Below are positions 1-64,000 of a stretch of 64,000 nucleotides of DNA, piece after piece. The stretch comes from an uncultured Eubacteriales bacterium. GTDB lineage: Bacteria; Bacillota; Clostridia; Christensenellales; CAG-138. A model generated the notes under the pieces. It searched no databases. It was not told where the DNA came from and saw only the letters and a list, made by a program, of their open reading frames with translations. Position 1 is the first letter of the stretch. Each line of letters begins with the position of its first letter. A program made the position numbers and the translations under genes. The stretch is taken from the NCBI GenBank assembly GCA_900319345.1, contig ONNZ01000008.1, positions 14,057 to 78,056 on the forward strand, given 5' to 3'.

Positions 1-1047
1 GGCTCGCGTCCCGTCCGGAGACACGGCGATATCGTTCACCCGCACGTTCTGGTTGTTGAAGCTGGAAACGACGGTGAGAGGCTCGATATACAGGGCTTTT
101 CGAAGCTGTGTCATGAGCTCCTCGCGGCGCATGCCCTCGTTCTCGTCGCTGATGGCCAGGGCCTCCAGGAGCATGCTGGCCGCCGTACGCTTTTCACCGG
201 TCTGCAGTGCGCCGGTGGCGCGCTCGATGCGCTCTCCCAGATCGTTGAAGATGGCTTCCTTGCGGGCCTGCTCCTTTTTGCGCTCCTCCTCCTCTGCCCG
301 GGCTTTTTCCGCTTCGGCGCGTGCCTTTTCCTCCTCGGCGCGTGCCTTTTCCTCCTCGGCGCGGACACGCTCCGCTTCGGCGATCTGAGCCTGCTGCTCG
401 GCTTCCTGCCGGAGCCGTTCCGCCCGGGCGTGGTTCACGCTCAGGAACACGGCCAGCCCCGCGGCGGCCACCAGGGCGGTGGCGGAGATGACGGCCACCT
501 TCTTCTTCGTCCGCTGCCGCTCCCGCTGCTTCAGCTCGTCATAGGTGACCGAGAGCATGGGGGCCAGCAGGCGCAGCTTCTCGTCATTAAGCTTTTTCTT
601 CCAGTCGGCGCCTCTGAGGTTGGCCGCCAGAGGCTCCACTTCCGCCGTATTTCCAGCTTCGTCCACGGTGAACCGCAGCCGTTCCGGGAAGCTGTTCTCC
701 GGCTCGCCCTCCACCAAAACAGCCAGGACCCGGTCCTGCCCCTTCTTTTCGATGAAGTATTCCAGCTCCCGCTGGCACCACCGGCTCTCCAGATACCGGG
801 GGGAACAGATGGCAATAAACCATTCGCTTTCGTCAAGGGCCGCCTGGATGTCGTCGCCCAGATTGGCGGACAGGGGCAGTTCCTCCTGGTCCCGGAACAC
901 CCGCCCCAGCCGTGTTTTGCCGGTCTTGGCACGCATGTTGGCCGGGACGCTGTAGGTCTCGATGGCGGTGTGCAGGGCCTTGGCGATCACGTTGTCCGGG
1001 CTCTGATGTCGATAGCTGATAAAAGCGCAATACCGTTGCTGTTCCAT
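1..1047 (-). CDS. TIR-domain single-pass membrane protein, N-terminal 349 codons only (continues past left edge)
   Basis: Absent from the ORF track because it is open at the window edge. My translation from ATG 1047 (AAAGGAA 7 nt upstream) reads MEQQRYCAFISYRHQSPDN...SPRYLESRWCQRELEYF. That gives TIR motifs, with the WCxxE glutamate codon at 766-768. It is followed by RERQRTKKK-VAVISATALVAAAGLAVFLSV (a TM helix) and an EEKARAE coiled coil. The visible part ends ...VNDIAVSPDGTRA. Confidence 0.8.
   Translation of the reverse strand, partial: MEQQRYCAFISYRHQSPDNVIAKALHTAIETYSVPANMRAKTGKTRLGRVFRDQEELPLSANLGDDIQAALDESEWFIAICSPRYLESRWCQRELEYFIEKKGQDRVLAVLVEGEPENSFPERLRFTVDEAGNTAEVEPLAANLRGADWKKKLNDEKLRLLAPMLSVTYDELKQRERQRTKKKVAVISATALVAAAGLAVFLSVNHARAERLRQEAEQQAQIAEAERVRAEEEKARAEEEKARAEAEKARAEEEERKKEQARKEAIFNDLGERIERATGALQTGEKRTAASMLLEALAISDENEGMRREELMTQLRKALYIEPLTVVSSFNNQNVRVNDIAVSPDGTRA
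316..357. repeat. perfect 21-nt tandem duplication (partial third unit to about 370) inside the TIR-protein coiled coil
   Basis: ggcgcgtgccttttcctcctc occurs at 316-336 and again at 337-357. On the minus strand it encodes EEKARAE heptads. Confidence 0.9.
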
Positions 1048-1098
1048 GGGACATTCCTTTCTGGGACGCGGAGGGAAAAGAGATGCTTGGGTCGGTTC

Positions 1099-2139
1099 CT
1101 ATAGATATTCCACCCTAAATCCGGCGGAGCGCAGGAGGCGATTCATAAAGGCCAGGCCCGTGCCCTCGGTGCCGATGCCCTCGGAAAGGATCACGTCGGC
1201 CTCCTGATCCAGCTCCCGAAGGAGGGAGAAGAGGCGGCTGCAGAGGGTGGTGGGGTCCCGGCGGGTGCCCAAAAGGGCGCAGCGGCGGGGGCCGTAGAAG
1301 GGCAGGGCCTCCGCTGTGGCGGCGATGTACGGTCGTTTGCCCACGGCGACGAACTGGTCGTAGAGGGCCGAGAGGCGCGCCGCAGCAGCCTGGGCCTCTC
1401 CTACCACCACCAGCACCTGGGCGTTGGGGGCGTAGTGCTTGTACTTCATGCCCGGGGAGGCGGCCTTTTCACCTTCGCCCAGGGGGGCCAGGATGCTGGG
1501 GGCCAGGGCCACCTCGCCCAAAACGGCGGCCAGCATCTCCTTGGTGACGGCGCCGGGGCGCAGGATGGTGGGGACGCCCACCAAGGACAGGACCGTGGAC
1601 TCCACGCCGTAGCGGCAGGGGCCCCCGTCCAAAATGAGGGGGATGCGCCCGTCCATGTCCTGGAGGACGTGGGCTGTGGTGGTGGGGCTGGGCTTGCCGG
1701 ACAGGTTGGCGCTGGGGGCGGCGATGGGCACCCCCGCCGCGGCGATAAGGGCCCGGGCAGCCTCATTGTCCGGCATGCGGACCGCCACGGTGTTGAGGCC
1801 TGCGGTCACCTCGTCGGGGACCATGTCCGAACGATAATAGATCAGCGTCAGGGGCCCCGGCCAGAAGGTGTCCATGAGGGCCCGGGCGTGGGGCGGCTCC
1901 CCAGCCCACAGGCGGAAGGCAGCCTCCTTCTCGGCCACGTGCAAAATCAGCGGGTTGTCGTTGGGACGGCCCTTGGCTTCGAAGATCCGGTCCACCGCCG
2001 CCCCATCGAGGCCGTTGGCCCCCAAGCCATAGACCGTCTCCGTGGGAAAGGCCACCAGCCCGCCGGCGCGAAGGATCTCTGCGCCTTCCCTTGCCGCCGT
2101 ATTAAAATCTTGTAGTACGGAAATTACTTTCGTTTCCAT
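1099..2139 (-). CDS. tsaC: L-threonylcarbamoyladenylate synthase, Sua5/YwlC type
   Basis: 346 aa with LVAFPTETVYGLGANG and EAKGRPNDNPLILHV motifs and a long Sua5-type C-terminal domain. It follows prfA-prmC as in other Firmicutes. Confidence 0.9.
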   Translation of the reverse strand: METKVISVLQDFNTAAREGAEILRAGGLVAFPTETVYGLGANGLDGAAVDRIFEAKGRPNDNPLILHVAEKEAAFRLWAGEPPHARALMDTFWPGPLTLIYYRSDMVPDEVTAGLNTVAVRMPDNEAARALIAAAGVPIAAPSANLSGKPSPTTTAHVLQDMDGRIPLILDGGPCRYGVESTVLSLVGVPTILRPGAVTKEMLAAVLGEVALAPSILAPLGEGEKAASPGMKYKHYAPNAQVLVVVGEAQAAAARLSALYDQFVAVGKRPYIAATAEALPFYGPRRCALLGTRRDPTTLCSRLFSLLRELDQEADVILSEGIGTEGTGLAFMNRLLRSAGFRVEYL

Positions 2140-2146
2140 AATGAAT

Positions 2147-2225
2147 CATCTTCTTGGGCTTCTCTTTTTTCGGTCCCTTTTTCCTCTTCACCTGAAGAGA
2201 AAAAAGGGACAAAAGAAGAAAGTTA
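2147..2225. repeat. AG/CT-rich hairpin repeat family, solo copy A
   Basis: Hairpin 2173-2210: gtccctttttcctcttc-acct-gaagagaaaaaagggac. The left flank cttcttgggcttctcttttttcg and right flank aaaagaagaaagTTA match copies C and D. The right end abuts the prfA stop codon. Confidence 0.75.
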
Positions 2226-3293
2226 CGCATCCTCTCCCGACAGCTGCCGGGTCCGTTCGGCCAGGATCAGGGCGTCGATGAGCTCGTCCATATCCCCGTC
2301 CATGAACTGCTCCAGCTTGTAGAGGGTCAGGTTGATCCTGTGGTCCGTGACCCGGTTCTGGGGGAAGTTATAGGTCCGAATGCGCTCGCTCCGATCCCCA
2401 GACCCCACCATGCTCTTTCTCGCGCTGGACACGGCGGCGTCCTGCTTGGACTGGTACAGGTCGTAGATACGGCTGCGCAGCACCTGCATGGCCTTGTCCT
2501 TGTTCTTATACTGGCTCCGCTCGTCCTGGCAGGCCACCACGATGCCCGTGGGGATGTGGGTGATGCGGATGGCGGAGGAGGTCTTGTTCACGTGCTGGCC
2601 GCCGGCGCCGCTGCTCCTGTAGGTGTCGATCTGGATGTCCGAATCCTTGATCTCCACCTGCACCTCGTCCACCTGGGGCATCACCGCCACGGTGGCGGCG
2701 CTGGTGTGGATGCGGCCCTGGCTCTCGGTCTCGGGCACCCGCTGGACCCGGTGGACGCCGCTTTCGAACTTCAGCCGGGAGTAGGCCCCCTTGCCGGAGA
2801 CGGTGAGGACCACCTCCTTGACGCCGCCCATCTCGGTCCGGTTGTCCTCCACGAGCTCCACGGCGTACCGATGGCGCTCGGCGTACCGCTGGTACATCCT
2901 GAGAAGGTCCCCACCGAACAGGGACGCCTCCTCACCGCCGGTGCCGGCCCGGATCTCCAATATCACGTCCTTCTCGTCGTTGGGGTCCTTGGGGAGCAGC
3001 AGGAGCTTCAGCTCCTCGGTGATGGTCTCCTCGTCGGCCTTGAGCTGGTCCAGCTCCAGCAGCGTCAGCTCCTTCATGTCGGGCTCCAGATGCTCCTCCA
3101 GCATGTCCCGGCAGTCGGCCTGCTCGCTGAGGTTCTTCTCGTACCGGTCGATGACCGCCACGATCTCCTCCAGCTGCACCCGTTCCCGGTTCAGCTCCTT
3201 CCAGGCGTCCATGTCCGCCATGGCGTCGGGGGACGACAGGAGCCGCCCCAGTTCCTCGTATCGGGCCTTCAGTTTGTTCAGCTTCTCTCTCAT
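2223..3293 (-). CDS. prfA: peptide chain release factor 1
   Basis: Carries the GGQHVNKT (GGQ) motif and [16 protein letters not shown] (PxT). Start trimmed to ATG 3293 ([15 protein letters not shown]) with GGAGAGG upstream. The track ORF has a 77-aa Pro/Gly/Arg-rich spurious extension. Confidence 0.95.
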
Positions 3294-4039
3294 ATCCTCT
3301 CCACCCATGCGACCCGATCCAGGCCGCAGATGTCCTTCAGTATCCTTGCACCGGGAAACAGCCCCCGCACCGCCGCCCCCTGGGTATGGCCGATCTCCAG
3401 GAGCAGCAGCCCTCCGGGGGCCACATGGTCCGCCCATGCCGCGGCCAGCCGCCGGTAGAAGTCCAGGCCGTCCTCCCCGCCGAACAGGGCCAGGGCGGGC
3501 TCGAAGGTGAGCTCCTTCTGGCAATTCTCCATCTCCGCCGCTGTCAGGTAGGGCGGGTTGCAGGCGATCAGATCGTAGACCCCCGGCACATCGGCCAGCA
3601 GGTCGCTCTCGTAAAACGGGCCGTCCACGCCGATTTTTTCAGCGTTCCGCTTCGCCAGGGCCAGGGCATCGGGAGAGATGTCCGCGAAGGACACCCGGGC
3701 CCTGCCCAGCTTGGAAAGGCTCACGCCGATGCACCCCGTGCCGCAGCACAGGTCCAGGACCCGGGCGCCGGGCCGGATCTTCAGCCAGCCCAGAGCCGCC
3801 TCGCACAGGGTCTCCGTGTCCTGCCGGGGGATCAGGGCCCCGGGCCCCACAAAGAAGGGCAGTCCCATGAACTCCCATTCCCCCAGGATGTACTGGAGGG
3901 GTTCGCCTTTAAGCCGCCGGGCGACGGCGGCCCGGAGCCATGCTTCGTCAGCCGAAGCTTCCAGCAAAAACTTCGCTTCGATCTCAGCCTCCGCTCCCGC
4001 CGCCGGGCGCAGGGCGTCTATCAGCTCACGCTTGGTCAT
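3290..4039 (-). CDS. prmC: release-factor glutamine N5-methyltransferase
   Basis: NPPYL motif plus the GTGCIG SAM-binding motif. Start ATG 4039 ([10 protein letters not shown]). ATGA overlap with the prfA start. Confidence 0.9.
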
Positions 4040-5009
4040 CCGCGTTTTCCGGGGCCGCTTCCGCCGGCGCTTCCGGCTGCGAGCCCACCGCCGCACGAAC
4101 GTCGTGATCCGGCGGGTCCATGGCCAGGTTGAAGGCCGCCAGGGCCACCTCCACCATGTCCGCCGTAGGCTCGGCGGTGGTGATGTGCTGGAGCGCCAGG
4201 CCCGGGGCCCGGACCGCCCGGGCCAGCCACCCGTCGGAGGCGGCGGCCGCCTTGAGCACCTCATAGGCCAATCCCGCCACCAGGGGGATGAACAGCAATC
4301 GCGTCAGCACCCGGGGCAGGAAGGCCCGGACCGGGATGCAGGCGAAGAACAGGATGGACACCATCATGACCAGGAACAGGTAGTTGGTGCCGCACCGGGG
4401 ATGGAGCCGGGTATACTTCAGGATGTTCTCAGGGGTCATCTCCCCCTCGGCCTCGTAGCAGGCGATGGTCTTGTGCTCGGCCCCATGGTACATGAACACC
4501 CGATGGATGTCCTTGATCCGGGAGATGGCCAGCAGGTAGCCGATGAAGATGAGCAGCCGCACCACGCCCTCCAGCAGGCTCACCAGGAAGGTGCTCTCGA
4601 TCTTGAGGAAGCTCACCACCAGGGAGGGCAGGATCACGAACAGGCCCACGGCCAGAGCCGCCGCCAGGACCACTGCCACGGTCATGGCCATGTCCCCCGC
4701 GGACTTACCCAGCTTCTTCGACAACCATTTCTCGAATTTGGTGGGCTCCTCCGTCATCTCCTCCCCCAACAGCTCCGCGCTGCGGGTGGTGATCCTCATG
4801 CCGCCGGACAGGGCCTCCACGAAGGCATAGACCCCCCGGACCACCGGCCAGGTGGGGAAGGTCCCCTTCTTGTGCTGCTTTTTATTCTGATAGTATTCGG
4901 TAACGATGGTGCCGTCGCTCTGACGCACGGCCAACGCGGTGCCGTTCTCGGGGTTCTTCATCATGACCCCCTCCATGACGGCCTGTCCGCCCACGGTGCA
5001 TCGCTTCAT
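4026..5009 (-). CDS. DUF1385 (YqhQ-like) membrane protein
   Basis: MKRCTVGGQAVMEGVMMKNP... is a typical DUF1385 N-terminus, followed by multiple TM helices. Position upstream of prmC-prfA is conserved. Start ATG 5009 with AGGGAGG. Confidence 0.8.
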   Translation of the reverse strand: MKRCTVGGQAVMEGVMMKNPENGTALAVRQSDGTIVTEYYQNKKQHKKGTFPTWPVVRGVYAFVEALSGGMRITTRSAELLGEEMTEEPTKFEKWLSKKLGKSAGDMAMTVAVVLAAALAVGLFVILPSLVVSFLKIESTFLVSLLEGVVRLLIFIGYLLAISRIKDIHRVFMYHGAEHKTIACYEAEGEMTPENILKYTRLHPRCGTNYLFLVMMVSILFFACIPVRAFLPRVLTRLLFIPLVAGLAYEVLKAAAASDGWLARAVRAPGLALQHITTAEPTADMVEVALAAFNLAMDPPDHDVRAAVGSQPEAPAEAAPENADDQA

Positions 5010-5153
5010 AGGTCCTCCCTTCCCCCGCCAGCCGTATCGACGGGGCATACTAATTTAGGTTATCATAGCATACCAAGCGGCTTGCCGCAAGCGATAATGC
5101 GCCCCAGGCGCAATTCATGTTGCCGGACAATTCATGCCGCCAGGCACTTCAAT

Positions 5154-5181
5154 AAAAAAGCGCCCCGCTCTCACGAGGCGC
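5154..5181 (-). terminator. intrinsic terminator after the GNAT gene
   Basis: Minus strand reads GCGCCTCG-loop-CGGGGCGC followed by TTTTTT. Confidence 0.7.
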
Positions 5182-5195
5182 CATATACCCATCCT

Positions 5196-5648
5196 TTACA
5201 GGCGATACATCAGGTTCAGGCAGTCCGGCACGCCCGGGTCCACATAGCCGGTGTCGACGAAGGCCGCCCCTTCGAACAGCGCCAGGGCGGCATCGTTCTC
5301 CCGGTGGACGCAGACCTCCACGTCCGCATACTTTTTCTCCTGCCGCAGCCGGTCCAGGAGGAGGCCCAGCGCAGCCGCCCCATAGCCCCGGCCCTGAAAG
5401 CGCCTATCGATCATGAACTGCTGCAGATCGTAGCAGGCCGGCTCCTCGTCCATATCCTTTACCAGGAGCAAGCCCACCGGCTCCCCCTCCGCCAGGATGG
5501 CCAGCACCCGGGCCCGCTGGGTCCGGTACACGTAGCCCCTGGCCAGGATGCCCAGGGGGCTGTCCAAAAAGCGGCGCTGCTCCGGCGCCACGTCCAGCCG
5601 CCGAAGGGCCTCGAAGTTGTTTTCGTCGACGTCTGCTGAACGGATCAT
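5196..5648 (-). CDS. GNAT family N-acetyltransferase
   Basis: 150 aa with RRFQGRGYGAAAL, an acetyl-CoA binding Q/RxxGxG/A motif. Confidence 0.85.
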   Translation of the reverse strand: MIRSADVDENNFEALRRLDVAPEQRRFLDSPLGILARGYVYRTQRARVLAILAEGEPVGLLLVKDMDEEPACYDLQQFMIDRRFQGRGYGAAALGLLLDRLRQEKKYADVEVCVHRENDAALALFEGAAFVDTGYVDPGVPDCLNLMYRL

Positions 5649-5674
5649 ACTGTTTTTGCCTCCTTTTGGGTAGG

Positions 5675-5702
5675 AAAAGCGCCCCGTTCAATAACGAGGC
5701 GC
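5675..5702 (-). terminator. intrinsic terminator after the beta-propeller gene
   Basis: Same 8-bp stem as 5154-5181 (GCGCCTCG / CGGGGCGC) followed by TTTTCC on the minus strand. Confidence 0.6.
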
Positions 5703-5717
5703 TTGTATCGACAGTCA

Positions 5718-7586
5718 CTATGACAACCGGATGAAGAAAATGGTCTGATCGCCTCGGCTGCCCAGCACCATCATGTCGCCAAAGAGGGCCGGAGAAGCCT
5801 CGAAGTTGCTGCCATTCTTGGTGGGGCTGATCTTGTCCAGCACGGAACCCGTGCGGCCGTCCACGAGGAAGATGTCCCCGCCGCTGTCCGCCTGAACGAG
5901 ATACCCGTCGCCCTTGCTGTTGTAGAAGATGGCGGGGGACGACCATGCGTAGTGCTCCATAGGCATGGTCCAGGCCACCTCCATGGTGTCCTTGTAGAGG
6001 GCCACCAGCACGCCCTTGTCCTTGCCGTTATAGCGGGCGAAGGGCACGAACACGAGATCGCTCAGGTTGTTCTTCCCCACCGCCGCCGTGGCCTGGATGC
6101 CGCCGGACACGCCGGAGACGGTCTCCACCGTCAGCTGGTACTGGCCCACGATCTCGCCGGTCATGGCGTTGATCTTGAAGAAGGGGGTCACGCCCTTGTG
6201 GCCGCTGTCCTGGGTGAAGTGGAGGGAGGTGCCCACGTACAGGTACGCCTCTGTCTCCGAGATCACCTCCAGCACCGGGGAGGCGTTGGTGTCGTCCTTG
6301 GTGTCGGCGATCCACTTGACCTGCATGGTGTTGAGGTCGATGCACTGGAAGAGGCCGTCGTTGGACGCAAGATAGATGAACCCGTTCCAGACGGAGGCGC
6401 TGCCCTCGTAGCCCAGCCACTTGTGGGAGGAATCCGCCTTGTCGATCTGGTCGTAGGAGTTGTTGCTGTCGTACCGGAGCTTGACGATGTGGGAGGGATT
6501 CACGCTGATGGTGCCGCCCCGAGCGTCGAAGACCGTGTTCAGCTTCATGGTGTACAGGATGCCCGTCTCCGCCGGCCAGATCAGGGTGTCGGTGGCCTCG
6601 TCCACCAACGGCGCGCTGTCGTAGGCGTTCCAATTGCGTTTGGCGAAGGGCTCCTTGCCCTGGATGCCGAACTCGTAGAGCTTGCGGCCGTCGATCAGGG
6701 AGATGATCATGGCCCGGGACTTCTGGTCCTCCTCCTCGTATTCGTCGCCGGAGCCCACGTAAAGGATCGGCAGGCCCCGAGGATCCACGGAACCGGTGCC
6801 CTTGAAGGGCATCCTGAAGTTCAAGTCGTCCCGGGTCTTCTTCCCGGTCTCCAGATCGAGGAAGTAGATGTGGCCGTCCTCGGTGGGGTAGATGACCTCC
6901 ACCAGATTGGTCTTCTGCTTGGCCCAGTCGTACAGATTCATGACCGACTTCACCTCGTCGGACCACTGGACGATCAGGGGCTGTCCCGTCCAGCCGCAGC
7001 CGGACCAGCTGCCCTTGCCGCTGCGGTTTCCCTTCTTCAGGGAGCCGATGGATACCTTCTCCACCATGGACATCTTGTACTCCGTCAGGTTCAGCTCCTT
7101 GGCCGCGGACAGGTTCCGGTAGTTGTTGCCTCGGAAGGTCAGCACCCCGTCCACCGCCGCATACTCGTCAGCGTCGCCGAAGCTGATCTTGTCCTGCCGC
7201 ATGTAGTTCGAGGCGTCCACGTCCTTGCCGTCCACCTGCAGATGGGGCACGTAGCCGTATCGGCTGGGGTTGCTGTTCTCCACGAAGTGGGGCGTGGGCT
7301 TGGGCGTTGGGGTGGGGGTGGGCACCGGCGTGGGTGTCGGCGTGGGACTGGGCGTGGGCGTCGGCGTCTCCTTCACCAGGAACTGGAAGATGCCGCCCTT
7401 CTTCTGGCCCTCGGTGCTCTGGATGGGCGCTGTCGTGCTTTCTGTGTTGCCGCCGCCGGAGAAGAGGGAAACGAGAAGCAGTACGAGAACGCCCAAAGCC
7501 AGCACCAGCAGCGCCACCACCAGGAAAAACCGGGGGCGTATGATGAGCCGCCTGCGCTTCTTATGCTTTTTCTTTTTTGTCGCCAT
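5718..7586 (-). CDS. N-terminally anchored PQQ-like (BamB-type) beta-propeller repeat protein
   Basis: 622 aa. KKKKHKKRRR followed by a TM helix, then a TPTPTPSPTPTPTPVPTPTPTPKPTP linker. Repeated propeller-blade motifs follow (GHIYFLDLETGKK, GLFQCIDLNTMQVKW, GDIFLVDGRTGSV). Confidence 0.75.
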   Translation of the reverse strand: MATKKKKHKKRRRLIIRPRFFLVVALLVLALGVLVLLLVSLFSGGGNTESTTAPIQSTEGQKKGGIFQFLVKETPTPTPSPTPTPTPVPTPTPTPKPTPHFVENSNPSRYGYVPHLQVDGKDVDASNYMRQDKISFGDADEYAAVDGVLTFRGNNYRNLSAAKELNLTEYKMSMVEKVSIGSLKKGNRSGKGSWSGCGWTGQPLIVQWSDEVKSVMNLYDWAKQKTNLVEVIYPTEDGHIYFLDLETGKKTRDDLNFRMPFKGTGSVDPRGLPILYVGSGDEYEEEDQKSRAMIISLIDGRKLYEFGIQGKEPFAKRNWNAYDSAPLVDEATDTLIWPAETGILYTMKLNTVFDARGGTISVNPSHIVKLRYDSNNSYDQIDKADSSHKWLGYEGSASVWNGFIYLASNDGLFQCIDLNTMQVKWIADTKDDTNASPVLEVISETEAYLYVGTSLHFTQDSGHKGVTPFFKINAMTGEIVGQYQLTVETVSGVSGGIQATAAVGKNNLSDLVFVPFARYNGKDKGVLVALYKDTMEVAWTMPMEHYAWSSPAIFYNSKGDGYLVQADSGGDIFLVDGRTGSVLDKISPTKNGSNFEASPALFGDMMVLGSRGDQTIFFIRLS

Positions 7587-7927
7587 GATTGGCCCTCCTT
7601 GTATTATACCCGGCCATACACCGCGAGTCGGTCCCCTTCGCCGGGAAATGCGCTATGTTTGGGGCGTAAAAATTTTCCGATTCTTTGCGGTTTTTTCTTC
7701 CAAAGAGAGGGCGTCCGAACCGCATTTAGCGGCTTTTTGCCTCGCATGGTCTACATATGGGGACTCTGAACGAATGTTTATACCTTCGCATATTGACCAC
7801 TATATGCATTATAACAGGTGGTTTTGAACAGGGTTTTATGGAATTGTAAACATCCTACGTATAAACTGTGCATATTCTATGTCCGCATAAATATACTATT
7901 TATCGCCATAAATATACATCCCCAAAC

Positions 7928-7955
7928 AAAAAAACCTGTCCCGAAGGACAGGCCT
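7928..7955 (-). terminator. intrinsic terminator
   Basis: Minus strand reads CCTGTCC-ttcg-GGACAGG followed by TTTTTTTG, 20 nt after the stop at 7975. Confidence 0.8.
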
Positions 7956-7974
7956 TTAATCTAAAGAAGCTTCA

Positions 7975-9663
7975 TCAGCGCCCTTTACGGCGCAGGAGGA
8001 TCACGATCAGCGCTGCGCTGAGCCCCACCATGAGCAGGGCGGCGGCGGACAGCACCAGCACCATCCCGTTCCCGCCCGAGGCTGCCGCAGGGGGCGCGCT
8101 CTGGGCAGGGGCCGGCGCTTCGATCTGCGCGGGGGCCGCTGTGAGCTCCGGGGTCCCGGTGTCCACCACCTCCACCAGGGGCTTCAGGACCGTAGGCTCC
8201 GGGGTAGGCGTGGGCTCCGGCGTGGGCGTGGGCTCCGGTGTAGGCGTCGGCGTGGGCGTGGGCTCCGGCGTGGGGGTGGGCGACGGGGTTGGCACGAACA
8301 CGAACCCCTCCGGCACCGGCACCTTGTACGTGGCGCGGACGATGTAATTCCGCTCCAGAGATTTTCCCGTAAGGTCCTCGCTCCAGGTGGCCCCGTCCGC
8401 ATGTCCCTCGAACATGCCCCGGATCTCGGGCATTCCCTCCAACACGCCCTGGAAGGGCACCTGGATCTCCCGGATGCCCAGGGCGTCCTCAAAGACCACG
8501 GTATAGTGGCTATGCTCCTGGACCGCCTTTTGGAGATACTCCGGCCAGGCGTCCATGGGGATATGATAGTTGCTCCAGAATTTCAGCATCCGCTGCTGAG
8601 TGGCGGTGTTGTAGTACACCCCGTCCATGTTGAACACCCGGCAGAACTTGGAGTAGGTGGCGAAGGGCTTTTTGCAGTAGACCTGGCCGCCCTCGTCGTC
8701 GTTGGACTCCGCCACGATGTAGCCGTCGCTCTCCCCGTCCAGATCGTCGTCGTACCGGTCGATGATGACCATCTCATGGTGATTGGGCTTGGTCCGGCCC
8801 TGGAGCACGTCCCCGGGCCGCCCCTCGTAGGTGCCGATCCGATTCTTGTGGAGGCCGCCCACGCCGCCGATGTCGCCGGTCTCGCCCATGACGCCGGTGT
8901 TGCGCACGTTCAGGCCCGCCAGGCGGAAGCAGTAATGGACGAAGCCGTTGCAATGGGTGCCCGCCTCATGCTCCGCCCATTTGTTGCCCCGGATGATGTC
9001 ATACTGGGTCTTGGGATCGTAGGTGGTGCCCCAGTCCGGGTTCAGATACCAGCCCTGCTCCTGGACCGGCCAGCGGCCATACATGAAGAAGGGGATGCGG
9101 ATGCCGAACTCCTGAAGCTTGCTGAGCTGGACCGTGATGCCCACCACCACCGCCTCCCGGGTATAGATGCCGGCCTTGGCCACGTTCTCGGCGATGAGCT
9201 CGTTGAGCTGCTCTACGGAATAATCGCAATACTTGGGCAGATAGGAGGAGATGGGCTCCTCGGGGAACTTGGTGTTGTCCATGCGCAGGTAGGTGTTGTA
9301 CACCTGGGGCATCTCCACATAGGTGGGGCCGTACATGTTCCCCTCCGTGTCCCGCAGCCAGAGATAGTAGTTCCCGGGGAACTTGGTGGTCCTCAGGTAC
9401 GTGTCCGTGTAGGTCATCCAGTCGTGGTTCTTCTCCTTGGGCTGCTTGTCGATGCTGCCGAAATAGTATCCGGCCATCTTGCAGTTCTGCTCCCGGATGC
9501 GGATGTTGAGGATCACGCCCAGCTCGATGGAGATATCCTCCACCTCCAGCTTCCTTTGGGCAGGGTCCTCCGCCTCCCCCAGCGCCGGGCCCCGATCCGC
9601 CAGAGCCCCGGCGGGGACCAGCAGCATCAGGATGAGGATGAAAAGAACATAAACGCGCTTCAT
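7975..9663 (-). CDS. secreted, C-terminally anchored protein with a putative NlpC/P60- or CHAP-like cysteine peptidase core
   Basis: Signal peptide MKRVYVLFILILMLLVPAGALA, from ATG 9663 with GGAG upstream. Candidate Cys/His pair GTHCNGFVHYCF ... NHHEMVIID. A PTPEPT linker, a TM helix and RRKGR lie at the C-terminus. Confidence 0.6.
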   Translation of the reverse strand: MKRVYVLFILILMLLVPAGALADRGPALGEAEDPAQRKLEVEDISIELGVILNIRIREQNCKMAGYYFGSIDKQPKEKNHDWMTYTDTYLRTTKFPGNYYLWLRDTEGNMYGPTYVEMPQVYNTYLRMDNTKFPEEPISSYLPKYCDYSVEQLNELIAENVAKAGIYTREAVVVGITVQLSKLQEFGIRIPFFMYGRWPVQEQGWYLNPDWGTTYDPKTQYDIIRGNKWAEHEAGTHCNGFVHYCFRLAGLNVRNTGVMGETGDIGGVGGLHKNRIGTYEGRPGDVLQGRTKPNHHEMVIIDRYDDDLDGESDGYIVAESNDDEGGQVYCKKPFATYSKFCRVFNMDGVYYNTATQQRMLKFWSNYHIPMDAWPEYLQKAVQEHSHYTVVFEDALGIREIQVPFQGVLEGMPEIRGMFEGHADGATWSEDLTGKSLERNYIVRATYKVPVPEGFVFVPTPSPTPTPEPTPTPTPTPEPTPTPEPTPTPEPTVLKPLVEVVDTGTPELTAAPAQIEAPAPAQSAPPAAASGGNGMVLVLSAAALLMVGLSAALIVILLRRKGR

Positions 9664-9733
9664 GGACAAACTCCGATACAATAATTATGAATAGTGTACC
9701 ACAATCGCCGCCCTTTGGCAACAGGCCCCGTCC

Positions 9734-9762
9734 TTGACTGGAACGGGAAATCATGCTATGGT
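9734..9762 (+). promoter_or_regulatory. candidate sigma-A promoter
   Basis: TTGACT (9734-9739), 17-nt spacer, TATGGT (9757-9762), 34 nt before ATG 9797. Confidence 0.45.
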
Positions 9763-9796
9763 TACAGATAAGGTATTTTTCAAGGAAGAGGCAACC

Positions 9797-11278
9797 ATGC
9801 GCAAGAGGATACTGAGTCTCATACTGCTGGCCTTGCTCCTGCTGCCGTCCGTCCGGCCGGCCCAGGCCGCCGGCAGCGCCATGCTCAACAGCCGCTGCAC
9901 CCTGGACTGGAAGGGCTTCTGCAACTACCCCGCCCGTCTCACCGACAACAGTTACAAGACCGGAGCGGACCTGAAGAACGGCAGCCAGGGCGGCATCTAC
10001 TGGACGGCGGACGTGCCCGTGGGCATCGTCTACTGGGAGTGGATCGTGCCCCCCGACGAGTGCCGCTACACCTTCTACGACGAGAACAAGCAGCCCATCA
10101 GCACCAGCGTCCGCTATCGGGAGGGGGACCGAGGGTACCTTACGGTGCCCGAAGGGGCCTATGGGATCACGCTGGAGGTGGTGAAGGGCTACGAGGGCGG
10201 CAGCTGCCGGCTCACGGAGTGGCACGTGTACGACGCCGCCAACGTGCCGGAGAACATCCATCTGTGGGAGATGGCCCCCGATAAGTGCGACATCATGCTG
10301 GTGTCCGCCCACTCCGACGACGAGCTGGTCATGATGGGCGGCATCATCCCCACCTATGCGGCGGAACGGGGCATGCGGGTCCAGGTGGTGTACTGCTACG
10401 TGCCGGAGCAATATCGGCACGAGGAGGCCCTCAACGGCCTTTGGTTCAGCGGCATGCGGACCCTCCCCGTGTTCTTCGTCATCGAGAACGAGAGCCGGCT
10501 CCGGTTCGCCGAGAAGATCACCCGGGAGATCCGGCGCTTCAAGCCCGAGGTGGTCATCACCCACGACATCATGGGCGAGTACGGTCAGTACGAGTACAAG
10601 AACCCCCAGTCCACCGGCCACGGCCTGGTGAGCAAGAACTGCCGGGAGGCGGTGGAGGCGGCGTCGGACCCCAAGAAGTTCCCCAAATCCGCGGAGGAAT
10701 ACGGCACCTGGCAGGTGAAAAAGCTGTACATCCACCTGTACGACAAGAACCAGGTGGTGATGGATTTCGACACGCCGCTGAGCTTCTTCAACGGCAAGAC
10801 CGCCTTCGAGATCGCCCAGGAGGCCTACGCCTTCCACAAGTCCCAGCGAAGCTACTGGCTGGAGGTGCTCAAGTCCAACCGGTACGACTGCCGCAAGTAC
10901 GGCCTCTATTCCACCACCGTGGGCGAGGACGTGGAGAAGAACGACTTTTTGGAGAATATCCCCCCGGAGTGCCTGTCCGACTATGTGGCGCCTCCACCTA
11001 CGCCTACGCCGGAGCCCACCGCGGAGCCCACCCCCGAGCCTACGCCGGAGCTCACCCCGGAACCCACGGCGGAGCCCACGTTGGCGCCTGCGGCCCCGGC
11101 CACGTCGGCGCCTACGAACGCCCCCGTTTCGGCCGTCGAAGTTTCCGCCGCCCCCACGGCTGAACCGGCGGCCGCCGGGCAGAGCCCCCTGATCGCCGTC
11201 CTGCTGGCCGTCTTCGGCCTGCTGGCCCTGGGCCTCGTCGCCGCCCTGGCGGTGGTGGTGATCCGCCGGAGGAGATAA
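9797..11278 (+). CDS. secreted PIG-L/LmbE family deacetylase with PT linker and C-terminal TM anchor
   Basis: Start ATG 9797 (AAGGAAGAGG upstream); signal peptide MRKRILSLILLALLLLPSVRPAQA. PIG-L motif CDIMLVSAHSDDELVMMGG. Linker PTPTPEPTAEPTPEPTPELTPEPTAEPT. C-terminal TM helix followed by RRRR. Confidence 0.8.
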   Translation: MRKRILSLILLALLLLPSVRPAQAAGSAMLNSRCTLDWKGFCNYPARLTDNSYKTGADLKNGSQGGIYWTADVPVGIVYWEWIVPPDECRYTFYDENKQPISTSVRYREGDRGYLTVPEGAYGITLEVVKGYEGGSCRLTEWHVYDAANVPENIHLWEMAPDKCDIMLVSAHSDDELVMMGGIIPTYAAERGMRVQVVYCYVPEQYRHEEALNGLWFSGMRTLPVFFVIENESRLRFAEKITREIRRFKPEVVITHDIMGEYGQYEYKNPQSTGHGLVSKNCREAVEAASDPKKFPKSAEEYGTWQVKKLYIHLYDKNQVVMDFDTPLSFFNGKTAFEIAQEAYAFHKSQRSYWLEVLKSNRYDCRKYGLYSTTVGEDVEKNDFLENIPPECLSDYVAPPPTPTPEPTAEPTPEPTPELTPEPTAEPTLAPAAPATSAPTNAPVSAVEVSAAPTAEPAAAGQSPLIAVLLAVFGLLALGLVAALAVVVIRRRR

Positions 11279-11290
11279 GCAGCGCATATG

Positions 11291-11319
11291 AAAAAGCCCC
11301 GCACGTGCGGGGCTTTTTT
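11291..11319. terminator. bidirectional intrinsic terminator between convergent genes
   Basis: AAAAA-GCCCCGCAC/GTGCGGGGC-TTTTTT. Confidence 0.85.
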
Positions 11320-11329
11320 GTGTGGCGTC

Positions 11330-11761
11330 TTACTTCTTGAGGGCGTCGCGGATCTCCGTGAGGAGCTTCACTTCCTCGGAGGGCTCGGGTTCGGGCGCGG
11401 GCTCGGGCGCGGGGGCGGGCTCCTCCTTCTTGCGGCGCAGGTTGTTGATGCCCTTGACGATCAGGAACACCACCAGCGCCACCAGGATGAAGTTGACCAC
11501 GTTCTGGATGAAGCTGCCGTAGAGGATGGCGGCCTCCTCCACCCCGGCGGCCTCGTCGGCGGGACGGATGACGTACTTCAGGGAGTTGAAGTCGATACCG
11601 CCGAAGAGCGCGCCGATGACGGGCATGAAGATGTCGTTCACCAGGGAGGTAACGATCTTGGTGAAGGTGCTGCCGATGATGACGCCCACGGCCATGTCGA
11701 TCACGTTGCCGCGCATGATGAACGCTTTGAATTCGGATACGATGCCTTTTTTCTTTTCCAT
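11330..11761 (-). CDS. mscL: large-conductance mechanosensitive channel
   Basis: EFKAFIMRGNVIDMAVGVIIG...FINFLIVA-like signature. Start ATG 11761 with AAGGAGA. Confidence 0.92.
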   Translation of the reverse strand: MEKKKGIVSEFKAFIMRGNVIDMAVGVIIGSTFTKIVTSLVNDIFMPVIGALFGGIDFNSLKYVIRPADEAAGVEEAAILYGSFIQNVVNFILVALVVFLIVKGINNLRRKKEEPAPAPEPAPEPEPSEEVKLLTEIRDALKK

Positions 11762-11899
11762 GTTCTTATTCTCCTTGCTTTGGGATATGGTACAGTATAC
11801 CACCCTGCGCCGCCTTTGGCTATACCTTTTTGCCCCTCGAAACCGGCCTCGGCCCTGAATTTTGACAGAAATTTGTCGATAGTGATTCTATTTTGACGA

Positions 11900-11926
11900 T
11901 TAGCACTCTCCTATTGACAGTGCTAA
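11900..11926 (+). promoter_or_regulatory. CIRCE operator (HrcA binding site)
   Basis: TTAGCACTC-tcctattga-CAGTGCTAA against the consensus TTAGCACTC-N9-GAGTGCTAA: 17 of 18 positions match. Confidence 0.85.
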
Positions 11927-11941
11927 TTATCTGCGTATACT
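11914..11941 (+). promoter_or_regulatory. sigma-A promoter overlapping CIRCE
   Basis: TTGACA (11914-11919), 16-nt spacer, TATACT (11936-11941). Confidence 0.65.
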
Positions 11942-12023
11942 GTGCATTGTAAGGAAACGAACGGGGCATGATACGAAAGGCAAGGCCCCGGAACAATGGA
12001 TGATTTGAAAGGAAGTGTTACCT

Positions 12024-12461
12024 ATGTTGCCCAGTATTTTCGGAGAAAACCTGTTGGATGATCTTTGGCGGACCGACTTCGACCGCGATTGGTTCAATAT
12101 GGACCGGGAGCTCTATGGCAAGCACGCCAAGAACCTGATGAAGACCGATGTGCGGGAGAGCGAGGCCGGCTATGAGATGGCCATCGAGCTGCCCGGCTTC
12201 CAGAAGGAGGATATCAAGGTGGATCTGAAGGACGGCTACCTCACCGTCTCCGCCCAGAAGTCTCTCGACAAGGAAGAGCACAAGGGCAAGAAGATCCTGC
12301 GCCAGGAGCGCTACAGCGGCTCCTGCAGCCGTACCTTCTACATCGGCGACGTAAAGGCCGAGGACGTGAAGGGCAAGTACGACGCCGGCATCCTGACCTT
12401 GGAATTCCCCAAGGAGGACCAGAAGAAGATCGAGGAGAAGCGCACCATCGCCATCGACTAA
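12024..12461 (+). CDS. Hsp20/alpha-crystallin small heat-shock protein
   Basis: Alpha-crystallin domain (DVRESEAGYEMAIELPGFQKEDIKVDLKDGYLTVSA...GILTLEFPK). ATG 12024 is 9 nt after GAAAGGAAG; the track start at 12015 is a GTG lying inside the RBS. Confidence 0.9.
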   Translation: MLPSIFGENLLDDLWRTDFDRDWFNMDRELYGKHAKNLMKTDVRESEAGYEMAIELPGFQKEDIKVDLKDGYLTVSAQKSLDKEEHKGKKILRQERYSGSCSRTFYIGDVKAEDVKGKYDAGILTLEFPKEDQKKIEEKRTIAID

Positions 12462-12465
12462 GCAT

Positions 12466-12501
12466 CAAAAAGAGCCGCCCGAGAGGGTGGCTCTTTTTTT
12501 G
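12466..12501. terminator. bidirectional intrinsic terminator
   Basis: AAAAA-GAGCCGCCC-gaga-GGGTGGCTC-TTTTTTT between convergent genes. Confidence 0.85.
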
Positions 12502-12506
12502 TGCGT

Positions 12507-13307
12507 TCACCGCTTGTAGCAGCAGTACAAGAGATGGCTGGAGGCGCCCAACAGCTCCGGATCCTGGCAGTGCAGGATGTGGTAGGCGCGGAAGAGGCGG
12601 AAGTCGTCGTCGGACATGTGGAAGTCCGAACGGTCCTCCGCCAGCTCCAGCATGCCGTCGGTGGCCACGGTGGCGGAGTGGCCCAGGTTCCGGTCCCGGA
12701 ACAGTTCGTCGATCTCCTCCAGGGTAAAGCCCGTGAAGCCCTGCTCCGGGAAGTGGCGGACGGTCTTGTGGTCCTTTTCAAAGTTCTCCTCCAGCCCCGC
12801 CTGGAAGTTGTAGGGCGGCCGCTGCAGGTAGTTGTTGTAGAGGATGGCGTGGACGGACAAAAAGGCCACCAGTATCTTGCCCCAGGGCTTGGTGACCCGG
12901 ACGGCCTCGTCCAGGACCCGGTCCATGCCGCCCTTGCCGTAGATATGGTACATGGGCCCCAGGCACAGCGTCAGATCGAAGGTGTCGTCGGCGAACTGCC
13001 GGAGATCCAGGGCGTCCCCCTGGACCACCTTCAGGTTGGGCACGTCCTTGGCCTTCTCCTGCAGGATCTGCACGTTTTTGTCCACCAGCTCCAGAGCCGT
13101 CACGCTGTACCCCCGCTTGGCGAGGGCCAGGGAATAGGCCCCCGTCCCCGCCCCCAGCTCCAGGGTGAGGCAGGGGTTGGGCGCGTACCGCTCGATGCAG
13201 GTCATGGTGGTGAAGTATTCCAGCTGCCCGTGGCGGGTCCGGATGAGGCGAGTCTCCTCCCGGCCGTCGCCGTAGATGGACTCCAATATCTGCTTGCGCT
13301 TATCCAT
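12507..13307 (-). CDS. class I SAM-dependent methyltransferase
   Basis: LELGAGTGAYSLALAKRG (motif I) and ILVAF (post-I/II) motifs. Confidence 0.8.
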   Translation of the reverse strand: MDKRKQILESIYGDGREETRLIRTRHGQLEYFTTMTCIERYAPNPCLTLELGAGTGAYSLALAKRGYSVTALELVDKNVQILQEKAKDVPNLKVVQGDALDLRQFADDTFDLTLCLGPMYHIYGKGGMDRVLDEAVRVTKPWGKILVAFLSVHAILYNNYLQRPPYNFQAGLEENFEKDHKTVRHFPEQGFTGFTLEEIDELFRDRNLGHSATVATDGMLELAEDRSDFHMSDDDFRLFRAYHILHCQDPELLGASSHLLYCCYKR

Positions 13308-13311
13308 GGCC

Positions 13312-14181
13312 TTAGCCCACGGGCTGCTCCGCGGCGGAGGTCAGGGGGATGTCGATGAGCATGTTGTCGGAGCCGGACATGACCGTGGGGAGCTTGCCGT
13401 CCCACTTCGAGACGGTCTGATACTTGATGAGCAGCTCCGAGATGGACTCGGTGATGATCCGATTGGACTCGGCGTTGGCCTGGGCCAGGACCTTGATCTC
13501 GTTGGCCTCCGCCTCGGCGGCGATGACCCGCTTCTGGGCCTCCGTGTTGGCGATGACCAGGGCCTGCTCCTGCTCGGTGCGGGTCTTGATGAGGTTCTGC
13601 TCCGCCACCTGCTTGGCTTCTACGGCGTTGATATACTCCTCAGAGAAGTCCCAGTTGATGATGTTGAGCTCGTTGATGAAGATGCCGTAGGCGTTCAGCT
13701 TCTCGTTGAGGCCGTCGTCCAGGAGCATGCTCACCTCCGCCCGGCTGCTGACCAGCTCCACGGCGGTGTACTTGGCGGTGACCGCCTTCAACACCTCGTT
13801 GACGGCAGGGGTGATCAGCACCTCCTCGAAGCCCATGCCCACGTTCTTATAGAGGGTCTGGCTGTTCTCCTTCCCCACGTGGTAGTTGACGGCCACCACG
13901 GTGGTGATGGTCTGCAGATCCTTGCTGAAGGCCTCGGTGTTCACGTCCAGCTTCACGATCCGGTTGTCCACCACCACGATCTTCTGAACGAAGGGCACCT
14001 TGAAGTGGAGCCCCTCCTGGAGCACCACGTCCTCCACCTTGCCGAAGGTCAACGCCACGCCCGTGTGGCCCGCGGGGATCACCACGAAGCTGGAGCCCAG
14101 GAAGATGACTGCCAGGATCACCACGAGGATCGTCAGGACCAGTTTGAACGGGGAAAAGTTGCCCGCTTTGTCTTTGAACAT
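13312..14181 (-). CDS. SPFH/band-7 (prohibitin-like) membrane protein
   Basis: N-terminal TM helix, then VVIPAGHTGVALTFGKV...LHFKVPFVQKIVVVD, a typical SPFH core, and a coiled-coil tail. Confidence 0.85.
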   Translation of the reverse strand: MFKDKAGNFSPFKLVLTILVVILAVIFLGSSFVVIPAGHTGVALTFGKVEDVVLQEGLHFKVPFVQKIVVVDNRIVKLDVNTEAFSKDLQTITTVVAVNYHVGKENSQTLYKNVGMGFEEVLITPAVNEVLKAVTAKYTAVELVSSRAEVSMLLDDGLNEKLNAYGIFINELNIINWDFSEEYINAVEAKQVAEQNLIKTRTEQEQALVIANTEAQKRVIAAEAEANEIKVLAQANAESNRIITESISELLIKYQTVSKWDGKLPTVMSGSDNMLIDIPLTSAAEQPVG

Positions 14182-14185
14182 GTGT

Positions 14186-15199
14186 TTAGTTCTCCTTTCT
14201 TGGTTCGCATATATAGATCACGTCGGGAATGTTTCGGAAGAAGGGAGGATTGCTCACCCGCCGTCCGTCGAAGGCCATGACGGAGCTGCTGCCCCCGTCC
14301 AGGTTGTAGGCCGCCGCACAGCCCAGGGACGCCATGAACCGGGACAGCTCCTGCAGCGTCATGCCGTAGGAGTAGTCCAGCCGGCGGCCGTCCACCACCA
14401 CGAAGCAGTAGTGGCCCGGAGCGTAATACCCCAACGCCGTCCGAGGGTTGGCGTCCGTCAGGCTGGAGTTGAAGGTGTCCTTCGCTTTGCCGTTCTCGTC
14501 CAGCAAAGCGGGGCCGAAGCACCAGGCCTGCCAGGGGTCCATGGCCATGATCTGCTGGCTGCTGGCGCTGCGCCCGTCCAGGGTGAGCATGGTCCCGTCC
14601 CGCAACAGCACGCAGGCGTCGTATCGGGGATTGTCCACCTGCCGGATCGGCTGTCCGTTCCTGACCACGCAACCGAAATCCCATTTGCAGATATAGTCCC
14701 CGTTGATCATCAGCAGCGCGTCCTCCCGGGCCATGAGATCCAGCACGTCCATGATGTTCATGGCGCTGTCGTTCAGCGTCTCCCCGGACATGGCGGAACG
14801 GAAGCTGGTGATGTCCTCGATGTAGATGTCCGCCACGAAGCAGACCATGGGCAGCATATAGCCCTCGGGGTTTTCGATCCGTTCGATGCGGATGCTGACC
14901 TTGTCGCTCCTGTACCCCATGGGGCTCATGACCCGCTTGCTGCGGTTGAACACGGGCGGATGGGCCGCCCCATGAAGGCAGTCGCGGGTGGGCTGTGGCG
15001 TGGGCTCCGGCGTGGGCGTATCGGTGGGAGCGGGCGTGGCCGTAGGAGACGGGGTAGGCTCCGGCGTGGGCACGGGCGTAGGCGAAGGGGTGGCAGCAGG
15101 CGTCGGCGCCAAGACCGCCGCCTTCGGGGCATGGCCGCCCCAGACCGACAGCAGCGCCAGGCCCAGCACTATCATCAACCCGCACACGCACCGTTTCAT
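14186..15199 (-). CDS. phosphodiester glycosidase family (DUF2233) surface protein with PT linker
   Basis: Start ATG 15199 (MKRCVCGLMIVLGLALL). Linker PTPAATPSPTPVPTPEPTPSPTATPAPTDTPTPEPTPQPT. C-terminal ...PRTALGYYAPGHYCFVVVDGR...AYNLDGGSSS signature. Confidence 0.75.
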   Translation of the reverse strand: MKRCVCGLMIVLGLALLSVWGGHAPKAAVLAPTPAATPSPTPVPTPEPTPSPTATPAPTDTPTPEPTPQPTRDCLHGAAHPPVFNRSKRVMSPMGYRSDKVSIRIERIENPEGYMLPMVCFVADIYIEDITSFRSAMSGETLNDSAMNIMDVLDLMAREDALLMINGDYICKWDFGCVVRNGQPIRQVDNPRYDACVLLRDGTMLTLDGRSASSQQIMAMDPWQAWCFGPALLDENGKAKDTFNSSLTDANPRTALGYYAPGHYCFVVVDGRRLDYSYGMTLQELSRFMASLGCAAAYNLDGGSSSVMAFDGRRVSNPPFFRNIPDVIYICEPRKEN

Positions 15200-15286
15200 G
15201 GCACCTATTCTACAATCATTTGCAAAAATGCGCAACAAAAAACCGGAGAAAGATGCCTCTCTCTCCGGTTTTTGGCATGGTATGGT

Positions 15287-17194
15287 TTACCAGATGCTGA
15301 TGCGCTTCTCCGGCGCGATGTACATCTTGTCGGCCGCAGTGACGCCGAAGGCCTCGTACCACTCGGGGAAGTTCCGGGGGGACATGTTGGCCCTGAGCTC
15401 GCCGGGGGAATGGACGTCGCTGGCCAGCAGGAGCTTGATGTACTCCTCCTTGGCCTTCCGGCACCAGACCCGGGCCCAGTTGATGAAGTACGCCTGGAAG
15501 TCCGGATCGGGCAGGGTGTGCATGATCTCCAGGGTCACGCCCATGCCGCCGTTGTCGGCGATGTTCTCGCTGACCGTCAGCTCGCCGTTGACCTTGCCGC
15601 CGTGGAACTCGATGCCGTCGAACTGCTCGATCATCCCCTTCGTCAGCTCCTTGAAGGCCGCGAAGTCCTCCTCCTTCCACCAGTTCTTCAGGTTCCCGTT
15701 CTCGTCGAAGTTGGCGCCGTTGTTGTCGAAGGCGTGGCTGATCTCATGGCCGATGACCGCGCCGATGCCGCCCAGGTTCTCGCTGACGCTCTGGCTCAGA
15801 GCGTAGAAGGGCTTTTGCAGGATGGCCGCCGGGAAGGTGATATCGTTGGCGCTGGGGTTGTAGCAGGCGTTGACCATATGGCCCGGCATGAGCCACTCCG
15901 TGCGGTCCACGGGCTGATTCACCTTGTCCAGCATGTCCCGGGCGCGGACGGCGAAGAGGCTCTGCATGGCTTCCAGATAGGAGGCGTCCTCGTCGAAGAC
16001 CAGCTTGGACCAGATCTCCTTGATCTCGTCGGGGTAGCCCATCTTGATCTCGATGGTGGAGAGCTTCTTGATGGCCTGCTCCTTGGTCTCCTCGGCCAGG
16101 AAGGTGTTCTTCCGCATGCGGAGCTTATAGGTCTCGATGATCTTCTTCACCAGATCCACCACGTCCTTCTTGGCCTCCTCGCCGAAGTAGGTGCGGCCGT
16201 AGTAGACGCCCACGGGCTCGGAATACATGCGGGAGGCGGTCTGATAGGCCTGCTTCTCCAGCGACGGATCAGAGGCCACGCCCATCAGCGCCCGCCGATA
16301 GGTCCGGCCCAGGGCGGCCAGCTCCTCGGAGAGGTAGGCCGTGCTCCGAAGCAGGGCGTTCACGTAGGTCCAGTGCAGGTAGAGGGAGAGGTTCTCTTCG
16401 GAGAAGTAGCCGTTCATCTCCCGGATCGCCTTGGGGTCGTAGACCACCAGGGTCGTGGGGGCGCTTTCGCCGTACAGATCCCCCAGGAGCTTTTTGATGT
16501 CGAAGGGCGCCACCTGGGCGGCCACCTCGTCCGCAGCCATGGGGTTGTGGCACTTGTAGTATTCGGACCATTCCAGCCGGCTCTTGACCTTCTGGGCCAC
16601 CAGGGCGTCGAAGGCCAGGGCGTCGTCCAGATACTGCTTCTGCTCCTCCGCCGTGAGGGGCGTGAAGGCCAGCACCTTGGCGGCCATGTCCGCCCAAACG
16701 GCCAAAAGCTGCTTCCCAGCAGGGTTGTCCTCCGCGTAATAGGTGGTGTCGGGCAGGATGGTGTTGGGGCCCAGCACGATGAAGGCATGCTTGGTGGCGT
16801 CCGCCATGTCGGCGGTCACCTCCATCTGGATGGGCAGGTCCACGCCCTCAACAAGGAGCTCCGCCGCCTGGGCGTTGAGCTGGTCCACCGATTCGATCCC
16901 GCGAAGCTTCTCCAGCAGGGGCAGCGCGGGGGCGATCCCCTCCCTGTCCCGCCGGTCCGTATCCAGGACCTTTTTGTAAAGGGCGATGGCATACTTCATC
17001 TCGGGGATGTCGCTGGTCTTCTCGCCGGCGGCGAAGGCCTTGAAATCCTCCATCATGATCTTTTCCACGCCCTGATCGAGATCGGAGAAGCCGCCGGTGG
17101 TGGGCCTGTCCTCCGGGATCACAGCGGTCTTCAGCCATTCGCCGTTGACCGCTTCATACAGATCGTCCTGTATCCTGACTTGTTCTTCACTCAT
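15287..17194 (-). CDS. M13 family zinc metallopeptidase (PepO-like endopeptidase)
   Basis: HEISHAF (HExxH) plus downstream ENIADNGG. No signal peptide. Start ATG 17194 (MSEEQVRIQDDLYEAVNGEW) with GGAAAGGAAAAAGG. Confidence 0.9.
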   Translation of the reverse strand: MSEEQVRIQDDLYEAVNGEWLKTAVIPEDRPTTGGFSDLDQGVEKIMMEDFKAFAAGEKTSDIPEMKYAIALYKKVLDTDRRDREGIAPALPLLEKLRGIESVDQLNAQAAELLVEGVDLPIQMEVTADMADATKHAFIVLGPNTILPDTTYYAEDNPAGKQLLAVWADMAAKVLAFTPLTAEEQKQYLDDALAFDALVAQKVKSRLEWSEYYKCHNPMAADEVAAQVAPFDIKKLLGDLYGESAPTTLVVYDPKAIREMNGYFSEENLSLYLHWTYVNALLRSTAYLSEELAALGRTYRRALMGVASDPSLEKQAYQTASRMYSEPVGVYYGRTYFGEEAKKDVVDLVKKIIETYKLRMRKNTFLAEETKEQAIKKLSTIEIKMGYPDEIKEIWSKLVFDEDASYLEAMQSLFAVRARDMLDKVNQPVDRTEWLMPGHMVNACYNPSANDITFPAAILQKPFYALSQSVSENLGGIGAVIGHEISHAFDNNGANFDENGNLKNWWKEEDFAAFKELTKGMIEQFDGIEFHGGKVNGELTVSENIADNGGMGVTLEIMHTLPDPDFQAYFINWARVWCRKAKEEYIKLLLASDVHSPGELRANMSPRNFPEWYEAFGVTAADKMYIAPEKRISIW

Positions 17195-17269
17195 GTCCTT
17201 TTTCCTTTCCGTTTCCAGTGTAGAACGGAGCAGCCCCAAGGAGCTGCTCCGCGCCTGTGTTCCGTTTCC

Positions 17270-17422
17270 TTATTCCTCCACAAAGGAATCCTTGTCCAGA
17301 CCGCAGATGGGGCAGGTCCAATCGGCGGGGACCTCCTCCCAGGGGGTGCCGGGGGCGATGCCGTTGTCGGGATCGCCGACCTCGGGATCGTACACATAGC
17401 CGCAGGGGCAAACGTACTTCAT
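17270..17422 (-). CDS. rubredoxin (50 aa; below the ORF-track size cutoff)
   Basis: My translation: [50 protein letters not shown]. It has CxxG...CPxCG pairs, and GGAGAA lies upstream. Confidence 0.9.
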
Positions 17423-17447
17423 AGCTGGTTCTCCTTTCGTATGTTGG

Positions 17448-17822
17448 TTATGCTTTCCACAGACCGTGGAGATTGCAGTAGGCGTAGACCGCCTCCACCT
17501 CGTCGCCGTCGGTGAGGGCGAAGGTGACCTCGGGGGCGCCGTCCACCACCAGGGCCTTGCGCTGGTTGCCGGCCTTGGTCTGCAGGCTCACCCACTCGAT
17601 GTGATGGGCCGCCAGCATGGGATGGGGGGCGGAGCCCACCTGAACCTTCACCAGATTCCCCTCCACGGTGTACACGGGCACGTGCTTCTCCTGGGAAGCG
17701 TCGGTGGTGTTGGGGACGATCTCCTTCATCTTCTGGCCGCAGCAGACCACGGGCACGCCGGAGGGCTTCACCATGGCGATGATGTTGCCGCAGATTTCAC
17801 AAACGAAAAACCTCTGTTCCAT
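17448..17822 (-). CDS. dfx: desulfoferrodoxin (2Fe superoxide reductase)
   Basis: N-terminal desulforedoxin CEICGN...VCCG plus an SOR domain (HVPV...HPM...HHIEW...CNLHGLW). Confidence 0.9.
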
Positions 17823-17831
17823 AACTCCTCC

Positions 17832-18368
17832 TCAATAGTTGTCGGCAGACACTTCAAAGTAGCTCTGGGGATGGGCGCAGGTGGGGCAGACTTCGGGGGC
17901 GCGGACGCCCACCACGATGTGGCCGCAGTTGCGGCACTCCCATACCTTCACCTCGCTCTTTTCGAAGACGGCCTTGGTCTCCACGTTCTTCAGCAGCGCC
18001 CGATACCGCTCCTCGTGGTGCTTCTCGATGGCGCCCACCAGGCGGAACTTCTCGGCGAGCTCAGCAAAGCCCTCCGCTTCGGCGGTCTTGGCGAAGCCCT
18101 CGTACATGTCGGTCCACTCGTAGTTCTCGCCCTCGGCGGCGGCCAGCAGGTTCTCGGCGGTGGAGCCGATGCCCTCCAGCTCCTTGAACCACATCTTGGC
18201 ATGCTCCTTCTCGTTGTCGGCGGTCATGAGGAACAGGGCGGCGATCTGCTCGTACCCCTCCTTCTTCGCCTTGGAGGCGAAGTAGGTGTACTTGTTCCTG
18301 GCCTGGGACTCGCCTGCGAAGGCGGCCTGCAGATTCTTCTCGGTTTGGGTTCCGGCGTACTTGTTCAT
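17832..18368 (-). CDS. rbr: rubrerythrin
   Basis: Ferritin-like ExxH diiron motifs plus a C-terminal rubredoxin-like CRNCG...CPTC. Confidence 0.92.
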
Positions 18369-18389
18369 GGGTATCTCCTTTTCTTTAGC

Positions 18390-20180
18390 TCATTGTATGG
18401 GTTCGAAATCCGCCGCACCGTGCTTGCACAGGGGGCAGATGAAATCGTCGGGCAGGGTCTCGCCCTCGTAGACGTAGCCGCAGATCTTGCACACGAAGCC
18501 CTTCTTGCCCTCGGTGGCGGGGCGGGGCTTCACGTGGGCGTGGTAGAAGGCGTAGGTCATGGAGGGGGCGTTGCTGATGACCCGGGCTTCGGTCACGTCG
18601 CAGATGAACATGCCGTGGGTGCCGAGGTCGATATACTGGATCACCTTCAGGGACATGACGGCGTTCACGTACTTCCTCAGCATCACGAGGCCGTTGTCCG
18701 TCCGGGTCAGGGTCTCCCCGGCGAACTTGTCCGCCGTCCGGCCGGACTGGAAGCCGAAGTTCTCGAAGACGGAGAAGGGCGCTTCCTCGGAGAGGATGTT
18801 CAGGTTCATGATGCCGGTCTGCTGGATCACGTGGTGGGAATAGTTCATCTTGTTGATGGTGACGGCGATCCTATTGGGCTGGCTGGTGACCTGGGCCACG
18901 GTGTTGACGATGAGGCCGTTGTCCTTCTTGCCGTCGTTGGAGGTGACGACATACAGGCCGTAGCCGATCTTGAAGAGGGCGGTCATGTCGTTTTTGTTGG
19001 CGGTCTCGGAGGACAGGGCCTGGTAGTTCTTGCAGAGCTCGGCACTGAGGGCGTCGATCTCCTCCTTGTTGGCTGCGCTCATGGCGGACTTGATATGGAC
19101 CGCGGTCTCGGCGAAGGTCAGGTTCTTGCAGGAGGACAGCTTCTCCTTCATGACCTTGAAGGCCATGGGGGCCCAGGAGCCGTTCTCGATGAAGGCCACG
19201 GTGCGGTTCTGGAAGTTCCGCTCGGTCAAATGATCGATGAACTCCCGCATGAAGGGGTAGATGTCCGCGTTATAGGTGGTGGTAGCCAGCACCAGCTTCC
19301 CGTAGCGGAAGGCGTCGGAGACGGCCAGGGACATATCGGTCCGGGCCAGGTCATGGACCACTACCTTGGGGCAACCGCCCTGGCGGAGCTTGTCCGCCAG
19401 CAACTCCACCGCCTTGCGGGTGTGGCCGTAGACGGAGGTGTAGGCGATGACGATGCCCTCGGTCTCCACGGAATAGGAAGCCCAGGTCTGGTAGAGCTTG
19501 ATGTAGTGCCCCAGGTCCTTGTCCAGGACGGGGCCGTGCAGCGGGCAGATGGTGGCGATGTCCAGGCCCGCCGCCTTCTTGAGGAGGTTCATGGCCTGGG
19601 CGCCGTACTTGCCCACGATGCCGATGTAGTACCGGCGGGCCTCGTCGTCCCAGGGCTCGGAGCGGTCCAGGGCCCCGAACTTGCCGAAGGCGTCCGCGGA
19701 GAAGAGGACCTTGTCGGCGCTGTCGTAGGTCACCATGACCTCGGGCCAGTGGACCATGGGCGCGAAGACGAAGGTGAGGGTGTGGCGGCCCAGAACAAGG
19801 GTGCCGCCGTTCTCCGCCACCTGGCGGTTCTTCACCAGATCTGGCCCGAAGAAGTTGTCCATCATGGCGAAGGCCTTGGCGGTGGCCACCACGGTGGCCT
19901 GGGGATAGGTCTTCAGGAAGCTGTCGATGTTGGCGGAATGGTCCGGCTCCATGTGCTGGACGATGAGATAATCGGGCTTGCGGCCAGAGAGCGCATCCTC
20001 CAGATTGTCCAGCCATTCGTGGGTGAAGTGCTGATCCACGGTGTCCATGACGGCCACCTTCTCGTCCAAAATGAGATAGGAGTTGTAGCACATGCCGTTG
20101 GGGACCTTGTACTGGCCCTCGAACAGGTCCACCTTGTGATCGTTGACGCCCACGTACAGGATATCGCTTGTAATCTTCAT
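18390..20180 (-). CDS. multidomain flavodiiron protein (MBL-diiron + flavodoxin + flavin-reductase-like + rubredoxin)
   Basis: HMEPDHS diiron motif and a flavodoxin-like middle region. Flavin-reductase-like segment GLYVVTSNDGKKDNGLIVNTVAQV. C-terminal CKICGYVYEG...CPLCKHG. ATG 20180 preferred (GAAGGGG 7 nt upstream) over GTG 20186. Confidence 0.85.
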   Translation of the reverse strand: MKITSDILYVGVNDHKVDLFEGQYKVPNGMCYNSYLILDEKVAVMDTVDQHFTHEWLDNLEDALSGRKPDYLIVQHMEPDHSANIDSFLKTYPQATVVATAKAFAMMDNFFGPDLVKNRQVAENGGTLVLGRHTLTFVFAPMVHWPEVMVTYDSADKVLFSADAFGKFGALDRSEPWDDEARRYYIGIVGKYGAQAMNLLKKAAGLDIATICPLHGPVLDKDLGHYIKLYQTWASYSVETEGIVIAYTSVYGHTRKAVELLADKLRQGGCPKVVVHDLARTDMSLAVSDAFRYGKLVLATTTYNADIYPFMREFIDHLTERNFQNRTVAFIENGSWAPMAFKVMKEKLSSCKNLTFAETAVHIKSAMSAANKEEIDALSAELCKNYQALSSETANKNDMTALFKIGYGLYVVTSNDGKKDNGLIVNTVAQVTSQPNRIAVTINKMNYSHHVIQQTGIMNLNILSEEAPFSVFENFGFQSGRTADKFAGETLTRTDNGLVMLRKYVNAVMSLKVIQYIDLGTHGMFICDVTEARVISNAPSMTYAFYHAHVKPRPATEGKKGFVCKICGYVYEGETLPDDFICPLCKHGAADFEPIQ

Positions 20181-20210
20181 AGTCACGCCCCTTCTTGATT
20201 TGTCGAAATT

Positions 20211-20240
20211 ATTATACTATACTCACAGGAGAAAAGGCAA
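20211..20240 (-). promoter_or_regulatory. candidate promoter of the oxygen-detoxification operon
   Basis: Minus strand reads TTGCCT, 18-nt spacer, TATAAT, embedded in AT-rich AGTATAGTATAATAATTT. That AT-rich stretch is a possible Fur/PerR-type site, unproven. Confidence 0.35.
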
Positions 20241-20311
20241 CAGAAACATTCGCTGAAGAAGCTGGCCTGCGAGGCTTCGAAACAGACAAATCGGAATTTA
20301 TGGAGGGAACC

Positions 20312-20752
20312 ATGATTGTTGCAGTGGATAGAACGAACTTGTTTCAAGCCGCAGTGATCCATGCAATCGCTTGGAAAGAATCGCACCGTTCTTTCTGCGC
20401 GCCTGATTTTGTCGAAATGCACACGCCCGAACGGCAGCAGGGATATATTCAAAACAAAATGAAGGGCGGAAGCAGATTCTATATGCTGATGGAAGAGGAA
20501 CCGATCGGCATTGTTTCGGTCAAAGATAGTCTGATTGAAGACCTCTATATTCTCCCGGAGAAACAGAAAATGGGCTATGGCACAAAACTGCTGCAATTCG
20601 CGATTGAACAATGCGCCGCCGTCCCCACTTTGTGGATCCTTGAGAACAACACCGACGCAAAACGCCTGTATCACAAAATGGGATTTCAAGAAACAGGCAG
20701 AATTCACGCGATCACCGATGGCCTTGATGAGATTGAACTCTCATATATATAA
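20312..20752 (+). CDS. GNAT family N-acetyltransferase (compositionally atypical)
   Basis: QKMGYGTKLLQFAIE and AKRLYHKMGFQETG motifs. ATG 20312 lies 5 nt after GGAGG. The gene is visibly AT-richer than its neighbours. Confidence 0.8.
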   Translation: MIVAVDRTNLFQAAVIHAIAWKESHRSFCAPDFVEMHTPERQQGYIQNKMKGGSRFYMLMEEEPIGIVSVKDSLIEDLYILPEKQKMGYGTKLLQFAIEQCAAVPTLWILENNTDAKRLYHKMGFQETGRIHAITDGLDEIELSYI

Positions 20753-20778
20753 ATTCCGGTTTATCGAGGAGGGAATCC

Positions 20779-21279
20779 ATGGAGCCCGCAGAGTGGTTTT
20801 TACCCACCCATATCGTCTCCGCCGGGGCCATCGTGCTGGATGACCGAGACGAGGTGCTGCTGGTCAAGGACGTTCGGAAGGACGCCTGGACCTTCCCCGG
20901 CGGCATCGTAGAGGAGGGGGAAGGCCTCCTGGACGGGGTGAAATGGGAGGTGCTGGAGGAAACCGGGATCGAGGTCGAGGTGGGCCAGCTTTTCTGCGTC
21001 ACCTCCAACACCTGCAAGCACCCCGGCTACAACGGCGTCAGGGAGGTGCCCCCCAAGGTCATGCTGGACTTCGTCTGCCGGGCCATCGGCGGCACGCCCC
21101 GGCCCTCGGAGGAAAACTCCCAAACCGCCTGGTTCCCCCTGGATGAGGCCCGTGCGCTCATCACGGCCCCAGCCCTCGCGGTGCGGTTCCAGGCCTATTT
21201 AGCTTACGCCGGCCGCCCCGTGTTCCTCGAATACGTCACCTGGCCGACTTATGAGCTGAAAGCGAAGGGGACCATATGA
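20779..21279 (+). CDS. NUDIX hydrolase
   Basis: Nudix box GGIVEEGEGLLDGVKWEVLEETGI. Confidence 0.88.
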   Translation: MEPAEWFLPTHIVSAGAIVLDDRDEVLLVKDVRKDAWTFPGGIVEEGEGLLDGVKWEVLEETGIEVEVGQLFCVTSNTCKHPGYNGVREVPPKVMLDFVCRAIGGTPRPSEENSQTAWFPLDEARALITAPALAVRFQAYLAYAGRPVFLEYVTWPTYELKAKGTI

Positions 21280-21791
21280 GGACAAAGGAAACCATGGAAA
21301 GCATGAAACTGATCGAAATACAAAGAAGCGACGCCCACCGGCTGGCCCCCTTGGTGGCCGCCTTTCGGGTGACCTTGAACGGGTATCGAGGCGTCGCGTC
21401 GGAGCCGGACGTGCCGGCGGGCCGGGCGGAGATCGTCGAATTTTTGGACGCTGGCATGCCCGTGTTCGCCGTGGAGGCGGAGGGCGAACTGGCCGGCTAT
21501 ATGGTCTGCCGGATCGATGCGCCCTGCCTGTGGGTGGAACACCTCTATGTCCGGGACGAATACCGTCGCCGGGGCGTCGCTACCCTGCTCTTTGAGAAGG
21601 CTGAGGAACTGGCCCACGCCATGGGGGAGGACACAGTGTTCAACTTCGTCCACCCCAACAACCGGAGCATGATCGACTTTCTTCGTGATAAGGGGTACAC
21701 GGTCCTAAACATGATCGAGATACGCAAGCCCTACCCGGGCGAACGGATCACCACCACCATCCCCGTGGGGGACGCGGTTTTCGATTACTGA
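21276..21791 (+). CDS. GNAT family N-acetyltransferase
   Basis: YRRRGVATLLFEKAEELA motif. Start uncertain: ATG 21276 overlaps the upstream stop, with alternative ATGs 6 and 9 codons in. Confidence 0.75.
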   Translation: MRTKETMESMKLIEIQRSDAHRLAPLVAAFRVTLNGYRGVASEPDVPAGRAEIVEFLDAGMPVFAVEAEGELAGYMVCRIDAPCLWVEHLYVRDEYRRRGVATLLFEKAEELAHAMGEDTVFNFVHPNNRSMIDFLRDKGYTVLNMIEIRKPYPGERITTTIPVGDAVFDY

Positions 21792-21801
21792 GGGGGCCGG
21801 G

Positions 21802-22278
21802 ATGAAGATACATATCGTGGGCGGCCCCGGCAGCGGCAAGACCTACCTGGCCCAAAAGCTGTCCCGGGAACTGGGCATCCCCCACTATGATCTCGACGAC
21901 ATCCAGTGGGCCAACGAATCGGGCTACGGGAAGAAGCGGGACACAGGAGAACGGGACGCCCTGCTGGAACAGATTTTGCAGCGGGACGACTGGATCATGG
22001 AGGGCGTATACTACGCCTGGTGCGGCCGGTGCTTTGAGGACGCGGACAGGATCTACCTGCTGACCGTGCCCCGCCGGGTCTACCGCTACCGCATCCTCCG
22101 GCGGTTCCTCCGACGGAAGCTGGGACTGGAACCGGGCAAAAAGGAGACCCTCAAATCCCTCTCCGCCCTTCTACAATGGGCGGACAAGTACCAACGGGTG
22201 AACCTGGTGGAGATACGTAAGCTTTTGGAAGCGTACCCGGAAAAAGTGATGGAGCTTTCGGAGAAGGTGGGTGAATAG
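21802..22278 (+). CDS. P-loop NTPase / adenylate-kinase-like (topology-modulation FlaR-like) protein
   Basis: Walker A motif IVGGPGSGKTYLA; small 158-aa kinase-fold architecture. Confidence 0.7.
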   Translation: MKIHIVGGPGSGKTYLAQKLSRELGIPHYDLDDIQWANESGYGKKRDTGERDALLEQILQRDDWIMEGVYYAWCGRCFEDADRIYLLTVPRRVYRYRILRRFLRRKLGLEPGKKETLKSLSALLQWADKYQRVNLVEIRKLLEAYPEKVMELSEKVGE

Positions 22279-23079
22279 ATGGCCTATATCGTGGAAATCC
22301 AGGATTTTTCCGTCCCCGAGCTGGACGTGTACGCCCGGCTGACGGAGAACCAGCTGAAGAACCGGCTGCGGCCAAAGGACGGGCTGTTTATCGCCGAGAG
22401 CCCCAAGGTGATATGCACGGCCCTGGACGCGGGGCTGGTGCCCGTGTCGCTGCTCACCGAGCGGCGGCATATACAGGGCCAGGCCGCAGCCCTTTTGGCC
22501 CGGTTGGGGGATATCCCCGTGTACACCGCCGACGACGGGCTTTTGTCGAAGCTCACGGGCTACGACCTGACCCGGGGCGTGCTCTGCGCCATGCGCCGGC
22601 CGGCGGAGAGATCGGCCGGGTCGGTTTTGCAGGGCACGCACCGGGTGGCGGTTTTGGAAAACATCGTGGATTCCACCAACCTGGGGGCCATCTTCCGCTC
22701 CGCCGCCGCCCTGGGCATGGATGCCGTGCTCCTCTCCCCCGCCTGCTGCGACCCGCTGCTAAGGCGCTCGGTGCGGGTCAGCATGGGCACCGTGTTCCAG
22801 GTCCCCTGGGCGCGGCTGGACGATCTCGATACCCTGAAGCAGGCGGGCTTCGTCACCTTGGCCATGGCCCTGAAGCCCGACGCCCTGTCTCTGGACGATC
22901 CCAGATTGCAGACCTTCCACAAGCTGGCCATCGTCCTGGGCACCGAGGGGGACGGGCTGACCCGCGAGACCATCGAGGGCTGCGATTACACCGTCATGAT
23001 CCCCATGGCCCACGGGGTGGACTCCCTGAACGTGGGGAACGCCGCCGCCGTGGCCTTCTGGGCGCTGCGGCGGAAGTGA
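22279..23079 (+). CDS. TrmH/SpoU family RNA 2'-O-methyltransferase
   Basis: SpoU motifs NLGAIFRSAAALG, IVLGTEGDGL and IPMAHGVDSLNVGNAAAV. Confidence 0.88.
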   Translation: MAYIVEIQDFSVPELDVYARLTENQLKNRLRPKDGLFIAESPKVICTALDAGLVPVSLLTERRHIQGQAAALLARLGDIPVYTADDGLLSKLTGYDLTRGVLCAMRRPAERSAGSVLQGTHRVAVLENIVDSTNLGAIFRSAAALGMDAVLLSPACCDPLLRRSVRVSMGTVFQVPWARLDDLDTLKQAGFVTLAMALKPDALSLDDPRLQTFHKLAIVLGTEGDGLTRETIEGCDYTVMIPMAHGVDSLNVGNAAAVAFWALRRK

Positions 23080-23091
23080 AGAAGGAAGTAA

Positions 23092-23121
23092 AAAAGAGCC
23101 GTCCGGCGGACGGCCCTTTTT
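23092..23121. terminator. bidirectional intrinsic terminator
   Basis: AAAAAGA-GCCGTCCG/GCGGACGGC-CCTTTTTA between convergent genes. Confidence 0.8.
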
Positions 23122-23136
23122 ATGTTCAAAAACCGC

Positions 23137-24558
23137 TTATACGATGGCGAAGAACTTGACGATGAACAGGAGCGAGATGACGTAGGTCAGGATGGAGACC
23201 TCCTTGGCCTTGCCGGAGAAGACCTTGATGACGGTGTAGCAGATCATGGCGAGGCCGATGCCGTGGCCGATGGAGCCGGAGATGGGCATGGCGATGAGCA
23301 TGATGAACACGGGCACGATCTGGTCGATGTCGTTGAAGTTGATATTCTGCAGGCCCTGGAGCATCAGGATGCCCACGAAGATCAGGGCGGAGCTGGTGGC
23401 CGCGGGGGGAATGATAGCCGCGATAGGGGCGAGGAAGATGCAGGTGAGGAACATGAAGGACGCGGTCAGGGCCGTGAGGCCCGTCCGGCCCCCCGCCTCC
23501 ACGCCGGAAGCGGACTCCACGAAGGTGGTCACCGTGGAGGTGCCCATGAGGGCGCCAGATACCGTGCCCACGGCGTCAGCCAGCAGCGCCTCCTTCAGCT
23601 TGGGCATGTTGCCGTCCTTGTCGGTCATGCCCGCCCGGGAGGCGGTGCCCACCAGGGTGCCGATGGTGTCGAACATGTCGATCATACAGAAGGTGATGAT
23701 GAGGGTGATGGACGTGAACCAGCCGATTTGGAAGAAGCCCTTGAAGTCGAACTTGAAGAGGGTGGTGTCGGCCATGTCCTTAAAGGGCGGCAGCCAGGAG
23801 GCGGCGGCCAGGGACGCGAAGGGGTTCTCCCCCAGGAAAAGGGCCTGGCCCACCCAGTAGATCACGGAGGAGGCCAGCATACCCAGCAGCACCGCCGCCT
23901 TCACGCCCTTCTTCGACAGGATCACGATGACGAACAGGCCGATGAACATGGTCACCACCGTCAGCACCAGCTTGGCGTAGCCGGTGCCCGCCTGGCCCTG
24001 GAGCACGCTGGGGGTCATGGCGCCGAAGAAGTCCCGCATGGCGTAGAAGGGGCCGCCGGTCTCGGAGTAGATGCCCGCGTTGGACCCGAGGCCGATGTTG
24101 AGGAGCATGAGGCCGATGGAGGGGCCGATGCCCAGCCGGACCCCCAGGGGGATGGCGTGGACGATCTTGTCCCGGATGTTGAATACGGAAAGCAGGATGA
24201 ACACGATGCCCTCCACCAGGATGATGACCAGGGCGGCCTGGAAAGCGCTCTCGTAGTTGGTGTTCAACATGGCGGCGATGTTCCCCGCGATGACGGCGAA
24301 GAAGCTGTTGAGGCCCATGCCCGGGGCCATAACGAAGGGCTTGTTGGCCAGGAACGCCATGGCCGTGGTGCCCACGGCGGAGGCGAGGCAGGTAGCCAAA
24401 AAGACGCCGTTCCACAGGGGCGTCCCCACGGCGAAGTTGGTCAGCAGGTTGGGGTTCAGGGCGATGATGTACGCCATGGTCATGAAAGTGGTGAGGCCCG
24501 CCAGGATCTCGGTGCGGACCGTGGTCTGGTTCGCTTTGAGCCGGAACAGTTTTTCCAT
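23137..24558 (-). CDS. NCS2/AzgA family purine (adenine/guanine/hypoxanthine) permease
   Basis: MEKLFRLKANQTTVRTEILAGLTTFMTMAYIIALNP is a canonical AzgA/PbuG N-terminus. Start ATG 24558 with AAAGGAG; the track ORF carries a 47-aa extension. Confidence 0.9.
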   Translation of the reverse strand: MEKLFRLKANQTTVRTEILAGLTTFMTMAYIIALNPNLLTNFAVGTPLWNGVFLATCLASAVGTTAMAFLANKPFVMAPGMGLNSFFAVIAGNIAAMLNTNYESAFQAALVIILVEGIVFILLSVFNIRDKIVHAIPLGVRLGIGPSIGLMLLNIGLGSNAGIYSETGGPFYAMRDFFGAMTPSVLQGQAGTGYAKLVLTVVTMFIGLFVIVILSKKGVKAAVLLGMLASSVIYWVGQALFLGENPFASLAAASWLPPFKDMADTTLFKFDFKGFFQIGWFTSITLIITFCMIDMFDTIGTLVGTASRAGMTDKDGNMPKLKEALLADAVGTVSGALMGTSTVTTFVESASGVEAGGRTGLTALTASFMFLTCIFLAPIAAIIPPAATSSALIFVGILMLQGLQNINFNDIDQIVPVFIMLIAMPISGSIGHGIGLAMICYTVIKVFSGKAKEVSILTYVISLLFIVKFFAIV

Positions 24559-24724
24559 ACGTGCGCTCCTTTCGCATGCTTTGGGGAGAGGGCAGCCTGT
24601 TTCGTATATATCATAGCACCATCCCGGGCCGCTGACAATGCGCCCGGGGCAAAAATCGCCTGTCACCACGGTCCCGCGGCGCAGCATAGTATATACCACC
24701 TACACTCTCTAAGGAGGATATGCC
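24559..24724. other. 166-nt divergent intergenic region with a long-range AT-rich inverted repeat enclosing a GC-rich core
   Basis: gtatatatcatagc (24602-24615) pairs imperfectly with gcatagtatatac (24684-24696), a separation of about 68 nt. GC-rich sub-palindromes (CCCGGGC/GCCCGGG, GACA/TGTC) lie in between. Confidence 0.5.
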
Positions 24725-25588
24725 ATGCTCACCTTTACCAACCAGGCCGCCCTGTCCTACCGGAACCGGGTGCGCTATTCCAATCTGACCACGGGCCAGA
24801 TCGCCGACGCCCTCACCGTTTCCAAGTCCGCCCTCTCCGGCACCTACGAGGCCGACGGGGACGTGACCTACGTGGTGCGCCTCGATAACAACGGCGCCGC
24901 GCCCCTGACGGACCTAAGTCTCACCGACGATCTCGGTGGCTACGCCTTCGACCAGACCACCGTCTACCCCCTCAGCTACCGAGCGGATTCCCTGCACTAC
25001 TACGTGAACGGCGTGGAGCAGCCCGCCCCCACCGTGACCCCCGGCGCGCCGCTGATCGTCTCCGGCATCTCGGTGCCCGCGGGCGGGAACGCGCTCCTGG
25101 TCTACGAGGCGACGGTGACCGAGTTCGCCTCCCCCGCCGAGGAGGGCAGCATCACGAATACCGTTACCGCATCCGGCGGCGGGCTCACCGCCCCCGTCAC
25201 CGCCTCCGCCACCATTTCCGCCGCGGCCGGGCCGGAGCTGGCCATCACCAAGGCCCTGACCCCCGAGACCGTGGGCGCGGATCGGCAGGTGACCTACACC
25301 TTCACCATCGAGAACGAGGGCAACGCCGCCACCAGCCCCGAGGATCAGGTGACCGTCACGGACACCTTCGACCCGGCCCTCACCAACCTCACCGTGACTC
25401 TGGACGGGGCGCCCCTCGCCCAGCCCGGCGGCTACACCTATGACGAATCTACCGGCGCCTTCGCCACCGTGCCCGGCATCCTCACCGTCCCTGCCGCCAC
25501 CTACACCCAGGACCCAGCCACCGGCGTCTACACCGCCGAGCCCGGGGAAGCGGTGCTTGTGGTCACGGGAACCATACAGACCAATTGA
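24725..25588 (+). CDS. DUF11 (conserved repeat domain) protein, two tandem Ig-like modules, no signal peptide
   Basis: FTNQAALSYRN... N-terminus; LTVSKSA and LAITKALTPETV module starts; ITNTVTASG. AAGGAGGA RBS. Confidence 0.7.
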   Translation: MLTFTNQAALSYRNRVRYSNLTTGQIADALTVSKSALSGTYEADGDVTYVVRLDNNGAAPLTDLSLTDDLGGYAFDQTTVYPLSYRADSLHYYVNGVEQPAPTVTPGAPLIVSGISVPAGGNALLVYEATVTEFASPAEEGSITNTVTASGGGLTAPVTASATISAAAGPELAITKALTPETVGADRQVTYTFTIENEGNAATSPEDQVTVTDTFDPALTNLTVTLDGAPLAQPGGYTYDESTGAFATVPGILTVPAATYTQDPATGVYTAEPGEAVLVVTGTIQTN

Positions 25589-25590
25589 GT

Positions 25591-25735
25591 TTTCTTTTGC
25601 CGCTTTTTCTTTTCATGAGAAAAGAAAAAGCGGCGGAAAAAGAGAAACTTAAGAAGAAAAGGAGGACTATGCGATGCCATAGCCCTCTTCTTAAGTTCTT
25701 TTGGCGTTCCCTTTTCTTTCAAGAAAGGGGGCGAA
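25591..25735. repeat. AG/CT-rich nested-hairpin repeat family, full copy B
   Basis: Hairpins at 25599-25634 (gccgctttttcttttc-atga-gaaaagaaaaagcggc), 25664-25685 (ggactatg-cgatgc-catagccc) and 25705-25733. The inner flanks are inverted copies (gaaacttaagaaga / tcttcttaagttc). Confidence 0.8.
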
Positions 25736-25847
25736 GCTGAGCGCTGCCTGTGGCAGATGTAGCGAAGCGGAGCACGGGTAAAACAACGAGAAACCAAACA
25801 AAGTGCAGGTTTCGACTATGTTTTGCCCCTGGTCACAAAGCTTTCAT

Positions 25848-27878
25848 TCATTCCTTATGAAAAACCAACGTCGCCTTGAACAGGTCTCCGTCCACGGTGA
25901 GCTCCAGGGCGCCGTGGTTCAGCTCCGTGAGGCTTTTGGCGATGGACAGGCCCAGGCCGCTGCCTTCGGTGTTCCGGGAGGCGTCACCCCGGACGAAGCG
26001 CTCCATGAGCTCCTCGGCGGAGATGTTGAGGGGCTCCCGGCTCACGTTCCGAAAGGCGATCTTCACTTCCCCGTCCTTCGCCTCCGTGGTGAGGTACACC
26101 CGGGTGCCGGCCAGGGCATACTTGCAGGCGTTGCTGAGGAGGTTGTCGAACACCCGCCACAGCAGCCGTCCGTCGGCCCGGATATGGGGCTCGCCGGGGT
26201 CCAGGGTGGTCACGGGGGTCAGCCCCGCCGCGGCCAGCCGCTCTGCGTACTCCCCCGCTGCCTGGGAAAGGAGCAGGTTCACGTCCACGTCCTCCGGGTG
26301 GGTCTGGATGTTCCCCGTGGACGCCTTGCTGGCCTCCACCAGGTCCTCCGTCAGCTTCTTTAGCCGCTGGCTCTGCCGATCCAGCACGTCCACATACTCC
26401 GGCGCGTGCTCGGAAGCAAGTCCCTCCTTCTTCAGCAGGTCCACGTAGGAGATGATGGACGTGAGGGGCGTCTTCAAATCGTGGCTCACGTTGGTGATCA
26501 GCTCCGTCTTCAGCCGCTCGCTCTTGAGCTGCTTCTCCACCGCCAGCCGGGCCCCCTGGCCGATGCTGTTCAGGCTCTGGGCGTGCTTCCTCTCGTCCGG
26601 GAACAGGAACTTCTCCGGCACCGGGGCCATGTCCCCGGCGGCCATGCGCCGGGCCCCGTCCTGAAGCTTCTTTAACCCGATGGCGAACATCAGGATCACC
26701 GGCGTTAGCACCAGCTTCTCAATGAACCACACCACCAGGCTGGCCTCCGCCCGTTCCGAGAGGCAGGCCACCAGCTCCACGAAACTGATGCCGCCCCAGA
26801 CCAGGGCCGTTTTCCAGACCAGGGGCAGGTTTTTGACCATGTACCACAGCCCCTTCGCCCCGGCCCAGGCCCCGCGGCAGACCCAGTAGAGCAGCGTCCC
26901 CTTCACCAGAGTTTTCGTCTTGCAGCGGACGGCGAAGGTCATACAGAACAGCAGTCCCAGGGCAAGGAGCATGGGCAGGAACAGGCCCAGGACCGTCAAA
27001 GTCCGGTCGGTGAGCGCCCTGCCCCCGAAGCCCACCAAAAGGGCCATGCCCAGCAGCACCAGCTCCAAGGGTATCCTGTCGAACCAGTTCCGGCTCACCT
27101 CCGCCGTCCCCGTCCGATGGCCCGCGGAGACCAAAAGGAAGATGAAAGCCGCGATGGTCAGCGCCAGGCACGCCGCCGTCACGGGGATAACCCAGTTGCG
27201 GCAGACGATGAAGGTGTTTACGAGAGGCAGGAGGATGGAGTACCGGTCCACCACAGGGAAGCTGCCGTCGATGCCGTAGCGGGCGGTGACGGTAAGCTTC
27301 GCTCTGGGCTGATAGCGGGCCTCCAGCATCCAGCCGTTGTCGGTTTCGGTGATGGAGGAGGTGAGGAGCCAGCTCCCCTGTTCGTGGATCCGATCCAACG
27401 CCTGGTATGCTTCCTCCTCCGTGGGATACACCTCTGCAATATGCCGATCGTCCTCTCGGCTAAGATACAATGTCCAGGGCTCCTCCCGATAGGCAAGGCA
27501 GCCCGTGGGGTCCCCGTTGGTAATGAACACATCTTTGTTGCCCGCATCGAAGCGGAAGTTGGTGCGGTCGCTCTGCAGGTGAATGGGCACCGCCAGTTCC
27601 CAGGGCCCATTTGGAAGGGGGTCGATACTGTCGGTCCCCTTATTCATGTTCCATCTCAGCGCTTCGCTGCCCTCCAGCTGTTGCTGCACGGTGGTGATAT
27701 CCCGGCTCATGAGATACCAGCAGGCGTCGTCAAACAGTTCTTTGCCGCCGTCGTTGAAGGCGTTGGTTTGAAACAGGGCCACGACGCCGCCGACGCCCAG
27801 AATGGTCCCCATGGCAAAGATCATAAGCAGCACGCCGGCCACGATCCGGGCGGCCAGGGTAAGATTCCACTTTCTCAT
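25848..27878 (-). CDS. multi-TM sensor histidine kinase
   Basis: H-box SHDLKTPLTSIISY; N and G boxes (NLLSNACKY, GSGLGLSI). TM1 is followed by an extracytoplasmic domain of roughly 180 aa and about 5 more TM helices. Confidence 0.9.
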   Translation of the reverse strand: MRKWNLTLAARIVAGVLLMIFAMGTILGVGGVVALFQTNAFNDGGKELFDDACWYLMSRDITTVQQQLEGSEALRWNMNKGTDSIDPLPNGPWELAVPIHLQSDRTNFRFDAGNKDVFITNGDPTGCLAYREEPWTLYLSREDDRHIAEVYPTEEEAYQALDRIHEQGSWLLTSSITETDNGWMLEARYQPRAKLTVTARYGIDGSFPVVDRYSILLPLVNTFIVCRNWVIPVTAACLALTIAAFIFLLVSAGHRTGTAEVSRNWFDRIPLELVLLGMALLVGFGGRALTDRTLTVLGLFLPMLLALGLLFCMTFAVRCKTKTLVKGTLLYWVCRGAWAGAKGLWYMVKNLPLVWKTALVWGGISFVELVACLSERAEASLVVWFIEKLVLTPVILMFAIGLKKLQDGARRMAAGDMAPVPEKFLFPDERKHAQSLNSIGQGARLAVEKQLKSERLKTELITNVSHDLKTPLTSIISYVDLLKKEGLASEHAPEYVDVLDRQSQRLKKLTEDLVEASKASTGNIQTHPEDVDVNLLLSQAAGEYAERLAAAGLTPVTTLDPGEPHIRADGRLLWRVFDNLLSNACKYALAGTRVYLTTEAKDGEVKIAFRNVSREPLNISAEELMERFVRGDASRNTEGSGLGLSIAKSLTELNHGALELTVDGDLFKATLVFHKE

Positions 27879-28585
27879 TTCGTTTTCCCTCCCATATTCA
27901 GGTTCTCAAAACGGTATCCCTTGCCCCAGATGACTTTGATGTACCGAGGCTCGGAGGGGTCGTATTCCAGCTTCTCCCTGAGATGCCGGATGTGGACCGC
28001 CACCGCGTTTTCCGCCCCGTAGGGGGATTCGCCCCAGACCTGCCGATAGATGTCCTTGGGGGAGAAGACCTGGCCCGGGTGGCTCATGAGGAGCTTCAGG
28101 ATGTCATACTCCCTTGGGGTCAGGCTGACGCCCTCCCCGTCCAGGGTGACGGTCTTGGCGGTATCGTCCAGGGACACGCCGCCGATGGTGATGGAAGAGG
28201 GCCGCTGCTCGCCCCCGCCCAGCTGCATGTACCGCCGAAGCTGGGAACGGACCCGGGCCAGCAGCTCCACAGGATTGAAGGGCTTGGTCACGTAATCGTC
28301 CGCGCCCAGGTTCAGGCCCAGGACCTTGTCCGTGTCCTCGGACTTGGCCGTCAAGAGGATCACGGGCACGTTGCTCTTTTCCCGGATACGGGTCATGGCG
28401 GTGATGCCGTCCATCTCCGGCATCATGATGTCCAGGAGGACGAGATGGACCTCCTCCCGTTCCAAAGCCGCCAAGGCCTCCGCCCCCGTATGGGCAGTGA
28501 CCACCTGGTGCCCCTCCGCCTCCAGATAGATCTTCAGGGCGTTCACGATGTCCCGTTCGTCGTCACAGACCAGGATGCGATACAT
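27875..28585 (-). CDS. OmpR-family response regulator
   Basis: Receiver domain (LVCDDE...LLDIMMPEMDG...KS) plus a winged-helix output domain (LTPREYDILKLL...IKVIWGKGYRF). ATGA overlap with the kinase gene. Confidence 0.93.
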   Translation of the reverse strand: MYRILVCDDERDIVNALKIYLEAEGHQVVTAHTGAEALAALEREEVHLVLLDIMMPEMDGITAMTRIREKSNVPVILLTAKSEDTDKVLGLNLGADDYVTKPFNPVELLARVRSQLRRYMQLGGGEQRPSSITIGGVSLDDTAKTVTLDGEGVSLTPREYDILKLLMSHPGQVFSPKDIYRQVWGESPYGAENAVAVHIRHLREKLEYDPSEPRYIKVIWGKGYRFENLNMGGKTK

Positions 28586-28615
28586 AGCTGTTTCTCCTTC
28601 CCTCTTTCCACGGCC

Positions 28616-28644
28616 ATCATACCGGAATTGAGATTAAGAAACAA
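28616..28644 (-). promoter_or_regulatory. candidate promoter of the two-component operon
   Basis: Minus strand reads TTGTTT, 17-nt spacer, TATGAT. It is flanked by two CTTAATCTC direct repeats (plus-strand gagattaag at 28630-28638 and 28663-28671). Confidence 0.35.
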
Positions 28645-28675
28645 TGGGGGAAAGTTTAAGAAGAGATTAAGATGG

Positions 28676-28840
28676 TTTTTCTTTTACACCTTTTCTCTTT
28701 CTACAAAGAGAAAAGGTGCCCAAAAGAGAAACTTAAAAAGAAAAAAGGCTATGCACGATGACATAGCCTTCTTCTTGAGTTTCTCTTTTTCCGCCGCTTT
28801 TTCTCCTTTGTATAAAGAGAAAAAGCGGCAAGAAAGAAAG
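28676..28840. repeat. AG/CT-rich nested-hairpin repeat family, full copy C (best preserved)
   Basis: Hairpins at 28687-28718 (caccttttctcttt-ctac-aaagagaaaaggtg), 28746-28769 (aggctatg-cacgatga-catagcct) and 28793-28829 (gccgctttttctcctttg-t-ataaagagaaaaagcggc). The right end ...agaaagaaagtTTA abuts the stop codon at 28842. Confidence 0.85.
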
Positions 28841-28841
28841 T

Positions 28842-30128
28842 TTATTCGTCTATCAGCTCGTCCTCGGGTTCGTCCTCGTCCACCCAGGCGGGGTCTTGCT
28901 CGACGAGGAGCCGGAGGACCCGCAGGTTGTTCCGCTTGAGGATGGTGACGGTCAGATCCTCGAAGGTGAAGCTTTCCCTAAGCTTCGGGTACCCCCCCAG
29001 CATCTCCACGGCCCAGCCGCCCACGGTGGCGTTGTCGTCGTCGATCTCCTCCTCGTCCTTGTCGAACTCGGCGAAGAAGTCGTCCAGGCGCATATCCCCG
29101 TCCACCTCGTAGACGTGGGGTTTGATCTCCACGAACTCCTCCTCAATCTCGTCGGACTCGTCCCAGATGTCCCCCACCAGCTGCTCCAGCACGTCCTCCA
29201 TGGTGAGGATGCCCATGGTGCCGCCGTACTCGTCGGTGACCACCGCCATATGCCCCTTCTTCCGGCGCATGGTGTTGAACACATCGTCAAGGGGCATGGT
29301 CTTGTGCACGAAGATGGGCGGCAGGAGGAGCTTTTCGATATCCGCGTCCGGGTCCTTTACCAGGGCCTTGTAGAGGTGGTTGAGGTGGAGGATGCCCACG
29401 ATGTTGTCCAACGTCTCCTGGTACACGGGGATGCGGGTATAGGGGGACGCGAAGGCCACCTTCAGCATCTCCTCCCGGGAGTCGTCGAGGTCGATGGCCA
29501 CCAGGTCCACCCGAGGCGTGATGATCTCGTAGGCCAGCACGTCCCCGAAATCAAGGGCCGATTGCAGCAGGTCCGCCGTGTCCTCGTCCACCACGCCCTC
29601 GTCCTCCACGGTCTCGATGATGGTTTCGAGGTCGTCCTCCGTGACCGCCGGGCCGGAATCCTGCCCCTGCTCCCAGAGCCGGGAGATGAAGTGCAGGAAC
29701 TTCTGGAGGGCCCAGGTCAAGGGCCAGGTGAGCCCCATCCACAGCCGCATGGGCACCGCGGCAATGGCGCTGAACCGCTCGGGCTGGGCGCTGGCGATGA
29801 TCTTCGGGGAGATCTCGCCGAAGGTGATGATGAGCACGGTCATGATGGCGGTGGCCACCCAGGCACCCTTCTCGCCCATGAGCCCCACGGCGATGACCGT
29901 GGCCAGGGACGAGGCGCCGATGTTCACCAGGTTGTTCCCCACCAGGATGGAGATGAGCGCCTTCTCGAACCGCTTCTTTACCCTGAGGGCCAGGGGGTAG
30001 GCCCCGCCCTTGGTCTCGGCGGCGTGTTCGAGCCGCATCTCCTGGGCCGCGGAATAGGCGATCTCGGAGCCGGAAAAGAAGGCGGACAGGACGATGCAGA
30101 CCAGGATCAGCAGCAGGTTCACGATCAT
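28842..30128 (-). CDS. CNNM/HlyC-CorC family transporter (DUF21 + CBS pair + CorC_HlyC)
   Basis: DUF21 TM region (FFSGSEIAY...GEISPK), a CBS pair and a C-terminal CorC_HlyC domain (VDGDMRLDDF...). Confidence 0.88.
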   Translation of the reverse strand: MIVNLLLILVCIVLSAFFSGSEIAYSAAQEMRLEHAAETKGGAYPLALRVKKRFEKALISILVGNNLVNIGASSLATVIAVGLMGEKGAWVATAIMTVLIITFGEISPKIIASAQPERFSAIAAVPMRLWMGLTWPLTWALQKFLHFISRLWEQGQDSGPAVTEDDLETIIETVEDEGVVDEDTADLLQSALDFGDVLAYEIITPRVDLVAIDLDDSREEMLKVAFASPYTRIPVYQETLDNIVGILHLNHLYKALVKDPDADIEKLLLPPIFVHKTMPLDDVFNTMRRKKGHMAVVTDEYGGTMGILTMEDVLEQLVGDIWDESDEIEEEFVEIKPHVYEVDGDMRLDDFFAEFDKDEEEIDDDNATVGGWAVEMLGGYPKLRESFTFEDLTVTILKRNNLRVLRLLVEQDPAWVDEDEPEDELIDE

Positions 30129-31213
30129 AGCTCGTCACCTCCCGCCGGGGCTTTGTCGTCCTCGTCGTAGATCTCGCCCACCAGCTCCTCCAGGATGTCC
30201 TCCACGGTGACGATGCCCAGGGGCTTCCCGTCCGCGTCCCGGACGATGGCGGCGTGGACCCGCTGGCTACTGAGGGTATCCAGCAGCTCGTCGATGGGTA
30301 TGCCGACGGTGACGAAGGTGGGTTTGTCCATGACCCGGCTCAGGGACACGTGGCCCTGGCGCTGGATGTAGGACTTCAGGTATTTTCGGATCTGGAGCAT
30401 GCCCACCACGTTCCCGTCCCGGTCCACCACGGGCAGCCGGGAATGGGGGCTCATCTCGATGAGCCCCACGATGGTCTTGGGCGACATGTCGCTGCGAAGG
30501 ATCGTCACCTGGTCCCAGGGGGTGAACACGTCCCGGACCGGGGTCTCGGTGAACTCCAGGGCGCTCTGGACCAGCTCCGCCGTGTCCTCGTCCACGCCGT
30601 TCTCCTCGTCGGGGATGATGGAGTCGATGATGTCGTGGAGCTCGTCCTCAGTGACGGTGGGGTCCTCCTCCTCGGGCACCCGGGCCACCTTCTTGAGATA
30701 GCGGCTCAGGCCCGTGAACAGGTGGATGAAGGGCTTCAACACCCGCATCAGGAGCAGCAGCGGCGTGGCGCAGAACAGGGCGAACCTCTCCGAGCAGGCC
30801 TTGGCGAAGGACTTGGGGATCATCTCCGCCGCCAGGAACACCAAAAGGGCCGTCACCACCGTGGTGGCCGCCACCGCCCCCTCGCCCCACAGGCGGGTGG
30901 CGGTCAGGGTCGCCAAAGCGGCGCTGCCGATGTGCATGATGTTGTTGCCGATCAATATGGCCGACAGGGCTTCCTCGAAGTGGTCCAGGATATAGAGCAC
31001 CCGCCGGGCCCGCCGATCCCCGTCGTCCGCATAGCTCATCATGCGGATCCGGTTCACGGTGGACAGGGCCGTCTCGCTGCCGGCAAAGAAGGCGCTGCAA
31101 ACCAGCAGCACCAGGAAGAACAGAACAAGGCCCGCAGGACTGCGCCCCGCGGCCTGGGAAACGGACTCGTTCAGCAGCATACGTATGGGAATGCTACTGG
31201 GATCTGCGTCCAC
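30125..31213 (-). CDS. CNNM family transporter paralog (DUF21 + CBS pair, no CorC_HlyC domain)
   Basis: FFAGSETAL...AEMIPK DUF21 region plus a CBS pair. GTG 31213 lies 8 nt after GAGGTGG. ATGA overlap with the downstream paralog. Confidence 0.85.
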   Translation of the reverse strand: MDADPSSIPIRMLLNESVSQAAGRSPAGLVLFFLVLLVCSAFFAGSETALSTVNRIRMMSYADDGDRRARRVLYILDHFEEALSAILIGNNIMHIGSAALATLTATRLWGEGAVAATTVVTALLVFLAAEMIPKSFAKACSERFALFCATPLLLLMRVLKPFIHLFTGLSRYLKKVARVPEEEDPTVTEDELHDIIDSIIPDEENGVDEDTAELVQSALEFTETPVRDVFTPWDQVTILRSDMSPKTIVGLIEMSPHSRLPVVDRDGNVVGMLQIRKYLKSYIQRQGHVSLSRVMDKPTFVTVGIPIDELLDTLSSQRVHAAIVRDADGKPLGIVTVEDILEELVGEIYDEDDKAPAGGDEL

Positions 31214-31250
31214 GAAAAAACCACCTCACAAAACAGTATTACAAGTGCTT

Positions 31251-31279
31251 ATTATACAAGAGGATCGGCCGCCTTGCAA
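31251..31279 (-). promoter_or_regulatory. sigma-A promoter of the CNNM pair
   Basis: Minus strand reads TTGCAA, 17-nt spacer, TATAAT. Confidence 0.6.
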
Positions 31280-31318
31280 GCGGCAGACCCGATTTTTATG
31301 GGCTTTTTGCGAAAAATC

Positions 31319-32437
31319 TCAGCTCCGGGGCGTAAGATCGACCACCACGATCTCGGACCGGCAGCCGGTCTTGAAGCGCAGGGCCCAGTTGCTGATGCCG
31401 GAGGAGACGACGAAGTCCGTGCCCTGCCGCCGTTCATGGCCGTACCGGAGGGCGTTCTCCCCCACCCACTCCCCGATATGACGGACGGGGATGAACTGGC
31501 CCCCGTGGGTGTGGCCGCACAGCACCAGGTCCGCCCCGGCGGCCGCCTCGCCGTCGAAGTCGTAGGGCTGATGGTCCAGGACGACGATATAGTCCGCTTG
31601 ATCCACGCCCCCAAGGAGCGCCGCCGCGCTCAGGCGGCCGGTCCCCCGCTGCTCCTCGGACCGGTCCTTCCGCCCCGCCACGGTGAGCTCCCCCAGGTCC
31701 ACGGCCTCATCCTCCAGGACCGTCACGCCGTTTTTCTGCAGGGCCGCCCGCAGCTCCGCCCCGGTCCAGCCCCTGCCCGTGTCGCTGTAATAGCCCTTGT
31801 CATGGTTGCCGAAGACGAAGTAGACCCCCTTGGGCGCGGTGAGGCTTCCCAGGGCGTCGCAGGCCCCCAGCATGTCCGCCCGGGAGGTGTCGTCGTCCAC
31901 GAAGTCGCCGGTGACGACCACGATATCGGGATGGAGATCGTTGACCCGCTCCATATGCTTTTGGAAGCCGTCGGCGTGGAAGGTGGCCCCGATGTGGGCA
32001 TCGCTGATCTGCACCAGGCGCACCTCCTCGGTGAGCTTGGGCGTCGTGAAGGTGTAGGCGGTGGTCCACACATGGTGGTCGGCCACCCAGCCCCCGGCGA
32101 GCCACAGGACGCATAGGACCATAGCCGCTGCCCCCGCCCAATAGCGCTTCGGCTGCCGTTTGCGGATTTTTGTGATGAGAAAGGAGATGAGGTCGCATAC
32201 CATCCAGAAAGCCACCAGATGGAGGAGGCAGACCACGGCGTTCATCATGTTCAGCGTCGCCCAGAGGAGGGCGGTGAGCGCCCCGAAGAAAGCGAGGCAA
32301 AGCAGCCGTGCCGGGCCCTTTTTGCCGCGGGTCAGCCGCAGCACCGCCGGAAAGCGGACCGCCCGGAAGGAGATATAGAGGAGCCCCGCGGCAAATATAG
32401 CCAGCACGGTCCCGATGATCACCAACCAAATCGCCAT
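31319..32437 (-). CDS. membrane-anchored metallophosphoesterase (calcineurin-like)
   Basis: About four N-terminal TM helices, then the ISDAHIG, VVTGDFVDD, GNHD and GHTHGG motifs. Confidence 0.88.
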   Translation of the reverse strand: MAIWLVIIGTVLAIFAAGLLYISFRAVRFPAVLRLTRGKKGPARLLCLAFFGALTALLWATLNMMNAVVCLLHLVAFWMVCDLISFLITKIRKRQPKRYWAGAAAMVLCVLWLAGGWVADHHVWTTAYTFTTPKLTEEVRLVQISDAHIGATFHADGFQKHMERVNDLHPDIVVVTGDFVDDDTSRADMLGACDALGSLTAPKGVYFVFGNHDKGYYSDTGRGWTGAELRAALQKNGVTVLEDEAVDLGELTVAGRKDRSEEQRGTGRLSAAALLGGVDQADYIVVLDHQPYDFDGEAAAGADLVLCGHTHGGQFIPVRHIGEWVGENALRYGHERRQGTDFVVSSGISNWALRFKTGCRSEIVVVDLTPRS

Positions 32438-32473
32438 TCTTTTCCTTCGATCACCTTTCCGTGCCCGTGGGTT

Positions 32474-33310
32474 TTATGCCTGCCTGTTCTCTAAAGCGGT
32501 GCCGATCCATTGGCCCTGCTCCACCCGGACCTCCCTACCCTCCGCCGTTCTTTCAGCCAGTTCGGGCAACAGTGCCGCCTGGCCCTTCTCAAACAGCAGC
32601 GTGATGGTGGACCCGCAAAGATCGAAATACCCCTTCTCCTGGCCTCGGGCCATGGGCCCTTCGGGCCGGTTCACGATGCCGCCCACCACCAGGGCGCCGA
32701 TCTCCGTCTGAACGACGGGGCCGAAGTGGTCCGTGTCCAGCACGCACCAGCTGCGGCGGTTCAGAGTGAAGATGGGATAGTGCTCTGAGGCGATGGGCTG
32801 GACGCTGTGGAGCTGGCCCTCGATATAATGATTCTGCCCCTGACGGCCGCCGTCGATGTATGAATAATGATGATAATCGTAGGCGCAGAGCCGGAACACC
32901 AGGCACAAGCCGTCCCGGTAGCGCTTCGCCAGGGCATCATCCTGCAGCAGGTCCGCCACCCGGTAGCGGGAGCCCTTGATGGCAAAGCTGCATCCGTCCG
33001 TCACGGGAAAGGCGCTGAGCCAGCCGTCGCATGGGCTGACGAGATGGTCCGGCGCAGGGTCCACCGGCCGGGGCGCCCGTTCCCGCAGGAAGAAGTCCCG
33101 GTAGGTGGGAAAGCTCTGAAGCTCCGCTTTCGTCAATGGGATGCTGTTTTTTCGCGCGAATTTGGCGATATAGGGCCGGGACCAGCGGGAGCGCAGATAC
33201 CACACGGCCAGCCGGTCGAGATGAAGTCTCTGGACGATCTTCAGCAGGCCCCGCCCCAGGGCGGTGCCGTATAGAAAGCGGACGGCGCCGTCGTTCTCAG
33301 GCGTTTGCAT
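32474..33310 (-). CDS. psd: phosphatidylserine decarboxylase proenzyme
   Basis: FDLCGSTITLLF (the G-S-T self-cleavage site) plus the SPCDG motif. Overlaps the pssA end by 14 nt. Confidence 0.85.
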   Translation of the reverse strand: MQTPENDGAVRFLYGTALGRGLLKIVQRLHLDRLAVWYLRSRWSRPYIAKFARKNSIPLTKAELQSFPTYRDFFLRERAPRPVDPAPDHLVSPCDGWLSAFPVTDGCSFAIKGSRYRVADLLQDDALAKRYRDGLCLVFRLCAYDYHHYSYIDGGRQGQNHYIEGQLHSVQPIASEHYPIFTLNRRSWCVLDTDHFGPVVQTEIGALVVGGIVNRPEGPMARGQEKGYFDLCGSTITLLFEKGQAALLPELAERTAEGREVRVEQGQWIGTALENRQA

Positions 33311-33926
33311 CGTTCTTTTTGCGCTCCTTCCGCCGCAGACGGCGGGACCCCCGGAGCTTCGGCTTGCGGCGCACCGACAGGGAGGGCTTGCGGATGGAGA
33401 AGGGGGTCAAAAAGGCCGCCGCCACGATGAGCAGCGTCAGAGGCCCCATGATGTGCAGGGGCCAGTGGCGTAGTCGGCCGATGCCGATGAGCAGGGGGAA
33501 GATGGCCGCGGCGCTGGTCACGGGCAGGCCTAGGTACACCTTTCGGCGGCCCGTGTCGAAGTCCTGGCGGGCCTCCTCGTCCACGTTGAACCAGGCGAGG
33601 CGGATGAGGGCGCAGAGGACGTAGGCCCCGCAGGCCAGGGCCCGTACCCAGGAACCGCCCAGGGAATAGACGATCACCGCCGGCAGCACGCCGAAGCACA
33701 CGAGGTCGCTCAAGGAGTCGATCTGGATGCCGAACCGCTTCTCGCTGCGGGTCCTATCCTTCTTGGTGGAGGCCACCTTCCCGTCGAACACGTCGCAGAC
33801 GCCCGCGCCGACGAGGCACAGGACCGCCGCCGTGAGATGACCGCCGAAGGCGCAGAGGATGCCCGCAAAGCCGGACAGAAAGCCGATATAGGTGAGGATC
33901 ACCGTGTAGTTGTAGATACCGAGCAT
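33297..33926 (-). CDS. pssA: CDP-diacylglycerol--serine O-phosphatidyltransferase
   Basis: CDP-alcohol phosphatidyltransferase motif GAGVCDVFDGKVAS...QIDSLSDLV. Confidence 0.85.
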   Translation of the reverse strand: MLGIYNYTVILTYIGFLSGFAGILCAFGGHLTAAVLCLVGAGVCDVFDGKVASTKKDRTRSEKRFGIQIDSLSDLVCFGVLPAVIVYSLGGSWVRALACGAYVLCALIRLAWFNVDEEARQDFDTGRRKVYLGLPVTSAAAIFPLLIGIGRLRHWPLHIMGPLTLLIVAAAFLTPFSIRKPSLSVRRKPKLRGSRRLRRKERKKNDANA

Positions 33927-33978
33927 ATGGACCTCGATGTTTTGATTCCCTGGATTTTTTCCAAAAATAGCATAACAA

Positions 33979-34003
33979 CCGCGCTCCTGTCAAGGGAGCG
34001 CGG
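33979..34003 (-). terminator. hairpin terminator after the DUF4956 gene
   Basis: Minus strand reads CCGCGCTCC-cttgaca-GGAGCGCGG followed by a T-rich tract (ttgttatgctattttt). Confidence 0.5.
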
Positions 34004-34038
34004 CTGACTTAGGCGCAAATGAACGGTTATGCTCCCCC

Positions 34039-34695
34039 TCAGGAGATCATATCCCCCTGATGGGCGATGAGGGTGGCGTCGTAGACGCCCTCCACCCGCA
34101 TGAACTTATCCACGAAGCCGGTCTCGCTCTGACGGACCCGCAGCTCCACGGTCATCTCGATGCCCTCCCGCTGGACGGTCTTGGACTTGATCCGGCCCTG
34201 GGGGAGCTGGGCCACCATCTGCTTGATCTGCTTGCTGGCGCTCTCGTCGTAGTGGAGGATCAGCAGGTAGGGCATGGTGGAACGGCCCTTGATGACGGAG
34301 ATGAGGATCATGCACAGGCCGATGAACACCGCCGCGATGACGCCGGCGATGAAGTACCCCGCGCCCAGCGCGATGCCCTCGGCGATGGCCCAGAACATGA
34401 ACACCGTGTCGATGGGGTCCTTGATGGCGGTGCGGAAACGGACGATGGACAGAGCGCCCACCATGCCCAGGGACAGCTTCACGTTGTTGGCCATGAACAT
34501 GATGACCGTGGCGGTGACCATGCAGAGCATCACCAAACTCAGGTTGAAGGTCCTGGAGTAGATGACCCCGGCGAAGGTGATCCGGTAGATGAAGAACACG
34601 TAGAGCCCCACCAGGAAGGCTGCCAGCACCGTGAGGATGGTGAGCATGGGCTGATAGTTCTGCAGCTGCAAGATGTACTGAAATACGTTGTCCAT
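34039..34695 (-). CDS. DUF4956 domain membrane protein
   Basis: 4-5 TM helices with the SIVRFRTAIKDPIDTVFMFWAIAEGIALGAG signature, plus a soluble C-terminal domain of roughly 75 aa. Confidence 0.8.
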   Translation of the reverse strand: MDNVFQYILQLQNYQPMLTILTVLAAFLVGLYVFFIYRITFAGVIYSRTFNLSLVMLCMVTATVIMFMANNVKLSLGMVGALSIVRFRTAIKDPIDTVFMFWAIAEGIALGAGYFIAGVIAAVFIGLCMILISVIKGRSTMPYLLILHYDESASKQIKQMVAQLPQGRIKSKTVQREGIEMTVELRVRQSETGFVDKFMRVEGVYDATLIAHQGDMIS

Positions 34696-34720
34696 TGTTT
34701 TCTCCTTTTCCTGCGAATGA

Positions 34721-35407
34721 TTAAAAGTCGAACTGGCGGCAGTAGAGATATTTGCTGGCCGCCGTGTGGGAAGCTGCGTTCACCTGGAGGAGGGAGCGCA
34801 CGTAGCTGGGCAGGTACTTGTTGAACTTGACCTCCAGGATACATGCGTTCGGAAACTCCGTGGCTGGGAAGGTGGGCGTGTGGGGATCGAACAGGTCCGT
34901 GCACCGAAGCCCCGTGCGGATATTGCGGTCGATGGTCACCCGCACGTCCTCCAGGGGGAAGACGAAGGGCTCCCGATCGTAGTCCACCAGCACCTTGGGC
35001 CGCCAGCCCTCGGTCCGAAGGGCCGCGTAGAGCTCGGCGGCGAAATCCTCCTGCCGATGGAGGAGGAAGCCGTATTCCCCCGCCAGGATGGCGTCGCACT
35101 GCTGCCGGGTGATGAGCAGACTCTTCTTGCCGATGAACTGGCCGTTCTTATGCTTGCGCTCGAACTTGATGACCTTGTCGGACATGTCGTAGATACGGAT
35201 GCGGTACTTGTCCCGAAACTCCACGCCGTCGGTCTTCTCCCCCACCGCCTTCTCGAAGGGCGTGTCGAAGTAGAGGCTGCGGATGAAGTAGGTGCCGCCG
35301 TTCTTCACCGCGTGAGGGTCCTGGGACAGGGTGAGCCGAAGCCGGGTGGCCAGAAACTCCGCCTCCCCCAGGCTGATCAGATATTTTATCTCATGCCTGT
35401 ATTCCAT
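34721..35407 (-). CDS. VTC-domain (Vtc4-like polyphosphate polymerase / triphosphate-tunnel) protein
   Basis: MEYRHEIKYLI (tunnel N-terminal strand signature), FIRSLYFDTP, RIRIY, KFERKHK and ILEVKF. These are the alternating basic/acidic beta-strands typical of the VTC/CYTH fold. Confidence 0.8.
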   Translation of the reverse strand: MEYRHEIKYLISLGEAEFLATRLRLTLSQDPHAVKNGGTYFIRSLYFDTPFEKAVGEKTDGVEFRDKYRIRIYDMSDKVIKFERKHKNGQFIGKKSLLITRQQCDAILAGEYGFLLHRQEDFAAELYAALRTEGWRPKVLVDYDREPFVFPLEDVRVTIDRNIRTGLRCTDLFDPHTPTFPATEFPNACILEVKFNKYLPSYVRSLLQVNAASHTAASKYLYCRQFDF

Positions 35408-35413
35408 GGTCCC

Positions 35414-38400
35414 TCACTCCGTTCGACCGAAGATCTCCATCATCTTCTGGTCCGTCAGGTTATAGTTGGTGTTCTTCTTGATGTAGTTCTTCAGGTACTT
35501 GAAGTAGTACTCCTGATAGTGGTTGGCGTAGCCCTTCACGTTGTTCAGGTGGGCCTTCCAGTTCTTCACCGTCAGGCTCCAGCGGGGGAAGTCCCACTCG
35601 ATCTCCGAGGCGATGTTGCTGGAGAGGGCGTCCACCTTGGCCACGATCTTCTCCGGTGAGTATACCTCATTGACCATCTTGGCGCAATACTTCAGGAAGA
35701 TTTCCACAAAGTCGTTGTTTTTCAGCAAGGACCGCGCCAGGACCGTGGAAAAGCCCTTGCCCGCCCCGTGACCGTCGGGATGGAAATACTTCGTGAAGAA
35801 GTCCCGCCGATAGCCGTTAGTATAGGCTTCCTCCTTTTCGTCGTTCCGGGCCATGGCGTCGTCGAAGTCGTAGAGGATCCAGCGCCACTTGCCGTCCTTC
35901 TCGCTGGAGCGCCACCACTTGATGTTGCCGGAGTCGTTGTTGCCGGTGACGATCTCCACGGCGCAGTACATGGCGAAGTTCTCCACGTCGATCTGGGAGC
36001 AGACGTATTCGTAGTCCCCGTAGTTGCTGAGGTCGCAGTTCTTGCTCTTGCAGAAGTCGATCAGGGCCTGATAGTCCTTCACGCAATCGGGATCACCGGC
36101 GGCGTAGACGCCGTTCCACTTCATGACGTCGATGCTGTCCTTGTTGGTGATGGAGTAGTGCTGGGCGATGAAGGACCGGCTGATCTTCTCCCGGAGGTTG
36201 TAGACCCCCCAGTACTGGCCGTTCAGGTACAGGGCCGTCTGCACGTAGGCCTGGACGGCGGTGTCCAGCCCCGCGTCCTCGATGAGGCCCGTCATCATGA
36301 TGTCCCGCAGCTTGGTGGCCACGGCGTCCTTGGCGGAGCACCGAAGCACCAGGGATTCATAGCTCGTAAAGGGCCGGTTGGAGAAGAAGGGGTAGTCCAG
36401 GGTGGAGCCGCCGTAGCCCTTGCGGGCGATGAGGGCTAAGTTCCGCTGCTTCTGGTACCGGGAGAAGGCCCCGAAGATGCGGATCATCAGATCCGACTCG
36501 AAGATGACCTCTTTGCCGCCGGCGCTGGTATAGGTCCAGTGCGCGGGGCGCTCCCATTCCCGGCCTCGCTGGTTGTAGTTGGCGCCCAGCTTCCTATCGT
36601 TGGAGGGGGTGGTCCACTCCGTGGCCGCGGTCTTGCCCTGATAGTGGCTGCCCACCACATAGATGCCGTAATCCACGTTAAAGAGGTTGTCCGGGTCGGT
36701 GACCAGGAAGCACACGGGGAGCGTGGAATCGTGGGCGTCGGTGGTCTGGGTATCCCCCACGATGATATAGGTGTTGGAGACCACCGGGCTCTTATAGAGG
36801 GTCCCGTTCTCGCTGAAGGCCCGGGCCCGCAGCACCGCATTTTGGCTGAAGGTCAGCTGCTCCCCCGCCCGATAGCGGGTGGAGCTCTCCGTGGGGGTGG
36901 TGCAGTCCAGGGTATAGGTCACATAGGTCCCGGCCGGGATCTCCATGCTGACGACCTGGGTGCCGTGATAGACGCCGCTGGGCACGGAGACCACGGGCGC
37001 CTCGCAGTAGGCGCTGCCCATAAGAGGCGCGGTGTTGGCCGCCCCCTGGGTGGGCGTGTCGCAAAGGCCCCAGCTGTCCCCCACCTTGGCGTAGGACACG
37101 CAGGCCACGGACAGGGGCACCGTCACCCGATCGATGAGGGTGCCTGCGTTGTTATAGAGATAGAGTGTCTCCCCCAGACCGGATACGGCGAAATTCAGCG
37201 TCCGCGCCTTCATCTCGGCGGTGACGCTCTTCTCGTCCTTGCCTTCCAGCGGAAGGCTGCCGCTCATGTAGAGGATGAGATATCCTTTCCCGGCGATACT
37301 CGTTCCCTCAGGAAAAACCCATTTCGTGGGCTTTTTCTCGTTGTCTGACAGGGAGTAGCCCGTCAGGGAAACGGTTTGGTCGGAGCGGTTATAGAGCTCC
37401 ACCCACTTGCCCTGATCGTCGTCGTCCGGGGTGTTCTTCGCATCCAGCTTGTAGCGATAGCCGTCGGAAAGGATCTCGGAGAAGGTGATGTCGTGGACGC
37501 CCACGTCCGGGTTCCGCTGCTTGTCGAAGGCGGTGTAGCCCGCGACGGTGTTGGGGTAGCCGGGGGTGGGCTTGTCGGAGGATACGAAGCCGGACTGGGT
37601 GTCGAGATCGCCGCTGCCGGTGTAGCCCCGGATCATGCTGCAGTCCTTGGTCTGGACGCCGAACTCGCACATATCGAGGATGCCGCCGTTCTTATCCACC
37701 AGGATCACGGCGTCCCCCTTGCTGCCGGACAGGTTGAAGGGCAGGGAGATATAGCCCTCCATCTCCTCGGGCATGCACCAAAGGAGCAGGTACTGGCCCG
37801 GGTCGATGGAAGATCCCTGGGGGAAGGTGAACTTATAGGGCTTGCGGATATCGTCGCTGATGCCGCAGCCGGAAAGATCCACGGGAGCGTTGGTGGTGTT
37901 GTGAAGCTCGATCCAGTCGGGATACTGGCCGTTGGGGCCCGCGGTGGTGGTGCCGTTGCGGGCCATGAGCTCGGAGATATAGACCCCGTTGTGCTGGGCG
38001 GTGGCACCTACGCTGAGGGGCGCGTCGTTCTCCCCCAGCTTCCGGCTCTCCTCATAGGCCGCCACGCCGGCGGGGGTGTTGGGATAGAGGGGCGAGGGCA
38101 GCATGTCCTCATACTGCCGGGTCTCCTCATTCCAGCACAGGGCATAGCCCGTATAGACGGAGGGCAGCTCCATGGTGAACAGAGGCTCGCCCGCCGCGTT
38201 GGTGAGCCGGATCACGTCCCCGACGCCCAGCTTGAAGTCGGCGATGAGGGCGTTTTCCACCTTCTCGCCGGTGCACCAGACCAGGATGTACCCGTCGGGG
38301 GGCAGCACGGTCTTGTCGGGAAAGACCCACAGCCGATCCTCCCGGTCAGAGAGGCCCCAGCCGGAGATGTCCTGCGCCTCGCTGGATGTGTTGTGCAGCT

Positions 38401-38620
38401 CCACATAGTCCGGATGGTTGCCTGCCCCATCGGAGACGATGCCCGTGTTGTTGGTCATGATCTCGCTGATGATCACGTCCGTGGTCAGCTGGACCGCGGG
38501 CGCTTCCGCCGCCTTCTTTTTGCGGCAGGAGGCCCAGCTCACGCCGATGATGAGCAGCAGCACCAGCACCACGGCAACGGCGGGTTTGACCATCGCTTGT
38601 TGTGCGCGCCTACGCTTCAT
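35414..38620 (-). CDS. N-terminally anchored CotH kinase family protein with three lamin-tail domains
   Basis: TM helix at aa 12-30. LTD-like repeats near aa 48-160, 212-330 and 378-515 (ISEIMTNN...DYVELHN...ISGWGLSD and paralogous segments). Chitobiase-C-like segment at aa 540-620. CotH region from about aa 635 (LNGQYWGVYNLREK...). Confidence 0.85.
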   Translation of the reverse strand: MKRRRAQQAMVKPAVAVVLVLLLIIGVSWASCRKKKAAEAPAVQLTTDVIISEIMTNNTGIVSDGAGNHPDYVELHNTSSEAQDISGWGLSDREDRLWVFPDKTVLPPDGYILVWCTGEKVENALIADFKLGVGDVIRLTNAAGEPLFTMELPSVYTGYALCWNEETRQYEDMLPSPLYPNTPAGVAAYEESRKLGENDAPLSVGATAQHNGVYISELMARNGTTTAGPNGQYPDWIELHNTTNAPVDLSGCGISDDIRKPYKFTFPQGSSIDPGQYLLLWCMPEEMEGYISLPFNLSGSKGDAVILVDKNGGILDMCEFGVQTKDCSMIRGYTGSGDLDTQSGFVSSDKPTPGYPNTVAGYTAFDKQRNPDVGVHDITFSEILSDGYRYKLDAKNTPDDDDQGKWVELYNRSDQTVSLTGYSLSDNEKKPTKWVFPEGTSIAGKGYLILYMSGSLPLEGKDEKSVTAEMKARTLNFAVSGLGETLYLYNNAGTLIDRVTVPLSVACVSYAKVGDSWGLCDTPTQGAANTAPLMGSAYCEAPVVSVPSGVYHGTQVVSMEIPAGTYVTYTLDCTTPTESSTRYRAGEQLTFSQNAVLRARAFSENGTLYKSPVVSNTYIIVGDTQTTDAHDSTLPVCFLVTDPDNLFNVDYGIYVVGSHYQGKTAATEWTTPSNDRKLGANYNQRGREWERPAHWTYTSAGGKEVIFESDLMIRIFGAFSRYQKQRNLALIARKGYGGSTLDYPFFSNRPFTSYESLVLRCSAKDAVATKLRDIMMTGLIEDAGLDTAVQAYVQTALYLNGQYWGVYNLREKISRSFIAQHYSITNKDSIDVMKWNGVYAAGDPDCVKDYQALIDFCKSKNCDLSNYGDYEYVCSQIDVENFAMYCAVEIVTGNNDSGNIKWWRSSEKDGKWRWILYDFDDAMARNDEKEEAYTNGYRRDFFTKYFHPDGHGAGKGFSTVLARSLLKNNDFVEIFLKYCAKMVNEVYSPEKIVAKVDALSSNIASEIEWDFPRWSLTVKNWKAHLNNVKGYANHYQEYYFKYLKNYIKKNTNYNLTDQKMMEIFGRTE

Positions 38621-38663
38621 TCCCTTTCCTCGTTTCCTGAATAATCGTTCTGTGTATCATACC

Positions 38664-38731
38664 ATAGGGAGGGACAGAGTTTCCATGGCCCGGAGCCACT
38701 TTTAACACTCTGTATACAATCCCTCCCCTAT
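38664..38731. other. long imperfect hairpin between the gyrA stop and the CotH start
   Basis: atagggagggacagagt (38664-38680) pairs with actctg..tccctcccctat (38707-38731). Confidence 0.5.
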
Positions 38732-38741
38732 TTCTTCGCTT

Positions 38742-41246
<2,505 letters not shown>

Positions 41247-41259
41247 ATCTTAAACCTCG

Positions 41260-43499
<2,240 letters not shown>

Positions 43500-44597
43500 T
43501 TATACTTCAATCAGATGGCCGTTCCCGGCCCGGAATACCTGCAGCTGTTCGTCCTGGACCGCGCCCAGCTCGCCTAGGTGGGTGCAGGTGATGAACCCCT
43601 GGCAGCCCTCGATGGCGGATAAGAGGAGCTCCCGCCGCCGCTCGTCCAGCTCGGAGAACACGTCATCGAGAAGCAGCACCGGCTTCTCCTGCCGCAGGCG
43701 CTCGATGAGGGCGATCTCCGAGAGCTTCAACGACAAGGCCGTGGTCCGCTGCTGGCCCTGGGAGCCGTAGGTCCTGACGTCGCAGCCGTTGAGCTCCAAC
43801 AGCAGGTCGTCCCGATGAGGGCCCGCCGAGGTGAAGCCGCGAAGAAGGTCCTTCTCCAGGTTCCCCACCAACGCGTCCGCGATAGCCTCCCGGATCAGCT
43901 CCTCGTCCCCGCAGGGCACGTTGGGCTCGTACTCCACCCGAAGCTCCTCCTTGCCGCTGCTCATGTGGTCGTGGAGCTCCCCCGCCAGCTCCTTCAAGTC
44001 CCGGCAGAAGGCGGCCCGGGCGATCTCGATGCGGGCGCCCAGGCGGCTCAATTGCTCGTCCCACAGCTCCAGCATGTCCCCGGCGGTCTCGATCCCGTCC
44101 TTCAACAGGTTGTTCCGCTGCTTCAGGGCCTGGTTGTACTGCTGCAGGTCGTAGTAGTAGGCGGGCTTCAGCTGGGAGATCTCCATGTCCATGAACCGCC
44201 GCCGTTCCGCAGGCCCGCCCTTCACCAGGATCAGATCCTCCGGGGAGAACATGACCACGTTGAGGCAGCCCATGAGCTCGCCGGACTTGGATACCGGGGC
44301 CCCGTCCAGGAAGATGCGCTTGCGCTCGCCGCTGACCAGCTCCTCCCGGATGGAACGGCTGCCGCCCCGGGTGACCAGGTTCAAAAGGACCATGCCCTCC
44401 ATCTCGCCCATGCGGATGAGCTCGGCGTCCCGGCTGGTCCGATGGCTCCGGCCCAGGGCGCATAAAAAGATGGCTTCCAGCACGTTGGTCTTCCCCGCGC
44501 CGTTCAATCCGGTGAACACCGTGAGGCCCGGTTCGAAGGCCTGTTCCAGGTCCCTGTAGTTGCGAAAATTATGCAATTTCAGCCCGGTTATGCGCAC
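43500..44597 (-). CDS. recF: DNA replication/repair protein RecF
   Basis: GTG 44597 gives (M)RITGLKLHNFRNYRD...GLNGAGKTNVLEAI (Walker A). The track ORF has a 54-aa extension that runs through an AT-rich promoter. Confidence 0.88.
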   Translation of the reverse strand: MRITGLKLHNFRNYRDLEQAFEPGLTVFTGLNGAGKTNVLEAIFLCALGRSHRTSRDAELIRMGEMEGMVLLNLVTRGGSRSIREELVSGERKRIFLDGAPVSKSGELMGCLNVVMFSPEDLILVKGGPAERRRFMDMEISQLKPAYYYDLQQYNQALKQRNNLLKDGIETAGDMLELWDEQLSRLGARIEIARAAFCRDLKELAGELHDHMSSGKEELRVEYEPNVPCGDEELIREAIADALVGNLEKDLLRGFTSAGPHRDDLLLELNGCDVRTYGSQGQQRTTALSLKLSEIALIERLRQEKPVLLLDDVFSELDERRRELLLSAIEGCQGFITCTHLGELGAVQDEQLQVFRAGNGHLIEV

Positions 44598-44624
44598 AAA
44601 GCCCAACCCCCACAAGAATAAAGC

Positions 44625-44653
44625 ATTATACCATATGTTGTTTTGTTTGTAAA
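44625..44653 (-). promoter_or_regulatory. strong sigma-A promoter of recF
   Basis: Minus strand reads TTTACA, 17-nt spacer, TGgTATAAT (extended -10), about 27 nt before GTG 44597. Confidence 0.6.
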
Positions 44654-44730
44654 CTATAATAGGAAAAGAAATGATGCTTCGACCGATATTTTGTGGTTTC
44701 GCCCCCCGGATAACGGCCATAAAAAACGCC

Positions 44731-44759
44731 CCTCCCGCAGGAAGGGCGTCCCCCGTCAA
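44731..44759 (-). terminator. intrinsic terminator after the DUF1540 gene
   Basis: Minus strand reads ACGCCCTTCC-tgcg-GGAGGGGCGT followed by TTTTTTA. Confidence 0.8.
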
Positions 44760-44768
44760 AGGGTGCGC

Positions 44769-44936
44769 TTATTCATTCTCGGTCCCGCAGCGATAGGACG
44801 CGCACAGGCTCTCGTTTTCCCGGCCGCAGTCCTCGCCGCAGCAGCTGACCTCGATGTGGTCGAGATCGCAGCGGACGCCCTCATGGTTGTAGGCGCAGCT
44901 CACTACATCGCAGCCGATGGTCTGTTTTTTCTCCAT
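44769..44936 (-). CDS. DUF1540 cysteine-rich small protein (55 aa; below the ORF-track cutoff)
   Basis: My translation: MEKKQTIGCDVVSCAYNHEGVRCDLDHIEVSCCGEDCGRENESLCASYRCGTENE. AAGGAGG lies 7 nt upstream. Confidence 0.8.
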   Translation of the reverse strand: MEKKQTIGCDVVSCAYNHEGVRCDLDHIEVSCCGEDCGRENESLCASYRCGTENE

Positions 44937-45012
44937 GGTCAAACCTCCTTGTAGATTCGAGGATAGCTTGCCCGGGCGACGGCCGGTCTATGCGTTTTAT
45001 CGGTATGAACGG

Positions 45013-45170
45013 AAGCTTCTGTGGCTTTTCTTTGTAAAGAAAAGCCACCCAAAAGAAACGCAAAAGGGAAGCACAGCTTATACCGTACTTCCCATTTGAA
45101 TTCTTAAGCTTCTCTTTTTTGGGCACCTTTTTTCTCTTCACCGAAGAGAAAAAAGGTGCAAAAGAAAAGG
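45013..45170. repeat. AG/CT-rich nested-hairpin repeat family, full copy D
   Basis: Hairpins at 45021-45048 (gtggcttttctttg-taaagaaaagccac), 45066-45093 (gggaag...cttccc, followed on the minus strand by TTTTGCGTTTCTTTT) and 45123-45159 (gcaccttttttctcttc-acc-gaagagaaaaaaggtgc). The right end aaaagaaaaggTTA abuts the typA stop. Confidence 0.85.
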
Positions 45171-46920
45171 TTACACCTGTATCCCCCGGGCGGCCAGCTT
45201 CATGCGCTGCTCCTTGGAGAGGACCTTCTTGCGCATGCGGATGCTCTTGGGGGTCACCTCTACCAGTTCGTCGTCCGCGATGAACTCCAAACACTGCTCC
45301 AGGGTGAAGATCACCGGCGGCGTCAGCCGAAGGGCCTCGTCGGAGCCTGCGGCCCGCATGTTGGTCACGTGCTTCTTCTTGCACACGTTGACCACGATGT
45401 CCTCGTCCCGGGCGTTCTCGCCCACGATCTGGCCCTCGTACACCGGGATGCCGGGGCCTACGAACAGGCGGCCCCGATCCTGGGCGTAGAAGAGGCCGTA
45501 GCTACTGGTGTCCCCGGTCTCGTGGGCCACCAGGCTCCCGCTGCTGCGGCTCTCGATGGGCCCCTTGTAGGTGTCGTAGCCCGCGAAGATGTGGCTCATG
45601 ACGCCGTTGCCCTTGGTGTCGGTCAAAAGCTCGCTCCGATAGCCCATGAGGCCCCGGGCGGGGATCATGAACTTCACCCGGGTGCTGAAGTCGCCGATGG
45701 CGGTCATGTCCGTCATCTCGCCCTTGCGGGCCCCCAGCTTCTCCATGACCGGGCCCATGAACTCCGTGGGCACGTCGATGGTCAGTTCCTCCATGGGCTC
45801 CAGCATCTCGCCGTTGGGCCCCTCCTTCATGATGACCTTGGGCCGGGTCACGGCGAATTCATACCCCTCCCGGCGCATGGTCTCGATGAGGATGGACAGG
45901 TGCAGTTCGCCCCGGCCGCTGACCTTGAAGGTGTCGGTGGTCTCGGTCTCCTCCACCCGCATGGACACGTTGGTCTTGACCTCCTTGAAGAGCCGCTCCC
46001 GGATGTTCCGGCTGGTCACGTACCGGCCCTCCCGCCCGGCGAAGGGGCTGTCGTTGACCTTGAAGAGCATGCTGACCGTGGGCTCGTCGATGTGCACGAA
46101 GGGCATGGGCTCCACGCAGGCGGGGTCGCAGGCGGTCTCGCCCACGTTCAGATCCTCAGCGCCGGCCATGCAGAGGATATCCCCCGCGTGGACCTCCTCC
46201 ACCTCCACCCGGTGCAAGCCTTCGAACCGGTACAGCCGGGAGATCTTGGCGGGCCGGACCTTGTTCCCTTCGCCGCCGCAGAGGACGATGCTCTGTCCCC
46301 GCTTCGCCACGCCCCGCTCGATGCGGCCCACGCCGATCTTGCCCACGTAATCGTCGTAGTCGATGGTGGAGAACAGGATCTGCAGCGGCGCGCTGTCGTC
46401 CATGGCGGGGGCCGGGATGGCCTTCAGGATGGTGTCGAAGATGGGCTTCATGCTGTGCTCCAGCTGGTCCAACTCGTAGCCGGACATGCCGTTGCGGGCG
46501 GAGGCGTAGACGATGGGGAAGTCCAGCTGCTCGGCGGTGGCGCCCAGCTCGATGAACAGCTCCAGGGTCTCGTCCACCACCTCGTCGGGGCGGGCGTCGG
46601 GCCGGTCCACCTTGTTGATGACCACCACGGGCACCTTCCCCAGCTCCAACGCCTTCTTCAGCACGAACCGGGTCTGGGGCATGCAGCCCTCGAAGGCGTC
46701 CACCAGCAGCAGCACGCCGTCCACCATCTGCAAAGCTGACGGCGGTGTTCTTGGAGAGGATGGTGATGCCCCGCTCCCGCTCCAGATCCCCGCTGTCCAT
46801 GACGCGGTCCACGCCCACCTCGCTCCGGCGGAGGACGCCGGCGTCCTGCAAAAGATGATCCACCAGGGTGGTCTTGCCGTGGTCGACATGGGCGATGATC
46901 GCAACGTTTCTGATTTCCAT
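45171..46920 (-). pseudogene. typA: typA/bipA translational GTPase disrupted by an internal out-of-frame deletion
   Basis: Frame 1 from ATG 46920 reads [25 protein letters not shown]...[17 protein letters not shown]. Frame 2 resumes at [25 protein letters not shown] (M codon 46727-46725) and runs to the stop at 45171. The roughly 25 aa that normally lie between them (xxINIVDTPGHADFGGEVER) are missing. Confidence 0.8.
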
Positions 46921-47075
46921 TGTGTTTCCTCGAAATAATCTACCTTTGTTCCTTTAAAAACCGTAATAGTATACCACATTTTTCCGCCGACGCAAGCTTT
47001 TTTCACATTCGGAACATAAAAACACGCACCCTTCCGTGTTGAAAAGGTGCGTGCAGGTCCCTTTGTTCCCGTGCC

Positions 47076-49430
47076 TTACCGCGCCAGGCGGCCGGCCACG
47101 TACTTCAATATGGCCTTGGCGTCCAGGCTGGTGACCTGGCCGTCCCCGTCCATGTCCGCAGCTGCCAGCTTCGGATCGGACAGGTCTATGAGCCCCGCGT
47201 CGTACCGCAGGACCAGGGCCGCGTCGGCGGCGGAGACCAGCCCGTCCCCGTTCACGTCCCCCTGGCTCAGGCGCACGGCCGGCTCCTCGGTGGGCTTCTT
47301 GGTGGGGGTGGCGTCAGGCTCGTCGTCCTCCAACGCCACGTAATCCTTGTGGATGTACCCGTACTTGCCGGACCGGTTCACCTTCAGGAAGTACCAGTTC
47401 CCGTCCCGCAGGTACACGGTCAGCTCCGTGCCGCTCTTGAGACCGCTGTCCACCAGATCGTAATCGGTGCTGGGCCCCTTGCGCATGTTCACGCCGCTCT
47501 TGACCAGGGTGCCGATGACCGCCTTGCGGATCATCTCCTCCGTAGGCTCCGTGTAGGGCCCCTTGGGGGTGGGCGCCGGGGTAGGCGTGGGCGTGGGCGT
47601 AGGCGCGGGGGTGTCCGTGGGCGCAGGGGTGTCCGTGGGCGCAGGGGTGTCCGTGGGCTCCGGCGTATCCGTGGGCTCCGGCGTATCCGTGGGCGCAGGG
47701 GTGTCCGTAGGCTCAGGGGTATCCGTGGGCTCCGGCGTATCCGTAGGCTCAGGGGTATCCGTGGGCTCCGGCGCGTCCGTAGGCTCCGGGGCGTCCGTGG
47801 GCTCCGGCGCGTCCGTAGGCTCCGGCGCGTCCGTGGGCTCCGGCGCATCCGTAGGTTCCGGGGCGTCCGTAGGCTCCGGCGTGTCCGTAGGCGCAGGCTC
47901 CGGCGTATCCGTGGGCGCGGGCGTGTCCGTGGGCGCGGGCGTGGGCGTGGGTTCCTCTTCGGGCTCCTTCTCAGACAGATTCTTCTTGGCGACGAAGCCC
48001 TGGACCCCGGTAACAAGATCGATCCCGTAGTACCAGTCGCCGCTGGCCTTATACACGCCGAACCGGCCCTTGAAGGGCAGGCGGGCGCAGACGTCCCCGT
48101 TGGAGGAGGCCTTGCTCATGACCTCGGCGCCGCTGACCGCGACCCAAAGGGTCTTGGTGATGCTGTGGTTATGGGACCCGGTCATGGCCGCCACGATCCC
48201 GGCGGTGGACAGGTCCGCCTGGGAGGAGATCGTGGTGCCGTCGCTCCTGGTCAGCTCCGCGCCGGGGTAATAAAACTTCAGGATGTCCACATAGCTGTAG
48301 CCCAGATCCGCCATGCGGGCCGCACCTTTCTGGGACATGCCCTTCCGGTGGCCCTTGCTCTGGCCCCAACACAGGAGCCACTGACCCCCCTTCACCCGGG
48401 TGGCGAAGCGGATGCTGTTGTCGGACAGGATCACGTTCTTCTTAGCAAGCTCGTCGAAGGTCACGTCCAGGGTCTTGGTGCTCTCGCTCCCCCCCTGCGT
48501 CACCTTCATGGTGATCTTGAAGCCGCTTTGGGGCGTGGTGTCCTGGGGGTACCCCTCCACGTCCTTGATCTCGACGATGGCGTCCGCCCCCGCCTTGGAG
48601 AGCAGGTAATCGTACAGCTTCTGGGGCAGGGTCTCGGGGGCGTTCCCCGTCACGGCGACCATCAGGTTCGTGGCGTCGGAGCGGGTGATGTCGAAGGGGT
48701 CGAACTTGTTGGCGTAAGCGGCGTCGTATTTGCCGCCCGGCTTGATCATGGCGCCGCCGTTGCTGGAGCTGTACACGGTCTTGACCGGCTTGCCGTCCAG
48801 CATCAGCGTCTCGTCCGCTACCTCCGCGGCGCAGGCGATGGCCTTGCTCGCCGAAGCATTGTAGCCGTGGTAGACCTGATCCTTGCTGGTGTCCTCCACG
48901 TCGTAGGCCTTGTCGCCGCTGACGCTCATCTCCGCCAGAGCGTAGCCCTTGGCCGCCAGCAGAGCGGCCTTGAGCAGATCCTCGTGGGAGTCCTTGTCCA
49001 CTTCGCAGATGGCCACGCCCAGCATGTAGTCCTCCATGCCCACGGAGTTCACTGCCCGGACGGCGCCGTTGGACACACTGAAGGTGACGCTGCCCCGATA
49101 GGTGCGCTCCTTCTCACCGGCGGTGGCCAGGGTGAAGAGGTTGGTCCGATCCTGGGCGGTCAGGGTGACCTTCTCGCCGGTGAACAGCTGGCCCAGCTCG
49201 CTGTGGGTCACCACCACCTCCGTGCCGGACACGGCCACGGTCAGGGTGCCGCCGGAGATCTCGGTGCCTTCGAGGGTGTAGGTCCCCGACAGGGTCAGGG
49301 TCAGAGTATCCCGGCCCTCCGTGGAGAGAAGCACCCGCACGGGGCTTTCCTCCGCCTGGGAGGGCGGTGGGAACGACAGGAGCCCCGCCAGCATGACCAG
49401 GGCGATGAAGATGCACAGTTTCTTTTTCAT
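47076..49430 (-). CDS. secreted SpoIID/LytB-domain protein with SH3-like modules, a hexapeptide-repeat linker and a C-terminal dockerin-like domain
   Basis: Signal peptide MKKKLCIFIALVMLAGLL. SpoIID-like core (DQVYHGYN...VYSSSNGGA). About 24 xPTDxP repeats. C-terminal GDVNGDGLVSAADAALVLRY...DMDGDGQVTSLDAKAILKY. Confidence 0.8.
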   Translation of the reverse strand: MKKKLCIFIALVMLAGLLSFPPPSQAEESPVRVLLSTEGRDTLTLTLSGTYTLEGTEISGGTLTVAVSGTEVVVTHSELGQLFTGEKVTLTAQDRTNLFTLATAGEKERTYRGSVTFSVSNGAVRAVNSVGMEDYMLGVAICEVDKDSHEDLLKAALLAAKGYALAEMSVSGDKAYDVEDTSKDQVYHGYNASASKAIACAAEVADETLMLDGKPVKTVYSSSNGGAMIKPGGKYDAAYANKFDPFDITRSDATNLMVAVTGNAPETLPQKLYDYLLSKAGADAIVEIKDVEGYPQDTTPQSGFKITMKVTQGGSESTKTLDVTFDELAKKNVILSDNSIRFATRVKGGQWLLCWGQSKGHRKGMSQKGAARMADLGYSYVDILKFYYPGAELTRSDGTTISSQADLSTAGIVAAMTGSHNHSITKTLWVAVSGAEVMSKASSNGDVCARLPFKGRFGVYKASGDWYYGIDLVTGVQGFVAKKNLSEKEPEEEPTPTPAPTDTPAPTDTPEPAPTDTPEPTDAPEPTDAPEPTDAPEPTDAPEPTDAPEPTDAPEPTDTPEPTDTPEPTDTPEPTDTPAPTDTPEPTDTPEPTDTPAPTDTPAPTDTPAPTPTPTPTPAPTPKGPYTEPTEEMIRKAVIGTLVKSGVNMRKGPSTDYDLVDSGLKSGTELTVYLRDGNWYFLKVNRSGKYGYIHKDYVALEDDEPDATPTKKPTEEPAVRLSQGDVNGDGLVSAADAALVLRYDAGLIDLSDPKLAAADMDGDGQVTSLDAKAILKYVAGRLAR
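47563..47965. repeat. 18-nt-period tandem repeat array (encodes EPTDAP/EPTDTP/APTDTP hexapeptides)
   Basis: Units such as ggctccggcgcgtccgta / ggctccggcgtatccgtg are repeated about 20 times; several adjacent units are identical. Confidence 0.9.
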
Positions 49431-49512
49431 GTCTCTGTATATACCATACGTGTGCCGAAAAGGGAATACCAGCGGAAAAATGTTGACGATTCTTTTGCAA
49501 TTTGTCCGAATA

Positions 49513-51126
49513 TCAGGGCTCCTGAGGCCGAAATTGGGAAATGATGGCTTCCGCGGCCCTGAGCCCGTCCACGGCGGAGGATACGATGCCCCCGGCGTAG
49601 CCCGCCCCCTCGCCCACGGGGTAGACCCCCCGATGGGTCAGGGACTGCATGGTCTCGTCCCGCAGGATGCGCACCGGGGCGGAGGTCCTCGACTCCACGG
49701 CGGTGAGGACCGCGTCGGGCATGTCGAAGCCCCGTATCTGCCGGGCGAAGGTGGCGAAGGCCTCCCGGAGCCCGTCCCCCACGAAGGGCGGCAGACACTG
49801 GTTCAGGTCCGCCCCCGTGACGCCGGGCCGGAAGGTGGGCGATACGGACCCGAAGCGAAGGGTCCTTCGGCCCGCCAGGAAGTCCCCCAGCCGGCAGGCG
49901 GGGGCCAGGCCCTCCCCGCCGCCCAGGTCCCAGGCGGCCTGCTCCAGCCTCTGCTGAAAGGCCATGCCGTCCAGGGCGCCCTGCCCGAAGTCCTCCGGGA
50001 ACACCTGGACCACCAGGGCGGCGTTGGCGTTCTCCCCAGCCCGGTCGAAGTTGCTCATGCCGTTGACCACCATCTCCCTGGGCCCCGCGCCAGAGGCCAC
50101 CACGAAGCCGCCGGGGCACATGCAAAAGGAGTAGACCCCCCGGCCTCCCGCCTGGGCGGTCAATTTATAGTCCGCAGCCCCCAGCTTGGGATGGCGGGCA
50201 AAGGGGCCGTACTGGCTTTCGTCGATGAGGCTTTGGGGGTGCTCCGCCCGGACCCCCACGGCGAAGGGCTTGGGAGCCATGGCAAAGCCGCTGTCGTATA
50301 GGTATCGGTAGGTGTCCCGGGCCCCCTGGCCGATGGCCAGGACCAGGGCGGCGCAGTCCACCCGCTGGGGCACGCCGTCGTGGACCAGGGTCACCGCAGA
50401 GAGCTGCCCGTCCTTGGCGTGGACGGCCTCCAGCTTGGTGGAGAAGCGGACCTGGCCGCCCAGAGCGACGATCTCCTCCCTAAGGTTCTTCACCACCTGC
50501 CGGAGCCGGTCCGTGCCCACGTGGGGCTTAGCCAGGACGCCGATCTCCTCCGGGGCCCCTGCGGCGATGAAGGCGTCCAGCACCGTGGCGCAGCGGGGGT
50601 CCTTGGATCGGGCCGTCAGCTTCCCGTCGGAGAAAGTGCCCGCCCCGCCCTCGCCGAAGAGGGGGTTGCTCTCGGGGTCCGCCCGACCGGTGCGCCAGTA
50701 GCTTTCCACGTCCCGGACCCGGTCGTCCATGGCCTTGCCCCGGTCGATGATCAACGGCTTATACCCCTCCTTCGCCAGAAGCCATCCGGCGAACAGGCCA
50801 CCGGGGCCCATGCCCGCCACCACGATACGGCCCTTCAGCGGCCTGTCGCCGTGGACCGGGGACAGCGCCTCCGGCTCCTGCCAGGCCTGGGCGTGGCGTT
50901 TTTTATCCCCCAGCACCCGCCGGGCCGCCCGGGGGGACAGGTCCGCCAGGACGTGGACGCTGAAAAACACGTCCCCCTTCTTCCGGGCGTCCACCGCCCG
51001 GCGCAGGACGCGTATTTTGCCTACGTCCTCCGGATCGACGTTCAGCTGCCGGATAAGGCCGGCGCGGAAGCTCTCGTCCGTGTCGTCCAGGTCCATCCGC
51101 AGGGCCGGGATCATCACTTGCATCAT
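49513..51126 (-). CDS. FAD-dependent oxidoreductase (COG2509-type uncharacterised dehydrogenase)
   Basis: Rossmann motif VVAGMGPGGLFAG and C-terminal GEGAGYAGGIVSSAVDG. Confidence 0.75.
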   Translation of the reverse strand: MMQVMIPALRMDLDDTDESFRAGLIRQLNVDPEDVGKIRVLRRAVDARKKGDVFFSVHVLADLSPRAARRVLGDKKRHAQAWQEPEALSPVHGDRPLKGRIVVAGMGPGGLFAGWLLAKEGYKPLIIDRGKAMDDRVRDVESYWRTGRADPESNPLFGEGGAGTFSDGKLTARSKDPRCATVLDAFIAAGAPEEIGVLAKPHVGTDRLRQVVKNLREEIVALGGQVRFSTKLEAVHAKDGQLSAVTLVHDGVPQRVDCAALVLAIGQGARDTYRYLYDSGFAMAPKPFAVGVRAEHPQSLIDESQYGPFARHPKLGAADYKLTAQAGGRGVYSFCMCPGGFVVASGAGPREMVVNGMSNFDRAGENANAALVVQVFPEDFGQGALDGMAFQQRLEQAAWDLGGGEGLAPACRLGDFLAGRRTLRFGSVSPTFRPGVTGADLNQCLPPFVGDGLREAFATFARQIRGFDMPDAVLTAVESRTSAPVRILRDETMQSLTHRGVYPVGEGAGYAGGIVSSAVDGLRAAEAIISQFRPQEP

Positions 51127-51138
51127 GGCTGTTTCCTC

Positions 51139-51171
51139 AAAAAAGCCCGACCGCCTGAAAGGCAGCCGGGC
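51139..51171 (-). terminator. intrinsic terminator after cdaR
   Basis: Minus strand reads GCCCGGCTGCC-tttca-GGCGGTCGGGC followed by TTTTTTG. Confidence 0.8.
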
Positions 51172-51184
51172 AGTCTCTGTTCTG

Positions 51185-52489
51185 TTACGGATTCTCTTCC
51201 GTTTGCGGCGTGGTCTCCGCCGTGACGGTGGACGCCAGCGACACCTGGACGCGCTGGTTCTGCAGGGCGACGATCACGTCGGGGAACCGATTCTGGTCCA
51301 GGCCCTGGACCACGGGGATCAGTTCCCAGTCCCCCGGGCCGTAGCCCGCCAGGTCCACCTTGACGGCGAGGCTCTCCGGCGTCACCTGCTCCACCTGCTT
51401 GAGGGGACCGCTGACCACCACGGTGGCTATGGTGGGCGCGCCGTCGACGATGGCAAGATCGCTTCCGACCCCCGTATAGGTCAACGGCACCTCCAGTTCG
51501 GTCTCCCCCGTCTTCTCCGTCACCACGGCGTTGAGGGTCACGGAGCTGCTCTGGCCCCGCTTCAGGGACACGCCCTCCGGCAGCACCAGCGTCAGATCCC
51601 GGGTGACCACGCCTCGCTCCGCCGGCAGCACCAGGGCCTGGGTGGAGACGGTGTCGATGGCCGCCAACGCCTCGCTGGTCCCGTAGAGGACCACGGAGGC
51701 AGGCGAAACCTGGTTGATGGATTCGTAGTAGACGTCGTCCTCCAGGGTGACCTCCGGACGGATGTTGACCAGCTTGTAGGCGGAAATGGTCGCCCGGACG
51801 GTCACGTTGGGGTTGTTCTGGCTGCGGGTGACCACGGTGACCTCGTTGTCGTTCTTGTCGTAGAAGACTACGTTGACGCTCTCCTCCACGTTTTCGGTCC
51901 GCCCCGTCAGATCCACGGTGGCCACGGCCCGCACCGTAGGCTCGATGTATCGGGCGGCGCCCTCCACGGTGATGGTGCTGACCATGCTTTCGGCCACCAC
52001 CTCATATCCCTCGGGCAGCGTCCCCGTCAGCTCCAGCTTCACGGGCACGGTCTTGACGATCAGGTTGTCCACCTCCACGGTGACGGTCCTGGGGTCCACG
52101 CTGGCCACGGTGCCCAGATTGGACTGGACCGTGACGCTGAGCGGCAGCCGATAGGTGCCCGCGGCGGAGATGGTGCCCAGGGAGGCCCGGCAGGTGATGC
52201 GGCTGGCGTCCAGGTCCGAATGGTTGGTGATGGTGGCGTTCACCTCCACGTCGGCCATGCCTAAGTCGGAGTTCACCAGGATCAGGTTTCGGCTCAGCAG
52301 GTCCGTATAGCCCTCCAGGGTGATGGGCACGTCGTCGATGGACTTGGAGCGGACCGGGTTCAGGGCCACCAGCACGTAGGCCCACAGCAGGATGGCGAAG
52401 ACCAGGGCCACGATCTTCAAGCCCAGGTTCCGGGTGAAAACGTCCTTGAGCCGATTGAGCAGGGCGGTGGTGAATAACTTGCGCTTCAT
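51185..52489 (-). CDS. cdaR: YbbR-domain protein (CdaR, regulator of diadenylate cyclase)
   Basis: N-terminal TM helix plus four YbbR-like repeats. Overlaps the cdaA stop (ATGA). Confidence 0.85.
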   Translation of the reverse strand: MKRKLFTTALLNRLKDVFTRNLGLKIVALVFAILLWAYVLVALNPVRSKSIDDVPITLEGYTDLLSRNLILVNSDLGMADVEVNATITNHSDLDASRITCRASLGTISAAGTYRLPLSVTVQSNLGTVASVDPRTVTVEVDNLIVKTVPVKLELTGTLPEGYEVVAESMVSTITVEGAARYIEPTVRAVATVDLTGRTENVEESVNVVFYDKNDNEVTVVTRSQNNPNVTVRATISAYKLVNIRPEVTLEDDVYYESINQVSPASVVLYGTSEALAAIDTVSTQALVLPAERGVVTRDLTLVLPEGVSLKRGQSSSVTLNAVVTEKTGETELEVPLTYTGVGSDLAIVDGAPTIATVVVSGPLKQVEQVTPESLAVKVDLAGYGPGDWELIPVVQGLDQNRFPDVIVALQNQRVQVSLASTVTAETTPQTEENP

Positions 52490-53349
52490 CGCTTGCTCTC
52501 CTCCTTTCGGCGGGACTGGTTCTTGCCGAAGGTCAGCCCGCTGATGTTCTTCTTCAGGAAGATGCTTTCCAGCAGGTTCCTGAGGGCCAGGCTGTCCAGG
52601 TACCGGATGAGCTTCCCGTCGTGAGCTAGGGAGATGGCGCCGGTCTCCTCGGAGACCACCAGCACCAGGCAGTCGGACACGGTGGACACGCCCAGGGCCG
52701 CCCTATGCCGAGTGCCCAGCTCCCGGGAGATGCCCGTCTCCTCGGAGAGGGGCAGGAAGCAGGCCGCCGCCACCAGGGTGGAGCCGCGGCAGATCACCGC
52801 TCCGTCGTGGAGGGGGGTGTTGGGTTCGAAGATGTTTTCGATCAGCGCGCCGGAGACCCGGCCCTCGATGGCCGTGCCGGTGCTGATGATGTCCCCCAGG
52901 CCCGTCTTCTGCTCGAAGACGATGAGGGCGCCCACCCGCCGCCGGCTCAGGCGCAGGATGGTCTTGTGCAGATCCTCGATCAGATCCTCCACGCCCATGT
53001 TCCCCGCCTCGCTGATGAGCTTGCCGATGGCCTTGCCGCTGCGGCCCAGCCGTTCCAGCACCCGGCGGATCTCCGGGGTGAAGAGGATGAAGATGACGAT
53101 GATGATGGTACCAGATTGGAGGATGGAGTCCAAAAGCCAGTTGAGGGTATACATGCTCAAGAGCTGGGTCGCCACGGAGGCGACGATCAACAGGCCCACG
53201 CCCTTGATGACCTCGTATGCCCGGGTATCCTTGGTCCAGACGATGAGCTTATAGAGCAGCACCGTCAGGATCGCTATGTCAAGAAGATCGTTCCAGCCGA
53301 ACTGGCCGAGACCGCTTCCCAGGGTTTTTAAGATCTCTTCAAAGCTCAA
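52486..53349 (-). CDS. cdaA: diadenylate cyclase CdaA
   Basis: Three N-terminal TM helices plus DAC-domain motifs (GALIVFE, HDGAVI, GTRHRAALG). TTG start at 53349 after AGGTGATGG. Confidence 0.92.
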   Translation of the reverse strand: MSFEEILKTLGSGLGQFGWNDLLDIAILTVLLYKLIVWTKDTRAYEVIKGVGLLIVASVATQLLSMYTLNWLLDSILQSGTIIIVIFILFTPEIRRVLERLGRSGKAIGKLISEAGNMGVEDLIEDLHKTILRLSRRRVGALIVFEQKTGLGDIISTGTAIEGRVSGALIENIFEPNTPLHDGAVICRGSTLVAAACFLPLSEETGISRELGTRHRAALGVSTVSDCLVLVVSEETGAISLAHDGKLIRYLDSLALRNLLESIFLKKNISGLTFGKNQSRRKEESKR

Positions 53350-53426
53350 ACTTCCATCACCTGCGTTCGAATCTACTAAGGTCTTCTATAGTATACCATT
53401 CATGTGTACAAATTGTCACGAAAATA

Positions 53427-55016
53427 TTACAGCTTTGTGAGAGTTTTCTCGGCCCGTTTTCCCATGATGAGCCGGATGGGCAGGGCCACCGCCAGCAGCA
53501 GGCCGCACAGGATGGCCGCGCCGGAGTACCCCATGAAGATGATCAGCGCCACGCCCCCGCCGATGAAGGCGAAGGTGATCAGCATGCTCAACATGACGCC
53601 GCCGCCCTGCTTCACCACCTCGGCGGGATTCTCCCAGTCGAACCGGGCGAAGTGGAGACCCAAAGCCAGCTCTACCACGGAGAAGGCCCAGGCAAAGAGG
53701 AGGCAGAGGCCGAAGATCAGCAGGGCGTTCCAGGCGGGGAGCCCCCAGGCGATGGTGAGGGCAAGGCCGCAGACAAGGCCGCCCGCCACAGGCGGAAGCA
53801 TGCTGACGAGGAGCTTGCTCCGAAGCCACACGTCGGCCCGGATGGGCAGGGCCTTAACGATATCGAGGCACTTCCCCTCCATGGACACGGAGGAGGTAGC
53901 GCTGAGGGACAGGCACTGGGCCGCCGCGATGACCAGGCCGAAGAGCAGTCCCGCCTGATCGCCCCGGCCGAAGACGTTCTCCAGCACCTCCAGGACGGGG
54001 GCCTTGCCCACCACGATCAGGGCCACGGTCATAAGGACGGCCATCAGGGTGCCCATGTCCGTGTTCATGATCCAGATGGGGGTGTTGTACTTCTGCCGCA
54101 ACTCCTTCTTGCAGAGGGCCGCCAGCACGCCGGTCTGCTTCTGCCGGCCCATGCGGAAGGTCTTGGAAGCCGCGGTGGCGTTGATGGCGCCGTAGAAGAA
54201 GGAAAAGCCCTTCACCGCGGCCAGGCACAGGAGCGCCAGCAGCGCCAGGGATATCCCCGCAAAGAGCAGGAAGGCGCCGACGTTGCCCTGGAGCCCGGCG
54301 ACGAAGAGGCCCGCCGGGGGATAGAGGGCGTTGACCCGGTTCTGCAGGATGCCGGCGATGTCGGCCATATTGCTGAACATGGTCCCTGCATTGAAGGAGA
54401 GGAACATGACCGCCAGCAGGAACAGCATGGAGAAGACCGTGGTGAAAAGGCTCTTGTTCTTCATCCGGGCCGTGAGCATGTTGACAAACAGGCCCGCGAG
54501 GCCGCCCACGCCCATGGGGATGAGCGGGGCCAGGAGCACCGTGAGGACGAGCACCGGCCAGAAGGCGGCGGGCAGATCCCCGACGACGATCCCACAGCAG
54601 ACGCCCGCCGTGAGGAGCATGCCCGCGTGGATGAGAAACTCCTCGAAATAGAGGGAGAAGAGGCGGGAAAGGACCACCGTCCGCCGGGAGAGGGGCAGCG
54701 TCAGCAGCGGGTCCAGGCTGGCCGAGGAGAACAGGACCGTGCCCGCCTTGGAGAGGGTGGTCACCGCGCCCAGGATCGACCCGGCCATGAACATGAGGGC
54801 CGGGGCCAGGGTGTAGCTGCTGCCGTCCAGGCCGCCCTTGAGCATGCCCATGCTGTACACGACGGACATGTACACGCAGGCCAGGAAGATGACGACGGTG
54901 GACGTGAGCCGCCGCCTCGCCCGTTTCTTGGCGCTTGCGTCAGAGGTGTTCTTCACGGCCGCAATGGGGAAGAACTCCATGAGCTGCAGGCGAATGAGAG
55001 GAAGGATCTGTTTCAT
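53427..55016 (-). CDS. polytopic ABC exporter permease
   Basis: About 529 aa with 12 or more hydrophobic helices. ATG 55016 forms an ATGA overlap with the ATPase gene; the track ORF has a 38-aa extension. Confidence 0.75.
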   Translation of the reverse strand: MKQILPLIRLQLMEFFPIAAVKNTSDASAKKRARRRLTSTVVIFLACVYMSVVYSMGMLKGGLDGSSYTLAPALMFMAGSILGAVTTLSKAGTVLFSSASLDPLLTLPLSRRTVVLSRLFSLYFEEFLIHAGMLLTAGVCCGIVVGDLPAAFWPVLVLTVLLAPLIPMGVGGLAGLFVNMLTARMKNKSLFTTVFSMLFLLAVMFLSFNAGTMFSNMADIAGILQNRVNALYPPAGLFVAGLQGNVGAFLLFAGISLALLALLCLAAVKGFSFFYGAINATAASKTFRMGRQKQTGVLAALCKKELRQKYNTPIWIMNTDMGTLMAVLMTVALIVVGKAPVLEVLENVFGRGDQAGLLFGLVIAAAQCLSLSATSSVSMEGKCLDIVKALPIRADVWLRSKLLVSMLPPVAGGLVCGLALTIAWGLPAWNALLIFGLCLLFAWAFSVVELALGLHFARFDWENPAEVVKQGGGVMLSMLITFAFIGGGVALIIFMGYSGAAILCGLLLAVALPIRLIMGKRAEKTLTKL

Positions 55017-55726
55017 TCCTTTTCCACCAGCTCCATAAAGAGCTCCTCCAAAGAATCGTTGCCCTTCACCGTATCCATGTCGCCCTGGGCCACCAGCTGG
55101 CCGTGGTTGATGATGGCCACCTTGTTGCACAGCTTCTCCGCCACCTCCAGCACGTGGGTGGAGAAGAAGATGGCGGCCCCGTTCTCGGTCATCTCCCGCA
55201 TGTACTGTTTCAGGGTGAAGGCGGCTTTGGGGTCCAGGCCCACGAAGGGCTCGTCCAAAAGGAGCAGCCGCGGCTCGTCGATGAGCGCGCCGATCAGCGC
55301 CAGCTTCTGCTTCATGCCGTGGGAAAAGGAGCCCACCATGTCGTTGAGCCGGTGGGTGATGCCGAAGGCGTCGGCGTACCTCTCGATCCTGGCCTGCCTT
55401 GTGGCGGCGTCCAGGCCGTAGATATCGGAAAGGAAGTTCAGGTACTGGATGCCGGTCAAATACCCGTACAGGTCCGGGTTGTCGGGGATATAGCGCATGA
55501 CCTTCTTGCAGGAAAGGGGGTCCTGCTTGATGGACACGCCGTTGACGAAGATGTCGCCGCCCTCGAAGTCGTGGATGCCCGCCACGGCCCGAAGGGTGGT
55601 GGTCTTGCCCGCGCCGTTGGGGCCGATGAAGGCGAAGATGTCGCCGGGGTGCACGTGCAGATTCAGGTCCTCTACGGCGGGCTTGCCCTTGCCGTAGGAT
55701 TTGGTGAAGTGTTCGATACGCAGCAT
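55013..55726 (-). CDS. ABC transporter ATP-binding protein
   Basis: Walker A GPNGAGKTT, signature FSHGMKQK, Walker B LLLLDEP. Confidence 0.93.
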   Translation of the reverse strand: MLRIEHFTKSYGKGKPAVEDLNLHVHPGDIFAFIGPNGAGKTTTLRAVAGIHDFEGGDIFVNGVSIKQDPLSCKKVMRYIPDNPDLYGYLTGIQYLNFLSDIYGLDAATRQARIERYADAFGITHRLNDMVGSFSHGMKQKLALIGALIDEPRLLLLDEPFVGLDPKAAFTLKQYMREMTENGAAIFFSTHVLEVAEKLCNKVAIINHGQLVAQGDMDTVKGNDSLEELFMELVEKE

Positions 55727-55731
55727 AAACG

Positions 55732-56202
55732 TTACTCCTTGTCAGGTTTCTTTCGGTACATCAGCTTCTTGGCGAAGAAGTTCCACAGCAGCACGATGAC
55801 GGCGGCGATGGCCTTAGAAAGCAGGTAGAAAAGCCCCAGCCCGTCGGTGAAGGCCCACATGAGGAGCTCCGTGAGCCCCAGGCCGATGAGGGAGATGACG
55901 ATGAACAGGACGAACTCCATCTGGGCGCTCATGTTGGCTTTCTTCCCGGAGAAGGCCAGGGTCTTGCTCAAGATGTAGTTGACGACGACGCCCAAAATGA
56001 AGCCGAAGACCCCCGCCACCAGGTAGTGGAGGCCCAGCTCCTTCAGCAGCCACACCGTGCAGAAGTCGGTGACGAAGGCGCAGCCGCCCACGATGATGTA
56101 GCGCAGGAACTGGAGGGTGGCGTTGTCCGTGGGCTTGTAGAGGAGCTCCCGCCAGCGCCAGGCTTTCAGGAGCGAGAAAATCTCTGCCCAGCTCCCGGTC
56201 AT
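55732..56202 (-). CDS. GtrA family membrane protein
   Basis: LQFLRYIIVGGCAFVTDF...NFFAKKLMY, a GtrA signature with four TM helices. ATG 56202 with GGAGGAGG; ATGA overlap with yhbY. Confidence 0.8.
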   Translation of the reverse strand: MTGSWAEIFSLLKAWRWRELLYKPTDNATLQFLRYIIVGGCAFVTDFCTVWLLKELGLHYLVAGVFGFILGVVVNYILSKTLAFSGKKANMSAQMEFVLFIVISLIGLGLTELLMWAFTDGLGLFYLLSKAIAAVIVLLWNFFAKKLMYRKKPDKE

Positions 56203-56474
56203 TGCTCCTCCTCCGGCTTTTGGCGGTAGATGACGATCTTCCTTCCGATGCACTGGATGGGCTCGGCATTGAGGGCCCGGCAGATCTTGTCGCACAGGTC
56301 CTTGGCGCTTTCGTCGCAGTTCTCGAGGACGGTGAGCTTGATGAGCTCCCGTTTGTTCAGCGCGTTGTCGATGCCCACCAGCATGTTCCCCGACAATCCC
56401 TCCTTGCCGATCTGGAAGATGGCGTTCAGGGCGTTGGCCTGCTTGCGGAATGCAGCTCTTTCTTTTCCGGTCAT
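56199..56474 (-). CDS. yhbY: ribosome-assembly RNA-binding protein YhbY (CRM domain)
   Basis: MTGKERAAFRKQANALNAIFQIGKEGLS...ELIKL... Position after obg is conserved. Confidence 0.88.
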   Translation of the reverse strand: MTGKERAAFRKQANALNAIFQIGKEGLSGNMLVGIDNALNKRELIKLTVLENCDESAKDLCDKICRALNAEPIQCIGRKIVIYRQKPEEEQ

Positions 56475-56535
56475 ATGTTTTCTCTCTCCTTTACAAACGG
56501 TATACACCTTCCACCAAGTGGAAAGTCAAGGGGTT

Positions 56536-57807
56536 TTATTCCACAAAATCGAATTCCCATTCGCCAAGCTTTATGGTGTCCCCTTCCTTGGCGCCCGCCT
56601 CCCGAAGGGCGGCGATCATGCCGGTCTTGATGAGCATCTGCTGGAACCGGCGCATGCTGACCTCGTTGTTGGGGTCGGTGGAGTCGAGAAGCTTGTCCAC
56701 CTCCCCGCCGGAGAGCACGTAGGCCCCGTCGTCCCCCCGGGAGAGGGTGAACCCCTTCTCGTACCGGGGGCCCGTCTCCAGCTCCACCTCGGGGTAGGTG
56801 AGCACCGGCGGCAGCAGATCGAGGAACCGGATCACCGCGTCCAGCATCTCCTCGAACCCCTCCCCCGTGGCGGCGGACACCGGGTACACCGTGTACCCCT
56901 CCTCGTCGAGAGCCGCCCGGATGCTATCCAGGTTCGCCTGGGCTTCCGGCAGGTCCATCTTGTTGGCGGCCACCACCTGGGTGAGCTCGCCGAGAGCCGG
57001 GGAAAACTTGGTCAGCTCCTCGTTGATCTTATGGAAATCCTCCACCGGGTCCCGCCCCTCCATGCCGGAGGCATCGATCACGTGGACCAGGAGCCGAGTG
57101 CGCTCGATGTGCCGAAGGAAGTCGTGCCCAAGGCCCGCCCCCTCGGCGGCCCCCTCGATGAGCCCGGGGATGTCCGCCATGACGAAGCTCTTGCCCTTGT
57201 GTTCTGCCACGCCCAGGTTGGGGGTCAGGGTGGTGAAATGGTAGGCCGCGATCTTGGGCTTGGCGGCGGTGAGCACGGACAGGATGGAGCTCTTACCCAC
57301 GGAGGGCAGGCCGATGATGCCCACGTCGGCGATGGTCTTCAGCTCCAGCTCCATCTCCCGCTCCTCCGTCTTGACGCCGCTTTGGGCGAACTGAGGCGCC
57401 TGCTTGGTGGCGGTGGCGAAGCGGGCGTTGCCCTTGCCGCCCCGGCCGCCGCGAATGACCACCTTTTTGCGCTCCGGCTCGGACATGTCGGCCACGATGG
57501 CCCCGGTGGTGAGGTCCCGGACCACGGTGCCCACGGGCACGTGGATGACCATATCCTCCCCGTCCTTGCCCCGCTTCAGCTCGATCAGACCCTTGCCCCC
57601 GTTCTCCGCCCGGTAGAACCGCTGGAACCGGAAGGGCAAAAGGGTGTTGAGCCGGGGATCGGCGTAGAAGACGACGCTGCCGCCGTTGCCGCCGTCGCCG
57701 CCGGAGGGGCCGCCCTTCATGACGAATTTTTCCCGATGGAACGCGGCGCAGCCGTCGCCGCCGTTGCCCGCCTTCACCACGATGCGGACCTTATCCAAAA
57801 AATCCAT
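56536..57807 (-). CDS. obg: GTPase Obg/CgtA
   Basis: FLDKVRIVVKAGNGGDGCAAFHREKF plus G motifs (GLPSVGKS, DIPGLIEGA, NKMD) and a C-terminal OCT domain. Confidence 0.97.
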   Translation of the reverse strand: MDFLDKVRIVVKAGNGGDGCAAFHREKFVMKGGPSGGDGGNGGSVVFYADPRLNTLLPFRFQRFYRAENGGKGLIELKRGKDGEDMVIHVPVGTVVRDLTTGAIVADMSEPERKKVVIRGGRGGKGNARFATATKQAPQFAQSGVKTEEREMELELKTIADVGIIGLPSVGKSSILSVLTAAKPKIAAYHFTTLTPNLGVAEHKGKSFVMADIPGLIEGAAEGAGLGHDFLRHIERTRLLVHVIDASGMEGRDPVEDFHKINEELTKFSPALGELTQVVAANKMDLPEAQANLDSIRAALDEEGYTVYPVSAATGEGFEEMLDAVIRFLDLLPPVLTYPEVELETGPRYEKGFTLSRGDDGAYVLSGGEVDKLLDSTDPNNEVSMRRFQQMLIKTGMIAALREAGAKEGDTIKLGEWEFDFVE

Positions 57808-58449
57808 TCAGCTATCCTTTCGCGTATAGAAATCGCACACTTGGTTCAACGCGCATTCCGCGCACTTGGGCCGCTGGGCGGCGCAGACCCGGCGCCCGTG
57901 GAAGATGATCCAGTGGTGGGCGTCGGTCCAGTCCTGCTCCGGGATGTGCTCCATGAGCTGCAGCTCGGTCTTCTCCACGGTCTTGGCGTCCGCGAGGCCG
58001 ATCCGGTTGCTGACCCGGAACACGTGGGTGTCCACGGCGATGGCCGGGATATGGAAGGCGTTGCTCACTACCACGTTGGCGGTCTTGCGGCCCACGCCGG
58101 GGAGCTCCGTGAGCACGTCCCGATCCGCGGGCACCTCCCCGCCGTACTTCTCCACCAGGATGCGGGAGGTCTCCAATATGTGCTTCCCCTTCATGCGGAA
58201 GAAGCCGCAGGAGTGGATCAGCTCCATGAGCCGGTCCTCGTCGAGGGCCATCATCTGCTCCGGGGTGTTGGCCACCCGGAAGAGCTCCGCCGTCACCTTG
58301 TTCACCTGCTTGTCCGTGCACTGGGCCGAGAGCATCACCGCCACCAGCAGCTCGTAGGGGCTGGTGAAGTGCAGCTCCGGCCTGGGGTTCGGGTACAGCT
58401 CCGACAATATCCGCAGGGCTTCCGCCCGCTTTTCTTCCGATAACAGCAT
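57808..58449 (-). CDS. nth: endonuclease III
   Basis: HhH-GPD motif LPGVGRKTANVV and the 4Fe-4S ligands CxxxxxxCxxCxxxxxC at the C-terminus. Confidence 0.95.
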   Translation of the reverse strand: MLLSEEKRAEALRILSELYPNPRPELHFTSPYELLVAVMLSAQCTDKQVNKVTAELFRVANTPEQMMALDEDRLMELIHSCGFFRMKGKHILETSRILVEKYGGEVPADRDVLTELPGVGRKTANVVVSNAFHIPAIAVDTHVFRVSNRIGLADAKTVEKTELQLMEHIPEQDWTDAHHWIIFHGRRVCAAQRPKCAECALNQVCDFYTRKDS

Positions 58450-59366
58450 TATTTCATCCCCACATATTCGATAGCTTTGGTGGCTGCCACGGCCCCGTCG
58501 GCGCAGGCGGTGACCACCTGGCGGAGGGGCGTGTCGCGGACGTCCCCCGCGGCGAAGACGCCGGGGACGGAGGTCTGCATAAACTTGTCCGTCACGATGA
58601 AGCCGCCCTCATTGAGCTCGACCTGGCCCTGTACCAGCTCCGTCCGAGGGAGGATCCCCACGGCCACGAACAGGCCGCTGACGTCCAAGGTCCGCCGCTC
58701 CTTCGTGAACTTGTTCTCCACGACGACGGCAGAGAGCCGGTCTTCGCCCACCAGGCCCGCCACGGTGGAATCCAGCACCAGCTCCACGTTCTCGGCCCGC
58801 TTCACCCGGTCCACCAACGTGGCCGCCGCTCTAAACTGGTCCCGGCGATGGATCAAATAGACCTTGCGGCAGATGCCCGAGAGATACAGGGCGTCGGACA
58901 CGGCGGTGTCGCCGCCGCCCACGATGGCTACGTCCTTGCCCCGATAGAAATTGCCGTCGCAGGTGGCGCAATAGCTGACGCCCGCGCCCACGAACCGATC
59001 TTCCGCCGGGTGGCCCAGCTTCCGGGGCCCCGCGCCCATGCAAAGGATCACGGCGTCGGCTGCGTATCCTTCACCGTTGACGGTGAAGGTTTTTTCCTTT
59101 TCCGTGAGCTTCAAATCGCTGACGGACCCGTAGACCACGGGGAGATCGAACTCCGCCGCGTGCTTTTCGAGGGCCGCCGCCAGGGCGTACCCGTCGGGGC
59201 CGCCGGTGAGGCCGGGGTAGTTCTCCACCCGGTGGGTCTTCACGATCTGGCCCCCGGGGAACATCTCCTCGAACAGATTCACGCTGGCTCCGCCCCGGGC
59301 GGCATAGATGCCCGCCGCCAGGCCCGCGGGGCCGCCGCCGATGATGGCGATGCCCAGTTTTTCCAC
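58449..59366 (-). CDS. trxB: thioredoxin-disulfide reductase
   Basis: GGGPAG FAD motif, redox-active CATCDG, GGGDTA NADPH motif. Confidence 0.95.
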   Translation of the reverse strand: MEKLGIAIIGGGPAGLAAGIYAARGGASVNLFEEMFPGGQIVKTHRVENYPGLTGGPDGYALAAALEKHAAEFDLPVVYGSVSDLKLTEKEKTFTVNGEGYAADAVILCMGAGPRKLGHPAEDRFVGAGVSYCATCDGNFYRGKDVAIVGGGDTAVSDALYLSGICRKVYLIHRRDQFRAAATLVDRVKRAENVELVLDSTVAGLVGEDRLSAVVVENKFTKERRTLDVSGLFVAVGILPRTELVQGQVELNEGGFIVTDKFMQTSVPGVFAAGDVRDTPLRQVVTACADGAVAATKAIEYVGMK

Positions 59367-59418
59367 GTCGCGCCTTCCTTTCCGGCCTCCAAAGGGCCAG
59401 TCTTAAAATATAAGTATA

Positions 59419-60516
59419 CTATTCCTCTGCCCCGCCGTCAATGAAGAAAAAGGGCCGGGCGAAGACTTCGAAGTCCTTCTGCATGCGGACCAGCCTTCGC
59501 TCCGTGAAGGACCAGCAGCAGCGGCCCACCAGCCGGGTGAGCTGACAGCCGTAGGCGCCGCCCGCCCATTCCACCACCCGGCCGGCCCCGGCGTAGAGGC
59601 CGATATGGCCGTCGAAGCCCACCAGGTCCCCGGGGCGCAGCTCCTCCCGCTGGATGGGCCGGGACAGGGGCTCCTTCAAAAGCCGGTTGGCGATGGCATC
59701 GAACCTGCCGTCCACCAGATCGAACTTCCGCCACAGGCCCACGATAGCCCCGGAGCAGTCCGCCCCGGACAGCCGATCCCCCAGGCTGGCCGCGTTCTGC
59801 AGGGCGGAGAGCATCATCTCCCGGCGGCCGCCGGTGAAGAAGGCGGGCTTGCGGGCGGCCAGCAGCTCGATGGCCGCGGAGGTGGGGCAATGGAGGGTCT
59901 TGTCCGGATCGTACAGATTGGCGCCCCACACGTAGAGGCTCTTGGGGAAGGCCGCCGCCTCGGTCCCGTGGGGGTCGAAGGCGAAGGGCAGAGCCGCCTC
60001 CACCAGCTGCCGCCGCAGGGGCGACACATGGTTGATGGCCGCCGCCACTGCCTTTTGAGCGTCCTCCCCCACCCCCGCCTCGGGGTCGATCCAGGGGGCG
60101 TTGGGCTTGGGCGCGGCCCGACCCGTAAGGCACTTGATGAGGTACAGGGCGTCCTTCACGTCCACCTTCCCGCTGCCGTCGGCGTCCAACGCCACGGTGG
60201 GCGCGGCCTTGCCGGTGAACAGGCTCTGTAATACGATGCCCACGTCCTTTATGGTCAGCTGCCCGTCCCCGTCCGCGTCGCCGTAGAAGGCTTCCCCCGG
60301 GTCGTTGCAAACCAGCAGGCTCAGCAGGCTTCGGGTGCGGCTGTCGCCTTCCCCCGTGGGGTCCAATCCCCGGTCCGTCTGCAGGGCGAACAGGCCCCGG
60401 GCGGTCGATTGGGTGAACCTGTCCCCCGTCCCTGCCTCGTAGCCCAGGGTCCTCAATCCCTCGTTCAGCTCCCGGACCGCCCGGCCCCGATCGCCGGTGG
60501 TCAGCGTCTCCCGCAT
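59419..60516 (-). CDS. NlpC/P60 (C40) peptidase with PG-binding and dockerin-like modules
   Basis: PG_binding_1-like N-terminus (GDRGRAVRELNEGLRTLGY). DADGDGQLTIKDVGIVLQ and DADGSGKVDVKDALYLIK EF-hand-like pairs. C-terminal GADCSGAIVGLW ... GHIGLYAG catalytic Cys/His. Confidence 0.8.
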   Translation of the reverse strand: MRETLTTGDRGRAVRELNEGLRTLGYEAGTGDRFTQSTARGLFALQTDRGLDPTGEGDSRTRSLLSLLVCNDPGEAFYGDADGDGQLTIKDVGIVLQSLFTGKAAPTVALDADGSGKVDVKDALYLIKCLTGRAAPKPNAPWIDPEAGVGEDAQKAVAAAINHVSPLRRQLVEAALPFAFDPHGTEAAAFPKSLYVWGANLYDPDKTLHCPTSAAIELLAARKPAFFTGGRREMMLSALQNAASLGDRLSGADCSGAIVGLWRKFDLVDGRFDAIANRLLKEPLSRPIQREELRPGDLVGFDGHIGLYAGAGRVVEWAGGAYGCQLTRLVGRCCWSFTERRLVRMQKDFEVFARPFFFIDGGAEE

Positions 60517-60557
60517 GCTTCCGTCCTCCTTGTGTCCAGTAAATATTAGTATACCAT

Positions 60558-60585
60558 AAAAAAGGACCGCCGAAAAGGGCGATCC
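60558..60585 (-). terminator. intrinsic terminator
   Basis: Minus strand reads GGATCGCC-cttttc-GGCGGTCC followed by TTTTTTA. Confidence 0.8.
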
Positions 60586-60603
60586 AAAAGGCTGTTGTTT
60601 CTC

Positions 60604-61350
60604 TTAGATCTCTGTAGGCTTCTTTTTGGCCAGCCACCCCCGGAAGATGCCGCCCCCAATAAGGGAGACGATGATAAAGAAGATGTCCGCGAACAGGATG
60701 AAGATAAACGAGGGGACCAGGATGCGGGTGTACTTCTTCCCGGCGCAGCCGCCCCTGCGGATAAAATGGCCCATACGGATAAGGTACGCCAGCAGGCCCG
60801 CGTTGAAGAACAGCAGGCACAGGGCGTTCTCACCGAAGCTCAAAAAGGCGCCCTTGGGGAAGAAGTCCCCCTTCTGGATGACGCTCAGCAGGATGTTCAG
60901 CAGCAAGAGGCCGATCTGCACCTCGAACACGATCCGGGTCACGTTCAGCATGACGCCGCCGCCGATGCCCACGCCGCCGCCCCAGACGAGGCCCGCCCGG
61001 GCGCAGAAGTTCTCGAACTGCTGCATCAGGGGCTCGTTCTGCTTCCCCTCGATGAAGCCGTTGTTGGCGATGCAGTAGACGGCAAGGTGCAGCTCCTTCT
61101 CCCGGCAGTAGGTCTCCATCCTCTCCAGGAACCGGAGCACGTGGGAGGGGATGCCGTCCACGTACAGGGGCAGGGCGAAGACCACCGCCTGGGCGTCGTC
61201 CAGCTCCTTCAGGATGGGCTCGTGATCCGCGGGGGTGCGGAGCTTCAGGGTGACCTTCTTCCCGCCCACGAACAGCCGCTGCAGGAAGAGGAAGTAGGCC
61301 GAGGCGCAGAAGCGTTTCTTGGGGCTGCCGTTGACGAATACGGTCTTCAT
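60604..61350 (-). CDS. flavodoxin-like (NAD(P)H-dependent FMN reductase-like) domain fused to a C-terminal multi-TM region
   Basis: ATG 61350 gives MKTVFVNGSPKKR... (NGSP FMN-phosphate loop) and then ALPLYVDGIP. The C-terminal half has 3-4 hydrophobic helices. ATGA overlap with the upstream gene. Confidence 0.7.
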   Translation of the reverse strand: MKTVFVNGSPKKRFCASAYFLFLQRLFVGGKKVTLKLRTPADHEPILKELDDAQAVVFALPLYVDGIPSHVLRFLERMETYCREKELHLAVYCIANNGFIEGKQNEPLMQQFENFCARAGLVWGGGVGIGGGVMLNVTRIVFEVQIGLLLLNILLSVIQKGDFFPKGAFLSFGENALCLLFFNAGLLAYLIRMGHFIRRGGCAGKKYTRILVPSFIFILFADIFFIIVSLIGGGIFRGWLAKKKPTEI

Positions 61351-61835
61351 AGCTGCGCCTCCAATTCGGAAAGGTCCTTCAAAAACACCACTTCGCTCCG
61401 GGCGAAGCCCTCGTTGACGGCGTTGCGCTCCGCGAGGTACCGGAAGGACGCCTGCTCCGCCTCGGTGGCATCGCCGTAGACGATCACCTTCCACAGATCG
61501 TGCTTGCCGTAGCGCAGGGTGTGGTGCATCTGCCGGCCCCGGTAGGTGCTGAAAGGGGTGGAGGTGCCGATGGACCGATCCAGCACATTCTTCACGGGGG
61601 CACTGTACCCGCCGTACAAGTTTTTGGTGACCACGGTCACCTCGTCCGCCTGGCCCAGGATGCGGCAGGCCTCCTGGAGCTTGTCCTTCATGAAGCAGGT
61701 GGCCGGATGTTTGGTCCAACAGCCGAAGCAGCCCTGGCAGGGGGCGTATCTCCCGTCCGCCACCAGCGCCTGGTCGCACTTCGACGAGACGAGCTCGGCG
61801 CAGCTCTCAGGTAGATCGTGCAGGACCAGTTTCAT
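61347..61835 (-). CDS. Cys-rich flavodoxin-family-like protein
   Basis: ATG 61835 lies 6 nt after AAGGAGGG. A compact CQGCFGCWTKHPATC cluster resembles the CxxCxxCx(n)C motif of iron-sulfur flavoproteins. The NGSPR loop is absent. Confidence 0.6.
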   Translation of the reverse strand: MKLVLHDLPESCAELVSSKCDQALVADGRYAPCQGCFGCWTKHPATCFMKDKLQEACRILGQADEVTVVTKNLYGGYSAPVKNVLDRSIGTSTPFSTYRGRQMHHTLRYGKHDLWKVIVYGDATEAEQASFRYLAERNAVNEGFARSEVVFLKDLSELEAQL

Positions 61836-61947
61836 ATGCATCCCTCCTTGGGACAGGAGCCCCTGCTCCCGCCCGTTTTTCAGCGTATGGAGATATGATA
61901 CCGCCCCGGGGAACGGATGTCAATCGAATGTCGATCCCAGTCGGTTA

Positions 61948-61976
61948 TTGCAATTTGCGGCGGCCCGTGATAGGAT
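61948..61976 (+). promoter_or_regulatory. candidate promoter giving a leaderless eamA-like mRNA
   Basis: TTGCAA (61948-61953), 17-nt spacer, TAGGAT (61971-61976). ATG 61984 begins 7 nt after the -10 and there is no SD sequence. Confidence 0.45.
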
Positions 61977-61983
61977 ACTGCCC

Positions 61984-62871
61984 ATGAAACGAACCAAGTA
62001 CACCCTGATCCTGTTGGGCTGCTCCGTGATCTGGGGCAGCGCCTTCGTGGCCCAGTCCGCCGCTATGAAGCTGGGGATGCTGCCCTACGCCTTTACCGCC
62101 GTGCGGATGCTGGTGGGCGCGGTGTGCCTCATGCCCTTCATCTATCTGCGGCGGAAGACCGCCCTCCCCGCCACCCGGGCGGGCCGGATACGGCTGGTCA
62201 AGAGCGGGGTCCTCATCGGCGTCACCGTGGCGGTGGCCTCCTGCCTCCAGCAGGTGGGGCTCCAGTACACCACCGCCGGCAAGGGCGCCTTCCTCACCGC
62301 CCTCTATATCCTGCTGGTGCCCATCGTGGGGGCCGCCTTCTTCCATCGGAGGACGGGGGTCTGGACCTGGCTGTGCCTCATCATCGGGGCCGTGGGGCTG
62401 TGGTTTCTGTCCATCACGGAGGCCTTCACCCTGGAGAAGGGGGACGCCCTCATGATCCTGTGCGCCCTGGTGTTCACCCTGCAGATCCTGCTGGTGGACA
62501 AATTCGCCCCGGACTTCGACGCCCTGACCCTGTGCTGCCTGGAGTTTTTGACGGCGGGGCTCTTGAGCTTTCTGCCCATGGCCGCCGTGGAGGGGTTCGA
62601 CTTTCAAAACCTGGTGCCGGCCCTGGGCTGCATCCTCTACTGCGGCATCTTCTCCTGCGGCATCGCCTACTGGCTCCAGATCGTGGGCCAGCGGCATTTG
62701 CCCCCGGCCCTCGCCTCCCTCATCATGAGCTTCGAGAGCGTGTTCGGGGCCCTGTTCGGCGCCCTGCTCCTCCACGAGCGCATGACGCCCCGGGAGCTTT
62801 TGGGCTGCGGGCTCATCTTCCTGGCCCTGGTGCTGTCCCAGGTGGTCCCAAACACGAAGAAGGATCGATAG
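61984..62871 (+). CDS. DMT superfamily (EamA-type) transporter
   Basis: 10 TM helices with two EamA repeats (SAFVAQ...; LIMSFESVFGALFGALLL). The track ORF has a 146-aa extension antisense to the flavodoxin genes. Confidence 0.88.
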   Translation: MKRTKYTLILLGCSVIWGSAFVAQSAAMKLGMLPYAFTAVRMLVGAVCLMPFIYLRRKTALPATRAGRIRLVKSGVLIGVTVAVASCLQQVGLQYTTAGKGAFLTALYILLVPIVGAAFFHRRTGVWTWLCLIIGAVGLWFLSITEAFTLEKGDALMILCALVFTLQILLVDKFAPDFDALTLCCLEFLTAGLLSFLPMAAVEGFDFQNLVPALGCILYCGIFSCGIAYWLQIVGQRHLPPALASLIMSFESVFGALFGALLLHERMTPRELLGCGLIFLALVLSQVVPNTKKDR

Positions 62872-62930
62872 CTTCGCCTCTGGATCATTCGGATATGCGG
62901 CCCTTGCTGCCTTCCTGATCCTCCCCCGTA

Positions 62931-62985
62931 TGCTTTTCTTTTCTCGATTCCTTTTTCTGTTCGCCGAAAAGAAAAAGGAACATCA
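62931..62985. repeat. AG/CT-rich hairpin repeat family, solo copy E
   Basis: tgcttttcttttctcga flank plus hairpin 62948-62980 (ttcctttttct-gttcgccgaaa-agaaaaaggaa), 18 nt before ATG 62998. Confidence 0.6.
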
Positions 62986-62997
62986 AAGGAGACTTCC

Positions 62998-64000
62998 ATG
63001 AAAAAGATCCTATCGTTCCTGAAAAAAGAGCCCATGCTGGCCGTGTCGCTGCTGGCGGCGGCGGTGGCGCTCGTCATCACCCCGCCTTCGAAGCGGCTCC
63101 TGGCCGACATCGACTGGCGCACGCTGGGCACGCTCCTTATGATGCTGTGCGTGTTGGAGGGCTTTAAGCGGGAGAACGTGCTCAGGCCCCTGGTGGCCCT
63201 GGCGTCCAGTCTGAAGCGGATGACGCTCCTTTCCCTCTTTTTGATCTTCGGCGTGTTCTTCTCCTCCATGTTCGTCACCAACGACGTGTCCCTCATCATC
63301 TTCGTGCCAGTGACCATCCAGCTCTTTCGAGCGGGCGGCAAGGAGCGGTACCTCCTGCCCGTCATCACCATGGAAAACATCGCCGCTGTTCGCGGATCCC
63401 TCCTGACCCCCTTCGGCAGCCCTCAAAACCTGTTCCTCTATAGCCGGTCCGGGGTCAGCGCCGGCCAGTTCATGCTCCACATGCTGCCGTTAGCCGCCAT
63501 GTCCGCGGCGCTGCTCATCGTCTTCGTCCTGACCCTGTACCGAAAGGCTCCCCGGGAGGAGATCGGCGCTGGGAACGCCCTTCCGCCTTGGAAACACGAG
63601 GGACGGACCCGCCGGATCGTGTACCTTGCCCTATTCCTGCTGATCATCGTCGTCATCGTCACCCGTACCGGTCTATGGCCCTTGGCGGTGCTGGCGGTGC
63701 TGCTGGGTATCCTGGCGGTAGATCGAAAGCTCCTCTTCGAGGTGGACTACGTTCTGCTGCTCACCTTCCTGTGCTTCTTCGTGTTCTCTTCCTCTATCGC
63801 CGCCAATGAGCGCATCGCCGGATTCCTGCAACGGGCGGTGGCGCAGCACGAATACTGGTGGGCCATCGGGCTGAGTCAGATCATCTCCAACGTGCCCGCC
63901 ACCATCGTCCTGTACCCCTTCACGGAAAACTTCGCGGGCCTCATATACGGGGCGGACACCGCGGGTCTCTGTTCCCTCATCGGCTCCCTGGCCTCCGTCA
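62998..64000 (+). CDS. ArsB/NhaD-superfamily (citrate transporter-like) anion permease, 5' part (runs off right edge)
   Basis: Absent from the ORF track because it is open at the edge. My translation from ATG 62998 (AAAGGAGA upstream) reads MKKILSFLKKEPMLAVSLLAAAVALVI...NDVSLIIFVPVT...GSPQNLFLY. It is polytopic. Confidence 0.75.
   Translation, partial: MKKILSFLKKEPMLAVSLLAAAVALVITPPSKRLLADIDWRTLGTLLMMLCVLEGFKRENVLRPLVALASSLKRMTLLSLFLIFGVFFSSMFVTNDVSLIIFVPVTIQLFRAGGKERYLLPVITMENIAAVRGSLLTPFGSPQNLFLYSRSGVSAGQFMLHMLPLAAMSAALLIVFVLTLYRKAPREEIGAGNALPPWKHEGRTRRIVYLALFLLIIVVIVTRTGLWPLAVLAVLLGILAVDRKLLFEVDYVLLLTFLCFFVFSSSIAANERIAGFLQRAVAQHEYWWAIGLSQIISNVPATIVLYPFTENFAGLIYGADTAGLCSLIGSLASV

Follow-up and report, generated by a model that had tools for sequence, protein, structure and literature searches.

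Introduction

REP-like repeats are well studied in Proteobacteria and hardly known in Firmicutes; blocking 3′-to-5′ exonucleases is a known role of REP sequences, and the cause of the intactness of such repeats is debated. The REP superfamilies have not been reported from Firmicutes (PMC3733652). Another dispersed repeat, BoxC/PIT/TMECO of E. coli, goes back to Hoyne and Maher (2000, 2002), as cited in the relevant passages of Holder et al (2015; PMC4666352). The criteria for intrastrand triplex formation (ITxF) are three segments of 6–15 nt on the same strand, triplet rules, short loops, and at most one mismatch (PMC4666352). By the definitions given there, the sole nucleic-acid geometry that demands mirror repeats is a triple helix or H-DNA (PMC4666352).

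Here, a repeat family from a genus of uncultured rumen Clostridia is described, which is architecturally closest to REPINs and BIMEs (PMC3116915, PMC2817692) and whose unit most resembles BoxC/PIT/TMECO, the intrastrand-triplex repeat of E. coli (PMC4666352). The starting point was a stretch of 64,000 nt (C45:14057-78056; from here on, the window) of a 2.14-Mb assembly with 61.8% GC in 68 contigs (G000). A first-pass annotation, made from the letters of the window, had not recognized the element among described repeat families, a judgment with which our searches agree: no description of this family was found in the literature, and with Rfam 15, no hit at the gathering score was obtained across the window (at E ≤ 1, just far-sub-threshold look-alikes of miRNA precursors, that is, generic hairpins, were returned).

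Results

A family of structured repeats at gene ends

Each of the five intergenic sites listed in the first-pass annotation carries the element, and a profile search returned exactly these five and none elsewhere in the window (Table 1). The core CTTTTTCTCTT (at most one mismatch) occurs 14 times in the window, compared with 0.41 occurrences expected by chance. The copies are flanked by ordinary genes for housekeeping and transport (prfA, tsaC/Sua5, a DUF11 protein, a two-component pair, CNNM/CorC, typA/bipA, recF, EamA, and CitMHS).

In a full copy, the stop codon of the upstream gene and a T-rich leader of ∼10–15 nt are followed by a long CT/AG hairpin (HP1). The variable hairpin at the center is flanked by a purine arm (GGAAAAAGAGAAAC-TTAAGAAG) on the HP1 side and by a pyrimidine arm (CTTCTTAAAG-TTCTTTTGG) on the side of a second, short CT/AG hairpin (HP3); 3′ of HP3, the conserved tail GCTTTCAATnnTTCC precedes the stop codon of the convergent gene, present as its reverse complement. 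HP1 is made of a 5-bp GC clamp and an 11–12-bp CT/AG stem (16–17 bp in total) with a loop of 2–4 nt, HP3 of a clamp and 7–8 bp (12–13 bp in total); an example of a unit-length sequence is 5′-UUUCUCUUUUUC-C-GCCGC-CUUUUUCUCUUU-AGAC-AAAGAGAAAAAG-GCGGC. The two outer hairpins lie in inverted orientation around the spacer, and the purine and pyrimidine arms pair with each other on both strands, thereby lengthening the central stem. The resulting three-hairpin fold is alike irrespective of the strand (mean MFE −70.6 and −67.1 kcal/mol). Some copies, among them copy C of the window, carry the long hairpin at both ends ("double-long"); here, the inner arm (28769–28792) pairs with 28719–28746 to form the longer central stem. 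The length of full copies, initially given as 145–165 nt, had to be corrected to ∼160–175 nt (150–175 nt at the widest), with conserved sequence running ∼15 nt past the short hairpin (GCTTTCAATnnTTCC). Copies A and E are indeed solo units, as had been proposed; copy A fills the spacer between prfA and tsaC, the stop codon of prfA (reverse complement TTA) being located at 2223–2225.

Examples of the conserved tail are found at 45007–45019 of the window (copy D) and at C17:144949-144965 of the same assembly. Its reverse complement, GGAAGGATTGAAAGC, resembles a Shine-Dalgarno sequence plus TTG and immediately follows the convergent gene's stop codon.

Table 1. Coordinates of the repeat family and of module 2. 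Positions are those of the window unless a contig of the same assembly (G000) is given.
Feature	Position	Strand	Remarks
Copy A, solo HP1 unit	2145–2228	−	
Copy A, hairpin	2173–2210		
Copy A, inner arm	2158–2172		mirrored
Copy B, full element	25585–25746	+	starts 2 nt past the TGA of the DUF11 gene (24725–25588)
Copy B, HP1	25599–25634		
Copy B, purine arm	25635–25657		
Copy B, central hairpin	25662–25687		
Copy B, pyrimidine arm	25688–25704		
Copy B, HP3	25705–25733		imperfect
Copy C, full element, "double-long"	28676–28847	−	HP1 end abuts the TAA of the CNNM/CorC gene (reverse complement TTA, 28842–28844)
Copy C, HP1	28793–28829		GCCGC-TTTTTCTCCTTT / loop GTAT / AAAGAGAAAAAG-CGGC
Copy C, inner arm	28769–28792		TTCTTCTTGAGTTTCTCTTTTTCC on the + strand; mirror image of the adjoining HP1 arm
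Copy C, central hairpin	28747–28768		GGCTATG-cacgatga-CATAGCC; with arms, called terminator-like on the minus strand
Copy C, second outer hairpin	28687–28718		CACCTTTTCTCTTT / CTAC / AAAGAGAAAAGGTG
Copy D, full element	45003–45176	−	3′ of typA/bipA (stop as reverse complement TTA, 45171–45173)
Copy D, HP1	45123–45159		
Copy D, central hairpin	45066–45093		
Copy D, HP3	45021–45048		
Copy E, degenerate solo unit	62904–63005	−	between the EamA and CitMHS transporter genes
Copy E, hairpin	62948–62980		
Module 2	25729–25836	+	separate dispersed repeat of ∼105–110 nt, inserted at the 3′ arm of copy B HP3
Module 2	C25:30806-30940		
Module 2	C23:41664-41781		
Module 2	C44:10155-10267		
Module 2	C62:18014-18122		
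Module 2	C30:6201-6316		
Module 2	C40:19091-19228		
Module 2	C66:47481-47584		

With copies B, C, and D as the seed, an nhmmer profile (one iteration) yielded 216 hits, which were merged into 89 loci in the 2.14-Mb genome, 51 of them at least 135 nt long and 38 partial. The presumed dispersed repeat family is therefore real, its size being well past the five copies of the window. The family makes up 0.54% of the assembly, and the count of loci is probably a lower bound because seven of them lie within 700 nt of contig ends. When genes were called with a dicodon caller, 85 loci had two neighbors: 41 lay between convergent genes, 41 in tandem contexts, and 3 between divergent starts. Orientation in the tandem contexts was random (HP1 first in 21, HP3 first in 20). 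Among all spacers, those between convergent genes were occupied in 36 of 205 cases (17.6%), tandem ones in 47 of 1,340 (3.5%), and divergent ones in 3 of 196 (1.5%; chi-square P = 4e-18), which corresponds to a strong bias toward gene 3′ ends. The abutment to stop codons, first noticed in the window, turned out to be general and to apply to both sides, with stop codons located between approximately −8 and +14 nt from the element ends.

The stems of the outer hairpins are almost free of errors: 102 of 123 are perfect, and 23 mismatches were counted in 1,795 pairs (98.7% Watson-Crick); 37 distinct 5-bp GC clamps close them. The nested three-part architecture with its conserved core and co-varying clamps, as initially described, is thereby substantiated. 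T.G mismatches were found 12 times and C.A mismatches 6 times, a difference that is not significant and by which neither strand is clearly favored. At orthologous sites in other species, the flanks are 92–98% identical and the interiors of the elements 66–88%, and the differences are paired; the clamp GCCGC:GCGGC, for example, is replaced by GCGAC:GTCGC, and GTGGC:GCCAC by GTGCC:GGCAC. Stems of the central hairpins at these sites are conserved while their loops vary freely, and subtypes are exchanged between species at a given site as complete units of hairpin plus arm. Taken together, the paired changes, the conserved stems, and the subtype swaps point to structural selection plus copy-to-copy replacement (gene conversion), and we infer that both act together in keeping the units intact. 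Template-switch correction can keep palindromes perfect without selection, and such correction may contribute to their maintenance as well.

Mirror symmetry of the inner arms

Read outward from the GC clamp, the arm that lies on the inner side of each outer hairpin mirrors the hairpin arm next to it (e.g., AAAGAGAAAAAG-CGGCG-GAAAAAGAGAAA). In 70 long units, mirror identity was 92.6%, compared with 77.8% when arms were permuted between units, 58% when positions were shuffled, and 63.5% when the arm was read as a direct repeat. The short hairpin and the pyrimidine arm are mirrored too (TTTCTTTT/TTTTCTTT, TTCTTTT/TTTTCTT, TTCTTTTT/TTTTTCTT, and TTCTTT/TTTCTT). Mirror identity of the inner arms was 0.882 versus 0.603 for the outer flanks; the null distribution, with offsets re-optimized and clamp boundaries treated uniformly, had a mean of 0.800 (sd 0.007, maximum 0.819), corresponding to z = 11.4. 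Exact mirrors were found in 77 of 123 cases and represent ∼10 distinct non-trivial haplotypes, including private or rare variants with four or six A's or an extra G. Asymmetric elements sacrifice perfect Watson-Crick pairing between the two arms, and each arm stays mirrored to its own hairpin. Other species have these haplotypes as well, again with mirroring on the inner and not on the outer side, which is consistent with the rule and does not count as independent support for it; no new mirrored haplotypes were found in the divergent congeners G010, G011, and G012. To our knowledge, no replication, recombination, or copying process yields mirror repeats. The triplex potential, a passing remark in the first-pass annotation, has thus turned out, on evolutionary grounds, to be the strongest structural signal of the family.

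A formal scan for triplex motifs (pyrimidine segment, loop1 of at most 6, purine segment, loop2 of at most 8, and mirrored purine segment; segments of at least 8 nt with at most one mismatch) identified 68 intrastrand motifs in the genome, all of them inside loci of the family and none elsewhere; 54 of the 89 loci carry at least one. The motifs conform to the rules for intrastrand triplexes; they are typically 12 nt long, and loop2 measures 5–7 nt, which is at or just above the published limit of 6. By the published nomenclature, one of the two units of each element is of class II and the one on the opposite side of class IV, from whichever strand the element is read, class II being the pyrimidine–purine–reverse-Hoogsteen reading and class IV, on the opposite strand, the Hoogsteen–pyrimidine–purine reading. 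The cores consist of 75–85% A, a composition that favors the T.A-T (U.A-U) pyrimidine motif over the purine motif driven by G.G-C (PMC4666352). The mirror symmetry is also compatible with double-stranded H-DNA. For a triplex between an arm and the adjacent hairpin, either the 5-bp GC clamp has to open or a linker of 1–2 nt has to span it, and C+.G-C triples require protonation.

Origin and spread in the genus

Of 16 congeners, 13 carry the family in similar numbers. With copy B as the BLAST query, about 22–52 matches were listed, with up to 134 first-look candidates, across these 13; none were found in congeners G001, G002, and G005, and mere traces outside the genus. A scan for the HP1 unit at the order level was negative in all 250 genomes, which represent 136 other genera. 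The congeners without the element are, by flank identity, also the three most divergent ones, which is in keeping with one acquisition event in the common ancestor of the 13-species clade, followed by settling almost entirely at gene 3′ ends and retention there. At the prfA-tsaC junction, the spacer measures 2 nt in G001 and G005; a full element is found there in G006 and G014, and a truncated solo unit in G000 and G013. Elements are thus insertions, and solo units arise through deletion; copy A, in particular, is a deletion derivative because G006 and G014 have the full element at the very same site.

In syntenic comparisons among element-bearing species, 20 of 20 orthologous sites were occupied (sites A, B, C, D, C24_71800, and C41_27586), without any sign of recent transposition. 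The insertions are old and have been kept at orthologous sites, and current mobility was not seen. Nor was a target-site duplication: the longest word shared by the two boundaries measured 4.72 nt on average, versus 4.54 in the null (sd 0.15), with the boundaries being fuzzy enough for a 2-nt duplication to escape. In the element-free congeners, an ordinary GC-rich bidirectional terminator is located 3′ of the CNNM gene. The typA loci of named genomes were dropped as empty-site controls, synteny being lost beyond the species, and the larger inserts at the typA site of G003 and G006 proved to be ordinary genes for a PLP enzyme and RidA. A weak profile match (E = 2e-7) lies downstream of typA in another genus (L019:2597-2752; uncultured Oscillospiraceae MAG SRP192927_co4_294), where the sequence resembles CT/AG hairpins and "gtcaggctatggcacag" repeats are found close by; this could be a distant or analogous family.

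The first-pass annotation had noted the lack of a transposase or RAYT gene in the window, which was confirmed and extended to the whole genome: RAYT/Y1 (PF01797) is absent from G000 and present in 2 of 17 genus genomes, there without family hairpins nearby, in a search that registered hits in control genomes. TnpB was found in none of the 17. Mobilization by RAYT/IS200 or TnpB was accordingly rejected for lack of association with the family. A stand-alone gene for a DnaQ-like DEDDh exonuclease (G000 C26:15956-16483; L131) lies between an HP1 unit and an HP3 unit (order HP1-arm-gene-arm-HP3), with the HP1 unit in the rare divergent-promoter position. Orthologs of this gene occur in 14 of 14 element-bearing genomes and in 0 of 3 element-free ones, and are flanked by units in three to four species. 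As it is unbracketed in most (10 of 14), the association is most likely a clade effect, and the locus was rejected as an autonomous parent element. No parent element with matching ends was found among the candidates considered (Y1/RAYT, TnpB, and the unit-bracketed C26 gene).

A second dispersed repeat, module 2 (GGGTGCGAAGCYGAGCGCTGCC...GGTTTCGACTATGTTTTGCCC), has 11 copies in the genome and sits in the tips or 3′ arms of family hairpins (e.g., GCGCCCTTTctttca[M2]AAGGGCGC). It is polymorphic between close species: beside copy B, it is present in G000 only, and at C41_27586 it is present in G013 and G014 and not in G000, with GCGAAGC on both sides. Module 2 is confined to element-bearing congeners, has no match in Rfam, and shows a moderate degree of structure (−40.2 kcal/mol, z = −2.07). 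It has the appearance of a recently mobile element with the hairpins of the family as its targets, rather than of a family member. In the region C66:47400-47640 of G000, one module-2 copy is enclosed by two copies of a tRNA-like 3′ half (GGTTGTAGGTTCGAGCCC).

Discussion

We give roughly even chances to the reading that the family is a genus-restricted, non-coding, and non-autonomous REPIN/BIME-like repeat composed of triplex-type units, which would serve as a structural module at the 3′ ends of genes. Transcription from either side would place the element in a 3′-UTR, where it would fold into three AG/CU helices. Its central stem, together with the U-rich 3′ arm, could act as a weak-to-moderate bidirectional terminator, and the U/C-rich arm could occupy the major groove of the neighboring A-rich hairpin via U.A-U and C+.G-C triples. 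Such a compact 3′ structure, with the triple-helix clamp added, would be expected to block 3′-to-5′ exonucleases.

Intrinsic terminators consist of a GC-rich stem-loop and a T/U tract immediately behind it. Under strict criteria, 16 of the 39 full copies qualify in one direction or both, three of them in both; a consensus scan called the central hairpins of copies B and C terminator-like. The designation "mobile terminator" is thus weak for the family at large. In a subfamily of G012, the HP1 unit is indeed paired with a canonical GC-rich terminator. There (L155, L166, and L178), the HP1 unit is followed by TTATGTAA and the terminator GGGGAGCTGC-tttr-GCRGCTCCCC plus a T-tract, downstream of which other short direct repeats, belonging to additional repeat families, are found (cttgcctccaccgttgc; tgtcatttcgaccgagg). 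The terminator calls, the terminator of G012, and the one in the element-free congeners indicate that the units are consistently associated with 3′-UTRs and terminators. One metatranscriptome contig spans unique sequence, HP3, and the central hairpin; assembled RNA contigs break at the repeat. Against a general role in termination speak the location of some copies within operons, for instance prfA-tsaC, where stopping transcription would be harmful, as well as the finding that E. coli BoxC/PIT lacks terminator or promoter activity in vivo, as far as the account in PMC4666352 goes. That the units are natural RNA triple helices at the 3′ ends of bacterial mRNAs, forming a nuclease-resistant 3′ cap, is a tentative and, on present sequence evidence, unlikely proposition. 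If it were true, they would be a bacterial, dispersed-repeat counterpart of the triple-helix stabilizers of the ENE/MALAT1 type in eukaryotes and viruses, backed by three-way covariation.

The family could also be purely selfish, a miniature element resembling MITEs or REPINs without host function, whose fold is the single-stranded DNA shape recognized by a putative, possibly lost, mobilizing enzyme and whose location at 3′ ends merely shows where insertions are tolerated. Its patchiness within the genus (absence from three congeners), the clear insertion relative to element-free species, the high copy number with many truncated solo units, and the swapping of subtypes at the same site are all in line with this notion, and CGTC-type REPs likewise lack a dedicated transposase (PMC3733652). 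However, the hairpins are perfect even where the flanks are only ∼80% identical, which is unexpected of decaying dead elements; neither a target-site duplication nor, in the 20 syntenic comparisons, an insertion polymorphism was observed; the few Y1/RAYT genes of the genus are not flanked by hairpins, TnpB is lacking from its genomes, and the extreme ends of the element are not inverted repeats of each other. On balance, we regard a purely selfish nature as rather unlikely. Decidedly improbable, in our view, is that the element works at the level of DNA, its mirror repeats forming H-DNA and its inverted repeats cruciforms in supercoiled DNA, as a supercoil sink, a site for gyrase or nucleoid proteins (as proposed for BIMEs), or a roadblock to replication or transcription at convergent gene ends. 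A purine tract followed by a 5–7-bp spacer and the mirrored purine tract is the textbook H-DNA motif (PMC4666352), the stem mismatches show no strand asymmetry (G.T versus A.C, 12 versus 6) that would favor a single RNA strand, and enrichment between convergent genes places the element where topology is stressed. Still, two mirror halves suffice for H-DNA, and the tight maintenance of a third segment on the same strand, the other hairpin arm, points to a single-stranded fold; in addition, the positive supercoils at convergent gene ends disfavor extrusion. The E. coli PIT elements can be cited on both sides, as they block DNA polymerase in vitro and have no effect in vivo, according to the summary of that work in PMC4666352.

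That the element is a gene, for either a small protein or a stand-alone small RNA, appears extremely improbable. On the strand with HP3 first, the conserved, Shine-Dalgarno-like GGAAGGA is followed by TTG or ATG, and stop-free frames extend over 36–77 codons; yet, frame and predicted peptide vary from copy to copy, the same columns are translated in all three frames, the indels found in loops and runs are of lengths not divisible by three, and orientation to the neighbors is random (21 versus 20 in tandem contexts). The small ORF on this strand was therefore rejected, its frames being long and neither frame nor peptide conserved. Readings as attC sites, uptake sequences, or promoters were set aside: the copies are dispersed in both orientations, have no R′/R″ cores, and are far too rare for uptake signals.

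The evolutionary signature of the family is clean: it contains three co-varying segments, two of which are Watson-Crick partners and the third a mirror image, a pattern demanded by the geometry of triple helices or H-DNA alone. This renders the long-standing question testable whether bacterial intrastrand triplex motifs fold and act. In practical terms, the family matters for the annotation of rumen Clostridia MAGs, with ∼18% of convergent gene pairs carrying the element, and it exposes a second small element that inserts specifically into its hairpins.

Comparison with known repeat families

Similar to the Correia/NEMIS, ERIC, and pneumococcal BOX and RUP elements (cf. the review PMC2229807), the family is non-autonomous and self-complementary over a long range; those elements are ∼100–170 nt in size, are co-transcribed with flanking genes and can act on termination or stability of the mRNA, and BOX shares the modular construction of the family. 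They differ in having terminal inverted repeats and, usually, duplicated targets (TA or other), whereas no duplication was detectable for the present family, nor any sequence similarity to them. Tested as a MITE, the family lacks terminal inverted repeats: its inverted units are subterminal, and its ends (the T-rich leader and GCTTTCAATnnTTCC) are not inverted repeats.

With REPINs and BIMEs, the family shares palindromic hairpins inverted around a spacer, the whole being a long hairpin, and tens to hundreds of copies (PMC3116915, PMC2817692, PMC3733652). Further shared traits are the location downstream of genes, with ends that often touch or supply stop codons, subfamilies with alternative complementary stem residues, and patchy abundance among related species. 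In contrast to REP palindromes, which carry a GTAG or CGTC tag at one end (PMC3733652), no subfamily has such a tag; a T-rich leader and the purine arm are found instead. Its stems are longer (12–17 bp versus 5–13 bp) and homopyrimidine/homopurine rather than GC-rich, no RAYT gene is flanked by the repeats, and the mirrored third segment has no counterpart in REPs. Moreover, the host is a Firmicute, whereas REPINs and BIMEs are known from Proteobacteria and Cyanobacteria. The initial proposal of a REP/BIME-like element is thus apt for the inverted hairpin doublet and the gene-end position, and fails for the tag and the association with RAYT.

What the family has in common with E. coli BoxC/PIT/TMECO, to the extent that the latter is portrayed in PMC4666352, is that both are dispersed intergenic repeats with three same-strand segments obeying the rules for intrastrand triplexes, that a class II motif entails a pyrimidine-motif class on the complementary strand, that some units form inverted pairs, and that the surrounding intergenic sequence is variable. 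According to the same portrayal (PMC4666352), the E. coli motif is rich in G/T and G/C (driven by G.G-C) and has ∼23 copies and short stems. The present family, on the other hand, has A-rich cores (T.A-T type) of 11–13 triplets with a base-paired GC clamp as the second "loop," and is embedded in a composite palindrome that is tightly linked to stop codons. The natural mirror covariation over ∼10 haplotypes is a new result of this family.

Follow-up and report, generated by a model that had tools for sequence, protein, structure and literature searches.

An operon encoding a CotH-type kinase, a Vtc4-like tunnel protein, and a DUF4956 membrane protein: a candidate polyphosphate system in Clostridia

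PPK1 and PPK2 are the established polyphosphate (polyP) synthases of bacteria. Pel is a cationic polysaccharide, and a polyanion partner for Pel would therefore make sense. For the eukaryotic VTC complex, mutations at nine Vtc4 residues (K200 through K458) are known to lower the amount of polyP in yeast (bioRxiv 10.1101/2023.01.27.525886). Among these nine, only K458 is replaced in Vtc2 and Vtc3, and the central domain of Vtc3 is likely inactive (bioRxiv 10.1101/2023.01.27.525886).

The genes cotH-PPP-DUF4956-DUF4832 have been described as accessory genes of Gram-positive pel operons (Whitfield et al. 2020, PMC7112168). Deletion mutants of a trio in S. intermedius (SIR_1594, SIR_1593, and SIR_1592) were reported in 2025 (PMC12345266). 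Deletion of the DUF4956 or the CotH gene altered Pel level and aggregation, and deletion of the VTC gene had no aggregation phenotype. The authors proposed that polyP is cytoplasmic and serves a role in phosphate metabolism, and they stated that they had not found the trio outside pel loci (PMC12345266). In C. perfringens, the locus NELoc-2 carries VTC-domain genes together with genes for a CotH kinase, a glycosyltransferase, and a polysaccharide deacetylase (PMC11677781). The trio has been published independently from streptococci, clostridia, and bifidobacteria. It is real, widespread, and already in the literature, and the statement in a first-pass annotation of the present locus that such a trio lacks experimental characterization is out of date given the reports of 2020 (PMC7112168) and 2025 (PMC12345266).

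The locus described here lies in a 64-kb window (64,000 nucleotides, the whole stretch of DNA that was analyzed) from a Clostridia bacterium of gut or rumen origin. An ORF scan of the window identified three co-oriented ORFs on the minus strand, on which all features given below with coordinates are located. They encode a membrane-anchored LTD-CotH protein of 1068 aa (35414..38620), whose gene is also called on other contigs, a stand-alone VTC protein of 228 aa that is predicted to be cytoplasmic (34721..35407), and a DUF4956 membrane protein of 218 aa (34039..34695). The Pfam matches of all three proteins exceed gathering thresholds. Only 6 nt separate cotH from the VTC gene and 25 nt separate the latter from the DUF4956 gene, and a ribosome binding site (GGAG and AAGGAG) can be read from each junction sequence. 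A sigma-70-like promoter candidate (38656..38685; TGGAAA, 18-nt spacer, TG-TATGAT), which is a consensus match only, is present in the 121-nt spacer between gyrA and cotH. On the 3′ side of the DUF4956 gene, at about 33963..34006, is a terminator-like hairpin with a 12-bp GC-rich stem and a 7-nt loop, and a U-rich tract comes after it; the RNA fold of the hairpin has a free energy of −34.7 kcal/mol (z = −3.5 relative to shuffles). A simple terminator scan gave no match for this hairpin because its T run is interrupted. The ORFs, ribosome binding sites, and RNA fold thus bear out the earlier proposal of a three-gene operon with these gaps and a hairpin at its end.

Upstream of the trio are gyrB and gyrA, and the locus is chromosomal, within the recF-gyrB-gyrA block. 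Downstream, a gene that Pfam assigns only at family level, to the CDP-alcohol phosphatidyltransferases (named pssA in the first-pass annotation), precedes psd. This placement agrees with the nonmobile context that had been assigned to the genes. An identical VTC protein is encoded on other metagenome contigs with the same gene order, as judged from independent gene calls and precomputed Pfam matches. None of the three proteins matches a PADLOC anti-phage defense model.

The 1068-aa protein begins with a K/R-rich N-terminus and a single hydrophobic helix at residues of about 13–31 (38528..38584), which is read from the sequence as a putative signal anchor. Pfam then assigns three lamin-tail domains (LTD; 2.8e-54) at residues 43–152 (38165..38494), 206–322 (37655..38005), and 375–502 (37115..37498), a CHB_HEX_C_1 or Fn3-associated beta-sandwich module (3.5e-09) at residues 547–607 (36800..36982), and a CotH atypical kinase domain (5.1e-44) at residues 713–1037 (35510..36484). 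The kinase domain also matches PDB 5jd9 in a profile search (6.7e-31). From the single N-terminal anchor we infer that the remainder of the protein is placed outside the membrane, and the anchor and the extracellular-type modules together argue for a cell-surface location. The anchor pattern recurs in about 40 LTD-CotH orthologs, which have no conserved lipobox Cys. These assignments uphold the domain arrangement and, by prediction, the topology that had been proposed, namely a transmembrane anchor, three LTDs, a chitobiase-C-like module, and a CotH domain, all outside the membrane. Residues D896 and D918 of the CotH domain correspond to D228 and D251 of B. subtilis CotH, whose mutants are catalytically inactive (PMC7821199), and N894, D896, and D918 are each kept in at least 90% of 68 CotH domains. 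These alignments show that the operon's CotH-type kinase, which is predicted to be surface-tethered, has intact catalytic aspartates. As in Bacillus CotH (PDB 5JD9/5JDA), the kinase domain is homologous and retains the D228 and D251 equivalents. Unlike Bacillus CotH, the kinase here shares an operon with VTC and DUF4956 and is predicted to be an ectoprotein with several domains and a membrane anchor, and no substrate genes of the cotG/cotB type are found near the locus.

The 228-aa protein consists of a VTC domain alone (Pfam, 1.1e-35), and no transmembrane segment or SPX domain is found in it. When its AlphaFold2 (AF2) model (pLDDT 85) was compared with known structures by Foldseek, each of the 12 best matches was a chain of Vtc4 or of the VTC complex (lowest E 2.9e-13, TM 0.74). 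A profile of the bacterial VTC proteins matched Vtc4 in the PDB at 8.8e-10, and hhalign aligned bacterial VTC with fungal Vtc4 over 205 columns with 96% probability. The previously suggested Vtc4-like tunnel fold is well supported by these three approaches, and so is the presence of the tunnel's catalytic residues. All nine Vtc4 residues have equivalents (K8=K200, R69=R264, R71=R266, K85=K281, Y143=Y359, R145=R361, E192=E426, S218=S457, and K219=K458); the last two are matched through a conserved SK[YF] motif that lies just past the end of the hhalign alignment. Among 81 VTC homologs, eight of the nine are invariant and K8 is kept in 80. The model and the alignments show a predicted triphosphate tunnel that is closest to Vtc4 and has a complete active-site set.

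Other features set the protein apart from its eukaryotic counterpart. The Vtc4 catalytic-domain chain 3g3q has 295 residues versus 228 aa here. The bacterial enzyme is without SPX and without a fused three-helix transmembrane domain of the VTC/DUF202 type. Residue E6 (80/81 homologs), one half of the hydrolases' ExExK motif, stands where Vtc4 has T198. Since this Glu is kept, the chemistry of bacterial VTC proteins could differ from that of Vtc4. No published enzyme assay of a bacterial VTC homolog was found in the literature.

For the 218-aa protein (Pfam DUF4956, 1.5e-09), the AF2 model is of moderate confidence (pLDDT 65), so no pore can be claimed from it. The model predicts five helices at residues 16–136 (nt 34288–34650) and a cytoplasmic ACT-like domain at residues 141–211 (nt 34063–34275). 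The four to five transmembrane helices proposed earlier are consistent with this model, but the small soluble tail that was proposed to follow them is modeled as a domain with an ACT-like fold, about 75 aa long and with the order beta-alpha-beta-beta-alpha-beta in the AF2 secondary structure. Its Foldseek matches, among the 50 best listed, are to ACT, NikR, and NapD-like folds, as weak ACT/ferredoxin-like similarity. A basic loop, R86-x-R88-T-A-x-K92-x-P94-x-D96 (RFRTAxKDPxD), is conserved across 70 sequences and is predicted to lie at the inner membrane face.

The nearest relatives of DUF4956 appear to be MgtC-like proteins. Beyond DUF4956 itself, Pfam gave only a weak MgtC match (E 0.47, below threshold). 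A 59-sequence DUF4956 profile was aligned by hhalign with E. coli YhiD over 140 columns (E 4.4e-05, 69% probability), including the G-x-G...W..A.G...G.G core that both conserve, and phmmer with YhiD matched four DUF4956 ORFs (1.8e-06 to 1e-03). These results point to remote homology with MgtC/YhiD rather than family membership. Like MgtC/YhiD/SapB, the protein is modeled with about five transmembrane helices and, C-terminal to them, an ACT-like domain in the cytoplasm. Unlike them, DUF4956 scores below the Pfam MgtC threshold, has an invariant basic loop of its own, and is always paired with VTC. Neither Foldseek nor Pfam revealed similarity of DUF4956 to Vtc1 or the VTC transmembrane part, and a Vtc1-like nature of the protein is not supported; no chain of 7ytj, 8i6v, or 9umg was among the 50 best Foldseek matches listed.

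VTC matches are numerous, with 7,325 representative clusters at 50% identity in the library (E ≤ 1e-3), and gene neighborhoods were counted in 80 species-representative VTC loci. DUF4956 is adjacent to and co-oriented with VTC in 76 of these; each of the remaining four is truncated at the edge of its contig. The adjacency is therefore found in 76/76 informative loci, mostly with gaps of −4 to +70 nt, and supports reading VTC and DUF4956 as obligate partners. CotH is found in 66/80 loci, and hence is frequent yet dispensable. Thus the expected co-occurrence of the three families held for the pair, but CotH is not constant. The third partner is a TM-anchored LTD-CotH protein in 42 loci. In 15 it is a CotH protein encoded next to pel genes and mostly equipped with a lipobox; three loci encode an LTD-only protein and one a Cthe_2159 protein. 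In six complete loci the pair stands alone, with neither a CotH nor an LTD gene. Where present, the third partner is always extracytoplasmic, and about 85% of loci have one that is anchored to the membrane or to lipid. Across the loci, the trio occurs in two genomic contexts and in no fewer than three gene orders.

The closest published arrangement is the pel accessory cluster, which has the same three families, adjacent, co-oriented, and in the same order: an extracytoplasmic kinase, a cytoplasmic VTC-like protein, and an MgtC/ACT membrane protein. However, the present locus is not contiguous with pelDEADAFG and has no DUF4832 gene; tblastn with PelF, PelG, PelA-deacetylase, and DUF4832 of related loci found none of these in the 64-kb window (E ≤ 1e-3). 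The kinase also differs, being about 450 aa longer than that of the pel cluster, TM-anchored rather than a lipoprotein, and furnished with three LTDs and CHB_HEX_C instead of FN3. A pel-free trio here and in at least 42/80 loci is contrary to the 2025 statement (PMC12345266). NELoc-2 differs in another way, since it is strain-variable, tied to disease, and present in 23 of the strains surveyed (PMC11677781), whereas the present locus is in the recF-gyrB-gyrA block.

We tentatively propose, at somewhat below an even chance, that VTC and DUF4956 make polyP and deliver it to or across the membrane, and that LTD-CotH acts outside. VTC would dock on DUF4956 at the inner membrane face, near the R86/R88/K92 loop and the ACT-like domain, and there would build polyP chains from the gamma-phosphate of ATP. 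This polyanion may then be brought by the pair to the membrane or through it. Outside the cell, LTD-CotH with its anchor might bind polyP or work alongside it in building or modifying a surface matrix; in other genomes its place would be taken by an LTD-only protein, a Cthe_2159 protein, or a CotH that is a lipoprotein. Such a system would be a functional analog of the eukaryotic VTC synthase-translocase with a nonhomologous membrane part, and not a member of that complex. The analogy has the Vtc4-nearest tunnel, the nine polyP residues, and the genetic tie to a polytopic membrane protein on its side, but the membrane partner here is MgtC-like with an ACT domain and is unrelated to Vtc1. We know of no transport activity for any MgtC-family member. 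Because DUF4956 is also not Vtc1-like, its conduit role is one that we infer. For Salmonella MgtC, ATP synthase and PhoR are described as the targets through which it acts (PMC12345266). The altered Pel level and aggregation of the S. intermedius DUF4956 and CotH mutants speak for the proposal, as does the linkage of some of the loci to pel genes, whereas the lack of an aggregation phenotype after loss of VTC speaks against it. The synthase-plus-conduit logic of the first-pass annotation is plausible as a hypothesis. We regard as unlikely its fuller form, in which the pair is a polyP synthase-exporter that arose separately from the eukaryotic VTC channel and supplies the exterior of monoderm cells, the LTDs bind polyP, and CotH uses it as a phosphoryl donor or scaffold on surface proteins or glycans.

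A possible, though less than probable, explanation is that polyP stays in the cytoplasm. VTC would be a PPK-independent polymerase, DUF4956 a membrane anchor or ligand-sensing ACT regulator, in the way that MgtC works by contacting other proteins, and CotH would be co-expressed for envelope or phosphate stress. The S. intermedius authors suggested cytoplasmic polyP (PMC12345266), and the MgtC/YhiD relationship of DUF4956, its ACT-like domain, and the six loci with the pair alone all fit. It leaves unexplained why an anchored extracytoplasmic third protein accompanies the pair in about 85% of loci and why a soluble polymerase would have a dedicated polytopic partner in every genome. Delivery of polyP to or across the membrane is the reading that we prefer.

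The remaining explanations are less compatible with the data. We consider it improbable that VTC is a tunnel hydrolase or another TTM enzyme (a triphosphatase, an NTP or polyP hydrolase, or a cyclase) that controls a phosphate signal with DUF4956. The TTM/CYTH enzymes ygiF, TTM3, ThTPase, and CyaB-like proteins do match the model (E 1e-08 to 1e-05), and Glu6 is kept where Vtc4 has Thr. However, every Vtc4 and Vtc2 match ranks above the hydrolases, the Vtc4 triphosphate-binding set including the K458 equivalent is invariant or nearly so, and the first Glu of ExExK is an Arg as in Vtc4 (R4=R196, 80/81). Very improbable is a role in sporulation, in which CotH would phosphorylate coat or forespore-surface proteins with mother-cell ATP while VTC and DUF4956 supply a spore phosphate reserve. 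The CotH family with its intact catalytic residues, the Clostridia host, and a SpoIID-domain gene in the window would suit this role, but the kinase has a signal anchor and a 700-aa ectodomain of LTD and carbohydrate modules (the B. cereus CotH chain, 5jd9, has 359 residues), the sole promoter candidate is sigma-70-like, and the same trio is present in nonsporulating streptococci (PMC12345266) and also in bifidobacteria. That three functionally unrelated genes are neighbors by chance is effectively refuted by the neighborhood statistics above, with their unbroken adjacency, frequent CotH, and several gene orders in two contexts, and by the independent reports of the trio; we assign this reading almost no weight.

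If the VTC protein is a polymerase, a widespread Vtc4-type enzyme would constitute a third bacterial polyP route, genetically tied to membrane and surface proteins. It would also bear on the phosphate-donor supply of extracytoplasmic CotH kinases, on Pel's polyanion partner in Gram-positive biofilms, and on what MgtC-like proteins do. Should CotH be fueled by polyP, the problem of running an ectokinase with little ATP at hand would be solved. Because the VTC module is mostly independent of pel in Clostridia, the question reaches beyond biofilm polysaccharide.

The CotH kinase gene (35414..38620, 1068 aa), the VTC gene (34721..35407, 228 aa) and the DUF4956 gene (34039..34695, 218 aa) all lie on the minus strand and form one operon-like unit. 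The ORF list agrees exactly with the coordinates, shared orientation and intergenic gaps of 6 and 25 nt that the first-pass annotation had assigned to the trio. Pfam assignments, every one of which exceeds its curated threshold, identify three lamin-tail domains (LTD; 2.8e-54), CHB_HEX_C_1 (3.5e-09) and a CotH kinase domain (5.1e-44) in the first protein, VTC (1.1e-35) in the second and DUF4956 (1.5e-09) in the third. None of these proteins is covered by an NCBIfam model. At the cotH–VTC junction, 'gggacc' separates the cotH stop from the VTC ATG and a GGAG overlaps the end of cotH, and the DUF4956 ATG is preceded by AAGGAG at 7 nt. A 12-bp GC-rich hairpin located ~35 nt past the DUF4956 stop and followed by a U-rich tract has a free energy of -34.7 kcal/mol (z = -3.5 versus dinucleotide shuffles), which fits the terminator previously proposed there. 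A simple terminator scan did not flag this hairpin because the T run is interrupted.

A sigma-70-like site is present within the 121-nt spacer downstream of gyrA. The upstream flank is recF-gyrB-gyrA, an arrangement suggesting that the locus may be near the replication origin. Downstream are genes for a CDP-alcohol phosphatidyltransferase, psd, a membrane metallophosphoesterase and two CNNM/CorC proteins. The trio is therefore set between gyrA and lipid genes as first described, with the gene called pssA resolved by Pfam to its family only. An identical VTC protein sequence occurs in 58 indexed blocks of public assemblies, and at the three places shown of these blocks, independent gene calls give the same gene order and Pfam assignments. 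The window yielded no Rfam or tRNA match, and a PADLOC defence search gave no hits.

Other genes on the minus strand of the window can be noted here. The histidine kinase gene (25848-27878) and response regulator gene (27875-28585) of an OmpR-type two-component pair adjoin the two tandem CNNM/CorC-type genes within 25848-31213, and the metallophosphoesterase gene is just downstream of psd. Upstream of the gyr block, a DAC plus CdaA_N gene followed by a YbbR gene (51185-53349) is read as a cdaA-cdaR pair for c-di-AMP synthesis. A 784-aa protein (47076-49430) combines SpoIID, bacterial SH3 and type I dockerin domains; SpoIID-like proteins do not usually carry a dockerin, and its presence implies that the host bears cellulosomes.

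The VTC protein carries an intact Vtc4-type active site. Its AF2 model is confident (pLDDT 85, pTM 0.83), and its best structural matches are yeast Vtc4 and VTC-complex chains (3g3r, E 2.9e-13, TM 0.74), with Vtc2 and then ordinary tunnel metalloenzymes (among them YgiF, AtTTM3, ThTPase and CyaB-like cyclases) ranking lower. Profiles were needed for comparison with the PDB because phmmer searches of its sequences with each single protein gave no useful match. A 37-sequence VTC profile finds Vtc4 at 8.8e-10, with the alignment starting at strand 1. Since the protein search did not return Saccharomyces cerevisiae Vtc4, fungal exon-fragment homologues stood in for it in the profile comparison (five of the six rows of this alignment are fungal fragments that BLASTP scores as 54-76% identical to the piece of Vtc4 used as query), and hhalign matches them with 96% probability over 205 columns.

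Nine Vtc4 residues hold the triphosphate and Mn2+, and mutating any of them lowers polyphosphate (polyP); K458 is the sole one replaced in the catalytically inactive Vtc2 and Vtc3 (bioRxiv 10.1101/2023.01.27.525886). In the alignments, K200, R264, R266, K281 and Y359 of Vtc4 correspond to K8, R69, R71, K85 and Y143 of the window protein, and R361, E426, S457 and K458 to R145, E192, S218 and K219. The S218/K219 pairing falls just past the end of the hhalign match and is based on an SK[YF] motif at a matching distance from the ILEVK strand. Eight of the nine equivalents are invariant among 81 sequences (80 species loci plus the window), and K8 is present in 80. These results bear out the triphosphate-tunnel fold of Vtc4 that the earlier description gave to the protein, and they show the tunnel catalytic residues to be there. 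The family comprises 7,325 representative clusters in the library at E <= 1e-3 and 1,036 at <= 1e-30, and its members, where named by the source at all, are called 'polyphosphate polymerase domain-containing protein'.

One consistent difference from Vtc4 is that bacterial proteins read R-H-E-x-K where Vtc4 reads R-Q-T-x-K. Of the CYTH ExExK motif they thus keep one Glu, E6, which is present in 80/81 bacterial sequences and is T198 in fungal Vtc4. This residue could provide a second metal site or support a different chemistry.

The partner of this enzyme is less readily classified. In the DUF4956 model, which is of moderate confidence (pLDDT 65), five helices span residues 16-136 and a beta-alpha-beta-beta-alpha-beta domain occupies residues 141-211. 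The 4-5 transmembrane helices originally described are thus borne out, but the 'small soluble tail' is an ACT-like domain in this model. From the positive-inside rule, the N-terminus is probably outside, and the conserved loop and C-terminal domain would be cytoplasmic. The Foldseek matches are to the soluble domain, all weak and ACT/ferredoxin-like, and the 50 best matches listed include no VTC-complex chain. The Pfam MgtC match is below threshold (E 0.47), and a shallow alignment compared with Escherichia coli YhiD by hhalign is not significant (E 0.14). A 59-sequence profile matches YhiD at E 4.4e-05 (69% probability, 140 columns) across TM3-TM5 and the entire ACT-like domain, and phmmer with YhiD alone matches four DUF4956 ORFs. 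This result agrees with the published account of the orthologue in Streptococcus intermedius, which gives it an MgtC transmembrane domain and an ACT domain (PMC12345266). Because of the YhiD/MgtC matches and the lack of VTC-complex chains among the best structural matches, DUF4956 is considered to be distantly related to MgtC rather than a channel of the Vtc1 type. The motif S75-G-M-V-G-A-L-S-I-x-R86-x-R88-T-A-x-K92-x-P94-x-D96...F101-W102...G107, at least 95% conserved in 70 sequences, forms a glycine-rich helix and then a basic loop that would lie at the inner face.

With each species represented by one genome, at least 595 VTC relatives were found; the neighbourhood analysis covers the best 80 loci (VTC 43-94% identical to the window protein). 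By name, almost all are Clostridia/Bacillota; one is labelled Alloprevotella. A co-oriented DUF4956 gene adjoins VTC in 76 loci, and the remaining four end <240 bp from the VTC gene. The pairing of VTC with this MgtC-like, ACT-bearing protein is thus genetically obligatory. The proposed co-occurrence of all three families holds for this pair, but CotH is inconstant (66/80). Among the CotH-containing loci, 42 have LTD-CotH without pel genes: VTC directly follows CotH in 33 (two are cut before DUF4956), and nine have the order CotH-DUF4956-VTC. In another 15, a CotH of ~600 aa is downstream of pelA(deacetylase)-pelF-pelG, with DUF4832 next in 11; Pel is a cationic polysaccharide. Five loci have the order VTC-DUF4956-CotH, and four have a partial CotH at a contig end. 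The 64-kb window contains no pel or DUF4832 homologues.

Three species have a TM-anchored LTD gene lacking the CotH kinase directly upstream of VTC-DUF4956 (L027:6362-7438, L055:2767-4227 and L060:6522-7973, the last two with three LTD domains and the first with two). Because these proteins share a BLAST cluster with LTD-CotH proteins, the LTD ectodomain appears to be tied to the pair independently of kinase activity. The pair stands alone in six complete loci (L051, L056, L061, L067, L068 and L078); at L056, in a Desulfosporosinus MAG, the gene after it (7470-9458) encodes a 662-aa carbohydrate-binding beta-helix protein of the Cthe_2159 family in place of CotH. VTC and DUF4956 therefore constitute the core, and the usual third partner is extracytoplasmic.

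Two sets of apparent fusions were rejected. Long VTC proteins (360-620 aa, P0361-P0398) have an extra N-terminal part lacking a Pfam domain and are read as over-extended ORF calls. A 354-aa VTC-DUF4956 protein on a 2.2-kb contig (P0122) has a partial VTC match and is treated as an assembly or calling artefact because a true fusion needs a frameshift across the 28-nt junction. The CotH paper of Nguyen et al. 2016 may already have reported VTC or DUF4956 neighbours.

The domain composition first given for the CotH protein stands, with LTD repeats at residues 43-152, 206-322 and 375-502, and its location outside the membrane is predicted. A profile of 24 CotH domains matches Bacillus cereus CotH (5jd9) at 6.7e-31. 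D896 and D918 are equivalent to D228 and D251 of Bacillus subtilis CotH, whose D228Q and D251A forms are described as catalytically inactive (PMC7821199); N894, D896 and D918 are each kept in at least 90% of 68 CotH domains. The N-terminus has a K/R-rich stretch and a single hydrophobic helix, a pattern shared by ~40 LTD-CotH orthologues without a conserved lipobox cysteine. This anchor looks uncleaved, whereas in the shorter CotH proteins of pel-linked loci the signal peptide is mostly followed by a lipobox Cys (for example, L036:6174-7967, L043:6211-7989 and L045:6215-7981). Either anchor type would hold the kinase at the outer face of the membrane.

In streptococci and clostridia, genes for CotH, a 'poly-phosphate polymerase', DUF4956 and DUF4832 have been described as a conserved accessory set that adjoins pelDEADAFG; the bifidobacterial set has a DGC/PDE gene instead of DUF4832 (Whitfield et al., bioRxiv 10.1101/768473 = PMC7112168). 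The first-pass statement that the trio lacks experimental characterisation does not survive, as deletions of SIR_1592-1594 are reported in S. intermedius (PMC12345266). There, the model of SIR_1593 resembles Vtc4 and has the catalytic residues, SIR_1592 is described as MgtC plus ACT, and SIR_1594 as a secreted CotH with FN3. Deleting SIR_1592 raises Pel and deleting SIR_1594 lowers it, and both deletions reduce aggregation in artificial sputum medium; deletion of SIR_1593 had no reported effect. These authors did not find the synteny outside pel loci (PMC12345266). VTC-domain and CotH genes are also carried by Clostridium perfringens NELoc-2 (PMC11677781). Our literature search turned up no biochemical evidence on any VTC enzyme from bacteria. 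In Bacteroides thetaiotaomicron, DUF4956 adjoins a DUF2490 gene (BT3498-BT3499; iron-dependent stimulon table, fold change -7.6, P 0.175; PMC10434189), from which DUF4956 may have a different partner set in diderms.

The original proposal of a synthase plus conduit keeps its Vtc4-type active site and its DUF4956 pairing, but DUF4956 resembles MgtC/YhiD rather than Vtc1. We tentatively favor polyP synthesis coupled to export, because the variable third gene always encodes a surface protein and some of the loci are firmly joined to the genes of the Pel machinery. The tunnel enzyme would sit on DUF4956 at the inner membrane face and polymerise polyP from ATP, and the pair would deliver this product to the membrane or across it, to serve at the cell surface. 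We know of no MgtC relative that acts as a transporter, and this counts against export. So does the lack of a phenotype on SIR_1593 deletion (PMC12345266).

Regulated polyP synthesis within the cytoplasm is a somewhat less probable explanation, which does not account for the recurrent surface proteins. A triphosphate-tunnel activity other than polymerisation is unlikely: E6 speaks for it, the full set of Vtc4 residue equivalents against it. A sporulation-specific role for the trio is less probable still. Under export-coupled synthesis, use of polyP by CotH as a phosphoryl donor is an attractive but entirely speculative extension.

Likeness to the eukaryotic VTC system is limited to the catalytic domain and membrane coupling, and the locus does not belong to the VTC complex because it has neither the SPX domain nor the VTC-type TM channel of the latter. 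The trio is instead a member of the described cotH-PPP-DUF4956 gene set, but it differs from the pel-linked form in being independent of pel, lacking DUF4832 and having a much larger, TM-anchored, LTD-rich kinase. The trio is therefore already known and not a new discovery, but the system is widespread and readily tested. Its pel-free variant is the majority form in our sample of 80 loci, at odds with the picture in the literature of a pel-specific trio.
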